Source: Eutreptiella sp. 'Long Island Sound 2002' (taxonomy: Eukaryota > Protista > Euglenida). Taken from it: a stretch of 64,000 nucleotides of DNA. Position 1 is the first letter of the stretch; the number at the start of each line of letters is the position of its first letter. The translations under genes and the position numbers were made by a program. Below the pieces are notes generated by a model. That model was not told the origin of the DNA. It searched no databases and worked only from the letters and a program-made list of their open reading frames with translations. This document shows, one piece after another, positions 1-64,000 of the stretch. Where the stretch lies: contig OZ038378.1 of assembly GCA_964036045.1 (NCBI GenBank), positions 84,940,001 through 85,004,000 of the forward strand, given 5' to 3'.

Positions 1-3000
1 CTTAGGCTAGGACATGGCATTTTGATTTTTGCTTTTGGGCGGCCCCCGAGGCCTCCTAGGCTAGGACTAGGGATTATGGGATTTGCGGGGGCTAGGAGGC
101 CTCCCAGACCCCAAAATGCCAAGCGAGCACATTTTTGGATTTGGGGGACTAACGTGTCCACTTGTGGGCCATTGCTGACTTTTTTCCCCGCTCTAAAGCG
201 TTGGGGACCCCCCAAGACTGCAAGTGATATGTAGCCAATTTGCCCGTTTGTGGGCCAGTGCTGGTTTTGATTCCCGCTTTGAAGCGTAGGGGACTCCCTA
301 GACGGTAGGTGTCGTGTAGCTAGTCTGTGCGCTTGTGGGCCCTTGCTGATTTACCCCCGCTTTGAAGCATTGGCGAATCCTAGACATCGTGAATTATGTC
401 GCCAATCTGCCCATTTGTGGGCCAGTGATGAATTTGTCTCCCACTCTAAAGCGTTGGGGACCCCTTATTCAAGATGGGTTATGTAGCCCATCTGCCCTCT
501 TGCGTGCCACTACTGATTCTATTCCCCGCTTTGAAGCATCGGGCACCCCCCAACGGCAATGTTGATTTCCATCCCCCGCCGTGAAAGGTTGGGAGCGCCC
601 TACAAGGCACGTGTTATGTAGCTAATCTCTTCAGTTGTGGGCCACTGTTGGTCTTGTCTCCTGCTCTGAAGTGTTGGGGACCCCGCCCCCCTGTACAGTA
701 GGTGTTCTGTAGCCAATATGCCCCCTTGCGTGCCGTAGCTGATTTCATCCCCCGTCTTGAAGCATTTGGGAAGCCATGGACAGTGACAGCTATGTAGCCA
801 ATCTGCCCACTTGTGCGCGAATGCTGCCTTCCCCCCCAACTCTAAAGCTTTGCGGATCCCCGAGACAGCAAGCGCTATGTAGACAATCTGCCCACTTGTG
901 GGCCACTATTGGTATGGCCCTCCGCTCTGAAGTGTTGGGGAACCCCCTCAAACGGTCGGTGTTATGTAGTCTATTCGCCCGCTTGCGTGCCACTGCCGAT
1001 TTTGTCCCCCGTCTTGAAGCGTTTGGGAACCCCGTGACAGTGACAATTATGTGACCAATTTGCCCCCTTGGCCGGCAACCGAAGCTAGGATATGGCATTT
1101 TGGGATTCAGGGGGTGATGGGATACCTCTGAGGCTGGGTAAGACACGACATTGTTGGCTTTGGAGAGCCTTGGAGGCCACCCGGGGTTGGACATTGTACC
1201 TTGGGATTTTGGGGGCTTGGCATGCTTGCCAGCCTAGAATTTGGCACTTTGGGAGTTTGGCGGCATTGGAGGCCTTCCAACTGAGACAGCACATGGCATT
1301 GTTTGTTTTTGGGCGCCTACGAAGCCTACTAGCCTAGGACATGGTATTTTGTTTGTTTGGGGGGGGCTAGAGGCCTTCCATGCCAAGACATGGCATTTTG
1401 GGATTTGGGAGGCGTGGAAGGCCTTTAAGTTTGGGGCATGGGATTTGGGGTTTGTTGACCTAGGAGGCCTCCCAAGCAAGGACATGGCATTTTTGGGTTT
1501 GGGGGGCTTGCGAGGCCTGCCATGCAAGGAAGTGGGTTCTTTGGATGTCGGGGGCTTGGGAGGCCTCCTAGGCTAGGACATGGGATTTTTGGTTTTTTGG
1601 GGGCCCGGGGCGCCTTCCATGCTAGGACATGGCATTTCGGGATATTGGGGCCTCCACGGCCTTTTAGGCTAGGACATGGCATTTTGATTTTTGCTTTTGG
1701 GCGGCCCCCGAGGCCTCCTAGGCTAGGACTAGGGATTATGGGATTTGCGGGGGCTAGGAGGCCTCCCAGACCCCAAAATGCCAAGCGAGCACATTTTTGG
1801 ATTTGGGGGACTAACGTGTCCACTTGTGGGCCATTGCTGACTTTTTTCCCCGCTCTAAAGCGTTGGGGACCCCCCAAGACTGCAAGTGATATGTAGCCAA
1901 TTTGCCCGTTTGTGGGCCAGTGCTGGTTTTGATTCCCGCTTTGAAGCGTAGGGGACTCCCTAGACGGTAGGTGTCGTGTAGCTAGTGTGTGCGCTTGTGG
2001 GCCCTTGCTGATTTACCCCCGCTTTGAAGCATTGGCGAATCCTAGACATCGTGGATTATGTCGCCAATCTGCCCATTTGTGGGCCAGTGATGAATTTGTC
2101 TCCCACTCTAAAGCGTTGGGGACCCCTTATTCAAGATGGGTTATGTAGCCAATCTGCCCTCTTGCGTGCCACTACTGATTCTATTCCCCGCTTTGAAGCA
2201 TCGGGCACCCCCCAACGGCAATGTTGATTCCCGTCCCCCGCCGTGAAAGGTTGGGAGCGCCCTACAAGGCACGTGTTATGTAGCTAATCTCTTCAGTTGT
2301 GGGCCACTGTTGGTCTTGTCTCCTGCTCTGAAGTGTTGGGGACCCCGCCCCCACGTACAGTAGGTGTTCCGTAGCCAATATGCCCCCTTGCGTGCCGTAG
2401 CTGATTTCATCCCCCGCCTTGAAGCATTTGGGAAGCCATGGACAGTGACAGCTATGTAGCCAATCTGCTCACTTGTGCCCGAATGCTGCTTTCCCCCCCC
2501 AACTCTAAAGTGTTGGGATCCCCTAGACAGCAAGCGCTATGTAGACAATCTGCCCACTTGTGGGCCACTATTGGTATGGTCCTCCGCTCTGAAGTGTTGG
2601 GAAACCCCCTCAAACGGTCGGTGTTATGTAGCGAATTCGCCCGCTTGCGTGCCACTGCCGATTTTGTCCCCCGTCTTGAAGCGTTTGGGAACCCCGTGAC
2701 AGCGACAATTATGTGACCAATTTGCCCTCTTGGCCGGCAACCGAAGCTAGGATATGGCATTTTGGGATTCAGGGGCTGATGGGATACCTCTGAGGCTGGG
2801 TAAGACACGACATTGTTGGCTTTGGAGAGCCTTGGAGGCCACCCGGGGTTGGACATTGTACCTTGGGATTTTGGGGGCTTGGCATGCATGCCAGCCTAGA
2901 ATTCGGCACTTTGGGAGTTTGGCGGCATTGGAGGCCTTCCAACTGAGACAGCACATGGCATTGTTTGTTTTTGGGCGCCTACGAAGCCTACTAGCCTAGG

Positions 3001-3240
3001 ACATGGTATTTTGTTTTTTTGGGGGGGCCTAGAGGCCTCCCATGCCAAGACATGGCATTTTGGGATTTGGGAGGCGTGGAAGGCCTTTAAGTTTGGGGCA
3101 TGGGATTTTGGATATTTTTACATAGGAAGCCTCCCAAGCAAAGACATGGCATTTTTGGGTTTTGGGGGCTTGCGAGGCCTGCCATGCAAATAAGTGGATT
3201 TTTTGGATCTTGGGGGCTTGGGAGGCCTCCTTGGCTAGGA
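1..3240 (+). repeat. 1662-bp tandem segmental duplication (1-~1580 vs 1663-~3240)
   Basis: Near-identical ORF-track peptides recur at a constant offset of 1662 (362 to 2024, 776 to 2438, 1092 to 2754). Confidence 0.95.
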
Positions 3241-6100
3241 CCTAGCTCGTGGGGCCTTGCGGATCATCGGAGGCCTCCCAAGCTAGGACATGGCGTTTCG
3301 GGATTTTGGAAGCGTCGGGGGCCTCCCAGGCTAGCACATGGTATTTTTGTGCATGGGAGGCCCCCCAAGCTAGGACATCCCACTCGGGGATTTTGGGGCC
3401 TAGGAGGGCCTCTAGCCTAGGACATGGCATTTTGGGCTTTGGGCGGGCGTCGGTTGCCTTCCATTCTACGCCATGGCAATTCGGGATAAAGGGGGCCTCC
3501 TTGGCCTCTTAGGCTAGGACATGGCATTTTTGGTTTTGGGGGGCCGGGGAGGCCTCCTAGGCTAGGACATGGGATTTTGGGATTAGGGGGGGCCAGGACG
3601 CCTCCCAAACCCCAAATTGCCACGCTGCCACAATTTGGGAATTCGGGGACCGATTAGCCCATTTATGGGCCACTACTAATGTTGTTCCCCGCTCTAAGGC
3701 GTTGAGGACCCCCCAGACAGCAAGTGTTATGTAGCTAATGTGCCCGCTTGTGGGCCACTATCCGTTTTGTCCCCCGCTCTAAAGTGTTCGAGACCCCCCA
3801 AGACGGCAGCCGTTATGTTACCAATTTGCCCACTTGTGGGTCAATACTCATTTTGTCCCCCGCTTTGAAGCGTTGGGGACTCCGTAAACGGCAGGTGTGA
3901 GGTAGCCAATCTACCTGCTTACGGGCCATTGTTGATTGTTGTTCCCCGCTTTGAAGCATTGGGGAGCCGTGGACATTGAGGGCTATGTCGCCCATTTGAA
4001 CGAGCACATTGGCTACATGGCACCGACCGTCTGGGGAGTTTCCCAGGACTGCAGCGCAGGGGAAAAAACCAGCAGTGGCCCACAAGTGGGTAGATTGGCT
4101 TCATAACCCCGTGCTATCAAGGGGGGTCCCCGACGCTTTGGAACGGGGGATAAATTCATTGGTGGCCCACAAGTGGGCAGCCGCAAACTAGATGGTCAAC
4201 ATCACAGGAAGCGATGTGAGTTGGAAGGTAGGGGGGTGAGTAGGCAAAGGAGCTTGCCACGTCCCCCTACCACATGGTCTCGTGCCCGACGAGAGAGGAG
4301 CGGGAGGGAGAAGATCGTGAGTAGGATGGTGGAGCTACACTGCGGGACGCAAGGCGCCGAGGGAAGACTACTTGCAAGATTCATGCCGACGCATGTTGGG
4401 TGAGCCTCAAACGAGCTCTAACTAAGAGTGCCAAACTTCTCACTACTGACGCGACGCGTTAACAGCGGGGGCCTATGGTCCAGGGGTCCGCAACGCACGA
4501 GCGGGCAAGAACAGGGAGGGGCACTGGTGCTTACACCATTATTATAGAACGAAGCGTTCCAAGATCCTCACCATTGTGAATAACACGGTATGATGCCATG
4601 TACAATCAGCACATATGTGCATACAGCAAGGCAGGATAGGCGTTGGGATGGGTTGAGGGCGCCATGTGGCACTTGGCACTTGAGACGTGCCCCCAACCCC
4701 ACCACAGGATACCCCTCACTAGTGGCCTGCAAATATGGGGTTAGAATATTCCCCACCAGCCACGGAGGCATGCAGGGGCGCAAATGAGCCCCAATACTAA
4801 CGTATAGTGGTTCTTCATCCTCCCTCAATGGCTTGGTCTGATGTTCCGGGCAGCCTGAATATTTGCGTGCCACTTTTGATTTTGTGCCCCACCTCGAAGC
4901 ATATGGGAACCCCCCGATGGCAACAATTATGTAGCCAATTTTTTCACTTGTGGGCCGCCCTCCCAAGCCATCAGATGGCATTTTGGGATTTTGGAGGTCT
5001 AGGAGACCTCCAAGGCTAAGTAGGACATGGCATTGTTGGTTTTGGGGAGCCTCAGAGGCCTCCGGTGCTAGGACATGGTATCTCAGAATTTGGGGGGCTT
5101 GGGACGCCTCCTAGCCTAGAATTTTGGGGGTTTGGGGGATTGGGAGGCCTTCTAAACTAGGCAGCACATGGCATTGTTTGTTTTTGGGGTGATACGAGGC
5201 CTAGCAGCCTAGGACATGGTATTTTGGGTTTGGGGGGGGGGGGGGGGGGCTAGAGGCCTCGCATGCTAAAACATGGCATTATGGGAATTGAGAGGTTTGG
5301 GAGGCCTTTCAGGCTAGGACATGGGATTTGGGATTTCGGGCCTAGGAGGCCTCCCAAGCTGGGACATGGCATTTTGAGATTTTGGGCACCTGGGAGGCCT
5401 GTCACGCATGGATGTGGTGTTTTTGGATTTGGGGGACTTCGGGGGCCTCCTGGGCTACGACGTCCCCCTTTGGGATTTGGGGGTCTAGGAGGGCCTGCCG
5501 TGCTGGAACGTGGCATTTTGGGATTTGGGGGCCTCCTAGGTTAGCCCAAATGGCAAACTGCCACGTCCTCGCCTAGGATACCTCCTTGGCCCCTATATGG
5601 CAAATAGCAATGTGCTAGATTGGAAGGCCTGCCAAGCCCCCAAAATCTCAAAATGCCATATGGTAGCTTGGGAGGCGTCCAAGGCCCCCCCAACACCAAA
5701 AATGCCATGTCCTAGCGTGGGAGGCCTTATAAGCCTCCCAGATCTCAAGATGCGATGTCCTAGCTTCGAAGGCCTCCCGGACCCACAGATCCCAAAGACC
5801 CATGTTCTAGCCTGGGAGACCTCCTAGGCCCCCCATATCCCAAAATGATATGTGCTTGATTGGAAGGCCTCCGAAGCCCCCAAAATCTCAAAATGCCTTC
5901 CAAGCTAGGACATGGGATTTTGGGGCTTTTGGGGGCCTGCCTAGGACTCGGGATTTTGGGGTGGGAGTGGCGTAGGAGGACTCCCATGCTTGGGCATTAT
6001 GGGATTGGGGCGGCGTGATGATTTCCCCCAGATGTCCGGGGGTATGTAGCTCATCTGCACACTTCTGGGCCATTGCCTATTCGGTTCCCCGCTCTGAAGC
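1..6100. repeat. Composite minisatellite field with alternating blocks of an ~85-nt unit and an ~46-nt unit
   Basis: Unit A is approximately TTTGTCCCCGCTCTGAAGCGTTGGGGACCCC...GTTATGTAGCCAATCTGCCCACTTGTGGGCCAC (about 150-1080, 1810-2740, 3650-3990). Unit B is approximately CTAGGACATGGCATTTTGGGATTTGGGGG...GGAGGCCTCC (about 1085-1800, 2745-3600, 4970-5545). Inverted A occurs at ~4050-4190 and inverted B at ~5600-5900. Confidence 0.9.
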
Positions 6101-6189
6101 CCCCCCCCCCCCCCCTCCCCAGGTAGCAAGGGTTATGTAACCAAGCGACCACTTGCTGGCCACTGCCGACTTTGTCCCCCATTGGGAAA

Positions 6190-6500
6190 TGTTGTGGTGA
6201 TGGACTCCCACGCTTTGGCGTGGCCCCTAGAGTTGGGATTATGGACTCCCACGCTTTGGCGTGGCCCCTCGCATTGGGGTGATGTACTCCCACACTTTGG
6301 TATGGCCCCTTGAGTTGGGGTGATGGACTCGCATGTTGTTGCGTGCCCCCTTGAGTTGGGGTGATAGGCTACCACGCTTTTGTGTGGCCCCTCAGATTCG
6401 GGTGATGGACTCCAACGCTTTGGTATGGCTCCTCGAGTTGGTGTGATGGACTTCCACGCTTTTACGTGGCCCCTCGAGTTGGGGTGATGGACTCCCATTT
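6190..6500 (+). repeat. 41-nt minisatellite (GAGTTGGGGTGATGGACTCCCACGCTTTGGCGTGGCCCCT), ~7 copies
   Basis: The unit recurs at 41-nt spacing (for example 6233, 6274, 6315). Confidence 0.9.
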
Positions 6501-6989
6501 GTTTGCCTCGCTGCATTAGGTTTCGGGTTTGTGGCCCCCAGCCATGCCACGTTCACCGATTTGATGTTTCCGTTTCTTCAATTCTTAATTTAGCCAAGGC
6601 TTGTGTGTTGCACATGTGGTGTAAGCGGGGAGAAGTGATTTACCCGTGTTGGTTGTGGCCCGCGACCACCACCTCGAGCCGCTATGACGATAGGCAACAT
6701 GCTTGCCGATGCCCATAGATGAAACCACCATATACAAGCAGCGGCACTAGTAGTTGTCTTTGTATAAAAGTGTGCCACGGTGTGATGGGATGGTCAAGTA
6801 CACAATGCATGTGTGCAGTCTCTTTGGCAAGGGGAATGGCAACTAGACACCATACATTTTCCTGTTGTCTACCGGTGCCTTATTCACGATTCCATGCCTT
6901 TTGAGGATGCTTTGGCGGTGGCCATAGAAAACTGATGAATCGGGAGGGCGCAACAGGTGGCCAAGAGTCATCTTGTCGTCGGCTAATGC

Positions 6990-7800
6990 TAGGCCTTCTA
7001 CAACAACCCGGACGCCGAAATGGACCTCAGGGAGGCCAAAATGGTGTTGTCATGTGTTAGATGGCTGTGCCGTTTGTGTGCAAGAGTGTTGTACTAGTTC
7101 TTGTATTGTTGTATGTTGCATGGGATGTGACAGGGTCCATCCGCATATTGGCAATTTACAGTTTACAAAATCAAATTTTTTTCATCCATGCCATTCAAGA
7201 TAAGGCGAGACAAAACTTTTGTTTCACCGGCAATGAAGCCATTAGCAGCCATGATGGCGGCACAAAACGACTCCAAGGGACCTTGTGCCAAATTTGTGAG
7301 TGAGAAGGGTGCCGTGCCTGACACAAGCATCTGCTCATCAGCCGTGAAGATTTGCCCCAAGGTCAAGGCTTGGTTGCAATGCTCGCATCATGTTTTACGT
7401 AATTTTACAGCTAAGTTAAGGTCTATAGTGTCACATACTACTAGCTGGGCCGAGCTCTGCAAGTGCCTCAAGACACTCTCCTCTGTGTGGTCTTTGGTGG
7501 TGTTTATGGCGGATTGGGCTGCGCTGGGTGCACAATATTGTACCTCCCCTGCATTCCTTGATTATGCGCAAAAGGAGTACACCGACAAGCGGACATATCG
7601 GTTCAGTGGTGCCTCACCGCTAGGCATCCCCCTGCCACACCGTCCGAGCCACATCGGAATATGCTCAAGTTTGAAACCGAGCATTGCATGTCCACATGCA
7701 CAGAATTCTTTGTCGCCGGTGGATCCCTCAACGATGGCATCGTGGAAGAAGACATTGCAGAAGTTAAGGGGAAGGCCTTGCCCGCAGTGCGCCCGCAGTG
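6990..7800 (+). pseudogene. Decayed MULE/Mutator-like transposase fragment
   Basis: ...DTSICSSAVKICPKVKAWLQCSHHVLRNF...AFLDYAQKEY... fits the MULE D...AVxxxxP...CxxH...N core; frameshifts lie upstream and downstream. Confidence 0.6.
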
Positions 7801-7970
7801 CACCCGCACTGAAAAGTTTGTATGTCGGCAAATACTCAGATCCTACTTTTGGCCCTTTCCACAAGTTTGTTGGTCCATAGCCGGGTTTTCAAAGCTTCTT
7901 GTGCATTTGGGAAGTGCCATATTTTACTTGTCACCAATTTTCACCCATTTTCCGCCATTGTGAGCCTCTT

Positions 7971-8365
7971 GAGTTGGGGATACGGACTCTCAACCCACGC
8001 TTTGTTGCGTGGCCCTCTCAGTTTGGGATACGGACTCGGACCCACGCTCTGTTGCATGGCCCCTTGGGTTGGGTATACAAACTCTCAACCCACGCCCTAT
8101 TGCGTGGCTCCTTGAGTTGGGGATACGGACTCTCAACCCATGGTATGTTGCGTGGCCCTTGGGTTGGGGATACGGACTCTCAACCCACACCCTGTTGCGT
8201 GGCTCCTTGAGTTGGGGATACAGGCTCTCAACCCATGCTCTGTTGCGTCGCCCCTTGGGTTGGGGATATGGACTCTCAACCCACGCTCTGTGGCGTAGCC
8301 TCTTGAGTTGGGAATACGGACTCACAACCCACGTTGTGTTGCGTTGCCCCTTGAGTTGGGGATAC
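7971..8365 (+). repeat. ~48-nt minisatellite (GAGTTGGGGATACGGACTCTCAACCCACGCTCTGTTGCGTGGCCCCTT), ~8 copies
   Basis: The unit recurs at 46-49 nt spacing and is clearly related to the 41-nt unit at 6190-6500. Confidence 0.9.
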
Positions 8366-11300
8366 CACATTGGTCCGGTACTTTATTTGGACATCTGGGG
8401 TGCCTCTCTATGTGTCACAAGACAGGTCAAGGCAATTTCAAGAGCGGAGGAGAAGCAAGACTTGGCAAGAAAGTTGCAAAAGATCCCAAAAAAGATGGAG
8501 GAGGCACTGTACGAGTGAGCCCGATGTTGCGGTACCGTGATGTTGTCAAGGAAAAATTAAGGGCAATGTGTGCTAACGAAGTTGCCATTTTGCACCAATA
8601 TAAGGGGCGTTGGCCGTGAACCCCACCTCTTGACTTAAGAGTTCGGAAGTGCAGAGTGGAATGGTGCCACTCGGTCCAAGACTTTTATGTTACAGAACCA
8701 ACAGCAAGGGGAACTCTAGGGGATAGGACATGCAATGAGGTTAATGGAACAATTCGGTTGGAGCTCAACGAGTATTGTCAATGACAACATTGCCGCAGTT
8801 GCCAGCATGCGTAAATTGTGCGCGACCCCACGAGCAGTGCCTCAAAATAAAATTGTCCCCAAGGTCTTCAACCATTTATGGTGATAAGGCACATTCTTGA
8901 ATTTATACTGGGCAAAATCAGACCTCATGCCTATTGATGCAATTTTCGGGCTGTCTAAGGTTACCCCCACTGCAATTACTGATGCCACGGAAGACACAGT
9001 GTCGAAGTGGAGTGTAATGATATTGGACATGATGAAACTGACCCATGTGGGGGTCAGTATGTGTCTAGGCACAGACTTCAAGATATGCAGGTTAAACAAG
9101 GGTGTGACTGTCTTTTGATTGCCCCGGCTACACAATAGAGACCGTGTTTTGTCTTCCTTGGTGGGGTGGGCGCGGCCAGGGATGAAGCACGTGTCTGAGT
9201 TTGTTGTTGCTTTGAGGGATAGAATCCACAGAGGGAAATTTGGGCATTCATGGTCGGGAATAGCTGGATTTCCCATTCCTCCTCCATTTTGGATTTCAGA
9301 ATATTTTTGTATTTGGGTGCTCACTGCTTGCCCTCCCGCCCTATAGTGTGAGTTGTTTCATACACTCAATGACACATATTGTACCCACAGCCAGCACAGC
9401 GGCCAGTGATGGAGCACGTGTTTGAGTTTGTTTTTACTTTGAGGGACAAAATACAGGGAGGGAAAGACAAGGGATTTCAGACGTCTCAAAATCAGATCGT
9501 TCCATTGTCCTTTTGTGGCACATTGTGATGGTTCTAGGCTTCAAGGTGCTAGCCCAGTACTCCTCGGAGTTCATTGCCCAACGGCCCTTCAAGTTGGGAT
9601 GTGTGGAACGCTTGCTCACTGCACGGGCGGAACCACAAAAACAGTCTTCTTCCAAGAGAGCCCGCAAGAAGGGAGTGAAAAAACGAGGTCCACGACCCGG
9701 GGCGGGGGGCGGGCCCGGTCCTTGTATGCGACACCCCCCAGCCCCCCCCTCCCTCCCCCACACACCCCCTTGCGGTATGCATGTGGTAGTAGTGGGGCGC
9801 GCGCAGCCCTCCCCCCCCCCCCGGCCGAGCTGCCAATACCCCCCCGTTGGGGTGGGACTTTTTTTGGTGTATGGGTGCTGATGGGTTCATGGCCTCTCAG
9901 TTCATTGTCAGACAGTTGCAGTCTGATGGCTGGTTGCCTGGCAGCCTGGCAGGCAGGTTTCACTTCTGCCCATAAGGGGGGGGGAGAGGATGCCCAGGCA
10001 CCCGAGGGTCCAAGAGAGCAGGTGCGATATAGAAGTAAAAACGTGTAAGTTCCTCTCGTGCCCTCTCGCTCGGGCGTACCCCCCTGCTTGTGTCTTGTGT
10101 ACTGCTTTGGTGGCTGGTTGGCTGGGTGGGTTGGTGGCTGTCCAACACCCCCTCACCCCCCCCGGGACAATTCTGGGTCTCTGGGTTTTCCCAAAATCTG
10201 GGTGGGTGGGTCTCGCCCCCCCCCCCCCCCGTGTAGATAAGCACATCCCTGCTTTGTACCCTCTGTTGAACAGTGCTGACAGGTTTCGGCGGTTGCTCAA
10301 TTGTCGATGCATTGGACACTAGAATCCAAGATCCTTAGATTTGTACCTTGAATCTTGCACTTTGTACCTGTCAGTTGCCACACTTCCACTGTCCAAGAAA
10401 CGGCGGACCTAAGGTGCATTTTTTTTGTGGTGCCCATGATTGTCCGTCTTTGTAGGCAGAAAGTTGTGCCAATGATGTATTTGATATCTTTTTCACTGTC
10501 AAGAAACGGTAGACCTGAGTTTTGTTTTTTTCTTGAGTGTGCATGATGATCTGTGTGCGTAGGTAGAGAGCTGCGGCAATAATGTATTTGATTTAATTTT
10601 GTCACCTTTTTGTTGGCCATCTGTTTGCTACTGCTGGAGAATTGCCCGAGAACAATGTTTCAAGGAAAATCTGCGGGGGCCGCGGCAAAAAATACCCAAA
10701 AGGAATGGCAACAAGATGAAGAGCAAGGCCCGAGGACTCCTAATTTGGGTAGTTATGACCATGGTCAACAGATGGGCGCAGTCAGTAACTTATATGTCAC
10801 TTGCAGTGCAGGGAACTGTGTGGACCTGAGCAAGCCCTCATCACACCTTTTTCTCAAGTGGTGTCCCACTCAGTAAGGAGAGCCAACCTTGGGCCTTCCC
10901 GTCATTTTTAAGGATCACAGCGGAATTTTTCCTACACTAAGTTTTCCAGCACAAAATTTTCCTATACTAAATCCCCCCCCCCACCCCTTAGGTTTGTAAC
11001 TCTTGGACGAGCCCTTAGGAACACTATTTCAGGGTACTTCTGTGCCACATTGAAAGGCATGGCAATGTCACTGAAGAGCTTTTGGTACAGGCCGTTGCTT
11101 GTAGCTTGTGGCTTGCAGCGTAAAGATTCAGCAACATCCCTCAACAGGGCGGGTGGTGGTGGTCCGGAAAAACGTGCTCAAACAACCCCCCAACCCCGCC
11201 TGCAAACCTCGCCCCACAGTAACAGTATCTGTAACAGTATCTGTAACAGTGCTGGTTCAGAGTAATGGCTGGCTGCCTTTTGGATGGCGTACCAAGATGC

Positions 11301-12514
11301 CCAACATGTTGACCTACTATTGGCTTGGTTGATAATCAAGCAGGTGGCCCAGCAAAAGTGGCTGTATGAGATGTGCCCGCATCACTGCGATGACGCCCGC
11401 AGTGTCCAGTATCCAGGTTACTTAACCCACAACTGTGTCTCCTGCCTTGGGAGCAAAACCACAAGGAGTACTGTTGTTGTTTTTTTGGGGGTGGGGGCTA
11501 GAACACGCGGAGAGAAATTCGCAATGGCAAAATTTGGCACAACGAAAGTGCGCCAAATGATGCCATGGTTAACAAGCTGGGTCTCCCAGTGCAGGTTTTA
11601 CAACCCATTTTAGGGTCCAGGGTGAGCAATGTATTTTAGTAGCGAGCAGCAGCGGCAAGCAGCAGATGATCCAAAATTATTCGGGTGGACATTGTGCCTC
11701 AAAATTGGCATCCAAGTAGCCCAAAACACGCACAGCACATGCGCATCATCTAAAACAAGTTGCATGTCATTTTGAGCTGTCTCGCCTGTTCCATGGCCGA
11801 TTTCATGTCCAAAAATGGCGCTTTTCAGCCTGTTTTTAGGATCATCGTGAAAGATCAGGATGATTGCCAGTGTGTCAAGTAGGGGTCACCAACGAGGGCT
11901 GTTCTGCTACCGCAATGACCACGATGACCCACCTATCAAGTGGTTGCAAATGGGTGTTCAAAGGGGCCTCACTCACGCCGTGGTGCCATGCGGTGGTCCA
12001 ATTTAAGGCAAAACCGAGCCGTTTTTCAACCAGCTTCAATAAAACCACACGGACCCAACTCGATCCTCTTTGTAAGTCTTCATGTTTTAAGGTCCGAAGC
12101 CAGTTTTCTAGGTGTCATTTTTCGCGCTCTTGGAATGTACATTCCCGTTTGCTCAGAGACACCTCCGAGAAATAATAGCAAGCATCCAGAAGCCTCCAAG
12201 AAATAACAGCAGCCAACCAAAGCCCAGCACCCATTCACATCTATCCTTGTTGTTCCACAATCTGTGAATTTTATACCAAATTTTTGGTGGGATTTAAGAA
12301 TTGGTGCCAGATTCTATCCGCACCAAATTTTGCTGTTCCAAATTTCGCAGATACCCACATTTTCACCCTCTGATAGGTGCATAAAAGTTTCTCCCGGCCC
12401 ATCACCCTCAAGGCCCCGCCGTTATCCCCCCCCCTATTCCCCGCCTGCCCCATTTGGGCACCAGGCGACACCCTCTTCCACTGCCTCGCGGCCGTGCCCC
12501 GTTTCTCTCGTCAG

Positions 12515-12659
12515 GTCGCTGTGGGTGGGCCTTGGCCACCAACCGCCGCGCCACCCCGGCCACAGGCACTGCGGCTGCTGCAGGTGTACGGCAACGTGGG
12601 GCCCCTAACACGGCCTGTGCTGTGCAGCGCATCGCCAGGGCACGCCCTGTTCCCTGCAG
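12515..12659 (+). CDS. WDR90: WDR90-like exon (VAVGG...[30 protein letters not shown])
   Basis: Acceptor ctctcgtcAG at 12513-14 and donor GTGTGG at 12660; ends in phase 1, matching the next exon. Confidence 0.75.
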
Positions 12660-15600
12660 GTGTGGCCTTTGCGACCTGCATTGTGGGCATAACCCACTTC
12701 CCATGACCTAGACAGCGTGGCATCAAGTTCGAGGGGTGGCTAAGGATGTCAGCAGGGCTCAAGCCATCCGAAATCAGCTTTGGAGACACAACCCCTGTGC
12801 ACCCTGTCGCTTGTGGTGAAGTGAGTGATGTACCGCACGGCCTATACTGGCGGTGTAGGCTGGGTCTCCACGATTGTGAAACATTGGCTTTCCCTGGCCA
12901 ATTTTCTCAGGGCGGGTGGCAGGAGGATTTACGACACGTCCGTGACGATGGTGACGACCAAGGGCAGTAACATCCTGAACCTCAGTGTCCCTGCCCCACT
13001 GCCCCATCCCTGTGGGGCAGGGATGGGGCCATGGACAAGCAGCCGCTTGGTGCGCGCACGCAGACAGGCAGACTGTTGGCCACTGTTCCAGAATTCTAGA
13101 CTGCACATTCCCCTCCAAGAAACGACTCAAACTCCAGCCCCACAGCACATGCCATGTGTACAGCAGCAAAGGACCACAAAAGGAGCACAGCGTCTTGAAG
13201 ACTGTCATTTCCATGTCATTTGCGCATTCCAGTGATTTCCATTGTTGTTCATCAGTGCTGAGGGACAATGTTGTGTGCCATCCCTCGGCATAACCGCTGG
13301 TCTGCGCAAGAATCACCCTGCAGAGGGTGTGAAATCTGCGGACTGCTGTTACTGGGAGCTGTCACTGCCGCCCCTTTGAAGGCGATGGGAGTGATCTGGA
13401 CAGGGGGTGGCAGGAACAAAATGTAGTGAGAGGCAGATGGACCATTTCTTATATGATACTGTGCGGCATAAAGCGTTATAGACTGAGCATGAGCCCACTG
13501 CAAAACAAAAATTGTACACCATATAAATACCTGTTGGTGGAAAGACGGGCAGAAGGTTTGGTCTAATTTGGGACTGGTCCACTGGCTCAAACGACCCAAA
13601 GCGCACCCGCGCATGCGTTTTTTCCGGATCCCGCCGACCCTGACCCACTGCCTTACCGATCTTCCTCTAGTCATTTTCGGATTTACCTCCAGTGCCACAT
13701 TGCCTCTCCCAAGCCCATCTTCTTTCTTCCCCCCTCCCGCCCACTTCACCATCCTCCAGGGGGCGTTCTCGTGGCGATGGACATCAGAACTGAGGTACAA
13801 AGGCACGGCATCAACCACACTGCTCCGATTTCGTGCATAGCCGTGGACCCCGCCGGACATTGGATTGCGTCCGCACAGCAGGGCAAGCTGGGCCTGATCA
13901 GGTGCGTGCTTGCGTGCGCGTTTGCGCAAGTGTGTGTGTTTTGACGTGCTGTGCTCCTCCCCGCTGTGCTGTGCCGTGCTGTGCCGTGCTGTGTGCTGTG
14001 CTGTGTCACAATGTGCCGTGCCGTGCCACGTGCATGTAGAAGAAGCCCAGTGTAGTACCAGAGCGGCCTGTGTTCGCCGAAACCCGTCGAGCTGTATGCT
14101 TTTTCCGCTTGCAGGCAAAAGAGGTTGGGTCTATGTGGACAATTTCGGAGGACATTCTCATGCCCCCTGTGGGAGCCCTATCCCGCGAGCACACAGAATG
14201 ACGAATTGAACGGACACAGTTGCCCCACGACTTTGATCATCACCAACCCCGGTGCGTGATCCCCCACCCCCAGCGGACGGTTGCCAAGTGACACCAAGGG
14301 GGCAGTGTTATCACCGTACACGAAAAGTGGATACCGAAGCACCAGTACCCTGCAGACACAACACCAAGAAGACACTTCACCAAAAGTGCATGCGCTGCGT
14401 TCCCTGGCCGTTGACAGGCAAATATAATGCTTTGGTTCTACAGAGCAGGGGCACTTGCACATGGTGCTTGGGTCCAGCTGGCGTGCCCCTGGTTCCTCTT
14501 TTACAGTCGGTAATTGCTGCGTTCATCAGTTGGAAACAATGCACGTTGTGTTGAGATTGAATTGGGGGCCATCCAGTGCCATGCTGAGGTGGGGGGTGGG
14601 GTCCAAGAAGGGTCACGATTGGGTTGTCACGCTGCACAAACACCATTGTCGGTGTGCGACAAGGCTGCAGAATTCCCTTGCACAAGGTCATGGTCATTTT
14701 TTCGGTTGGGGGAGGAGTGGATCTTTCAACCCCAGCCCCTCTACCACAGCATTGTTGGATGATTGATGTGGTTTGATGGCATTGCTGAAGGCGTTGACTG
14801 AACCAGGTCGTATGGTTGGTGCAAGAACATTCCTTCTGGCCCAACGAGTGGGGCGGATACCTCGGCTAGTGTTTGCGGCGAAGCATTCTGCACAGGAGGT
14901 TGGCTTGGTCTTAGTTCTGTTGCGTCTCAGAGCTGTCTGATTGTATTGCTCCAAGTCTGGAGTCTGGAGTCTTTCTCAGACAGCTTTACTTTTCACGGGA
15001 GACCAATCTCTGAGTTTAGGGAGAAGACAGTCATCTTCACACGACTGGGTAGAGCTTGACTTCGAACTGAGATGACTTGATGCTCTGCAGGCAGCACTCT
15101 CGTGATCCTCGAGACTTGAGACTTCTTCCTTGTCGGATTGGTGCCTCTCCACTGTCCACTTTGGGTAGTTTGGGTGTACTGGAGCTTTCTGTTGTATTTT
15201 TCCGAAACTACCCGTGGACACTGCTCAAGGACTTGTCAGACTGGTTGACGGAAAGGTCTGATTGGGTGTCAACACCGTGAGATGGCGGTGATTGAGATGC
15301 CACTGTCGAATTGTCAGATTCGCGAGCGGAATTGGTTGATTGTTTGCGGTCAGAAGGCGTTGGCAAATTTGGATTCGAAATGCTCGGTTGGCCTTGAATA
15401 GGTTTAACATTAGGTTGTTGGTGTGCTTCAGCTGGCATAGGATACTCTTGAACCGTGTTTGCTGCGTTTAAGCACAATGTTCTTCCCACTCCTACCGATC
15501 CTATCGAATTCTAACTCCAGCTCTCATTAAGGCGTGTGGAGTGTTGATTGTGGTGGGTGAGGCGTGCGAAGATATTAGGCATGAGTAGGGCTAGAGACCA

Positions 15601-18600
15601 ACGGGCGCAACGGGTCTGACCTGGCGTCCAGCACATCCCCTGCATTCAGGATATGGGACGCCGAGAAGCTCAAACCTGTGGCCATGCTCGCGGTGGGGGA
15701 GGTCACCAGTCTGACTTTCGCGGACAGCGGCCGTGTCCTGGCGTGCAGCGCCACGGCACGTGCCAAGCCCTTCAAGCAGACCCTCGCGTTGTGGGACTGT
15801 TCCAATGCCGCCACCGGGCAGGCATTCCCCCTGGTCACCCACAGTATGGACTGTCCAATGGCTCAGGTGGCGCCCCATTCCTGCTGCTCGGCTGCCGTGC
15901 AGTTGACGTTCTCTCACGCACACCCTCGCACACACCTCTGCAGTCACTCACGCACTCCGGACAGATGCTGCCAGAAGGCACCCTGGGCCTTGCCCAGCTG
16001 CCCCAACTACGGCCGTCAGGCCCCTTAGTGGCAATCCCTCACCCCCCAAAAAAAACAGTGAGTGTGGCTAAAACTGGCCTCCGATTTTAGGCACCTTCAA
16101 TAAATGTCAGTTCTTTCCTGAGGAAAGCTTTTTTTCTAATGTGGGTGTGTGGGTCAGGACCCTACATCACCCCTGTCTTGGGCTACTGATGGGTAACACT
16201 CTGTCCCACTGTCGCCCACCAAAACAGCTATTTCCCCAGTGGCTTGGGGCAAGCAATGCAGACCATTTCCTCATGAAAGCCCCCCCAGGACATCCGGAAG
16301 TACCGACCGGCACACTGAATGAGCCTTCATGGCAATCCCCCAGGCAGTCCTTAAGCAACGGCCTGACGGCCGTACCCTCAGGCGCCTGTGGGACCAAAAA
16401 AAAATTCGTCACTGTCATAACAGGAGACAATGTGCAGGTTCCTCAATCGCAGCTGCCTCTGCGGTGCCGTGCCCCAGGGGTCTCCTGGGGGATGCTCACG
16501 CACCCCGTAGTTGATGCGTTGCACACTAGCGGTTTGGATTTTGACCTGCTCACGCCTTCCTGATGACGCCAACCAGCGGCAGCAACGGACTGTTCTTGGC
16601 AGCTGCGGTGGTTGGCTGCACGCCGCCGTCATTCAGTGTGGGAGCCCACGTTACCCACTGGGGTCGGCTTACGTGACACCAGATGGGGCGCCACACACAG
16701 AGCGCTGCGTTGTGCATGATTCGTGCAGGGCCAGGCAGAGGTAGGCCGAGGACCCCACCCCCAGAAGGCGAACTACGCCCCCGACCAACGGGGCCCACGG
16801 AGTCCGCAACTCCCACAGCGCGCGCGCATACACACAGACGGCGTTTCCGCGTTTCTGCAGGGCCCGCTTGGACTACGAACTGATGGTTCTGCAGCGCAGT
16901 AGGATGGGAATGCTGAACCTCGCAGTTTAAGCATGATTGAAATGGATGGCTTGGTGCACCCATACACAGGCACACCTGGTGCTCCGTGGATGGGACCAGA
17001 GGGGAGGAGCTGTGGTGTCCTGGCAGCACTCTGTACGTATGGAGTTAGCGAGCCCCAGAAGGGGATGGCCACTGCAGGGCCACTGGACACGGAGCACATG
17101 GTTGCCTGCAGCTGGTAGGAATCTGGGGGATGTTCAACGTTGCAGTTTGAGCATGATTGAATGACGGTCTTGGCACACACACAGGCACGGCAACAAAGAA
17201 CAGCTCAACACTTTCGTCCGGCATAGCATTTAAATTTCGGTGTGGAGCATGTCTGAGGCATGTCTTTTCGGGGCTTGATTGGACTCCCAGACCCCTGATT
17301 GGAACCCTGAGGAAAAGTGTTTTTAGTAGGTGAGAGTGGGACAGTTGTGTCGCTGCTTACAAGTGCTGCCCCTGGGCGTCCCTCCCACTCACACGCCGGC
17401 CGTGCGTCACACAAAGTCGTTCCCAAGACAGTGAAGTGTGGGGAGTGCTCACTGCCACCACTGATGTGGTAAATGTAACAAAGGGCCAGGGGTCCCGGGT
17501 CACCCAGTGTTACACATCAGCGGTGCACAGCATGCTCAGGCATTTTGCCTGTTGTCCGGGGGTTTTCTGCTTGTGCAGTGTAGTTTGCTCCACCACGGCC
17601 CTTCGGTGGGTCGTAGGTGGTGAAAGGGGGGGGGGGTGGTCAGCCTGTTGCGGCGATTTGGGACCCGCAGTCAGGGCCTTTTGGCGCAGCAGCTTTACAT
17701 CGTTTTAAGGTGGCCATTTGTTCTGGTGTGCCACAGGGCTAGAGGGGAGTAAGCTCTGTGCATTCCTCCATATATGCAATTCCACGTTGTCTTGAGGCAA
17801 CCACCTCTTCTAGGGCGCCAAAGGGGTGGAATGTGTAAACCTACAACCGAATGAACCGTCTCAAGGCCGCCAGGACTGCAAACGGACCCTCAGGTATCTG
17901 TATCATATACTTTTTATACAAACCCATGGGTGTCAGCCCCCCAGCCCCCCCCCCCCGTCCGGACTCAACGCAAACCAGTGCATGCACCCTGAAGTACCAA
18001 CCGGCACAGTTACCCAGCCTTTGTAGCAACCCCCCCCCCCCCCCTCTGGACTCCCCGACCCCCTCTTGCGCCGCGGGTATTGTGGTCCACAACTACACTG
18101 AAAGGCCCCCCATGCTCGCTGCCTCAGTGAGATCTGACAGTGCCGTGTTGCTGGCCACAGGTCCTATTCACGCCTTACGAGGAGCAGAGGCTCGTCAGTT
18201 GCAGCACCGACAACATCCGGTTCCACCGAGAAAGAGATGGCCAAATCCGAACCTGCTCCTTGGCCAACTTGCAGAGCGTTCCCAAGACCGCCTTTCTGTG
18301 CATTGCTTTCGAGGCTGCCTATCCAACAAGGTCCATTGTTTGCCATGCCGTAGCCCTGACCACAGCGCTCACCACGGTAGGAGAGAATTGGAAGGGTGGA
18401 ATGGTTATTGGTATGTACCGGGGCACAGAATCCCCCCCCCCCCCCCCAGGGATGAAGAAGTTGATTGCGTCCACCACCCAGTTCGTGATCGCAGTGACAG
18501 TGCAGCAGAGGAGCAACATTTGCAAGAAGGGTCTAGAGGAAGCCCACACCGGAGTTAGGAAAAGACCACCGAAACAAGAAGAGCCTCAGAGGGAAGGGGA

Positions 18601-21600
18601 CAGGACAAAGAAAAGCAGCCAAGGAATGCAGGCGCAGTAGCAAGGGAAACAACTGCGGGCACGGGATCACAGGGCACAGGGGGGTGACCTAGAGGTGGGC
18701 CCGGGTGTGCAGTTGGTCGGCAGGGGAATGATTGAAAAAGTGGTGGACGGAAAGGCGCAGGTACTCCTAGTGGGAGGAGGGAGGAGAGTACGGGTGGGCA
18801 ACTGGAAGCTGAGAACAGATGTGGAGGTGGAGCCGGTGGAAGTCCTGCCACTGGATTTTGCGGTGGTCAGTCTGCGGGCCCAGTCAGGGGTCAGCCCCGG
18901 GGCAACAAAGGAGGAAGTCAAGGCGGCGTACAAGAAGATGGTTCTCAGATTCCACCCAGACAAAAACAAGAACATCCGGGAGAAAGCAACAGAGTTGTTC
19001 AAGCAGTTGAACACAGCATATGAGAACTGGAGGAGTAACGGGATACAAGCAGGGCAGGGAGGGAACAACTAATCTACCCCACAACCACACCACACAAACT
19101 TTCAGTTCAACCCGACATACTTCAGGTCGAATTTTTGCGGACAAAATGAGCCCCCACAGCGGGCCCAGCAACAAAGCAGAGAAGACGGAGGGGACCAAGG
19201 GTCGGAACAGATGTGGAGTTTGTGGCTGTGGGGAACACAAAAAAGTCGAACTGCAGAGCCACAGCCAACAGACGTGCCCCCACCGCAGGGATACAACACA
19301 ACTACGAGCAGACCACCGCCCTTTGGAGAGAAATTCAGGTGGTACACAGCAGACCTACTCAGGCTACAGGGGGACCGCATACTAAGGGAAAAGAGGAGAC
19401 GGGGGTGGACAGGAGACTACCCGAATGGAGGAACATGAATGTACCTCTTGGGACTAGACAGAGTCTACCAGTGCAGGTAGTGGCAGGCTGTGCGTGCGTA
19501 CCGGAGGAAAGGATATGGGCACCTGAAGTGTTTATTGTGGGAGAAGGGGTGCACCTCATAGTGGACGACTCAGTGAGACTCATGGCCCAACTAAACCACG
19601 CAAACATCATAGCAGCGGACCTAGGGTTGAGAACGTATGGACACTAACACACACAACAACACAGAATACCACACACCACAACAACCGCACAGGGGCATGG
19701 AGGTGTGGGGGAGACTAGAGAGTGGTGGGGCACTGGTGTTGGCGGCGACTGAACCACAGGTGATCCGGCAACGGAGGGCTTGGGTCACCAATGGCGGACG
19801 CAGCCCCGTTAGGACTTGGAGATTGGGACTGATTTGGTTTCCAGGGCAAACTGCGCTTGTCAAAAACGGTGCAGAGCGCAGAAGGAGGAGAAGGAAAGGA
19901 CAAAAGGGAAAGAATCATTGTGGTCATTAGAAGCCCCTGTCAGGAAAATTATCCTACATATGCACACCCCAGCGCGCACAAGTCATTGCTGGAGTCGGCA
20001 AACCTGGCATGCACTCGGAGTGTGCATCTGGATCACGGGGGGGGGGGGGTGCCGGGACCGGACCCTTTGCGCCGACTCCCTCCCCCCTCCCTGCCAGGTT
20101 TTGGCGTGGAAGTGCCGGACCATGGGCGCCAAAGGCGCCCTAAGGAAATTTTGCTTGACTTAGTAGAGGGTGAAAAAATGGGTTTTCACCCCATGTGTCT
20201 ATACTCAAAATACCCAGCTTTTTTAGGAGAACCCAATAGTGGATGAAAACCAAATTGTTCCAAATATGAATACCACCCCCGTGCAGAGGTATGTCAGAGA
20301 TGGGCCATACCCTAGTGGGTAAAGCAATGCCTCTGCAACTGGAAGGTCCCGGGTTTAAAACCCAGTGGGTTCGTTCTGCAGGGCTGTAGGCAGGATCAGG
20401 GACGCCAGGGGAAAATTTTTCTTTTTGCTTTTTTTTGCTTTTTTTTGCTTTGACTTTGTCCCCTTTGTTGGGGATCCCCGAGAATGCAGGGGTGATGTAG
20501 TAGGCCCACTTGTGGGCCCCACCAATTCTGATTCTGCCCCCCTTTCTTTGGGGATCCCCGAGAATGCAGGGGTGATGTAGCATTTCCGCCCACTTGTTTC
20601 AAAAAACTTTCTCTAACATACATGCTTCGAAGTGATTAGCGCGATGAGGCGGTCATCTTATGCCATATTTGTCAGGGTATGAAGCCTGCCCCCCCCCCTT
20701 TCTTGGCAGCCCCCCCCCCCCCCAGACCCCCCCCCCGCCCTGAATGTGGTCCGAGAGTGGGAAGGAGTCGGCGTATGGCCCGATGCTACGCCCCCCCCCC
20801 CCCCGTGATCTGGATGCACCTGGTCAACGGCACGGGCAACAGCCCGTCTCCGGGACAGCCGACCCTGGAGTAGTCAAACACGACATGTCATCCAGGGGCT
20901 CCGTTGACACAACCAAAACACGTTCAGACCCACAGAGGTCAGAATGAGCAGTGGCGAGAGGCCCATAGGCGCCGCCAAAGGCAAGCAACCTAATACCGAG
21001 GCCTTGTGCCAACCCCCCCCCCCCCACCCACCCACCCACCCATTTCCCCCCATTTCCGCCCATTCGTGGGGAATGGTAAAAGGAGGTGTTACGCCCCGAA
21101 CTTGTGTGTATCCAAAATGCTTGGAATGCAATGGGGAAGTCGAAAAATCCCCCCAACCTCGAAAAAATCTTTTGAACCCCCCCCTTCCACCCCACCCACC
21201 TCTGGACCCCCGTGCTCACACTGCAGGGGCTGGGATCCGGAGTTGAACTGAACACCTCCGCCCTGTGAACGCTCCACCAATGTGTGCAGCTTCCTCCGAG
21301 TGAGGGGGGGGGGGTGTGCCTGCACGGTACTCCTGCGCTCAGTGATGGAGAATCCACACATCTTCGGCGGCCGGAGACAGCTGAGTCCCGCACTTGAAAC
21401 GGCATGCGCGCGATGCAGCCATTGGCACAACGCGTGGCTTTCCAGCAGAAGTGGAGAGAGCATGTGGCAACTGTGAAGCTACTCAGTAATTTTGAGAAGG
21501 GGGCCTTCTTCGGCCCCTTTCTGAAATGTCCCCTGAGAGGCGTGTTTGGTGCCCCTTAGATTTTCTCAGACGCTGTGTCTTGTGACAGTGAACGTTGCTG

Positions 21601-24600
21601 CAAACCTCGACAGCTGTCGGTGCCTGGCTGAGGATTGTCAATGGCATAGGTCATGTCCGGTCAACAGTAACCCAAAGTGAGAAGCAGGGCGCAGCGGGGG
21701 GGGGCTGAATCATCAAAGCGGCGCCAGCTTTGCCGGTTGGTACTTCCGGTTTCAAGCCCCTGGTCTTGTTGTGTGGCAGCGTGCCTCAGGACTGTGTGCA
21801 GGTTAGCCATTGTGCCCTCTGAAGAGAGCCATCAATGTGGAGGCCAGGGGCAATATACGTGGGGTGTAGGAATGCCGGTTGGCACCCCCCTCTCCCAGGC
21901 GCAGCGACCATCTCATCCGTTGAGAGTCTTGTTTTGGGGTCTTTTCTCGCACTCCCGCCTTCATTCCCCCGCAACGCTCTCCTCTTTCCGTCCCGGCCCC
22001 TTGCAGCGACCCCGAGCCGCGGCACACCGTCTTCGTGGGGACTAGGGACGGCTGCGTGCATCGCATCGACTACGTCAGTCGCTGCATCACCGCCATGTAC
22101 CAGCTGCACCAGGACGCCGTGCGCTGCCTCAGCGTGACCAATGCGTTGTGCGTGACCGCCTCGGACGACCTCTACATGCGAGTCTGGCCCACAGGTCTGG
22201 CAGACCCCAGTGCGGGGGATTGGCGGAGCGTTCAACGCAGGGTGGGTCTTGCCTGCCCCTCCCTTTGTTGCCCTGCCCCACGGCCACACAGACCAGCGGT
22301 CCCCCGCCCCAACAACACTCCTCCTGTCTGGGCTCAAGACCTGGCGGTTGTACTGGCGGACCCAAAAGTTGGCAGGAGCTGCACAATCGGCCGGGGTTTG
22401 CCAGTGGCTGCATTGCAGGGCCCTGCATTTCTCTGCAGCGCGCCCACTGCGTCCAGCGCTTCCCCCTGCTGAGCTTAAGGCTGGTTGTACGACTCTCAGG
22501 TAACGACCTGGGGAGTGGTTGTGCAGTACCGCCACTGGGCAACCAGCGGGCCATGCAGTGAGAGGACGGTACATTCTGGATGGGCGGTGGGACAAGCAGC
22601 AAGGCAAAGCAGCATGAGGGCAAGGCTGGGGGTGAGCGACGAATCCCGTGCCTTTCATACGCGGGCGGTAGAGCCAAAGATGCGAGCCCCCCCCCCCCCC
22701 CCCTCCATCTCCTGCCTCTCACGCATCCCGCTCGCCCCCAATCCACTGCCCTGCCTTCGCTCCTCTCACACGGCACTGGGCTGATTAGTAAGACGACCAG
22801 AGAACAACTGGGCACCTACCACGAGCCCAGGCAGTCAGTGGTTTCAAGGGGAATGGTGATCTGCTCCCGCTTATTGCCAATAGCGATATCATCACTCAGC
22901 GATGACCGGCCTGTATGTGGGTCATAAGACTTGCAGGAGCGCAATTTCCAATGCCTCAGATTCTGGTAAGCACTCCTGCGTGGTGTACTCACCGCCCAAG
23001 GCGACTCACGCAACAGTTTCTGTTGGATGTTATGCCCCACTGCCCCTTGGAGAACTGTGGTGCACCATGCTGGTTTGACCTTCGGTATGGGCCACAAAGA
23101 CTGTACATTACATTGGCACCGAGCGATGCACCCCATGCACAGGACGCGTTCAGCAGAGGCCCCGGATGGTATTGACTTTGTGCTTCGGACTGTCCACCTG
23201 GGCCCACCCGCCGCTCTTGTTAGCTTGTTTTTGAGAGCGGTGGATCCAAAAGGGGGGGATTGGGTCACAATAAAACGTGACCAGAGAGTCACCATGGAGA
23301 GACCCATCTGCTTGCAGGGAGGGGGAACATTTGGGGTGGGGATGATTTCATGGGAAAATTTCAGTTTTCAGGAAGGTGGCGAAATTTTCCTGTGGCGAAA
23401 TTGAGGCGCAGACTTCCTTCTAGTGCGCATCCCAAAAATTTTTCTTGTGTGTCCTGTGTGTGTGTGTGTGCGTGTGTGAGCAGATTCTTTCAGATGTCCT
23501 GAATTAATGCTGCTTTCAGTGGCAAGTTGATGTGCAAACCTTTGTGACTCTGAACACAGCTTGAGACGGAGCCACTGGTTGGCTTCTCACTAGGTCTGAA
23601 AATGACACCTATGTAGCGGTCCACCCAACATACCTTGCAAAAAGCCCGACAAGTTTTGTCCGGCATGAGAACCACTTCGGGCAGGGTTTTTTGCCACGGC
23701 ACGCAACCGGACTAAAAGCATCCGGGCTCCTTATTGTGACAGATTGCAGCCCTCATGTGGTCCCAAACAAGAGCCTAAAAGTAGGGATCCCGTTTGGAGG
23801 TGGGTGGCACACCATGCCAACCGGCCCATTTCAGGGTGCATGGCTTGTATCCCCACCCTCCAGTTTTCACGGTCAGCCAGGAATAGCGCCATTTAGACCG
23901 GAGGGGGGGTGGGCTTGCGACCGTGTTTTCGCCCGCCTTAGGCTCTGGCAAGGCCTTCCTTGAGTGCTTGAGACGGAGCCACTGTTTTGGGATTTCCAAG
24001 GTTGGCGAAATTTCTTCCTTCCCAAATTTTCCCAGGTGAAATAATCCCCGTACAGTATTTTCCCCCGCCCTTTGCTGTCCTGAAAGAGGTGCATATTATG
24101 AAGACATTTCCATGGACGTTTGTAGGGAGCGGCATGTAGGATTTTGGCTATTTGGTAGGAGCTTTTTGGATCTACATGGCACAGCCTGGACCTTCTGCTG
24201 GTGTGCATGCGGAGAATTGGGCCATTTCCCAGTGGAATGGCCTAAAAGGTGCGCGCCATGCCCAGGCGTGCACATGAGCCCTCCTCAGGCTGATCCGGTG
24301 GTTTGCTGACAGCTGTGTGTTTTGGAAATGGTACATGGGGAGCTGTTTCTTTCCTTGTCACGTGAATGCACCCTTGAACATTATTTGTCCCGACCGGTCT
24401 CCCTTTTGGAGAATGTTAAGGCTGACAGATCCCCCCCCCCCCTCTCTTGTGGCGGAACGAGCTGTGGGGCTTTGGCTCAGCATGCGTTTTCCAGTGAGTG
24501 TGCTCTTCATTTCAGATTTCTCGGACTATTTCGTGGAAGCGCAGCACGACAGCGCCATCGTGTCCGTCAGTTTGGCCGCCGACGGGTCTCACGCCGTTGC

Positions 24601-27600
24601 AGGTGTGCGCACACACGCCTTTGCCCTGTTTAGGGGCAGAGACACGCTTTCCGAGGACTGCGGAATTGTGGGTACCTCATGCCCACACTACCCGCACTGC
24701 CAGCTCCGTTTGTGCCATATTTTCCATGGGAACCAAACCGGAGTGTGACGGACTGGACAGGTGGTTGCAGGACCATGTGTCAGAATCTTGTGTCAAGGAG
24801 CATTCCGATTGCCGCAAAGGGGACCCGTGAGCAACTGTGTCGCTGGACTACTGCTGTGACGCAGAGGCCGAGAATTTCTCTCCAGAGCCTCCCACAAAAC
24901 CTTCCGATATTGCGCCGTAACTGGTGTACTTTTTTTGTTTACTGTAACGCGAATTGCAAAAAAAAAAAATAACAATGGGTTGCAACAGCAAAAAAAAAAA
25001 AAGTACCTTTATTCTTCACTTTCTTGGTGCAGGTGCAAATTCATTTGCCTGTCGGACCCAGCGGTCCAAAATTCGGTGTGTGTGGGAGGGTGGGGCTGCT
25101 TTGCTGCAGAAGCGTACTGAATTTTTGCCATACACACAGCACAAAGCAATACAAGAGGTGAGACAATTGAGCTATTTACAACATTGGCATGTGGGATTTA
25201 GCCCCCCTGACACCTCATTTATGCAGTCTTTCATTTATACATGAGCATATTATGCATGGGCCAGACACGTTTAGCTCCAGCACAGAGGCTCAGCAAGCAC
25301 ATCACAGATTCCTCTGCAGGAACAACACAGCAACATTGCATAAGCTCATGAGCAGGACAGATGAGGCAGAATGGGGCATATGTGTCCTCCGGTATGTCCG
25401 TGATCCGTGGTGGGCAGCCGTGTGGGAGAGAGGGTGATGGTGGGACTTCAGGCCGTGGACCATAAATGATATTGCACCATGCATTCCACAGACAGGACCA
25501 GACAGGACGAGTACACAGCAACGGGACTGGCTGAGTTTGAAGGTGCTACAGTTACTCAAGGGTTTACGGATGGCTCTGGACTTGAAAGATCATGCACGTG
25601 TTAAATATCTCCACAGATCTATCCACACAAATGTCCATCCCATTGTCCCTGAGTTCATCGGGGTTGTCCCAAATGTGCCCCCCCCCACAGAAAAGTGCAA
25701 TGCGCACAGTGCTGCACAAGGTAATCCGCAAAACGTCATTGAAATCCTAGGAAAAGAGGCTGCACGCAAACTGGTAGGTGTTGTCCGAAGCAGACCCAAC
25801 ATATTGCAAGCTGTATTCACGTGCACGGCACGCCAACACCACATGTCACTTGCACACCCCACATGCACGTGCACAGAACACATACACACCCTTTCCAAGT
25901 ATGGCAATCTGTGTGACTGTGATGGCCACGTGGCCCTTGTAGCCATCCGCATCCATAATTGGTGGCCGTGGGACCCGCTGCCCATTTTAGGTACTAAATA
26001 GCATGATATGGTTGTCAACGCCATAAATGCGTCCGGAAAAAGGGTTCAAGGCACAATACATGATCTATCCACACTTCATCCCTTTCATATGTTCCGGGAA
26101 ACTGGTCTTTGTCTGAAATTCAATCAGTCGCAGGCACACTCAGCCACAGCATGTATGTAGGCATCGTGGATAAGGCACCAGGTTAGATGTACAGGTTCTG
26201 TCGCAGTTGGATATGGGATACCACACTTGACTTTTTACACATGGAAGGATACAAACAGGATGATACTACCCCCTCTTGGATCGCAAAGCTCCTCAAAGAG
26301 GTTATGGATTACCACAAGTGGCCACACAATCTGAGGGCACAGATGTGTTGCCTATAAACAAGGGGGGGGGGGGCTGGGAAAAATTCGCGCGAATTTTTTT
26401 CCACCCCCCCCCCTCCTCCGGTGTCAAGCGTAAGTCGCTTATTTTTTTTTAATTTGGTGTAAGTCGCTTATTTTTTTTTGGCGTAAGTCGAGTGTGGAAA
26501 AAAAAACTCGAAAATGTATGGTACGCAACTTGCAATTTTTTTGTGACGCAACCTACACCTAAAAAAAAGTTACGCGTTTTGCGCTTATCAAAAAAAAACG
26601 TGAGCTGCGCTTTTTTCGTTACGCGACCTACACTTTTTTGTATAGGCGACCTACGGCAAAAAAAATAAATCAGCGAGTTACACTTTTTTAAAAAAAAAAG
26701 CGAGGTCCCCGGCACCATCCCAAAGAATGGGTGGGAGGGGGAGTTGAGTTGCCCGAAGCCCGGAGAATCTCCTCTTGCCCCAGCCTCCAACTCTGAGTCC
26801 CCGCCCCCATCTACTTCCCCCCTCCTTTTTGATGAAGAGGATCCTCTTTCGGAACCCGAGGGCAACATTGCTGCCTCCTCCTTGGAGCCAACAGTTGGAG
26901 AATCTACTGCCTTCCCGGCCTCCAACTCCGAGGACGTGCCCCAAGATGGGAAGTCAGTGAAGGGCACTGTTAAGGTTATTTCCGCCATCTGCCGGCGATG
27001 AGTATAAAAACCACTCTTCACGCCATGGCTCCATTGCTTTACCCGTGCCGGAGGTACCCAAAATGTCCGTGGGGGCTATATGCTTCACCTCCTCCGGTAG
27101 CAATGGCGGTTGTTGGGTGGTTCTTGTGTTTCCCCGCTTTTTTTTTTTTTTTTTTGGAAAAAAGGGTTTTTCGTTGCCATACACGACTTATGCCAAAACA
27201 AAAGTTTACACGACTTACGCCAAAAAAAAAAGCGACTTACGCTAATTTCCACAATCGAGCTATGCTTTCCTCCCTCTTGCGGGGGTACCCCCCGAGAAAA
27301 AAAACTAGCACCCCCTATAGGAATTTTTTTTCCCAAGGAGGATTTGCGTGTAACCTTCATTTTGCTACAGTGTGCGCCATTTGCTTCATCTAGCAAAGTT
27401 GGGTTTTCACCCCATGTGTCTAAACTCAAAATACTCAGATTTTTTAGGAGAATTCAATAATGGATGAAAACCGTTTTGGACCAAATATGAATACCATCTC
27501 TGTGCAGACATCTGTCAGGGATGGCCTGTACCCTCGTGGGTAAACATTGCATCTGTGATGGGAAGGTCTCTGGTTCAAATCCTGGGGCTGGTAATCTCCA

Positions 27601-29830
27601 TGTTTGTAGGTTGGATGTGGGACGCCATGGAAATTTTTTATTTTTTGCTTTTTGTTGCTTTTTTGTGCTTTGATCTTGTCCCCTTTGTTGGGGACCCCCC
27701 GGAATGCAGGGGTTATATAGTCATTTCCGCCCACTTTTGGGCCTACCGATAAGAGGGTAGGATGGGCGCTGCATTGCAGCTAGAACAAACCGGGGGTCTT
27801 TGTGCCCTAAAACACAAATACCACCCACATGGGCTGAAACATCGATGGTTACCTTGAAAAATATCCTCCTTGCACCTTCCAAACCCAAAGAGGTGGGGTA
27901 GAGTTGAGGAAATTTCAGGTTTTGGGGCCTGGAAAAAATTTCGCGCGATTTTTTTTTGTACCCCTCCCCTCCTCTGGGGGTACCCCCCGAAAAAAAAAGT
28001 TATCTGCCGGTACCAGGAATTATTTTTCTCCCCCCCCCCCCGCCTATACATCATAGGGAAAGGGAAGAGCTTGGCTCTTGGGACCAAGTTGCAAAGGTCC
28101 ATTGCAGCATACCCCCAACTCCAAGTCAATCATATGCTTTTGCGCACGGCAGGCCGCGCATTGAGGACGTGTTTGCGATTCCTAGTGGACAAAATTCCAT
28201 GTGCATTCCAAATAATTAAGGTCAATGACATGGTACCATGCTTTGAGTGAGATGTGAGTAACAGTGGTGTATGAGCTGGATTGCAAAGACTAGTTCAACA
28301 AAATGCAACTAGCATGGTTCAAATCACACATGACAGAGGCATCAGAGTGGCCGGGGAAATGTTATAAATGGCGCACCTCAGGAATGATATGGAGCATCAA
28401 TCACACGTGCAGAGCCCCGGACAAGGCTGGCAAGGCTAACGCAGCACGGTTCAGGTGGATTAGTCATCAGGAGCTCACCAATTTAGTTCTGTTTGAGCTC
28501 AAACAAAACAATTGGTGTCGGGCATGTGGTAAGCTTTGGTGTTGTGATTTATGCATACCAACAGGGGGCTCATTTTTAGCACAAAGTGCAGCTGTACATA
28601 GTGTGTGGAATACGTCAAGCATGCCCACCACTTTCGTGCACTTGGCGACCTGCAGGTCACAGCAATGGGTTATCCATAGTGGCAGGGTCGGTATGTGATG
28701 CACTCTGACAGTTTAGGGACAACATTGTGCTTGGTATAGATGCCCCTCCCAGGACCGATAGCAACTCATAAACACTGTCTGTGACATCCTACAGCATGCA
28801 TGGAGTTTGAGGGTGGTTTGTGACTGTATGGCGAGCAACACCACCTGCACTTGTCACTGCTGCACACTTGTTACCAAAACCATGGGGTACATGTAGGTCT
28901 GGGGGCCCACAGGACAGGGACTCGCATTTGTTGAACCGTCGGCTTTAACTGCCATGTGGCAGCTGCGACTGGGACACATTACTCACTTCAGAGACTGTAT
29001 ACAAAGGTTACCTGGGATCCATCTTCACAGGTGTGTTAAAAAACAGGGTACAGTGGACACGTTCTTGGATTGATGAGATTTTTTCAGCGGCAGCCTGGCT
29101 GCAAGTAGCCATGTTGTGTGGCTACAAACGTGAGCTGGCGATGCGCACTATGCACAAAGGGTTACACAGGGCACTGGTCACATCGGAACACAACACACGA
29201 GCCACTGTCAAAGCTGTGTACTCACAGAGTTACCACATGCCAACCCCCGGTGCAAAGGCAGTATTTCGACGGATGGCTTCAGAAACATGCCTTTTGGGAG
29301 GGAGGGAGATACGTGTCATTGCGGTTGCCTGATGACTACATGGTGCAGGGCATCACGGGTGACTGGTGTGATGATTATGGATGCCTTGCGGTTTTAAAGA
29401 ATTGTTGTACTGTTGCAAACTGTGTGTGGCGCCCCTGGGTAACTGGGTGCAACAGCAGGCTGGTGAAGTAGACTACATCGCCGGGGTCAATTGGAGTGGA
29501 GGGGGGGGGTGACCATGCTGTGGCATGCAGGGCTGGGCTGGGCTGGACAGGGGGCAGGATGGCAGGCTGGGCTGGGCTGTGCTGCGCTGATCTGACCTTT
29601 ACCCCATTCAGACTGTCTGCGCTGCCGACATGGCAGCGCTGTTTCCGCTGTTTCCGTCTGTCCACTGCAGCTTTGGTGTGAGCGGCTGGACACCTTCATC
29701 CTCTTCCACTTCCATCCACTTCTAGAAAGGCGCCTAGCCGCCAATGGTCATGACTGCTTTTTGACTGATTGGTCAGCCTGACGAGATTTCTTACATGCAG
29801 CGCCTTCTCTGTGCCTGTTTATCACTACCT

Positions 29831-29915
<85 letters not shown>

Positions 29916-29929
29916 GTGCGTGTGTGTGT

Positions 29930-29965
<36 letters not shown>

Positions 29966-32900
29966 GTGTGTGTGTGTGTGTGTGGAAAAGGGGGTCCCAT
30001 GACTGAGCAGTACCATTCAAAAATTTCTGCGAGCTTCTGTGATTTGAGTGCGCGGGCCGGCAGGTAACGGCTCGCTCAGCATCTTTGAAAGTGCACGGGT
30101 GGTTGTGTCCCCAAAGGTCAGACCTCCTTTCTTTTACATGGTTTGGGTGGTCTCAATGGCCTTTATTGCCTCTTTTTTGGCAGATCCAGTCGGGGAGGGG
30201 GAAAAGCAGAAACTGATGACCGGGGCTCCGCATCAGGTTTCCATCATTCATCAATTGCAGCGCACATCCCCCTCATCAAGCGGGGGCCAGAAAATAGGCT
30301 CAGTTACTGGAGCCCCCTTTTGAGCACTCACGGAAACACGGCTCACGCAAGGGGCCCAGAATGCAATGGCCTTCATGGCAAGACAGAAGGGGTGGCAACC
30401 CTTTTGGGGAGCCCCCCTACTATCCAAGACAGGTGGCATTTGGGGAGCTGCCCCAGGAGGGGCGGCCCTTCTGGTACGGGAAAAGTGGCCGGCAAAGCAA
30501 GCTCAGCGGGACCCGGGATGCACACTAAGTGAGGAACTGTGGAATTCAGGCAGGTGGCTGCACGTCATCGTGACCCCAGCGGATGGTAAACGCCCCCTAA
30601 ACGTGATTGTGGTGTATGGGATCCCAGGAGACCACAAGCTAAATGGCAAGCTATGGGAGGCAGTGCTGACCCAGGTTGCAAAGCTGGGGAACTCCCCCTT
30701 TCTGATAGCCACGGATGCCAATGTCCAACTAGATCACTACCGCTGCATGCCCAACCTCATGATGACGGAGCTGCTGTCGGGGCGCATTGTGGATGTCGAC
30801 CTCTTACATGCACGGACCACGGGACAGGACTGCCAGTGCTCGTACCACAATGGCTCCATCAAACAGAAACCAACCAGAATTGATGGTATTTTGGCAGATG
30901 CCAAGACGGCCAGTGCCATCATGAAAGTCTTACCAACCGAAAGATGTCCCGTGCCTGGACACAAGCCGGTCACCTTCACCTTCAATTTCAAGCAGTCTGC
31001 CCAGCGGGTTCTGAAGTTTGTGCGGTTACCACCCATGATACCAGCCCACCTGCAGAAACGCAAGCGAGACCAAATAGTGAAAGACGTCACCGAACCATAC
31101 GTGGCGATATGGGAGGAAGTCCTAGACAATGAGGCGTCCACGGCAGATCAACTGTGGGACCTCTGGACATGGCTGGCTGAAGAAACCATGCTGGTCCTGA
31201 CCATGGCACCGCCGCCAGCGGTCAGGACAGGAATATGCCAACTACCACTGGCTCCCCAAGAGTTGCCGAGAGGACGGGGAACCAAGAAGATGCTCAAGAC
31301 AGTGGAGCTCACGCCGAAGCGCATGACGTCGTCAGGACTCCCGTGCACTGCACCAACTAAGGAGATGTCCGCCCTGCTGAGCGCCCTAGTGCCGGTGATG
31401 AAGTGGGCGGCAAGCAGGGAACAAGCCGTGGTCCCTGTTATGGGCCCCGTACCGCGAGAGGTCCTCAACAATTGGAAGGCGATACGCAGGAGGGCCCACC
31501 GCATTCTTCAGCTCATCTCCAAAGGGCAATGTGTAGCAGAGCACCAAGAACTACTGCGCACGGTGATGGAGGCTCCAGAAAGTGCACCCATGACCATTAC
31601 CGACTTGGTCCGACTCAGTGATAAGATTAAAATGCTGAGTAGGCGGCAACTGGCTCACGAAGAGAAGAAGAGGCACCAAGATTGGAGAGAATGGATTGAG
31701 GAGACCTGGACCACATCTCCTGGGAAGGTGTACCAATGGATCAAAGAGGACAAGTACACGCCCACTGTCCTGATCCAGAAAGAGGACGGCACCTTGACTG
31801 GCAATGTGCCCGAAATGGACCTCGTGATACACCAGAAATGGGACCCGATAATGAGGCAGCACGCGGATCCGACGCTGCCGGAGCCGGAAACTGAACCCTT
31901 CTGGCGCAGGTTCGGCAAATATGTGGAGCATCACCAGATGGAATGTCAGCCCATCACCGCGGAGCGCCTCTGCCGTCAGTTCAAGGACATGAAACGCGGC
32001 CGGGCCACAGGTCTAGACGGATGGACTGTCGTAGACATGCGGAACATGCCATGGCCGCTACTGCACATGCTGGCTCAGCTGTTAAACTGGGTTGAATCCC
32101 ATGGCGTATGGCCTGAGCAACTTGCCACAGGGTACATTCCGCTGATCCCCAAAGGCGAGGGCAGTGAGCCGCTACAGCTCAGGCCGCTGTCGGTGCTGAC
32201 TGCGATTTATGGCGCCTGGTCCGGTATCCGACTCCGTGACTGCCTCATCTGGCAGGAGAAGTGGGTGCACCGAAATGCATTTGCCTTCAGGCCGCAGAAG
32301 AGCGCCCTGGACGCAGCAACTCTGCTGGACGCAGCAACTCTGCTGGCCGCCCTCATTGAGCGAGCACACCTACTGAAGCAGGCATTATCTGGCGCTGGCA
32401 CTGACTATGTGAAGTGTTTTGATTTGATACGACAACAAATCTCCTTCCGGATGGCACGAGAGTTCGGCCTGGACCCCAAACCGCAGGCGGCATTGGAGGC
32501 CATGTATCAACAACTACACAGGGCGTTCAAAATAAACGGGGCGCTGGGCTCCTTTTTTCACGCCACGAACGGCGTACTGCAAGGGTGCGCCATGAGCGTA
32601 CTCATGATCAACATGCTCACCACAGTCTGGATGCGTGCCGTGGACGAGCTGGAAGGAGCTATCTCAGTGACGGTACACAGCCTGCCGCCCATACCGCCCA
32701 AGCTGGAAGAGCCCACGGAGCTGAGATACAGACGTAAACCCTCCCCGTCCACCGCAGTGTCCCGCTTTCGGCCACCACCGGCCCCGAGCAGGTGCGTTAT
32801 GAAGACCTTCGGCTCGGGGATTGACCAGTTTGAATATTGGGAACACTCCAACCCCTGCACATGTGGCCATGGACCTCCACTTCCACCTCCGCAATCGCAG

Positions 32901-35900
32901 CCGCCACACCCCTCCTCCGCACCTGAGCCTGAACGCGATGGGCTGGTGGAAGAAGAAATGGCAGCATCGGGGGAGTCCCCACCCCACAGCCCAGTGAAGC
33001 TCAGGGGTGCTCAGCCCCAGCCACAAGAGGCGGGCACGATCCAGGTCGGGTCCATGGGCTATGCAGATGACACGTATCCGCTGCGATCTGAGGGCCAATA
33101 CATGGCGCCGGTGATGCAGCTCACTGATGAGTGGCTGGCTCTCACCCTGCAAAAAGTGAACCCCAAGAAGTCACTGTCCATACAAGTACGACAATCCAAG
33201 GAAATTGCCCGCAAACACACGGTACTCCAAGGGATCTCACTCCCCCTCCAAGCTGAATTCCGCTCGCTAGGGGTGGGTATTCGTACCAGCCTGACCAGGG
33301 GGACTGGCCCGCTCCTGAAAAAGAGGACATCCATGTCCCCATGTCCAGGCATGCGCTCTCATACCTACAGCTCACAGGAGCTATCACTCCTGAGCGTGCG
33401 TCACGCATAGTGGTGGTAAGCACCCCAGAGGGGCAGCGCACCCCACTACCGACACGCAGCTCGGAGCAGCCTCCGCACGAAAAGGGACGCGACATCCCCC
33501 CGGGGATAGCAAGGATGTTGCAGCAGATCCGGATGCCCCCAGCAAGGCCACAACCGCTACAGCCCCGAAGGGAACCACGGCCCAACGAGCGGACTTCACG
33601 CACCGCCGTCCTGCCCACCGGCCCTCCGATGGGGTTCAACGTAACTAGCACCCCGTCTCCGCGGGTGCTGAGCAGGCCAGGGCAATTCTCGCCATCTCCG
33701 GCATGGTCGCCGGCGGTGACTTCCAGTTGGCACTCCGTGCGGCACGTGACCCCGGAGCATTGGTCGCCCGCATGCACACCAGGGGGGGGGTCTAACCGAC
33801 AGCAGGATTCACCTCACCTGCCCCCTGTCCTGCTGGCGCCCCTATTTGAGAGCGCAATGTCTACCCCGCGAAGGGACAGCACTCAGAGTGCGTCTGATGA
33901 GGACGTGCAACAGTATGCCGTCCGGTGTTCTACCCCCCCCGATCTGCCCCCCACCCTGCTGGCGCCACTTTTTGAGAGCGTGATGTCTGCCTCGCGAGCG
34001 GGCAGCACTCATTGTGAGTGCGATGAGGACATGGGTCAGTATGAAGTCCAGTACTCTACCCCACCCTCCGTGGGGGAGTGGCCCCCTAACCCCTTTACCT
34101 TTCCCTCTCTTCGCGGAGCGCGGCGTCTCTGCACGGAATTGCCTGGCATGGCCCGACAGGGCCAGGGATGGGTTCGTGACCCCCATGCACAACACTCCAC
34201 CATGCTGTACAGCATGCAGGAAGGTGCTCTGTCTTCCAACAGCGCGGAGGGGCTCATGAAGCATGGACGGGCCTCACGTGAGGCAACCTAAAGGACGGAG
34301 GGGGGAGCCTCTTGTCATACAGGGCGGCAGCTCTCCAGAAACCCGCGCGACTTGCCCCTTGGGTGAGTCTGGGGGCTGGAATGGGTAGAAGCCCCATGGG
34401 CTATTGCTCCTTAATATGATTTCCTTCCTACTGGAGCCCCTTTTGAACAGGGCGGGGGGGGGGGGGGGGGCTCGAGTGGGCTCCACCCCCCGCAAATGAC
34501 TTTTTCCCCAGCCTCAACTTTACAGCAAATACAAGAAACAATTGCTTGCCTTACGCTTGCTTTCGTATGTGGGTTACATTTTTTTTTGCACTGCACATAG
34601 GCCGGGGGGGGGGGGGATGGACTGGGCACGTTATGCAGAGCTCCCTCAACCCCACTTGCCCCAGGCGCTGTCTCCGGGGAGGTCGGCGTGCTGGACCTGG
34701 CCACTTATCACTACCGTGCGCTGCTGCGGACCCACACCGCGGATGTGGTGGCAGCAGCAGTGCACCCAACAAAGGCGGAAATGGTGACGGTTGCCAGGTA
34801 TGCCCTGTACAAGGAAAAACATGCTAACCTCGGAGAGTGGCGGGTGGGCCCAGGTGGACAGTCTGAAGCACAAAGTCAATACCATCCGGGGCCTCTGCTG
34901 AACGCGTCCTGTGCATGGGGTGCATCGCTCGGTGCCCATGTAATGTACAGTCTTTGTGGCCCATACCGAAGGTCAAACCAGCATGGTGCACCACAGTTCT
35001 CCAATCCATATCCCTTGGGTTTTTCTGTAATAGGGGGGCAGTGGGGCATAACATCCAACAGAAACTGTTGCGTGAGTCGCCTTGGGCGGTGAGTACACCA
35101 CGCAGGAGTGCTTACCAGAATCTGAGGCATTGGAAATTGCGCTCCTGCAAGTCTTATGGCCCACATACAGGCCAGTCATCGCTGAGCCATCGCACGCAGC
35201 CTTGTCCCTCAGGATTTGCCAGAAACAATAGTTGCAAGGATGCTGTGTTCCTTTTGTGGTGCTTTTTTTTGTTGCTTTGCACAGTACATGTCGTGCGGTT
35301 CTGGAGTTCGGGTAGTTCCTTGGAGTGGTTTGGTATCTTTCTGGGATAGATACTCAAAGCTCGCATGCCTGTCTGCGCGCACCATGTGGCCGCTTTGCCA
35401 TAGCCATAGCCCCCCCGTCTACTTTTTCTCAACAGGCAAACTGCCTGAAACTGCCGGGCACCACTGATGTTCAGCACTTGGTGATCCGCACCCCCTAGCC
35501 CTGGCCACATTCCGCACATCAGTGGTTTAGAGCACCCCCCACACTTCCCTGTGTTGGGAAAGACTTCGTGTGGAGCATGGACGCCCAGGGGCTGCGCCCC
35601 TGCGAGCAGAGGGACAACGGTCCCGCTCTCAATTGTCAAAAATGTGTATGCCCCCACTGTCCGTGGACAAGCAATGCAGACAATTTCTTCCTCGAAACCC
35701 GGACGAGTTCGTATACCCGGAAGTACCGGCACTGTTACTGATCTTTTACGGCACGCCCCCCACACTCCACCCACCCACCCACCCCTGGCATGTGCAACTC
35801 CGCTTCCCCTGAGCCAAACAAACGAATGACGTACTGAGGAGAACGGGGATGTGAGCCATCGCTTTGCGAAGACAACACCTGTCTGCATGGGGGATGACGG

Positions 35901-38900
35901 GCGTACCGCTGTGGCCACTTGCGCAAGATCATCTTCTGCATCAGGGACAGCACCATCCGGTTCTGGGACCTGGCCACGTTTGAGCAGCTTTATGAACTTG
36001 ATTTCGGATGTCTTGCGCCCGCAGATGGCCCAAAATTGAATGGCACCTCAGTGGCACCCACGACACTTGAGTATCACCCTGTTTTGCACCATCTGGCGAT
36101 TGGACTGGAGGCAGGTTCGAATCCTGGCCGCGTTTGGTTTGCGAGGTGACGTCGGTGAATGCGCAGTTGTGCATTGCATCGGCGGGTGTGTGGTTGTCGT
36201 GCGCATGTGAGAGTGCTTGTGAACATGACGCCGCTCCTGGTAGTGGCAGCTGCCGGTGGTGATTGCTTTGCTTTTGCTCCAGCCTTTTGACCGTTGCCTT
36301 TTTGGGAAAGACGGTTCGGTGTTGACCTGGCTTTCAATCTCGGTGCCCTCTTGTCATGAGTGCTGCGGTCGGTGTCGCTGTGGGTGTGGGTGTGGCTGTG
36401 GGTGCAGGTGTGGGTGCAGATTTGGGCGTGGGTGTTGGTTGAAGACTGCTTGACTGCTGTTTGTGTCTGCAATGCTGCTTGGTGCTGTGGTACACCCTGT
36501 TGGTTGCCGCTTGTATCGCACTTGTGCGTGCATGATAGCAATACCCCCCCACCTCCCCCTCGCAGGTGCAGTGTGCATACTGGGCATTGACCATGGGCTG
36601 GTCCTTCATTACTGCCACAACCATAATATCAGCATCAAGCAGCTGATGTTCACACACGACGGCCGTTGGTTCGTGTCTGTATCGACCAATGCGTTGTGCA
36701 TCAGCGATGCCCAACACCATTACGATGTGATGAAGGTGTGTGGCAGTTCACACATGTGCCCTTTCCTCAATCAGTGGACCAATGGCATGCAGGTTTGGCG
36801 TTGAAAATGAGCCATGAAACAGACCTGCAAGGCCTAAAAGTTGCCACTGCGGCCCTTGAATCCACCCCCAAACCACCCCGACGGAGCACGAAACACAACT
36901 CCACATCTCCCAATTCAAAATTGGACGAAAATGTTGGTAATGTGCCATGCAACACGTCTGACAGCGCTGCGCTGCACCACCCCAGAGATGACTCTTGCCC
37001 TTTCGTGCCGTGGGAAATGCAACGCGTTTGACAGCATTTCTCGGTGATCTTCACATGTGTTTTCAGCCAATCGCCAAAACCTGTCTGAAAATTTCTCGGA
37101 ACTTTTTTTGGGGGGGGACCTCTGATTGGGGTTCTGGGGGCATTTAGAATGAGAGCCCCTCAATGATCAGTCCAAGGTTGGGCCAGCAAAAGAGGGCTGT
37201 GCGTGGATAAGGGTGTGGATGTGGTGTGGCTACAGCTTAGTGGCTGTGTGGCTGTGTGGTGTGTGGGTATTAGCCTCGGTCTACGGTGTGGGTGATACGT
37301 AGGTTGTGGTTGTGGGTGCTGTGTTGGTTGGAAAGGGTGTGGGGGTGCAAGGAAGTGAGGGTGTGGTGTGGGCGGGGGTGTGGATGTGTGTGTGGGGGTG
37401 GGGGTGCAATGTGGTGCTACCTTGTCTGTGCCTGCAGGCAGTACCGTGTGTGCGAGCCTGTCCGCGTCTGGAGGTAGTTCAGGCCTGGCAGTCACAGCTG
37501 ATCGCTGTTGTGGGTGCGTCAGATCCACGACTGGTCTGCATCTACGACACTTCTGAGTACACGGTGTGGAATCCTGCTGCAGAGCTGAGTGCATTCGGAG
37601 AGGAGGTGTGCACCCCCCGCCCTCGAAAAGTACAACGGCAGCCACACTTTGGACGTAGGAAGCACGTGCCGGGCCCTGGGACGCGACCCCCCTCCACACT
37701 TTTTCCAAAGAGTGTGCCCCGCCCAAGGTCAGGCAATTGAAGGCTGTTGGTGCTGAAGGTGCCGGAAGAAGTCCTGTGTGAAACGCAGGTGATGATTGCT
37801 TCATGTTGCTGGTACCATCTGCATCCCTCGGCAACCCTCAACAACCCTGGGTCTTCCCAGCCCCCCTTCAAACCCCCTGCCCACCCCACAAGCGCCCTGC
37901 CCCCCAATTTTCCACAGATAGTTGAGGGAGACAGGGTCGCGGCAGCACAGGCCCTAGCCGCCTCCCCCAGAAGGTCAAGGGTGATGCGCTGTGCTGCTGA
38001 AAGTGGCTGCTGTGAATTCAAGGCGGTTTCTGAATTCTGACGACGCGCCGATTCCAAAAATGCCAGGTTTATGCAACCTCTGGGGCCCCCTCCCCCATCA
38101 GAGCCCCCCCCCCCCTCCCAGGGGCCGGAACCCATATTGGCGCCGATTTTGTCTCCGAATGGGCAGCAAGCAAATGACCACGTGACCCCAAGTTCTTGTT
38201 CAATGCTGATGAAGAGGAGGACTGCAGTCTGGTTGTATGGAAATGGGAACCCGAATTTTCCACAGGTTTTGCCATGTCAAAGCCTGTGTCTTCCTTGTGG
38301 GGTGGCTCAAACCAGTTTCTACGCGCCAGAAATTGTTTCTCAACTGCTTTTCCAACTGCTATACCAACCACCGGTAACCACTCTGCGACCGCTCTTGAAA
38401 ACCCGTTTGGACACCTGACCTCCTAAGCACAGCCATGGTCACAAGGGGGCGCTGTGCCCACACTGCAGCAATTTGAATTTGCAGGCCCCTGATTCACCAG
38501 GAGTTGGATTTTGAGCCTTCAGAGGTCACACGATTCGAATGTGACTGCAATGGCTGGGCCACAAAATGAGGTGCATGGACCACTGCTCCCCACGTCCCGG
38601 GCCAAAGGGTGTGTATCCACTGCAACGGGCAGTCCATTTCATGACATCCATCCAGTGACATTTAGGCCCCCGGTCATGGCCGACCCTTTGTCTGTCCACG
38701 AGCGTCAGCCCACACATAAGCTGCTTTTGCTTGTGCCTATGCCTGTGCCTCTATGCTGCCAACCTTTCCCTATGGGATATGCCTCTACCTTATGCGCAGC
38801 TGATGGCCCAATCATGGCTTGGCAGATGGAGCAGGCTTTTTTTGGGGGGGGATGACTGGGGCTGGGGTGGGTGCTTCACACCGCAAAGGGGGGGTGGGAC

Positions 38901-41900
38901 AGGGTGTGTGACTCCACGGGTCCTAGGATGCCAACTACCCGCCCCCCTCGTAATGGGGGGGGGGGGGGCTCCGGCCAACAGTTGTCAAAGGTACTGGCCT
39001 CAGGAGTCTATTTAGCGCCTATTGGTCCACAAGCACCAGAACCATATGTGTTCATGTACTCAGCGCTTGGAGCGCCAAATCGTGCAAGACAAGGCGCTTT
39101 CGAGGGTTCCTCCCCTGAGGCGCCCCTTTTACCCGTGTGTGTGGGGGGGGTCTCCCTAGGCAATATGGATAGGCCCCTTTTCTGGTTGGGGATATGTCTT
39201 AGTCCTAGGTCCTAACTCAACGATATGTCGAAGGTATTCAAGATGTGGCTGGGAATACCCAAGCCGATGATACCCTACCCTCTATTGGGGCAAGGGGCGG
39301 TGTAAATCGTCGGATCACACCCGGGCCACACACCCAACTGTTTGGAGGTGCCACCCCCCCCCCCCTCCCGGGCAAAAGCCCCACCCACACACCCCCATCG
39401 CCTGGTGGCCGTGGCGGGTCCTGTGAATGGCCAATTGAAGGCACCCGCCGGGCTTGGTTGTTCGCTGTGGTACACCTCTAGTCCATCCTGTAGTGGCAAG
39501 CGGAGGCGGTGGGGCGAACCTCACTGTCTGTGGGGAGCGTGTCCACAACAACTTACTTGCCATGACACCGTCGACACCTCCACACGGGTGGCGTTGTTGG
39601 GACTTGATGTTTGTTCTCTTCCTGTGTGCCCCGCCTTATAGACAGTGCCAATGTGTCGAGCCCGTGCAGACACATAGCACAGTGCCCACGGTGCCACTTG
39701 AGTGCAAGCCGACTCGCGGCATAGTGCCTATGGTGCCAGTGGCGTACAAACAACCACGCACCAAGATGCCTGAGGCAGCAGTGGAGTGCAAACAAACTCG
39801 CAGCACAGTGCCTGCGGTGCCGGTGAAGTGCAAACAAACGCGCAACGCAGTGCTTGAGGTGCAGGTGAAGTGCAAACATACCCTCAACACATTGCGTGAG
39901 GTGCTGGTGAAGTGCAAACAAACACGTGGCACGGTGCCCAAGGTACCCGTGAAGTGCAAACAAACACGAAACACTATGCTTGAGGTGCTTGTGAAGTGCA
40001 AACAAACATGCGGCACAATGCCTAAGGTGCCCGTGAAGTGCAAACAAATACACAGCACAGTGTGTGAGGTGCCGGTGAAGTGCAAACAAACATGTAGCAC
40101 AGCACCAGAGGTGCCGGTGAAGTGCAGACACACACACACACACAGCACGGTGTCTGAGGTGCCGGTGCAGTGTAGTCAAACACGCAGCATAGTGCCTAAG
40201 GTGCGAGTGAAGTGGCAACAAACACACGGCACAACGCCTTAGATGCTGGTGAAGTGCAACAAAATATGTAACACAAATACACCATTGCGCCTGTGCAACA
40301 TTTGGGGCGAAACACGACACATGGCACAGTGCCTAGTGCAATATCGCGGTGCAAGATGGGGCGTCACTTGATGCCTGCTGAGGGACACGGGGAACATGCT
40401 GTGAGTGTGTGTTCGGCACTAGCTCTGGGCCCTGCGGTGGCAATGCTAGTAGCAGTGTATGGGGCACCCGCTCTGGACCCTTGTGGAAGACAGCCTCCAT
40501 GCGGTGCATGTGTGGGCTGTGCCCCCTACGGCAGTGCTGGCATCCACTGAGGAGTTAGCGTGTGTGGTTGTGGGACACCGAGTCTGGGTCCCCGGGCGTG
40601 TGGGGGCCGTTTGCATGTCAGAGTGACGGGCCTAGTTGGCTGCGTGGTCTGCGACCCCGGGATGGCCCTCCTGAAAAGAGCGAAACTCCAATCCAATCCA
40701 ATTCAGACCCCCCCCCATCGCCCCTCCTAGATCCTCCCCTCCCAGAACCCCCCCAAGGAGGCCTCCGGCCGGCGGTTAGTTGGGTAGTTGGCGGCCGGAA
40801 CCGAGGAGTCCCCCCCCCCCACGTTCCAGAATGGCTGGCAACGGGGTGGGCGGGGCCGTTAGGAAGGGACCCATACACGCCACAGAATGGAGCAGTAATC
40901 CACAACGCAAGTGGAATCTCACCAGTTGTGCAAATTGGGGGGGGGGGGGGTTATACAGAGTAGAATTTCTGTGTCAGAAATTCTGTCCAAAATTTTGGTT
41001 CGCAATTTGTTCGGTGTTCTTAAGGATTTGCACAGGTATACGCAAGGCTGTGCTTTTGCTCACTTGTACCATGCCAAAGGATTTGGCTAGTTATAGTTGC
41101 TTTCCCAAGGAAGTCCCAGAAGTGCTGAAGTGGTCCTTCCTCATGTGTAGTATTACCGTGGCATTCAATGGGGTGCAGACAAGAGTGCTGGCCGATGCAC
41201 CCAGAAATTCCTCCGGGAAATAACAGCAACTGTCCACTGTTCTCGTGAGCAATTTCTACCAACCCTGCAGAATTAAGTCCCTCATTTTTTGAGAATTGGC
41301 ACGGGTTTTGTCGCGCCAGAATCCATGGATTCGGATTTTCCTCGACACGGATTCCCCCGCTCCCCCCAGTATGGAACCGTACGTCCTCATCCAGGGCCAT
41401 GGGGGAGGATGCCAGGCATGGGCACTATGTGTGCCTTTGGCGCTGATGCGTAACACTGATCTGATCTGACTCTGTGTCACAATCCCCACATCCGATGTGG
41501 TGAAGCGCGCCCTCCCAACGGCACAGGCATGGGAATGACGGAATGCAAAGCCCGTCAGTGCTGGCAGGGGGTGGCGTGCCCTAGCGAACAGCGGGACGGA
41601 CATTCCACTCCCCCCACAGTACTACCCCACAGCATCTGCCCTGCCCGGCCCTGCCCTGCCCTTGCCTTCCCCCGCTGTTGTGTACTGTGTTGTCCCTTGC
41701 TGCCCTACCTTGCGGTGCCGTGCCAGGCTACAAGGTCCCTCCCCCCACCGTGCTGAATCAGACAATCCTTGCCGCCCTCCACTTCCCCCCCCTTCCCCTA
41801 TCCACAATCAGGTTAGGGTTAGGATGGACCAATCAGGGACCGCCATACCTTTGGCACACGGGGCACGCACCATGAACGATACCACAGTCAAGAGGCCTGG

Positions 41901-42422
41901 AACTGCAGCTCACCACAGAGAGGGTAGCAAATCCCGCCCCAAACAAGAAAGTGCGCATGTTCTCATGAGGCATGCCCTGGAGACGCCCCCCCCCAAAAAA
42001 AACACATACACACACCGTCGAGTTGGATGACATAAATATCATTTTTGAGCTGTTCAGGGAACAGGCAAGCCACATGTCATGTTCATTTGGCTCAAAGTGC
42101 CGTTTGTATGACCGGATGGTTCCCTGGGGCCACGTTTGAGGGAGCGTCAGCATCTGCGCGCAAGCGCACATTGCCCCTGCGTGTTGGTGGATGCGGCGCC
42201 CGTTTCAAAGGTGGTCGCTGCTGTTTTCTCCAAAGACGACGTCTCATTGTACATCATCGCGGCCAACAATGCCATTTTTCAAGTGGACGTGCAAAGTGGT
42301 GCGGTGGTGCAATCCATTGCTTGGCAGCAAGGCCTCATGTCCACAATGGACATCACGGCTGATGGGGTCTGGGTGCTGACTGCCGCCGACGATGATAGCG
42401 TTCACGCGTTGTGTACCAAGAG
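12515..42422 (+). CDS. WDR90: Multi-exon WD40-repeat gene, WDR90/POC16-like (partial; 11 exons)
   Basis: Eleven exons join with GT-AG boundaries and consistent phases into one stop-free frame of ~606 codons. The peptide runs LRLLQVYG...FPAG|GVLVAMDI...[12 protein letters not shown]...ASAQQG...IR|IWDAE...|[15 protein letters not shown]...|VFVGTRDG...VWPT|[15 protein letters not shown]...|[16 protein letters not shown]...|[17 protein letters not shown]. This follows my recollection of human WDR90 (VWPLDFSSVLLEAEHEGPV...RTVRIWDLATLQQLY) in order and spacing. Confidence 0.85.
13760..13901 (+). CDS. WDR90: WDR90-like exon ([47 protein letters not shown])
   Basis: Polypyrimidine tract plus ctccAG acceptor, donor GTGCGT at 13902, WD40 blade motif. 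Confidence 0.9.
15650..15866 (+). CDS. WDR90: WDR90-like exon ([13 protein letters not shown]...LALWDCS...MAQ)
   Basis: ttcAG acceptor, donor GTGGCG at 15867, two WD motifs. Confidence 0.9.
18161..18330 (+). CDS. WDR90: WDR90-like exon ([34 protein letters not shown]...YPT)
   Basis: cacAG acceptor, donor GTCCAT at 18331; phase 0 in, phase 2 out. Confidence 0.85.
18546..19929 (+). mobile_element. Intronic A/purine-rich insertion carrying a decayed ORF with an intact-looking J-domain
   Basis: [46 protein letters not shown] at 18887-19030 (HPD at 18953-61). The same frame continues on both sides past single stops. GAAGCCC flanks it at 18539-45 and 19930-36 as a candidate TSD. Confidence 0.65.
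20179..20596 (+). mobile_element. Non-autonomous element with an internal tRNA-like (pol III A/B box) segment, copy 1
   Basis: Homologous to 27400-27737. tRNA-like part 20302-20373 has an A-box-like CTAGTGGGTAAAGC and a B-box-like GGTTTAAAACCC. Confidence 0.65.
22007..22194 (+). CDS. WDR90: WDR90-like exon ([22 protein letters not shown]...[11 protein letters not shown])
   Basis: Long polypyrimidine tract plus ttgcAG, donor GTCTGG at 22195. Confidence 0.9.
22895..23217 (+). repeat. Dispersed repeat, copy A (inverted partner of 34834-35186)
   Basis: Near-identical reverse-complement sequence; both give the peptide ...[34 protein letters not shown]...AFSRGPGWY. Confidence 0.95.
23578..23965. 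mobile_element. ~390-bp insertion bounded by a perfect 19-bp direct repeat
   Basis: GCTTGAGACGGAGCCACTG at 23559-77 and 23966-84. Confidence 0.65.
24516..24602 (+). CDS. WDR90: WDR90-like exon ([29 protein letters not shown])
   Basis: tttcAG acceptor, donor GTGTGC at 24603; completes the VWPxDFS motif. Confidence 0.9.
25130..26340 (-). pseudogene. Decayed protein-coding remnant, possibly the pre-RT part of the same retroelement
   Basis: Protein-like frames broken by stops: [10 protein letters not shown]..., [14 protein letters not shown] (loosely like the PLE DK..xxCxxY region). No firm domain call. Confidence 0.3.
26428..27241. mobile_element. Foldback/MITE-like element with reiterated inverted termini
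   Basis: Left end (G/T)CGTAAGTCGCTTATTTTTTTTT in 2-3 copies (26428-26490). Right end CGACTTACGCCAAAAAAAAAAGCGACTTACGC (27183-27241) is its reverse complement. Confidence 0.7.
27400..27737 (+). mobile_element. Non-autonomous element with an internal tRNA-like segment, copy 2
   Basis: Shares GGGTTTTCACCCCATGTGTCTA...CAAATATGAATACC...CATTTCCGCCCACTT with copy 1; canonical B box GGTTCAAATCC at 27572-82. Confidence 0.65.
28055..29470 (+). pseudogene. Decayed reverse transcriptase with Penelope-like motif spacing
   Basis: Ordered motifs across stops and frameshifts: KGKSL...[10 protein letters not shown] (RT1-2-like), [10 protein letters not shown] (RT3-like), [13 protein letters not shown] (RT4-like), QFRDNIVL at 28709-32 (RT5 position). 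Confidence 0.5.
29833..29983. repeat. Compound microsatellite (GT)n-(GCGT)n-(GT)n
   Basis: Directly visible in the sequence. Confidence 0.98.
30324..34428 (+). mobile_element. 5'-truncated non-LTR retrotransposon (APE endonuclease + RT) with TSD
   Basis: Stop-free frame 30324-33410. APE motifs: [33 protein letters not shown] motifs: LIPK...[27 protein letters not shown] (33060-71), NPKKS, SLGV. Flanked by TACTGGAGCCCCCTTTTGA (30305-23) and TACTGGAGCCCCTTTTGA (34429-46). Confidence 0.92.
33341..34291 (+). CDS. Pro/Ser-rich ORF in the 3' part of the LINE with a duplicated ~40-aa module
   Basis: 316-codon ORF inside the TSD-bounded unit; [15 protein letters not shown]...DEDxxQYxVxxSTPP occurs twice (~33810-34075). 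Confidence 0.5.
   Translation: MSRHALSYLQLTGAITPERASRIVVVSTPEGQRTPLPTRSSEQPPHEKGRDIPPGIARMLQQIRMPPARPQPLQPRREPRPNERTSRTAVLPTGPPMGFNVTSTPSPRVLSRPGQFSPSPAWSPAVTSSWHSVRHVTPEHWSPACTPGGGSNRQQDSPHLPPVLLAPLFESAMSTPRRDSTQSASDEDVQQYAVRCSTPPDLPPTLLAPLFESVMSASRAGSTHCECDEDMGQYEVQYSTPPSVGEWPPNPFTFPSLRGARRLCTELPGMARQGQGWVRDPHAQHSTMLYSMQEGALSSNSAEGLMKHGRASREAT
34665..34797 (+). CDS. WDR90: WDR90-like exon ([44 protein letters not shown])
   Basis: cccAG acceptor, donor GTATGC at 34798; follows a 10,062-nt intron in the correct phase. Confidence 0.9.
34834..35186 (-). repeat. Dispersed repeat, copy B (inverted; carries an extra 30 nt)
   Basis: Reverse complement of 22895-23217 with a 30-nt insertion (PHCP[[10 protein letters not shown]]LENCG). 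Confidence 0.95.
35945..36114 (+). CDS. WDR90: WDR90-like exon ([20 protein letters not shown]...[14 protein letters not shown])
   Basis: catcAG acceptor, donor GTTCGA at 36115. Confidence 0.9.
36566..36735 (+). CDS. WDR90: WDR90-like exon ([10 protein letters not shown]...[21 protein letters not shown]...DVMK)
   Basis: cgcAG acceptor, donor GTGTGT at 36736. Confidence 0.9.
37438..37563 (+). CDS. WDR90: WDR90-like exon (AVPCVRAC...[23 protein letters not shown])
   Basis: ctgcAG acceptor, donor GTGTGG at 37564; phase 0/0. Confidence 0.75.
39640..40240 (+). repeat. 42-nt minisatellite (GTGAAGTGCAAACAAACACGCAGCACAGTGCCTGAGGTGCCG), ~14 copies
   Basis: Exact 42-nt periodicity; translates as ([14 protein letters not shown])n. 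Confidence 0.95.
42151..42422 (+). CDS. WDR90: WDR90-like exon (HLRAS...[38 protein letters not shown]...[16 protein letters not shown])
   Basis: gtcAG acceptor at 42149-50 (weak pyrimidine tract) gives the expected spacing to the AxxF blade motif; donor GTGCGC at 42423. Confidence 0.7.
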
Positions 42423-42769
42423 GTGCGCACGCCCCTGTCACCAACGGTTGAAGCATGCCGCAGAATGCCGCAGCATGCCGCAGCACCTGATTTTGGGGCC
42501 TGTCGGTGGGGGTTTTGAAGCATGCCGCAGCACGCCGCAGCACACTGAAAATTCGGCTCAGACCAAAATATTGATACCATCCTTCAGCACCTGTGCAGTA
42601 GAGAATGATGGTACTCTAGTGGATAGATGCAGTGGCTGTGGTATACAGGTCCCTGATTCAATTTCCAGAGCTGTCAACACGATGTCCTACAGGCAGAGAT
42701 AGCAAAGGTCCAGGCTGACCTATTCCCTCCCCACTTTTTTTTCTTTCTTGTGGTGTTGTGCTTTGCCAG

Positions 42770-42921
42770 GCTGTTGCTATCTTCACTTTGTCTTCCGATG
42801 TCTACTGTTGAACCCACTGCCAAGGGGACAACACAACCCAAGAGGAACAAGGAGACAACCAGGAGCACCACAGACTGTCTGCAGACTGTTTGCAGTGGGC
42901 AATTGGAGAAGGCATGGGGCA
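42770..42921 (+). CDS. Candidate further WDR90 exon
   Basis: Strong polypyrimidine tract plus gccAG acceptor in the required phase 2, open frame (LLLSSLCLPM...LQTVCSGQLEKAWG). The donor position is uncertain and protein similarity is weak. Confidence 0.35.
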
Positions 42922-43419
42922 GTAGCTATGTTGTACAGACACCCAGGGTTTGTGTGTGATGTAGCGGTTTGCCACCTTTGAAGCTTTTTGGAAAATTAGG
43001 TTACCCCCACCAACGCCTTGAAGCATGCCGCAGCATGCCGCAGCACAGCAAATTTTTCTGGGCAACGTTGGTGCCTGCCCCTGTGTGCACGCACAGACAC
43101 AGGGTTGGAGGAGGGGGTGGCTGCCGAGGCCAGAGTTGACTCCACCCCCCCCCCCCCCGCGCGGCAAGGGGGCCTCCAGCCAACAGCTAGGGTGGGGTGT
43201 AGTGTATTACCCGAGGGGTTGCCACCAGACATGTATTAGAACGGCAGTACACCGTAGGAGGAGGGGGGGTACCCCCCCCTGGACCCCCCTCCCCCCCCCC
43301 CCTAGACCCCCCTCCCCCCCCCCTCCCCCCCTTCTAATGTGTGATTGAACACCTGATCGGCCTGTTGCTGTCACTGTAAAGATGAGACGCGGTGTCAACT
43401 GACACTGTGCTCTCTGCAG

Positions 43420-43799
43420 GTCCTGCAGCCATCTTGTTTTTTCGGTGTGCTGACATTTTCAGTGGGAAGCGGCGCGAGACGGCCTACAATTTGGCGCAAA
43501 AGAGTGCTGCCTTTTTACAGAAGCGGGTCTTGGCATCGCAGCAGAGGTTATTGTGTAGAGCGGCAAAACGTGGGTCAGCGGACCATTGCCGCATTTTGCC
43601 TTACGAACTGCATGCTATACGACATATTGTGCAGCCCAACCTGTATGCTGTGATGCCACGCAACACTAATTTGTTGCAGCATGTGTGGACACCAGTGGCA
43701 CAGATTACTCCAGCTCTTCCGATGGACAGTGTGATACGTCTTCCGAGGAGAGTTCTGATGCCGAGTAACCCGGACCTGAATGACCCTGTGTGTACCTGA
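43420..43799 (+). CDS. Candidate further exon (PAAILFFRCADIFSGKRR...)
   Basis: tctctgcAG acceptor followed by a 126-codon open frame in phase 1; only loose WD-like resemblance. Confidence 0.25.
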
Positions 43800-44149
43800 G
43801 TGAACCTGAATGAACCTGTGTGTACCTGAGGGAACCTGGCGCTTGCATTGTATTGCAGATTCACCATCCAGAGACATGCGGGTGTGCTTTGCAAAGAAAA
43901 GGGTGAGCAGAAATGGACAGCCGAACCACCAGGACCCATTTTCAAAAATTGGTCCTGGTGGTCTCCCACCCCAGTACTAAGTGGTCGTGACTTGCCTTAA
44001 CCTCTGTAGTTGGGCAGGGTTACAGGCCCTTCTCACACTGGCAGACGTTTGTGAACACTGTGGTCAACAACCTATAGAGAACTTCTGGGAATTTTTTTTT
44101 GGATAACATGTCATGCTATGAACCTTGGGATGCATGAGGTAAGCAGTTC

Positions 44150-44222
44150 TGTGTGATAGGTGAGTGGTAGAACAGTGCGCTGCAGGTTTACAGGTAGCTG
44201 GTTCAAACCCCACCGGAGGCAT
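44150..44222 (+). pseudogene. tRNA-Cys(GCA)-derived pseudogene or SINE head
   Basis: GATAGGTGAGTGGTAGAACAGTGCGCTGCAGGTTTACAGGTAGCTGGTTCAAACCC follows the tRNA-Cys pattern (TAGCTCAGTGGTAGAGCA...CTGCAGA...AGGT...GGTTCAAATCC). Acceptor and anticodon stems are broken. Confidence 0.6.
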
Positions 44223-44534
44223 TCTTTTGCTGGTGATGATGTCCCACAGATTTTCGTTTTTTTGGGTGCCATTGCCATCTTCGGCAGAAAAAAAAAGATT
44301 TTTCCCAATTTTTTGCCGGACACCCTAGGAGGAGGGGTGTCCCAGCCAGACCCCCCTCCCCCCCCCCCCCTCCAGACCCCCCCCACCCCCCCCTCCCCCC
44401 CTTCTAATACATGGTTGGTTGCCACCCCGTGCCGGTATTGCTTACCGATGCCTAGTCCCACAACGTATGTGTCTTGACCATGCTGCGTCTCACCCACTTG
44501 GCTACGACCTTCCCCCTGCACCTAACCCCCCTCC

Positions 44535-45924
44535 TCACACGGGCGCCTTGGGACTCGGGCCTTCATGTGGCCCCTTGTGGGGCCGCTTGATGGCCTGGGT
44601 GACATGGAGGTTGGGGAACCTGAGGTTAAGGCCTTGGGTTCGCTCAATGGCAAAAAATGCCATTGGTCGGGGATCGGCCACACCGGTGGGTGAGGCCTTT
44701 GGAGTCCCCGACCCTCGGTGGACATCAAGGGCATTGAAAAAAAAATCTGGTGCCCCTTTTGAAAGGCACAGCCCTCTCCACCCAAGGGCACGGAACCCAG
44801 AAATACTTGAAGGGACAAAAAGAAAATGCGAGCCATCCTCGGCTTCATAATCATGCGTAAGCTTAATCAAACAATTAACAATCAAAGTGCCCTTAGGCAA
44901 ATTGTAAGGGGGGGCATCGCGATGCACGTGCTGCGGGATGTGGTCATAGCACGAGATCTCGGCCATGTCCAGCATTGTGCATCTCCACCCGACCCCCCCA
45001 CCCCCACCCCCTTCTTCGCCGACCATAAACAGTGCGACGGGCCCCTGAATCTTTGGGCGTGCCCACAATTTGGGGGGTCTTCATTGAAAATGGCTGCCTT
45101 CTCTATGAGAGGCACCCTAGCAAGGTCTTCCAAAAGACTCTCGGGTTGACTCAAGAAATGATGCTCAAGCAAGTGGTTCACCACCAACCGGTCCCTCTCG
45201 GTGTAAACCACAAGATCTTCTGGATCCCTATTAAAGGCCCCCATGGGCTCTGCCTCAACCACTTCTCGGCCTCTCCAATAAGGGCAGGTGTGGCCCCAAA
45301 AGGGAAAAGAATCACCCCCTGCCCCGAAAAAATGTTGGGAGTGGTGACCCCATACCACGCACGCTCCCACTCCCTTGAGGCGCAAAGGGAGTGGATAGGG
45401 AGCTTGGTTTCTGGGTCCTCGGTACAGCCCCGGCGGGTGTTGTGGGTGAGGGGTTAGGGAAACCAACCATCCGTCTTCCCCTTCCCCTTACCTGGCCTGA
45501 TCCTTACCTCCTCTTCCCCTGCCTCGTCCTCCTCCTCCTCTTGACCCACATAGAGGGTCATCTTCGTCCCCGCACCCTTCTTAGCGTGGGCCGTGACGGA
45601 CTCCACCACCACCTCCACATCCTCCGCATGGAGCTAGATCAATAATCCAGCAACCCCTCGATTTACGTCCAACAACTCAAAGATCTAGTTGCTGGGAAGC
45701 AGGGGGTCTTTGTCTTCAGCCATGAAGGGGGACTTATGGATGATGAGTCCAAAATCCGCACCCTTCTCAGAATGACTCGCCACAGGGCGCCTCACCGAGG
45801 TGTCACCCAGCGTAAACCCCTCGGGTCCGCCAAGGGGATCAATCCCAAGGAGCTTTTGATGGTGCTCGCACCAAGCATGGGCAGCGGCAAGGGCCATGAT
45901 AAAGAATTTGAGGTCTAAGACCAA
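44535..45924 (-). pseudogene. Decayed ORF of unknown type (element-like)
   Basis: Protein-like frame LDLKFFIMALAAAH...LPSN*IFELLDVNRGVAGLLI*LHAEDVEVVVES...; later frames VEAEPMGAFNRDPEDLVVY... and MLDMAEISCYDHIP... No recognisable domain. Confidence 0.4.
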
Positions 45925-46220
45925 GAGGGGAAACCTGGAACAAGAGCAAACAAAACGCGATAACTCGAGCGATACCTAGTTTTCTCGAGATAACCCCCGC
46001 GATAACCCCCGCGATAACTAGTGCACTAAACCCGTTCCAACTAGTTAGAGCACAAAAAGACCAAAACGCAAAAAGTGCAAAACGGGCGATACGAAGCAAA
46101 CGAGACATGCAAGGCACATTGTTGCATCATAGTGCACCCATGTAACACGTGAAAGTCCGGGTTCCAACCATATTAACAACCTCCAAAAATGGGGGGGTTC
46201 CGCACCACGCCCTAGAATAG

Positions 46221-47099
46221 CGCATCCCACACAGGGAGGGGGAGAGGCAAAAGAAGGCGGAAGAGGAGGGTAGGATCAAGGAAGCGAAGCAGTCGAAGTT
46301 GGCAAAGCTAGAAGCCCTTGTGATGAAGCTCCCCCCGCACGGTGGTGAAGAGGACAACGAGGCTGAGGATCCAAGCCCAAGCGGGGCCGAGGGAGAAGCA
46401 GATGAGGTGCAAGATTCGGATAACAAGGCCAAGCAACCTGCTCCTCCTCCCCCAAAGAAGGCACCCAGGTTGGTGTTGATAGGCCCGGCCAAACGAGGGG
46501 CGAAAACCATTAGCCCCAAGGAGACACGATCGGACGCCAATCAGAGAGGGCCCGCGTGCCAGAACAATTTGCTGGTAACGCAGCAAAGTCTGGAGGATAT
46601 CGGGTTGCGCATAGCACACGTACGGTACCACTACCCGACGTGTCTCGAGATGGGTGGCCCGATCGTCAAAAAGAAGGGGGAGCATGGCCGTCGGGAGTCC
46701 AAGGAGATGCACGAAACCCTGTGTTTCTCCTTGTGCTGCGCCATCAAGTATTCGCAGCCCGTCGCCATTGACACCCCGGGGGTGCGTGCGCAGCACGCAC
46801 CTAGTGCCGTGACCGCTAGGACCAAGCTCATGTCCAAGTACCAACCGTGTGTTGGGACGCTGACAAGGATGCAACCCCCCACAATCGGAATGCATCCCCC
46901 CATGTCACCTGTTGCCCTGCCAATTCTACCATGTTTTGCAGCAACGCTGCATCCCTCAAATGGTCAGCCATACAATACCACCCCTATCTTTTCAACCACA
47001 ACGCTCCTGCTGCTTGCTCTAGCCCAGGGGCTTTACCACCACCCTCCCCTTCACCTTCACAGTGCTGGGCTGTTGCTATTCGGGACTCAACACGGATAG
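46221..47099 (+). pseudogene. Intronless ORF with a charged/coiled N-terminus, unknown function
   Basis: Open from 46221 (ERQKKAEEEGRIKEAKQSKLAKLEAL...) through an acidic linker into a globular-looking part (SLEDIGLRIAHVRYHYP...). Confidence 0.4.
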
Positions 47100-47323
47100 G
47101 GCGAAGGAACCCAGGTTTCCCCATAAACCCCACTTTGGCTCCACTGCCCCTCTTTTTCACAGTGTGCGGTTTAATTTTCATTTTACTGATGGGGACCGAA
47201 GCTAGAGCCGCTGCCGCCACTCTGCTGGCCAGAGTAGGACTCTGTCTACTGTACCAGCGAGATCAAGGGCTCAGGCTTTCCCACGCGGCGATCGGCGGAA
47301 AAGGGTCCAAGTGCGCCACGTGA

Positions 47324-47671
47324 ACGCGGCACTTCGTCGACAACGAGCGGCTTAGTTCTGAGCATGGTGCGACGCCCCAGACCATCAACTCCGCCACACG
47401 GGAGGTGCTAACCACAGTGCCGACGGCGGACAAGGCCGATGTGGACGATGAGGTGGCCGCGGCTAAGAGGGCTCTCTTCATGTGGCGCGACGTACCGGGG
47501 AGTCCCCGCTGCGACATGCTGCTGAAGCTCGCAAACCTGCTGGCCGAGCACCAGCAACGGCTTGCGGAATGGGACACCGGGGACAATGGCACGCCCAAGG
47601 TCGTAGCACGGAGAGTGGGCGTGGACCTTGCGATCGAACTCTTCCGCTACTTCGTAGGCTGGGCGGCCAAG
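47324..47671 (+). pseudogene. Intronless aldehyde dehydrogenase N-terminal fragment (~116 aa)
   Basis: HFVDNE...TINSATREVLTTVPTADKADVDDEVAAAKRAL..W....GSPR..MLLKLANLLAEH...LAEWDTGDNG.P...DLAIELFRYFVGWAAK matches the class 1/2 ALDH N-terminus (LFINNE...TINPATGEVI...A...DVD.AV.AAR.A...R...L.KLA.L...LA..E..DNG.P...FRY.AGWA.K). Confidence 0.9.
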
Positions 47672-48222
47672 GACATACTGGTTGTGGAGGAGATCAAGCA
47701 CCTGATGCGATGGGTGTGGCACACTGAGAACACCTACGGTACAGGGGCTACCGCATGGGAATCAGCTATGGCCAACTTGAAAGAGCAGGATGACAAGCAC
47801 CTGATCTTCATCAGCGGGCCTTGCCCCTTAACACAATTGTCACTGGGTGGGATGGCGCCTTTGCTGCCCCCCCGCACGTCTTGGTCGAAGACAATGATTT
47901 CAATGCCTTGCCCAATGGCCCCAGCTGTCCCCGACATCCCGCTGACAGATTGGATCCCAACGCTGCCGCGACCAGTCCGGCCAGTGCTCCGGTGTTGACT
48001 ATAGGCACCATCGTCACGTTCACCCCTAAGGGAGTGGCGCCGTGTGCGCGTCAGCGCCGCCCTCTTGCACCCCGGCGCACGAAGCTCCGCCGCCTCTGCC
48101 TGCTCCGCAAGCGCCCCCACTTCGGCCACCTATGCCGGCACCAGTACCGCCCACCCATTCACCCATGCCGCCGCCGCTTACGCCTCCTCAGCATCGCCCA
48201 ACTCAGACCGCATACGAAGCGC

Positions 48223-48447
48223 TTTCCCGTGTTGGTGCGGGGCCCAGAGAAGACTGTGGCGCTGCACCTACTCCCCCATGAAAGCGTCTAGGGTGGGAAG
48301 TATATGATCCAGCGCAAGCTCAAAGTCCCTTGGAGACACCAGTGCATGCTGCAAGGCAACGTGCAGCAAGAGAACAGCCGCATCGTAGCCAATTACCCTT
48401 TGAACAGGAACAACACGATTACCTTTGTGCTCTCTATGTGTGGCCGA
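48223..48447 (+). pseudogene. Ubiquitin-like domain 1 (one internal TAG)
   Basis: FPVLVRGPEKTVALHLLPHESV*GGKYMIQRKLKVPWRHQCML...ENSRIVANYPLNRNNTITFVLSMCGR aligns end to end with ubiquitin. Confidence 0.7.
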
Positions 48448-49126
48448 ACCCCCGATGGCACCGAGTTCGCGCCTACGTGTATGCACGACGCACCCGAAAC
48501 GGTTGTCAACGGCGTTCCCGAGGCTGCCACGTACCTGGCTCTGTAGCAGGAGCGGTGCCACAGAGAAGCCTCACAAGCGCTACAAAAGTTCCTAGCACCG
48601 GCTCCAGGCACTTGCTTTGGAGGCCGAGACGCACCACCCAGCGGAGTTGCATGAGTGTGCTGCGACCTCAGAGGCGAAACTGCGCTACGCAACGCGTTGC
48701 AGCAACGACACCCAGTACAACCTCTGCGATGTCAGCGACCTACGGACGGCAATACAAGAGCTCGGCGGGTGCACGTGGGTTGAGGAGTCATGGAATGGCA
48801 CATTGAGGATCCGGCACCACCAGTGGATGAACGACATGCGGACGCGGCGATTGGGGCCACCCCCAACGCCGGGAGCGGCCCAGGCAGCGCTGCCGGTGGG
48901 GCCGGAGAACGCGCTCACGCCGGCAGCAAGTGCCCTGGTGAGCAGGGCGTAGTAGGATCTGCCGATGATGATGGATGTGGCAATCATGGACGGCGAGCCG
49001 GCGGACATCGGGCACACACCCTCCCACCACGGCCGCAACGATGGACATGAAGCAGCCACCGCGACATCCAGTACCCAGACGGGGGCAAAAGGCACGGCGA
49101 ACCATGGAACTGAACACGCCCCCGGG

Positions 49127-49359
49127 CACCAGCTCTTCGTGCGAGTGGAAACCGGGCGTACCATCACAGTTTGTGTCCGCTCCTCGGACGTTCGTGTACA
49201 CGACATCCAAGTGCAGATCCACAGCAAAGTCCGCGCCCCAGCCCATTGGCACAGGCTGGTTTTCGCGGGCAAGCAGCTGGCCCGCGCGGGCTACACCCTG
49301 GCGACTATGGCATCGGGGAGGGATCCACTCTAGAACTCCTCAGGCGCCCATGTGGCCGA
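49127..49359 (+). pseudogene. Ubiquitin-like domain 2 (one frameshift)
   Basis: HQLFVRVETGRTITVCVRSSDVRVHDIQVQIHSKVRAPAHWHRLVFAGKQL then, after a frameshift, DYGIGEGSTLELLRRPCGR. Confidence 0.85.
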
Positions 49360-49379
49360 GTGCTTGCGAAAGGCGACGC

Positions 49380-50630
49380 CACGAACGGGGATGCCACCAT
49401 GACGCCAGCGGACAGCGCCCATAACGTCGCCACAGCTGCCAACTCCTCCCTACTTGCATGGGCAAAATGGGTACAGGGCCCATACGGGGCCCTACTCAAG
49501 AGTGCAAGGACTGGACGAGTGGGAGCTCGGCTTCCTCGAGGCCCTCACAAAGCACGAGGTGCAAGCGGGGGCGGTGGGGGCCATGACGACACGGCCGGGC
49601 TTGGCCCTCGAGATGGAGGAGGCCACACGTGCCACGGCAGCATACAAAGGACATTGCCACCTACAGCCCGACTTCATCGCCGCGGTTTTCCGCCTCATGC
49701 CTAGCATGGCCACAAATGAGAGCACAGCAGCCCGGGGCCCAGGGGCGACGCCCGGACAGCCACACCTGACCGTGCTGGAATGGGCACGCGGGGTCGCTGG
49801 CCCGTACGCTGCCCTTGTGGGTCGCAGCACCTATGCACAGGACCTGGACAAGTGGGAGGTTGACTTCGAGGAGTTCCTCATGGAAATCGAGGCCACGACA
49901 CAGCAGCTCGGAGCACTCGTAGTGGCTGCGGGTCTGGACCTTGATAGCACATCGGCAATCCGTGCCCTGGGCGCTTACACCGCCCGCAAATGCCTCCGGC
50001 CCAACCTCCACGAGCTCCGCTTCATGGGCATCCTGACCACGGACGCAGCGGGCCCCACTATGGGCGACAACGCCACGAACCAAAGCCCGATGCGTGAATT
50101 CGTGGCGCTGCTATCGGCCCAGAAACTGGAGGTAGAGCAGATGCGCCAAACCCTCATCGCACCACTCACCCGAGCGGCGGTTGACCGCTTTCTCACGCAG
50201 GCCTTGCCGTATGCCTCGATGACCTCCCTCGCGGCCTGCGTGAAAGAACTATCCCACGAGGACCCAAGTGATTCTTTTGCCAAGCAGCCACTACCGTCCA
50301 CCGTGTGGCGCGTCCTCAATGAGGAACTCCGCGCCAAGAGGCAGGGTCGTCCGTCAGCCCCGGCACTGATAGCCCACCCCGGCCCACCGACACATGGCAC
50401 CCTTGCAGCCCCAGATGATGGCGACCGGATCGGCCACCATATGCTTCAACTGCCGCGGGCGGGGGAACATCGCGCGCGTGTGCCCCTGGAAGGCACCGGG
50501 GGGCCAAGTTCAGCAAATGGGGCCCCACACCCTGTCGGTAAATCACAACCACGCCTACGATATGAACGCACCACCGCCAGCCCCTTGCAACAAGTGCGGA
50601 CAGATGCATTGGGCCTAGTTCCCGTGCCTC
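49380..50630 (+). pseudogene. Gag-like region ending in two zinc-knuckle motifs
   Basis: CFNCRGRGNIARVC (50442-83; CX2CX4[H>N]X4C) and CNKCGQMHWA*FPC (50586-627). Confidence 0.65.
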
Positions 50631-50816
50631 CAACCCCAGTCAAGGGCAGTCACCACCCCCACCGCACACCAGCACTGCACCTCAAGCACACATGGGACAG
50701 ACTGGAGTGCGACGTTGCTGCAAGTCCTCTAGCAACACCAAGGGGGGCAACCACCCTCGGCCTGAACCGCCATCTCCCCAGCCCTCCTACCCCCCACTCT
50801 GCATCACCAAGCACTA

Positions 50817-51283
50817 GTGCATGACCAAGGGACGGCCACCGTGGCAGACGCGTGGGGCGCGTACCGCGAAGCACTCAGAGCACGTCTCCGCGTTAGCCTT
50901 ACAGACGCGGTGGTGTTCGCCGCAAGGCCCTTCGCCAAGGGCACACGGGACACATACCTATGCGCCGTACGAAACATCCTCATGGGCAACACGAACGACA
51001 CCGATTTGCAGCTGGCCATCGACGGCCGCCTCTTGCTGCTTGGACACCGAAAGAATAGCGGGTCAGTGGCGCGCTACACCGTCTCCGGATAACAGATGCT
51101 GGCAAAACCGCAACCCCTCCCGGAGTTCGTTACTGCGCGAATGTGGTTACAAGTCGGAGCCATCGACAAAGGCACAGCGCACCTAGCGGAACCCCGCGCT
51201 TGGGCAACAGGGCAGCACCTTGAGCGACTAGGAAAATGCAGGTACCATTGGGTTTGGGCCAGAAATTGCTTCGATGCGACTAC
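50817..51283 (+). pseudogene. Putative tyrosine recombinase N-terminal (core-binding) region
   Basis: AARPFAKGTRDTYLCAVR...LLLLG...SGSVARYTVSG*...LPEFV...WLQVGAIDKG...PRAWA resembles the A..T...Y and stacked-helix pattern preceding the catalytic domain of DIRS-order YRs. No catalytic residues are retained. Confidence 0.45.
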
Positions 51284-54200
51284 AGGAGTTCCACTTTCCA
51301 CCGCCCCTAGGCGGTGAGGCACTGCATTGCACGAGTTCCACTGCCCCCTGCCCCGAGGCAGTGTGGCAGTGCATTGCACGTTTTGCACTGCCCACTGCCC
51401 CCAGGCAGTGAGGTAGTGCATTGCGGGAGTTCCACTGCCCACTGCCCTTGAGCAATGTGGCAGTGCATGACAGGAGTTCCATTGTCCACTGCCCCCGGGC
51501 AGTGTGGCAGTGCATTACAACAATTCCGCTCTTTAGGCAGCAACCGCCTCCTAGGCAGGCATCCCCGTCCCCTCAGCTGATGGGCCCGCGCATTGCACGA
51601 GTTCCGCAGCCCGCTGCCCCCGGGCTCTGTGGCAGTGCACCACAGGAGTTGCATTGCCTACTGCCCCCCTGCAATGTGGCACTGCATTGCATGAGTTTCA
51701 CCAACCACTGCCGCCAGGCAGTGAGGCAGTGCCGTGCCGGAGTTCCATTGCCTGTCGCCCCCAGGCGGTGTGGCGGTGCATTGCACAGTTTCGATTGCCC
51801 AGTGCCCGCAGACAGTGGGGCAGTGCGTCGTACGAGTACCACTGCCCACGGACCCCGGGCGGTGAGGCAGTGCATTGCCGGAGTGCCACTGCCCACTGCC
51901 CCCATGCGGTGTGGCAATGCGTTGCATGAGTTCCACCGCCCACTGCCCCCATGCAGTGAGGCAGTGTATAGCAAGAGTTGCACTGCCCATTGCCCCTAGG
52001 CAGTGGGGCATTGCATTGCAAGAGTACCACAGCCCACAGCCCCCAGGCGGTGTGGCAGTGCGTTGCAGGGTTTCCACGGCTCACTGCCCCCATGCGGTGA
52101 GGCAGCGTACTGCGGGAGTTCCACTGCCCACTGCCCATAGACAATGAGGCATCGCATTGAGGAAGTTCCGCTGCCGGCCGCCCACAGCCGGTGTGACGGT
52201 GCTTTGCTGGAGTTCCACTGCCCACTACCCCCAGGCAGTGGGGCAGTGCGTTGCAAGGTTTCGACTGCCCACTGCAGCCATGCCGTAAGGCAGTGTATCT
52301 CAGGAGTCCCACTACCCACTGCCCCTAGGCAGTGAGGCAGCGCATTGCAGGAGTTCCACTGCCCATTGCCCGCAGGCAGCGGGGCAATGCGTTGCAAGGT
52401 TTCCACTGCCCACTGCCCCCATGCAGTCAGGCAGTGCATTGCAGGAGTTCCACTGCCCACTGCCTCCACGCAGTGTGGCAGTGCATTGCAGGAGTTCCAC
52501 TGCCCGGTGCCCCCGGGCTGCGGGGCAATGCGCTGCAACGTTTCCACTGCCCATCGCCCCCATGCAGTGAGTCAGTGCATTGCAGGATTTTCACTGCCCA
52601 CTGCCCCCAAACAACGTGGCAGTGCATTGCACGAGTTCTGCAGCCCATTGCCTCTAGGCATTGTGGCAGTGCAGTGGAGGAGTTCCATTGCCCACTGCCT
52701 CTAGGCAGTGTGGCAGTGCATTGCAGGAGTTCCACTGCCGACTGCCCCTGAGCAGTGTGGCAGTGCATGTTAGGAGTTCCACTGCCCACTGCCCCTAGGG
52801 AGTGTAGCAGCGCATTGCAAGATTTCCGCTCTTTAGGCAGCGACCGCCTCATGGGCAGGCTTCCCCGTCCTCCGAGCTGGTGGGCCCGCGCATTGCACGA
52901 GGTCCCCCTCAGGCACTGTGGCAGTGCTTTACAGGAGTTGCCCTGCCCATTGCCCCAATGCAGTGAGGCAGTGCATCGCACGAGTTCCACTTCCCACTTC
53001 CGCAGGCAGTGTGGCATCGCGTTGTAGGAGTTCCACTGCCCACTGCCCCCAAGCAGCGGGGCAGTGTGTTGCAGGGTTTCATTGCCCACTGTCCCCGTGC
53101 AGTAAGGCAGTGTATTTCAGGAGTTCCACTGCCCACTGCCCCCAGGCAGTGGGGCAGTGCATGGCAGGAGTTCCTTTGCCCACTGCCCATAGCTAGTGAG
53201 GCAATGCGTTGCGGCAGTTCAACTTCCCACTTCCCCCATGCAGTGAGACAGTGTGTTGCAGGAGTTCCGCTGCCCATTGCCCCGAGGCAGTGAGACATTG
53301 CATTGCACGGGTTCCACTGCCCACTACCCCCAAGCAATGAGGCAGTGCACTACAGGGGTTCCATTGCCCACTGCCCCCAGGCATTTGTGCAGTGCGTCGC
53401 AAGGTTTCCATTGCCCACTGCCCCCATGCATTGCAGAAGTGCAACTTCACACTGCCCCAAGGCAGTTAGGTAGTTCATTGCAGGAGTTCCATTGCCCACT
53501 TCCCCCAATCAGTGTGGCAGTGCATTGCAAGGGTTCCACCGCCCACTGCCGCTAGGTAGTGAGGCATTGCATTGCAGGAGTTGCACTGCCCATTGCCTCC
53601 GGCTGGTGAGGCATTGCATAGCAAGAGTTCCACTGTCCACTGCCCCAAGGCACTGTGGCGGTGCATTGCAGGAGTACCGCTATTTAGGCAATAACCGCTT
53701 CGCGACACAACTCCTCGTCCCCCCAGCTGGAGGCCCCCGCATAGCAAAAATTTTGCTGCCCACCATCCCCAAGCGGTGTGGCAATGCATTACAGGAGTTG
53801 CACTGCCCACTGCCCCTAGGCAGTAAGGCAGTGCGTTGTGGCAGTTCCACTGCCCACCGCCCCCGGGCGGTGGGGCACTGCGTTACATGAGTTGCACCGC
53901 CCTCCGCCCCCAGACGGTCAGGTAGTGCGCTGCAGGGATACTGCTCTTTAGGCAGCGACCGCCTCCTCAGCAAGACTCCCCGTGCCCGCAGATGGTGGGC
54001 CCCGCATTGCGAGAGTTCCGCTGCCCAACGACCCGGTTAGGCACGGTTAGGTCCAAACGGTTTGGAAATGCATCGCACGCTTTGAGCTGCCTTTTGCCCC
54101 CAGGTAGTACGGCAGTGCAGTGCATGAGGTCCAATGCCCACGGCCCCCAGGCAGTGAGGTAGTGTGTTCCATGAGTTCCACTGCCCCCTGCCCCCATACA

Positions 54201-57200
54201 TTGAGCCTGTGCGTTGCAAGAGTCCCACTGCCCACCGCCCCTGGTCAGTGAGGCAATTCGCTGCAGGGATACCGCTCTTTAGGCAGCGACCTCCTCCTGG
54301 GCAGGACTCCCTGTGCCCCCTGATTGGGGGCCCCGCATTGCAAGAGTTCCGTTGCCCAACACCCCGGTTAGACCCGGTTTGGCCTAGGTGGTGTGGCAGT
54401 GCATTGCACGAGTTGCAATGCCTACTTCCCCCAGGCAGTGAGGCCGTGTATTGTAAGAGTTGCACTGCCCACTGCCCTTGGGCAGTGAGGCAGTGCATGA
54501 CAAGAGTCCCACTGCTTACTGCCCCTGAGCAGGCCGGCGGTTCATGACAGGAGTTCCACTGCCCGCTGCCCCCAAGCAGTGACGTAGTGCATTGCAATAG
54601 TAGCCCTCCTTAGGCAGCGACCGCCTCCTGGGCACGACTCCCCGTCCCCCCAGCTGCTGGGCCCGCGCATTGCAGGAATTCCGCTGCCCACTGCCCCGGG
54701 GCAGTGTGGCAGTGCCTTACAAGAGTTTCCCTACCCATGGCCGCCAGGCGGTGTGGCACTGCATTCCATGAGTTGCACTTGCAACTGCCCCCATGCAGTG
54801 AGACAGTGCATTGCAAGAGTTCCACTGCCCAGTGCTCTGGGCAGTGTGGTAGTGCATTGCAAGAATTCCGTCTTTAGGTAGTGACCGCCTCCTAGGCAGG
54901 AGGTCCCGTCCCCCTCGCTAGTGGGCCCGCGCACAACAGGAATTCCGCTGCCCTGTGCCCCCATGCACTGTGGGAGTGCATTACAGCAGTTGCCCTGCCC
55001 ACTGCCCCAAGGCAGCGGGGCAGTTCATTGCACGAATTCCACAGCCCACTGCCCCTAGGCCTTTGGGCAATGCATGGCAGGAGTTCGACTGCCCACAGCC
55101 CCAGGCAGTGAGTTAAGTGCATTGTAGGAGTTCCACTGCCCACCCTCCCCAGAAAGCGTGGGAGTGCATTGCAGAAGCTCCACTTCCCAGTGCCTCCAGG
55201 CGCTGACGCAGTACATTGCAAGAGTTCCACTGCCCACCGCCCGCAAGAAATGAGCCAATATATTGCAGTAGTGGCACTGCCCACTGTGCCTAGGCATTGA
55301 GGCAGTAAATTGCAGGGGTTCCACTGCCCATAGCTCCCATGCAATGAGGCATTGCATTGCACGAGTTCCGCTGCCCACTGCCCCCGGGCAGTGTAGTACT
55401 GCATTGCGAGCGTTCCACTCTTTAGGCAGCGTCCGCCTCCTCGGCAGGACTCCCCTTCCCCCTAGCTGGTGGGCTGGAGCATTGCAGGAGGGCCACTACC
55501 TGTCGCTCCCAAGCGGTGGGGCAGTGCATTGCAGGAGTTGCAGTGCCCACCGCCCCTAGGCAGTGTGGCGGTGCATTGCAGGAGTTCCACTACCCACTGC
55601 CCTAGGGAGTCTGGCGATGCATTGCAGGTGTTGCACTGCCCACTGCCGCTAGGCAGTGAGTGCAGTGCATCGTAGGAGTTCCACTGCCCGCTGCCCTTAG
55701 GAAGTGAGGCAGTGCACTGCAGGAGTTCCAGTGGCCACTGCCTCTAGGTAGTGTGGCAGTGCATTGCCCCAGTTCCGCTAACCACTGTCCCAAGCAATGT
55801 GGTAGTGCAGTGCAAGAGTTCGACTGCCCATTGCCCCCATGCAGTGTGGCGGTGCATTGCAAGATTTCCACTTCCCTCTGCCCACTGCCGGTAGGCAGTG
55901 TGGCCGTTCATTGCAGAAGTTCCACTGCCCACTGCCCCCAGGCAGCGTGGTAGTGCAGTGCAAGATTTCTACTTCCCTCTGCCCCTAGGCGATGGGGCAG
56001 TGCATAGCAGGAGTTCCACTACCGGCTGTCCCCAGGCAGTGAGTGCAATGCATTGCAGGAGTTGCACTCCCCACTGCCCCCAAGTACTGTGGCAGTGCAT
56101 TGCAGAAGTTCCCTTTCCCACTGCCCCAAGGCAGTGAGGCAGTGCATTGCAGAAGTTCCACTACCCACTGCCCGCAGTCACTGTGGCAACACATTGCAAA
56201 GGTTCCAATGCCCACTGCCCCCAAGTAGTGAGGCATTGCATTACAGGGGTTGCACTGCCCGGTGCCCGGTGCCCGCGGGCAGTGAGGCAGTGCGTCGCAG
56301 GAGTTTCACTGCCCACTGACCCCAGGCGGCGTGGCAATGCATGGCAGAAGTTTCGTTTCCCGCTGCTCCTAGGCATTGAGGCAGTGCATTGCAAGAGTTG
56401 CAATGCCCACTGCCCCCAGCTGGTGATGCAGCGCAATGCAAGAGTTCCACTGCCCACTGCCCCCAGGCACCGTTGCAGTGCAATGCAGGAGTACCGCTAT
56501 TTAGGCAGCTACCGCCTCCGCGGCAAAACTCCTCGTTCCCACAACTAGTGGGCCCGTGCGTAGCAGGAGTTCCGCCGCCCACCATACCCAGGCGTTGTGG
56601 CGATGCATTACAGGAGTTGCACTGTCCAGTGCCCCAAGGCAGTAAGGCAGTGCGTTGTGGCAGTTCCACTGTTCAGCTTCCCCAGGCAATCGGGCAGTGC
56701 ATTGCATGAGTTCCACTGCCCACAGCCCCCAGGCGGTGAGGCAGTGCGTTCCATCATTTCCACTGCCCCCTGCCCCCATACAGTGAGGCAGTGCGTTGCA
56801 GATTTTCCACTGCCCACTGCCCCTTGGCAGTGAGGCAGTGCACTGCAGGGGTACCGCTCTTTAGGCACCGACCGCGTCCTGGGCAGAACTCCCCGTGCCC
56901 CCAGATAGTGGGCCGTGCATTGCAAGAGTTCCACTGCCCAAAGCCCCGGTTAGGCCTGGTTAGGCTTGGGCGGTGTGGCAGTGCATCGCACGAGTTGCAC
57001 TGCCCTCTGTCGCCGGGCAGTGAGGAAGTGCATGATAGGAGTCCCACTGCTTACTGCCCCTGAGCTGGGTGGCGGTTCATTGAAGGAGTTCCATTCCTCG
57101 CTACCCCCAGGCAGCGAGGCAGTGCTTTGCAAGAGTACCCATCCTTTGGCAGCGACCGCGTCCTGGGCAGGACTCCCCGTCCCCCCAGGTGGTGGGCCCG

Positions 57201-60200
57201 CGCATTGCAAGAGTTCTCTGCCCACTGCCCCCAAGCAGTGTGGCAGTGCATTACAGGAGTTGCCTTGCCCACGGCCGCCAGGCGGTGTGGCAGTGCATTG
57301 TAGGAGTGGCGCTTTCCAATGCCCCAAAGCAGTGGGGCAATGCATTGCAGGAGTTCCACTGTTGACGTTGACGCCCCCATGCAGTGAGACAGTGCATTGC
57401 ATGAGTTCCACTGCCCACTGCCTCCAGCTGCTAAGACAATTCATTGCAGGACTTCCAGTGCCCACTGCCCCCAGGTAGCGTGGCGGTGCATTGCAAGAGT
57501 ACCGCTCTTTGGGCAGCAACCGCCTCCACGGCAAAACTCCTCGTCCCGCCAAGAAGTGGGCCCGTGCATAGCAGGAGTTCCAATGCCTACCATCCCCAAG
57601 CGCTCTGGCAATGCATTACAAGAGTTGCACTGCCCACTGCCCACAGGCAATAAGGCAGTGCGTTGTAGCGGTTTCACCGCCCACCGCCCCCAGGCGGTGA
57701 GGCAGTGCGTTCCATCACTTCTACTGCCCCCTGCCCCCATACAGTGAGGCAATGCATTGTGAGGAGTTCCACTGCCCACTGCCCCTGGGTAGTGAGGCAG
57801 CGCACTGCAGGGATACCACTCTTTAGGCAGCGACCGCCTCTTGGGCAGGACTCCCGGTGCCCCAAGATGGTGGACCCCGCATTGCCAGAGTTCCACTGCC
57901 CAGCGCCCCGGTTAGGCCTGGTTAGGGGCAGGCGCTGTGGAACTGCATCAAAGGAGTTGCACTGCCTACTGCCCCCAGGCAGTGAGGCAATGTATTGCAG
58001 GAGTTGCATTGCCCATTGCCGACAGTCCGTGTGGCAGTACATTAGAGCAGTTCCACTTGCCACTGCCCCTGGGCATTGAGGTAGTGCATGACAGGAGTCC
58101 CACTGCTTACCGACCCTGAGCAGGGTGGGAGTTCATGACAGGAGTTCCACTGCGCGTTGCCCCCAGGCAGCGAGGCAGTGTATTGCTAGAGTACCCTTCC
58201 TTAGGCAGTGACCGCCTCCTGAGCACAACTCCCCGTCCCCCCAGCTGGTCGGCCCGTGCATTGGAGGAGTTCCACTGCCCACTGCCCCTGGGCACTGTGG
58301 CAGTGCATCACAGGAGTTGCCCTGCCCACGGCCGCCAGGCGGTGTGGCAGTGCATTGTAGGAATTGCACTGCCCACTGCCCCCATGCAGTGCGACAATGC
58401 ATTGCACTAGTTCCACTGCCCACTGCCCCCAGGCCGTCACACAGTGCATTGCATGAGTTCCACTGCCCACTGCCTTCAAGCAGTGTGGTAGTGCATTGCA
58501 AGAATTCCGCTCTTTAGGCGGCGACCGCCTCTTGGGCAGGGTTCCCCGCCCCCCCCTCTAGTGGGTCCGCGCATTGCAGGAGTTCCGTTGCGTAGCGCCC
58601 CAATGCGTTGTGGCAGTGCATTACAACAGTTGCCCTGCCCACTCCCCAAGGCAATGTGGCAGTGCATCGTAGGAGTTCGGGTGTCCTTTGGCCCCAAGCA
58701 GCGAGGGAATGCATCACAAGAGTTCCATTGCCCACCGCCGCAGATATTGTGGCAGCTCATTGCAGGAATTCCACTGCCCACTACCCCCAAGCGGTAGGGC
58801 ATTGCATTGCAGGATTTCCACTGCCCACTTGCCCCAGGCACTGGGGCAGTGCATAGCAGGACTTTGACTACCCGTTGCCCCCAGGCAGTGAGTGAAGTGC
58901 ATTGTAGGAGTTCCAGTGCCCACTGCCCGCTGGCGGCGTGGCAGTGCATTGCAGAAGCTCCACTTCCCACTACCCCCGGGCAGTGAGGCAGTGTATTGCA
59001 GGAGTGGCACTACCCACTGCCACCAGGCAGTGAGGCAGTGCGTGGAATGAGTTCCACGGCCCACTGCTACTGGGCCTTGAAGCGGTAAGTTGTAGGAGTT
59101 CCACTCCCCACAGCTTCCAAGCAGTGAGGCAGTGCAATGCAGGAGTTCCGCTGCCCACTGCCCCTGGGCACTGTGGTAGTGCATTGCGAAATTTCCACTC
59201 TTTAGGCAGCGACCGCCTCCTGGGCAAGACTCTGCTTCCCCCCAGCTGGTGGCCTGGCGCATGCCCGAGGTCCATTGCAGGACTTGCAGTGCCCACTGCC
59301 CCTGGGCAGTGTGGCGGTGCATTGCAGTAGTTCCACTGTCATTGCACTCCGGCGGTGCATTGCGGGTGTTGCAGTGCCTACTGCCCCCAGGCAGTGAGTG
59401 CAGTGCATTGCAGGAGTTCCACTGCCCACTGCCCTTAGGCAGTGAGTCTTAGGCAGTGAGGCAATGCATTGCAGGAGTTCCAGTGCCCACCGCCTCCAGG
59501 TAGTGTGCATATACGGCAAGAAGTTGCCTCCCCCCTCCCCGTACCTAGGAGGTACGGGGGGGGCGACGGGGGGGGTTCGGGGGGGAGGTACGGGGGGGTA
59601 CGGGTGGGAGGTACGGGGGGTACAAGGGGGGGGGGTACGGGGGGGAGGTACGGGGTGGTACGGGGGTTACGGGGGGGGTGCGGGCCGGAGGTATTGGGGG
59701 GGGACGGGGGGGATGTAAGGGGGGGGGGGTACGGGGGATTTGGCGGTTCACACACAAGGCGGTGCGCACAAAGGGCGCTGCATACACAAGGCGGCGCGCA
59801 CAAAACACCGTCTCTAGCCACCGCAAGAGTCTTGTTATTTAAGGGGCCACAGGCAAGGCGGTACACACGGAAGGCGGTACACACATAAGCCCGTGCACAC
59901 AAAAGGCGGCCTGTAGCCACCGCTAGAGTCTTGTTATTTAAGGGGCCACAGGCAAGGTAGTACACACGGAAGGCGGTACACACAGAGGGCGGTGCAACCA
60001 CAAGGCAGTGCACACAACACGCGGTCTATAGCCACTGCAGGCGTCTTGTAATCTAAGCGGAGATGCGGGGGCTGGCCCCCGCGTCGAGCGAAGCAAGGCG
60101 AACTACGGTTACGGGGGGGGGCGTTACGGGGGGGAGGTACATGGGGGGTACGGGGGGGCCGTACGGGGGGGTACGGGGGTGTGGTCCGGAGGGGGGGGGC

Positions 60201-60690
60201 GACTTCTTGCAGAATATCTACTGTGGCAGTGCATTGCGTGAGTTCCGCTACGCACTGCCCCCCGGCAGTGAGGCAGTGTCTTGTAGCAGTTCCACTGCCC
60301 ACTGCCCTTAGGAAGTGAGGCAGTGCATTGCAGGAGTTCCAATGCCCACTGCCCCCGGGCAATGAGGTAGTGCATTGCCGGAGGTCCACTCCCCACTGGC
60401 TCTAGGTAGTGTGGTAGGTCATTGCACGAAGTCCACTTCCCTGTGTCCCCAGGCAGTGGGGCAATGCATAGTAGGAGTTCCACTGCCGGCTGCCCCCAGG
60501 CAGTGACTGCAGTGCATTGCAAGAGTTGCACTCCCCACTGCCCCCAAGCACTGTTGCAGTGCATTGCAGAAGTTCCACTTCCCACTGCCCCAAGGCAGTG
60601 AGGGAGTGTGCATTGAAGGAGGTTCACTACCCAGTGCCCCCAATCAGTGTGGCAGTGACTTGCAGAGGTTCCACCGCCCACTGCCCCCTG
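51283..60690. repeat. ~8.7-kb satellite of 47-nt hairpin monomers with interspersed higher-order modules
   Basis: Consensus GCAGGAGTTCCACTGCCCACTGCCCCCAGGCAGTGTGGCAGTGCATT at 47-nt spacing (for example 52441 to 52488); interrupted at 59508-60218. Confidence 0.97.
59508..60218. mobile_element. MITE-like insertion in the satellite
   Basis: TIRs CATATACGGCAAGAAGTTGCCTCCCCCC and the reverse complement of GGGGGGGGCGACTTCTTGCAGAATATC. Flanks TAGTGTG (59501-07) and TACTGTG (60219-25). G-rich subterminal tracts and an internal ~115-nt triplicated module. Confidence 0.8.
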
Positions 60691-61069
60691 CGATTGCGGA
60701 AGGACCGTGATCGAGGAGGCAGCGCTTTGGCAGGGAAACCCGCTTTCAGGACTACCTCCGACACGGGCCTGAACTGGCCTAACACCGAGGACACCATCAG
60801 CGTTGGCCTCAATATTTTGGACCCCTCTTTAACCCCGGTGACCCGGCACCAGTCTAAAAATCCTCAAGATGGTAGCTGTAGGACAATCTGCCTACACGCA
60901 CTGCCAACCTTGAAGTCAGTTGTGATGCGTCGTGTTTGTCGTGCCAGTGCTCAACTCCTCTCCTGCCATCGTGGCCCCTGTCTCAACTCTACTCCACCCG
61001 TATGGTGCACTCTCTCTCTTGTCGTCGCCGTGTCTCCGAGGGCTGAGTGCCGCACCACATGTGCGTCCC

Positions 61070-64000
61070 TCCCCCTTGCGCAACCCCCTCCCGTCCACAG
61101 TGGGCGCGTCGTCCTACAACCAGCGCTGGCAAGACGTCGACCTCGCCGTGGCAGTCTTCCACGCCGCTACGCGGCGAGCCGCGACGGGGACCGCATTGGA
61201 CATGCCTGGCGCTCTATGTGACGCCTTAAGCAGGGGTATCGTGAGCCACTTACCGCGTCGCCCCACCGGAGGGCCCCGCTCGCGTATATGCCCCATGGGT
61301 TGCAGCCCTGCGCGCCGGCGCAGCGCTCCCCTCGCACCCCCGTCTTCGTGAATCCGGGGACCCCCATCCGCCGGCGCACTTCGCCAGGCAGCCCCACGTT
61401 GCTCTGCCCTCTCGCGCCATGATTTTTGTTTTGTCACACCATGGCCACGCTTCTGGCACCCTATGATTTTCTTTGGCGCCCAGACCACTGGGTGCTACCA
61501 CTACCGCTCGCGTTCCTCTCGTAACTTCCGGGCCCCTATACACTGCCCCCTTCCCGATGTCTCGCGACTGCAAGCCACGCGCTCCCTTTTCGTTACAACA
61601 AACCATGTCTGACCGCTCAACAACCTCCCAAGACTCCCCCTCCCCTGCCCCCGACACTGGTCGAGGCAGCGCCCTACGCTGGGGACCGTTCCCCGTGTTC
61701 CTGATGGATATCGCTCAATCCGATGACGGTGATCGGCTCCTACGGGATCTGGACATGCTGAAGGATGACACGCTGGCGGCAGCGGATAAGGCTCTCCAGG
61801 CCCCCGACCCCGCCCTGTCCGACCTATGCAATGCCGTACGATGGACGGCGGCAAATGGAAGCATCCAAGCTATCACCGCCGTGATAGGGGCATGGACGCC
61901 AAGGGGGCTTGTGCTAACGGCCACCGTTACGGTCGCCACGACCCCCCGTCGGAAGTGAAAGTTAGCGAGCATGTCCCCCTGGCGCTTGCGCAAGGCGGCC
62001 CGCTGGTGGAATATGTTTTCCAAGGACCCCGATGCCCTCACCGCCGCCCTGGTCACGCGGTGGAGCCTCGGGAACGCCCGCATCTCCGCAGCCCGCCTCC
62101 GCCTCCTGGTGTTCCGCGGCCTCTACACGGTCCGCGAGAAGGCCCCGCCCGTCGACAGCAACGTGGCCCTAGAAATCCCGAGCCATAAGGTCTCGTACAA
62201 GCTTCACAAGCCCATCAACCAGTTCTTGCCCCCCTACCTCAGGCCATCATGGGACCCCCTGCGGACCCGAGAGGTGGTGGCAGCTTTTTGGGCACTGCCC
62301 AATGACGTGCATGTGGTCCTGCAAGCGGCCTAGATCCCGACGGCGGACCTCATGCCGCTGAAGTTCACCTCTTGGCCTGGGCCTCCTCCATCTACCTCTC
62401 GGGGCAGTTCACGTTGGCCCCGGTCGCCCGCCCCCCTCCCCCGGCCAATAAGGGCATGTGGGCCCTTGACCAGCTGCGGCCGCTGCTGGAGTGCTCGGGC
62501 CTCGTGTTCCGCAGCGCTGAGCTGCTGCAACAGATCGAGCAGGCCGGGGAGCACTCGTGGGCCACAGCCCCCACCATCGTCCTCCTGCAAGCTGGCATCC
62601 AAGACACACCCAGCCCCCCTCCCCTCACCCCACCCAGCCAGGCGCCCTACCTCGCCAAGGGGCCGCCTGCCCCCAACCCAGTGGGGTCCCTGTATGCATG
62701 AGCTGCATTCACCCCGGCGTTAGCGCTTTACCGCTCCCAGGACGCGGCCACTCCCGCGAGCTATGACCAGTCGCCTACGTCGCTCCTACCCGAGCCGCAG
62801 AAATTTTCCTTCACCATCCCCGAGCCCGCCTCGCAGGTCAAGCTAGCTGCCACTGACCCCACGCCGCCCGAGTCGCCTACCCTCGCTACTGCCCCCCCCC
62901 CCCCCAGCCCCTCGCAGTTGGGTGAGCCCTTTGTCCCGGACCTGGACGTGTAAGCCTACTCCACCGACTATGCCCAGCTAAGTGACCGGTATGATGCCCA
63001 GCAGCAGGTGCTGCGCGTTGCACAAAAGGACCTAGAGTCTCTCAAGCGAGACCTGGACATGATCCGCACTGAACGGCACAACGCCAGTTGGACGGTCCGC
63101 CGTTGCACAGCGGGAAGCTGAGGCTACTAAGTTGAACGGCTTCATCCACTGTTTGCCCCCCCTCCTGTCCATTGCCACCAAGGTGCGCAGCCTCCATTTC
63201 ACGCCACGTGCATTCGCCAACGCCGTGCGGAGTGCGGTGCAGGCCTCTTTCGAGCTACCGCCGCCGGGCTCCCCGCAATTCCTAGCCCTCGTGCCCGTCA
63301 TCCTCGCCGCCGCTGTCCTCACCTCGCCCCAGATGCTTGACCTTGATGACCTAGCTGGCCTTCTCAGGCACGTTGTGACTGTGGCTGGCCCGGTGGCTGT
63401 TCCCGAGGCCCCCACGGATGCGCCCAACATATCCATTGCTGTCCCGGCCCCGGTTCCCGAACCCCGGGCAGCTGCCGCACTCCGGGCCCCGGGTGCTCCT
63501 CTCCGGCCACCGTCACCGACACACTCCTCCACCGACGCCGTGTTGGCTTCCCTTCTAAAATTGATCCCCACGATCTCACAAGGATGCGAGGCCGAAGTTG
63601 CCCACGCCTTCCACCTCCAGCTGTTCCGCCACCACGGCGCGAGAGTCAGCTCCCTTCCGCAGTCCCCGATTCGGGATCGATGGACATGGGTCCGCAGCCA
63701 CGCACTGAGCCTGCCCAGCATCGCGGAAGTCCTGCGCACCTTCCTCGCCAGCCCTTCCCCAGTCCAACAAATTGTGGACAGACCTGCCGCCTCCCCGGCC
63801 GAAGCCAAGGCTGCCAACCAGGCAGAGGGTGCGGTCAAGAAGAAGGGGTACACGCCCCAGAAGGTGAACCCCGTGTTGTTCTCCAAGGCGCTCTGGGTCG
63901 GGTGGCAGGAGCTCGACGAACCCCCGGCGGGGGAGGTGGGCGCTGGGTTGCTGGGAGGCATCCTCCGCGACAAGTTCGGTGTCGGGCTTGCGTGCATCTC
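61070..64000 (+). pseudogene. Decayed intronless long ORF(s), gag-like; runs off the window end
   Basis: Protein-like frames separated by single stops. Coiled-coil stretch YAQLSDRYDAQQQVLRVAQKDLESLKRDLDMIRTE (~62970-63075). Frame open 63131-64000 (290 codons; absent from the ORF track, mirrored by the antisense ORF 63032-63997). Confidence 0.5.

Follow-up and report, generated by a model that had tools for sequence, protein, structure and literature searches.

Remnant of a tyrosine-recombinase retrotransposon from a euglenid alga, with a ubiquitin-gag first ORF and apparent host cDNA cargo

The element described here is a dead, truncated copy of a tyrosine-recombinase (YR) retrotransposon family from a euglenid alga. 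It occupies positions 47102–51272 on the plus strand of the window (the whole 64-kb stretch of DNA that was analysed) and is what is left, after decay and loss of the 3' part, of one copy of a multi-copy retroelement. From left to right it consists of a terminal repeat of 75 bp, an ALDH fragment, the ubiquitin-like module Ubl1, a leader, a second such module (Ubl2), gag with two zinc knuckles and the N-terminal half of YR. When the relatives are taken into account, the sequences indicate a full plan of terminal repeat A1, variable host-cDNA cargo, a short leader, ubiquitin-gag with zinc knuckles (ORF1), YR-linker-RT-RNase H (ORF2) and a closing B1-A2-spacer-B2. In the explanation that we favour with reasonable, though not full, confidence, this YR retrotransposon would be translated from the start codon of its cargo, deubiquitinases would cut after the GG of ubiquitin and free gag, and the cargo would have been captured by RT. 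We could not find a description of this architecture, a YR retrotransposon with ubiquitin-gag and host cargo in front, in the literature.

The compared set comprised 11 relatives at other loci (L numbers below), on different contigs and all of one euglenid assembly, and word searches with the family proteins gave matches in that one assembly only. Broken ORF pieces were searched separately, or with X at the stops, and no joined, repaired or consensus sequence was used.

Plan of the element and its tyrosine recombinase

All of the pieces listed in the first-pass annotation (ALDH, Ubl1, Ubl2, gag with zinc knuckles and a YR-like ORF) were recovered on the plus strand in the order given there, whereas the left end had to be moved from 47324 to 47102, where the terminal repeat begins. 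The features are as follows, and the dN/dS values in this list and below come from non-independent pairs of a single assembly, with dS saturated in many of them.

47102–47177, plus strand: 5' terminal repeat A1 ("R75"), which forms the element's left boundary; the single match of the nhmmer profile in the window
47189–47680, plus strand: captured host ALDH cDNA 5' fragment (putative), with start codon, presequence-like N-terminus and ALDH Pfam positions 7–106; stop at 47321
47681–47947 (~270 nt), plus strand: spacer that leads from the ALDH fragment to the family-conserved 5' region; no Pfam match and no match to any compared locus
47948–48222, plus strand: family-conserved region upstream of Ubl1, basic and of low complexity; blastn to L006 8170–8581, 72%; dN/dS ~0.7
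48223–48447, plus strand: Ubl1, a decayed ubiquitin-derived module homologous to L006 8438–8668; stop at 48289, C-terminal GG lost
48608–49126, plus strand: leader or linker joining Ubl1 to Ubl2, with stops at 48950 and 48953; tblastn match to the L006 ORF from residue 242 onward; dN/dS ~0.85
49127–49359, plus strand: Ubl2, the gag-proximal ubiquitin; Pfam ubiquitin E 2.4e-6; frameshift near 49300
49360–50762, plus strand: gag-like ORF1 body, in which a helical domain of ~95 aa, duplicated in tandem, is accompanied by a C-terminal domain and by two zinc knuckles
50442–50483, plus strand: zinc knuckle 1, His replaced by Asn; in another frame than the gag ORF
50586–50627, plus strand: zinc knuckle 2, stop at 50616; in another frame than the gag ORF
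50763–50765, plus strand: natural ORF1 stop codon; the homologous position is also where P0004, P0005 and P0007 end
50817–51272, plus strand: start of ORF2, the N-terminal (core-binding, SAM-like) half of YR, residues 1–152; stop at 51090
51279–60692, no strand assigned: 47-bp satellite array (TRF and self-blastn), which truncates the element and is not part of it

Self-comparison of the 64-kb window revealed no second copy of the element, and Rfam and tRNA scans of the window gave no matches. The 47-bp satellite was considered as a component of the element and rejected, being missing from L001–L007, the loci that were searched for it; a 46-bp array located 3' of RNase H in L001 did not match it.

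The YR piece of the window is 79.6% identical to residues 1–152 of the L006 recombinase and contains none of the catalytic residues. The earlier assignment of the ORF at 50817 to YR therefore stood as regards family, on profile, Pfam hits in homologues and fold, and had to be restricted to the non-catalytic half. In the family alignment, R, K, H and Y are invariant or near-invariant. A 32-sequence alignment from a large profile search, with homologues almost all from the same assembly, matched Cre (5.6e-6) and XerD (1e-4), and the AF2 model of the family YR made from it (pLDDT 93.7) had a fold match to Cre with a TM of 0.64–0.69; Pfam Phage_integrase was found in 9 of the 32 homologues. Pfam gave no matches on the window YR piece or on single family YR ORFs, a PDB profile search with a shallow six-sequence YR alignment gave none either, and the AF2 model from eight sequences was unusable (pLDDT 36). 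The family has the tyrosine recombinase, in place of a DDE integrase, that defines YR retrotransposons (order DIRS sensu Wicker).

RVT_1 was detected in L001, L002, L005, L006, L010 and L011, with an RNase H region after RT, and in L004 a single open frame runs from YR into the RT N-terminus; RT and RNase H are missing from the window copy because of its truncation. In tblastn maps of the 11 loci, the order was gag, YR, RT, RNase H wherever all four were kept, and the same order was found in a distant sister family. Since RT and RNase H follow YR in the relatives, the VIPER/TATE-like order that had been proposed from gag and YR in the window is borne out.

The A repeat was located on the 5' side in eight relatives and a second time, beyond RNase H, in six; the flank upstream of A1 is a different one each time. 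The 3' A copy of L004 and of L007 forms part of a B1-A2-B2 arrangement: in L007, A at 7640–7708 matches 18602–18672 and B at 18516–18605 matches 18740–18829, and in L004, B at 15222–15316 matches 15448–15540. A2 and B2 are separated by a spacer of ~70 bp. A ubiquitin-less sister family (L002 611–5700) has the same plan, with repeats 97–100% identical and the gag ATG 4 nt after A1, without upstream cargo. Split direct repeats of the VIPER type, A1 ... B1-A2-B2, are thus present in L007, L004 and the sister family. Two further candidate roles of the A repeat were rejected: that of a folded RNA or a ribozyme comparable to Pr77 in L1Tc, for which no covariation was seen, and, for its 3' end, a relic spliced leader, for which the similarity was weak and non-significant.

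Host fragments behind the terminal repeat

The stretch 47324–47995 matched Pfam Aldedh (E 1.8e-18, profile positions 7–106), and the ALDH fragment, with its ATG at 47189, 11 nt after A1, and its end near 47680, matched PDB ALDHs (E 3.6e-16). The same fragment was found at another locus (L011 8502–8687, 70.7% identity). At least six different host gene 5' fragments were present among the copies, namely ALDH, LHC, ADH, aspartate-kinase-like, MACPF and GAPDH (domains in relatives: ADH_N, AA_kinase, MACPF, GON, Gp_dh_N and LHC), and in the copies compared the cargo ATG stands 1–11 nt after A1. The proposal that such a family recruits Ubl modules and host cargo into its capsid ORF was therefore supported, with the amendments that most copies have one ubiquitin and that ALDH is one of at least six cargos; nor do the other copies lack these parts, ubiquitin being present in 12 of the 12 copies that keep the ORF1 5' region and ALDH also in L011. 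The LHC cargo has its best match in Euglena gracilis LHCI-2 and begins inside the normal polyprotein, not at the true mRNA 5' end. The 26-nt spliced leader expected on captured mRNAs was not found at the A1-cargo junction; a Euglena-type spliced leader is present in L006. A dinoflagellate host was considered and rejected: the spliced leader of dinoflagellates was not found, and both the LHC cargo and the Euglena-type leader indicate a euglenid. Residues 122–235 of the long ADH_N ORF of L005 were rejected as ADH, being the antisense of an inverted leader.

In L006, AA_kinase lies upstream of the ADH junction that L005 also has, with no A copy between AA_kinase and ADH. The sequences compared show that new cargo is added adjoining A1, ahead of older cargo, and that cargo is inherited through transposition. 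Cargo, ubiquitin and gag form one frame in L003 and L011. The latter has 1190 codons from the first ATG through ubiquitin-gag with one stop, its cargo being stop-free over 631 codons against 4–27 stops in the other frames, and P0007 is an unbroken 700-aa LHC-ubiquitin-gag. In most copies, cargo and ubiquitin-gag have ceased to share a frame, as in L006, in the window copy and in the upstream blocks of L003, and these copies are decayed. The cargo dN/dS of 0.5–1.6, read with the saturation of dS stated above, is nearly neutral. Over stretches of hundreds of codons, cargo can drift in amino-acid sequence and yet remain in the reading frame of ubiquitin-gag.

As to the way of capture, RT would probably change template when near the 5' end of the element RNA and copy a host mRNA up to that mRNA's own 5' end, and integration would proceed through circular DNA and YR, by analogy with DIRS, Ngaro and VIPER. 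Capture from DNA, whether through the recombinase of the element or through ectopic recombination at A, in an integron-like manner with A as the attachment site and A-bounded cassettes, in place of RT template switching, is unlikely in our judgement but deserves serious weight. It would agree with the internal extra A copies that bracket cargo blocks (L001 at 8216 and 9513; L011 at 7711 and 9204), with the inverted A-LHC cassette between opposed A copies in L012, with the 1.5-kb inversion in L005, with the position of the newest cargo next to A, and with the first 40 nt of A, which are highly conserved without RNA covariation, as would be expected for a DNA- or protein-binding site. However, continuous coding from a start codon behind a leader of 1–11 nt points to a processed mRNA as the source, and the AA_kinase-ADH junction of L006 has no A copy between its parts.

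The internal extra A repeats and inverted cassettes of L001, L011, L012 and L005 can be accounted for by recombination of DNA no less well than by template switching.

Ubiquitin ahead of gag

The gag relatives (n = 16) are 50–76% identical, and several of them carry PF00098 together with PF00240. The zf-CCHC domain (PF00098), with HIV-1 NC as its best PDB match, was found in 7 of 11 family members, and on this CCHC knuckle ORF1 can be read as the gag-like first ORF of a YR retrotransposon; the dN/dS of gag is 0.06–0.19. The window gag carries frameshifts near 49506–49640 and 50390 and a further stop at 50730, and Pfam gave no matches on its gag and knuckle pieces. The suggestion that all the pieces were once a single long polyprotein holds for Ubl1-linker-Ubl2-gag, which is one open frame in L006, but not for gag and YR, which are separate ORFs in the intact relatives.

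The ubiquitin of the intact relatives aligns over its full length (residues 1–76) with ubiquitin (~1e-11), to which the gag-proximal module is ~40% identical, several surface residues being different; its best PDB matches are the natural ubiquitin-fusion precursors polyubiquitin, Ub-eL40 and Ub-eS31. Intact copies have RLRGG followed by Met (P0002, P0004, P0007, P0015, P0003, P0008), and the junction in intact relatives reads RLRGG and then MPAK, so that a ubiquitin ending in RLRGG is joined directly to the downstream protein, as in ubiquitin-fusion precursors; in the window, RLRGG is decayed and the next Met is replaced by Val. The module is kept in all sub-families, down to ~50% protein identity (L009), and its dN/dS of 0.24–0.49 (about 0.3), with the same reservation as to dS, indicates purifying selection. 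Upstream of gag, constraint was found only on this ubiquitin, Ubl1 and the host fragments being almost neutral.

Two ubiquitins occur only in the sub-lineage of the window, L005 and L006, and most copies have one. Pfam found no ubiquitin in the window Ubl1 pieces; the L006 copy, which is open and ends in RVGG, matched Pfam ubiquitin in two stretches (E 2.5e-11) and PDB mono-ubiquitin (~6e-7), and the dN/dS between the two copies is 0.68, almost neutral. The region upstream of Ubl1 gave a tblastn match to L006 ORF residues 85–232, and the 3' part of the leader is common to all sub-families (blastn of 48869–48934 to L001 9980–10045). Ubl1 looks like older cargo.

Ribosomes would start at the first AUG, that of the cargo, and produce cargo-ubiquitin-gag, and host deubiquitinases, judging from the sequence, may then cut after GG, as they do with polyubiquitin and ubiquitin-ribosomal fusions. 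Because such cleavage would free authentic gag whatever stands upstream of it, ubiquitin would act as an insulator and the accretion of 5' cargo would be harmless. The surface residues unlike ubiquitin mean that recognition by deubiquitinases is not guaranteed. Ubiquitin itself, and Ubl1, probably entered as cargo.

The purifying selection on the module could be explained by any function, and ubiquitin might instead be a permanent N-terminal tag of gag, either for ubiquitin-binding trafficking or budding factors or for sending surplus gag to the proteasome by ubiquitin-fusion degradation; stability and proteasome targeting had already been suggested in the first-pass annotation, and the divergent surface residues are compatible with such a role. 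We consider this improbable, since an uncleaved tag would not need the exact RLRGG and Met that the intact copies keep, the junction being that of naturally cleaved precursors, and since it leaves unexplained both the tolerance of any cargo upstream and the absence of cargo in the ubiquitin-less sister family. Very little likelihood attaches to the view that the whole region ahead of gag, together with the gag-proximal ubiquitin, is a passive residue left by inaccurate reverse transcription and plays no part in the life cycle: the near neutrality of cargo, Ubl1 and leader and the decay of most copies would suit it, but the retention of ubiquitin in all sub-families under selection, with its RLRGG-Met junction preserved, and the 631 in-frame, stop-free cargo codons of L011 do not. 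A chance juxtaposition, by unrelated insertions or by landing of the element in an ALDH gene with Ubl pieces from host genes, is barely credible despite the single copy in a repeat-rich window, given the same order at 11 other loci on different contigs, the terminal repeat upstream of cargo in eight copies, and ALDH and ADH junctions common to different loci.

Beyond the favoured explanation of cleavage by deubiquitinases and capture by RT, a wider reading can be offered tentatively, as one that we hold to be possible rather than probable: ubiquitin would be an evolved insulator that lets the element serially trap host mRNA 5' ends, in frame, at one junction; the family would be an exon-shuffling engine making "host N-terminus-ubiquitin" fusions, maybe with use of the captured start codons, leaders and targeting peptides; and the VIPER type would be ancestral to Euglenozoa. 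With this family, the range of VIPER-type YR retrotransposons would reach beyond kinetoplastids into euglenids, which bears on the origin and age of a poorly understood class, and it would provide a fixed transposable-element case of the ubiquitin-fusion trick, otherwise known from cellular precursors and sporadic pestivirus recombinants. Host mRNA 5' fragments, stacked in order and in frame at a single junction, would preserve a record of capture events, by which the replication of split-direct-repeat elements, in particular the RNA start site and the way the ends are rebuilt, becomes testable. Chimeric genes might also arise from the family, in a genome with nearly all mRNAs trans-spliced.

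Comparison with known systems

Like polyubiquitin, Ub-eL40 and Ub-eS31, the family has a full-length ubiquitin with an RLRGG end, head-to-tail with the next protein; unlike them, it shows ~40% identity to ubiquitin and has a retroelement gag as partner and N-terminal extensions ahead of the ubiquitin. Cytopathic pestiviruses such as BVDV Osloss carry host ubiquitin from cellular RNA directly before NS3, which is to be released (PMC2850149; PMC13517609). The resemblance is one of working and not of family membership: those insertions are sporadic dead ends in a cattle RNA virus, whereas here ubiquitin is fixed and selected and is accompanied by what appears to be serial capture of host fragments. 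Host coding fragments are likewise carried and copied within the element in LINE 5' transduction and chimeric retrocopies, retroviral capture, Pack-MULEs and Helitrons, but here there is one fixed junction, and the fragments are mRNA 5' ends, in sense orientation, stacked by arrival and in frame with the element ORF.

The comparison with VIPER/TATE, Ngaro and DIRS was made by gene order and termini as described for those groups. As in Ngaro/PAT-like and DIRS1-like elements, YR stands in place of the integrase, the family has RT/RNase H and a protease was not seen, and split direct repeats are shared with Ngaro and PAT. Ngaro has the order gag, RT/RNase H, YR, whereas here YR comes before RT, which separates the family from Ngaro. 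DIRS1 has inverted terminal repeats, an internal complementary region, often a methyltransferase, and RT/RNase H before YR, none of which was found here; the terminal repeats are direct and YR precedes RT. VIPER and TATE have the same ORF order of gag-like, YR and RT/RNase H, and VIPER also shares the CX2CX4HX4C knuckle in gag, the host phylum Euglenozoa and termini of split direct repeats, A1 ... B1-A2-B2 (PMC6681497). VIPER has been reported only from kinetoplastids (PMC3783388, PMC6681497), and the element described here resides in a euglenid; it differs from VIPER in that YR and RT are apparently one ORF, gag carries ubiquitin, and host-cDNA cargo appears to follow A1.

The decayed copy in the window and its surroundings

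The retroelement architecture in the window and in the family to which this copy belongs is a genuine feature. All of the pieces listed by the first-pass annotation (ALDH fragment, the ubiquitin-like modules Ubl1 and Ubl2, gag, and tyrosine recombinase, YR) were found in the 47.1–51.3 kb interval of the + strand, in a 3'-truncated YR retrotransposon copy occupying 47102–51272.

Features of the window copy and the adjoining satellite
47324–47995, + strand: ALDH (Pfam Aldedh, E 1.8e-18, profile positions 7–106; solved ALDHs also match)
48965–49330, + strand: Ubl2, the gag-proximal ubiquitin (Pfam ubiquitin match)
49454–50821, + strand: gag ORF of 456 aa (16 relatives at 50–76% identity)
50817–51089 and 51096–51314, + strand: YR pieces, aligning with the N-terminal ~150 residues of the relatives' ORF2
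about 51279–60692: 47-bp satellite, ~9.4 kb

No Pfam domain was found in the 456-aa gag ORF of the window, and several of its 16 relatives carry PF00240 (ubiquitin) together with PF00098 (zf-CCHC). The YR of the window comprises the N-terminal non-catalytic half only. Frame-by-frame comparison with open relatives revealed no fewer than four frameshifts and seven premature stop codons; judged by its sequence, this copy is a dead relic, and it is the family that is of interest. The 47-bp satellite cuts the element at recombinase residue 152 and is absent from L001–L007, the seven related loci searched for it; therefore, it truncates the element rather than being part of it. Its units match each other at 65–80%, with higher-order periods of 94 and 141, and the array is interrupted at 59548–60200 by G-run/TAC and 16-bp repeats.

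The window is eukaryotic, with a G+C content of 50–65%; Rfam and tRNA scans of it gave no matches, and no second element copy was found within it. Additionally, an open 1014-aa ORF at 30366–33410 (+ strand; RVT_1, E 2.6e-9, YADD-type motif), the end of which is overlapped by a 316-aa ORF, resembles a non-LTR (LINE-like) retrotransposon and is possibly intact. At 43215–44428, inverted repeats of 30 nt with 83% complementarity, separated by 1154 nt and each adjoining long C-rich runs, possibly delimit a small fold-back or MITE-like element, and a 42/90-bp tandem repeat lies at 40000–40263 within long overlapping ORFs on both strands.

Organization of the family and its recombinase

All of the relatives came from a single ENA assembly (ERZ25074135), from which 12 loci, L001–L012, were compared. 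A ubiquitin–gag copy was present in 11 of them; in L008, what is present is limited to RT/RNase H and the 3' repeats. In every copy, as far as it is complete, ORF1 (ubiquitin–gag–knuckles) is followed by YR, RT, and RNase H (tblastn; Pfam RVT_1). L004 has a single open frame that covers the complete YR, a proline-rich linker, and the beginning of RT, so ORF2 is probably a YR–RT–RNase H polyprotein. At the same time, the natural ORF1 stop of the relatives corresponds to window position 50763; therefore, gag and YR were never a single ORF, contrary to the earlier suggestion of one former polyprotein. A second, distant family (25–38% protein identity), found in L002, L003, L009, and L011, has the identical order without ubiquitin.

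Single YR sequences and a six-sequence profile gave no matches against Pfam and PDB. A profile search of 1.84 billion representatives yielded 410 relatives, and a 32-sequence alignment displayed conserved R, K, H, and Y within LRVGE, WHxWRR, and GRW...Y motifs. The corresponding profile matched Cre (5.6e-6), XerD (1e-4), and lambda integrase, the catalytic motifs lining up with Cre R173, H289/R292, and W315/Y324, and Pfam Phage_integrase was matched by 9 of the 32 members. The AlphaFold model built from this alignment (pLDDT 93.7) matched Cre over its full length (TM 0.64–0.69, E 6e-8), as well as XerA, lambda Int, IntI, and Tn1549 Int. Profile, Pfam, and predicted fold thus show that the family ORF2 encodes a genuine YR. 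In the main-family ORF2 (e.g., L004:12718–13560), the H-x-x-R box has K or A at the site of the second catalytic arginine, with an invariant R as the next residue (WHPWKR, WHPWAR); the canonical WHAWRR is found in the sister family.

The 75-bp terminal repeat A, on the element strand, was located on the 5' side of eight copies (47102–47177 in the window) and also 3' of RNase H in six; upstream of the 5' A, the sequence differs in every copy. In L004 and L007, the 3' A is embedded as B1–A2–(~70 bp)–B2. The sister family without ubiquitin (L002) follows an equal repeat plan, with its gag ATG 4 nt past A1.

Sister element in L002
L002:611–5700: near-intact element, 5.1 kb (A1 611–754, gag ATG 758, then YR, RT, and RNase H)
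5277–5382, 5381–5527, and 5595–5700: 3' repeats B1, A2, and B2

Because its repeats are 97–100% identical, this element may have been recently active. No RNA covariation was detected in the A repeat. The split-direct-repeat layout is that described for Ngaro, PAT, and VIPER (PMC6681497). At L008:14628–15773, a 5'-type A and ~1 kb of unique sequence precede a 3'-type A that is followed by the sequence usually found there; this could represent a short, non-autonomous derivative (A–cargo–B1–A2–B2).

Ubiquitin modules and host cargo

Each of the intact ORF1 proteins (P0002, P0004, P0007, P0015, P0003, and P0008) contains one ubiquitin, which aligns over ubiquitin residues 1 to 76 (~1e-11 against mono-ubiquitin) and ends in RLRGG, directly followed by Met-Pro-Ala-Lys of gag; in alignment, this RLRGG-M junction is polyubiquitin-like. 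The gag-proximal ubiquitin is present in all sub-families, including L009 at ~50% identity. Window 47948–49110 is homologous to L006 8170–9219, where one open frame of 637 aa encodes a basic region, Ubl1 with RVGG at its end, a linker of ~190 aa, Ubl2, and the first part of gag; this frame has ubiquitin matches in Pfam over two stretches (E 2.5e-11), and Ubl1 alone matches ubiquitin in PDB. The proposal of two such modules in one polyprotein therefore holds for the window/L005/L006 sub-lineage; L001, L002, L003, L004, and L011 have a single ubiquitin. The Ubl1-leader block of L005 is inverted (L005:7869–9457).

The host-gene 5' fragment found directly past the 5' A, on the element strand, differs from copy to copy.

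Cargo past A1
Window: ALDH
L005: ADH_N
L006: AA_kinase, then ADH_N
L003: MACPF, GON, LHC, GAPDH-N, LHC
L001, L002, L011, L012: LHC
L007: no host gene recognized

The cargo ATG lies 1–11 nt past A; that of the window (47189, 11 nt past A) opens a presequence-like N-terminus leading into the ALDH domain. L005 and L006, on different contigs with different flanks, have a common ADH 3' junction, and in L006 an AA_kinase 5' fragment adjoining A replaces ADH residues 1–31; therefore, cargo is passed on when the element transposes, and the A junction is where new cargo is added. The window ALDH fragment recurs between LHC units in L011 (8502–8687; 70.7% identity, E 3e-22), and has diverged about as far as the element bodies. 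For the L002 LHC cargo, the best match is chain 9vfj_2 (E 8.5e-97), Euglena gracilis LHCI-2 (PMC12577709). On the basis of this match and of the Euglena-type spliced leader with a following ATG in L006, the host is taken to be a euglenid.

P0007, from L003, is an uninterrupted 700-aa LHC–ubiquitin–gag protein. In L011, the frame from the first ATG past A runs for 1190 codons through LHC, ALDH, LHC, ubiquitin, and gag with one stop, and its 631 cargo codons contain no stops against 4–27 in the other five frames (0 of 5000 shuffles). Between diverged copies, with dS often saturated and pairs non-independent, dN/dS was 0.24–0.49 for ubiquitin and 0.06–0.19 for gag, whereas it was 0.6–1.5 for Ubl1 together with the preceding stretch and the linker, and 0.5–1.6 for cargo. 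This contrast is clear, and Ubl1 and its two neighbouring segments behave like cargo rather than a working module.

Proposed mechanism and comparison with known systems

With the anatomy and selection pattern of the family demonstrated by sequence comparison, the following translation and cleavage steps are proposed. The first AUG of the element RNA would be that of the cargo, so ORF1 would be translated as cargo–ubiquitin–gag, and host deubiquitinases would cut after GG, freeing gag. Natural ubiquitin precursors are cut by deubiquitinase at this position, and such cleavage would render in-frame 5' accretion of any kind harmless. The sister-family copy with mapped ends (L002 only), which has neither ubiquitin nor cargo, fits this view. 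The ubiquitin directly before the gag Met, like Ubl1, probably arrived as cargo itself.

Cargo 5' ends that are mRNA-like and stacking that adjoins A suggest capture through template switching by the reverse transcriptase close to the element RNA 5' end, although no spliced leader is found at the junction and the 3' end of A resembles one only weakly. Recombination at A fits equally well, given the internal A copies and inverted cassettes. In L012:7418–8318, an inverted LHC cassette lies between two oppositely oriented A repeats, an arrangement that site-specific recombination at A could have created. Separately, L006:445–495 (− strand) contains a Euglena-type spliced leader with one mismatch and one extra T, and an ATG lies 12 nt downstream of it; the site resembles a trans-spliced cDNA that was retroposed, or else a locus related to the spliced leader.

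In full-text literature searches, no YR retrotransposon was found described as having a ubiquitin–gag fusion or stacked host cDNAs at its 5' side, and a 2026 preprint that notes diverse DIRS-like elements in Euglena gracilis does not mention ubiquitin. The family differs in layout from DIRS1 and Ngaro. In ORF order and repeats it matches VIPER, which has been reported from kinetoplastids only (PMC6681497, PMC3783388). The closest functional analogue is cytopathic BVDV, in which cellular ubiquitin is inserted before NS3 (PMC2850149).
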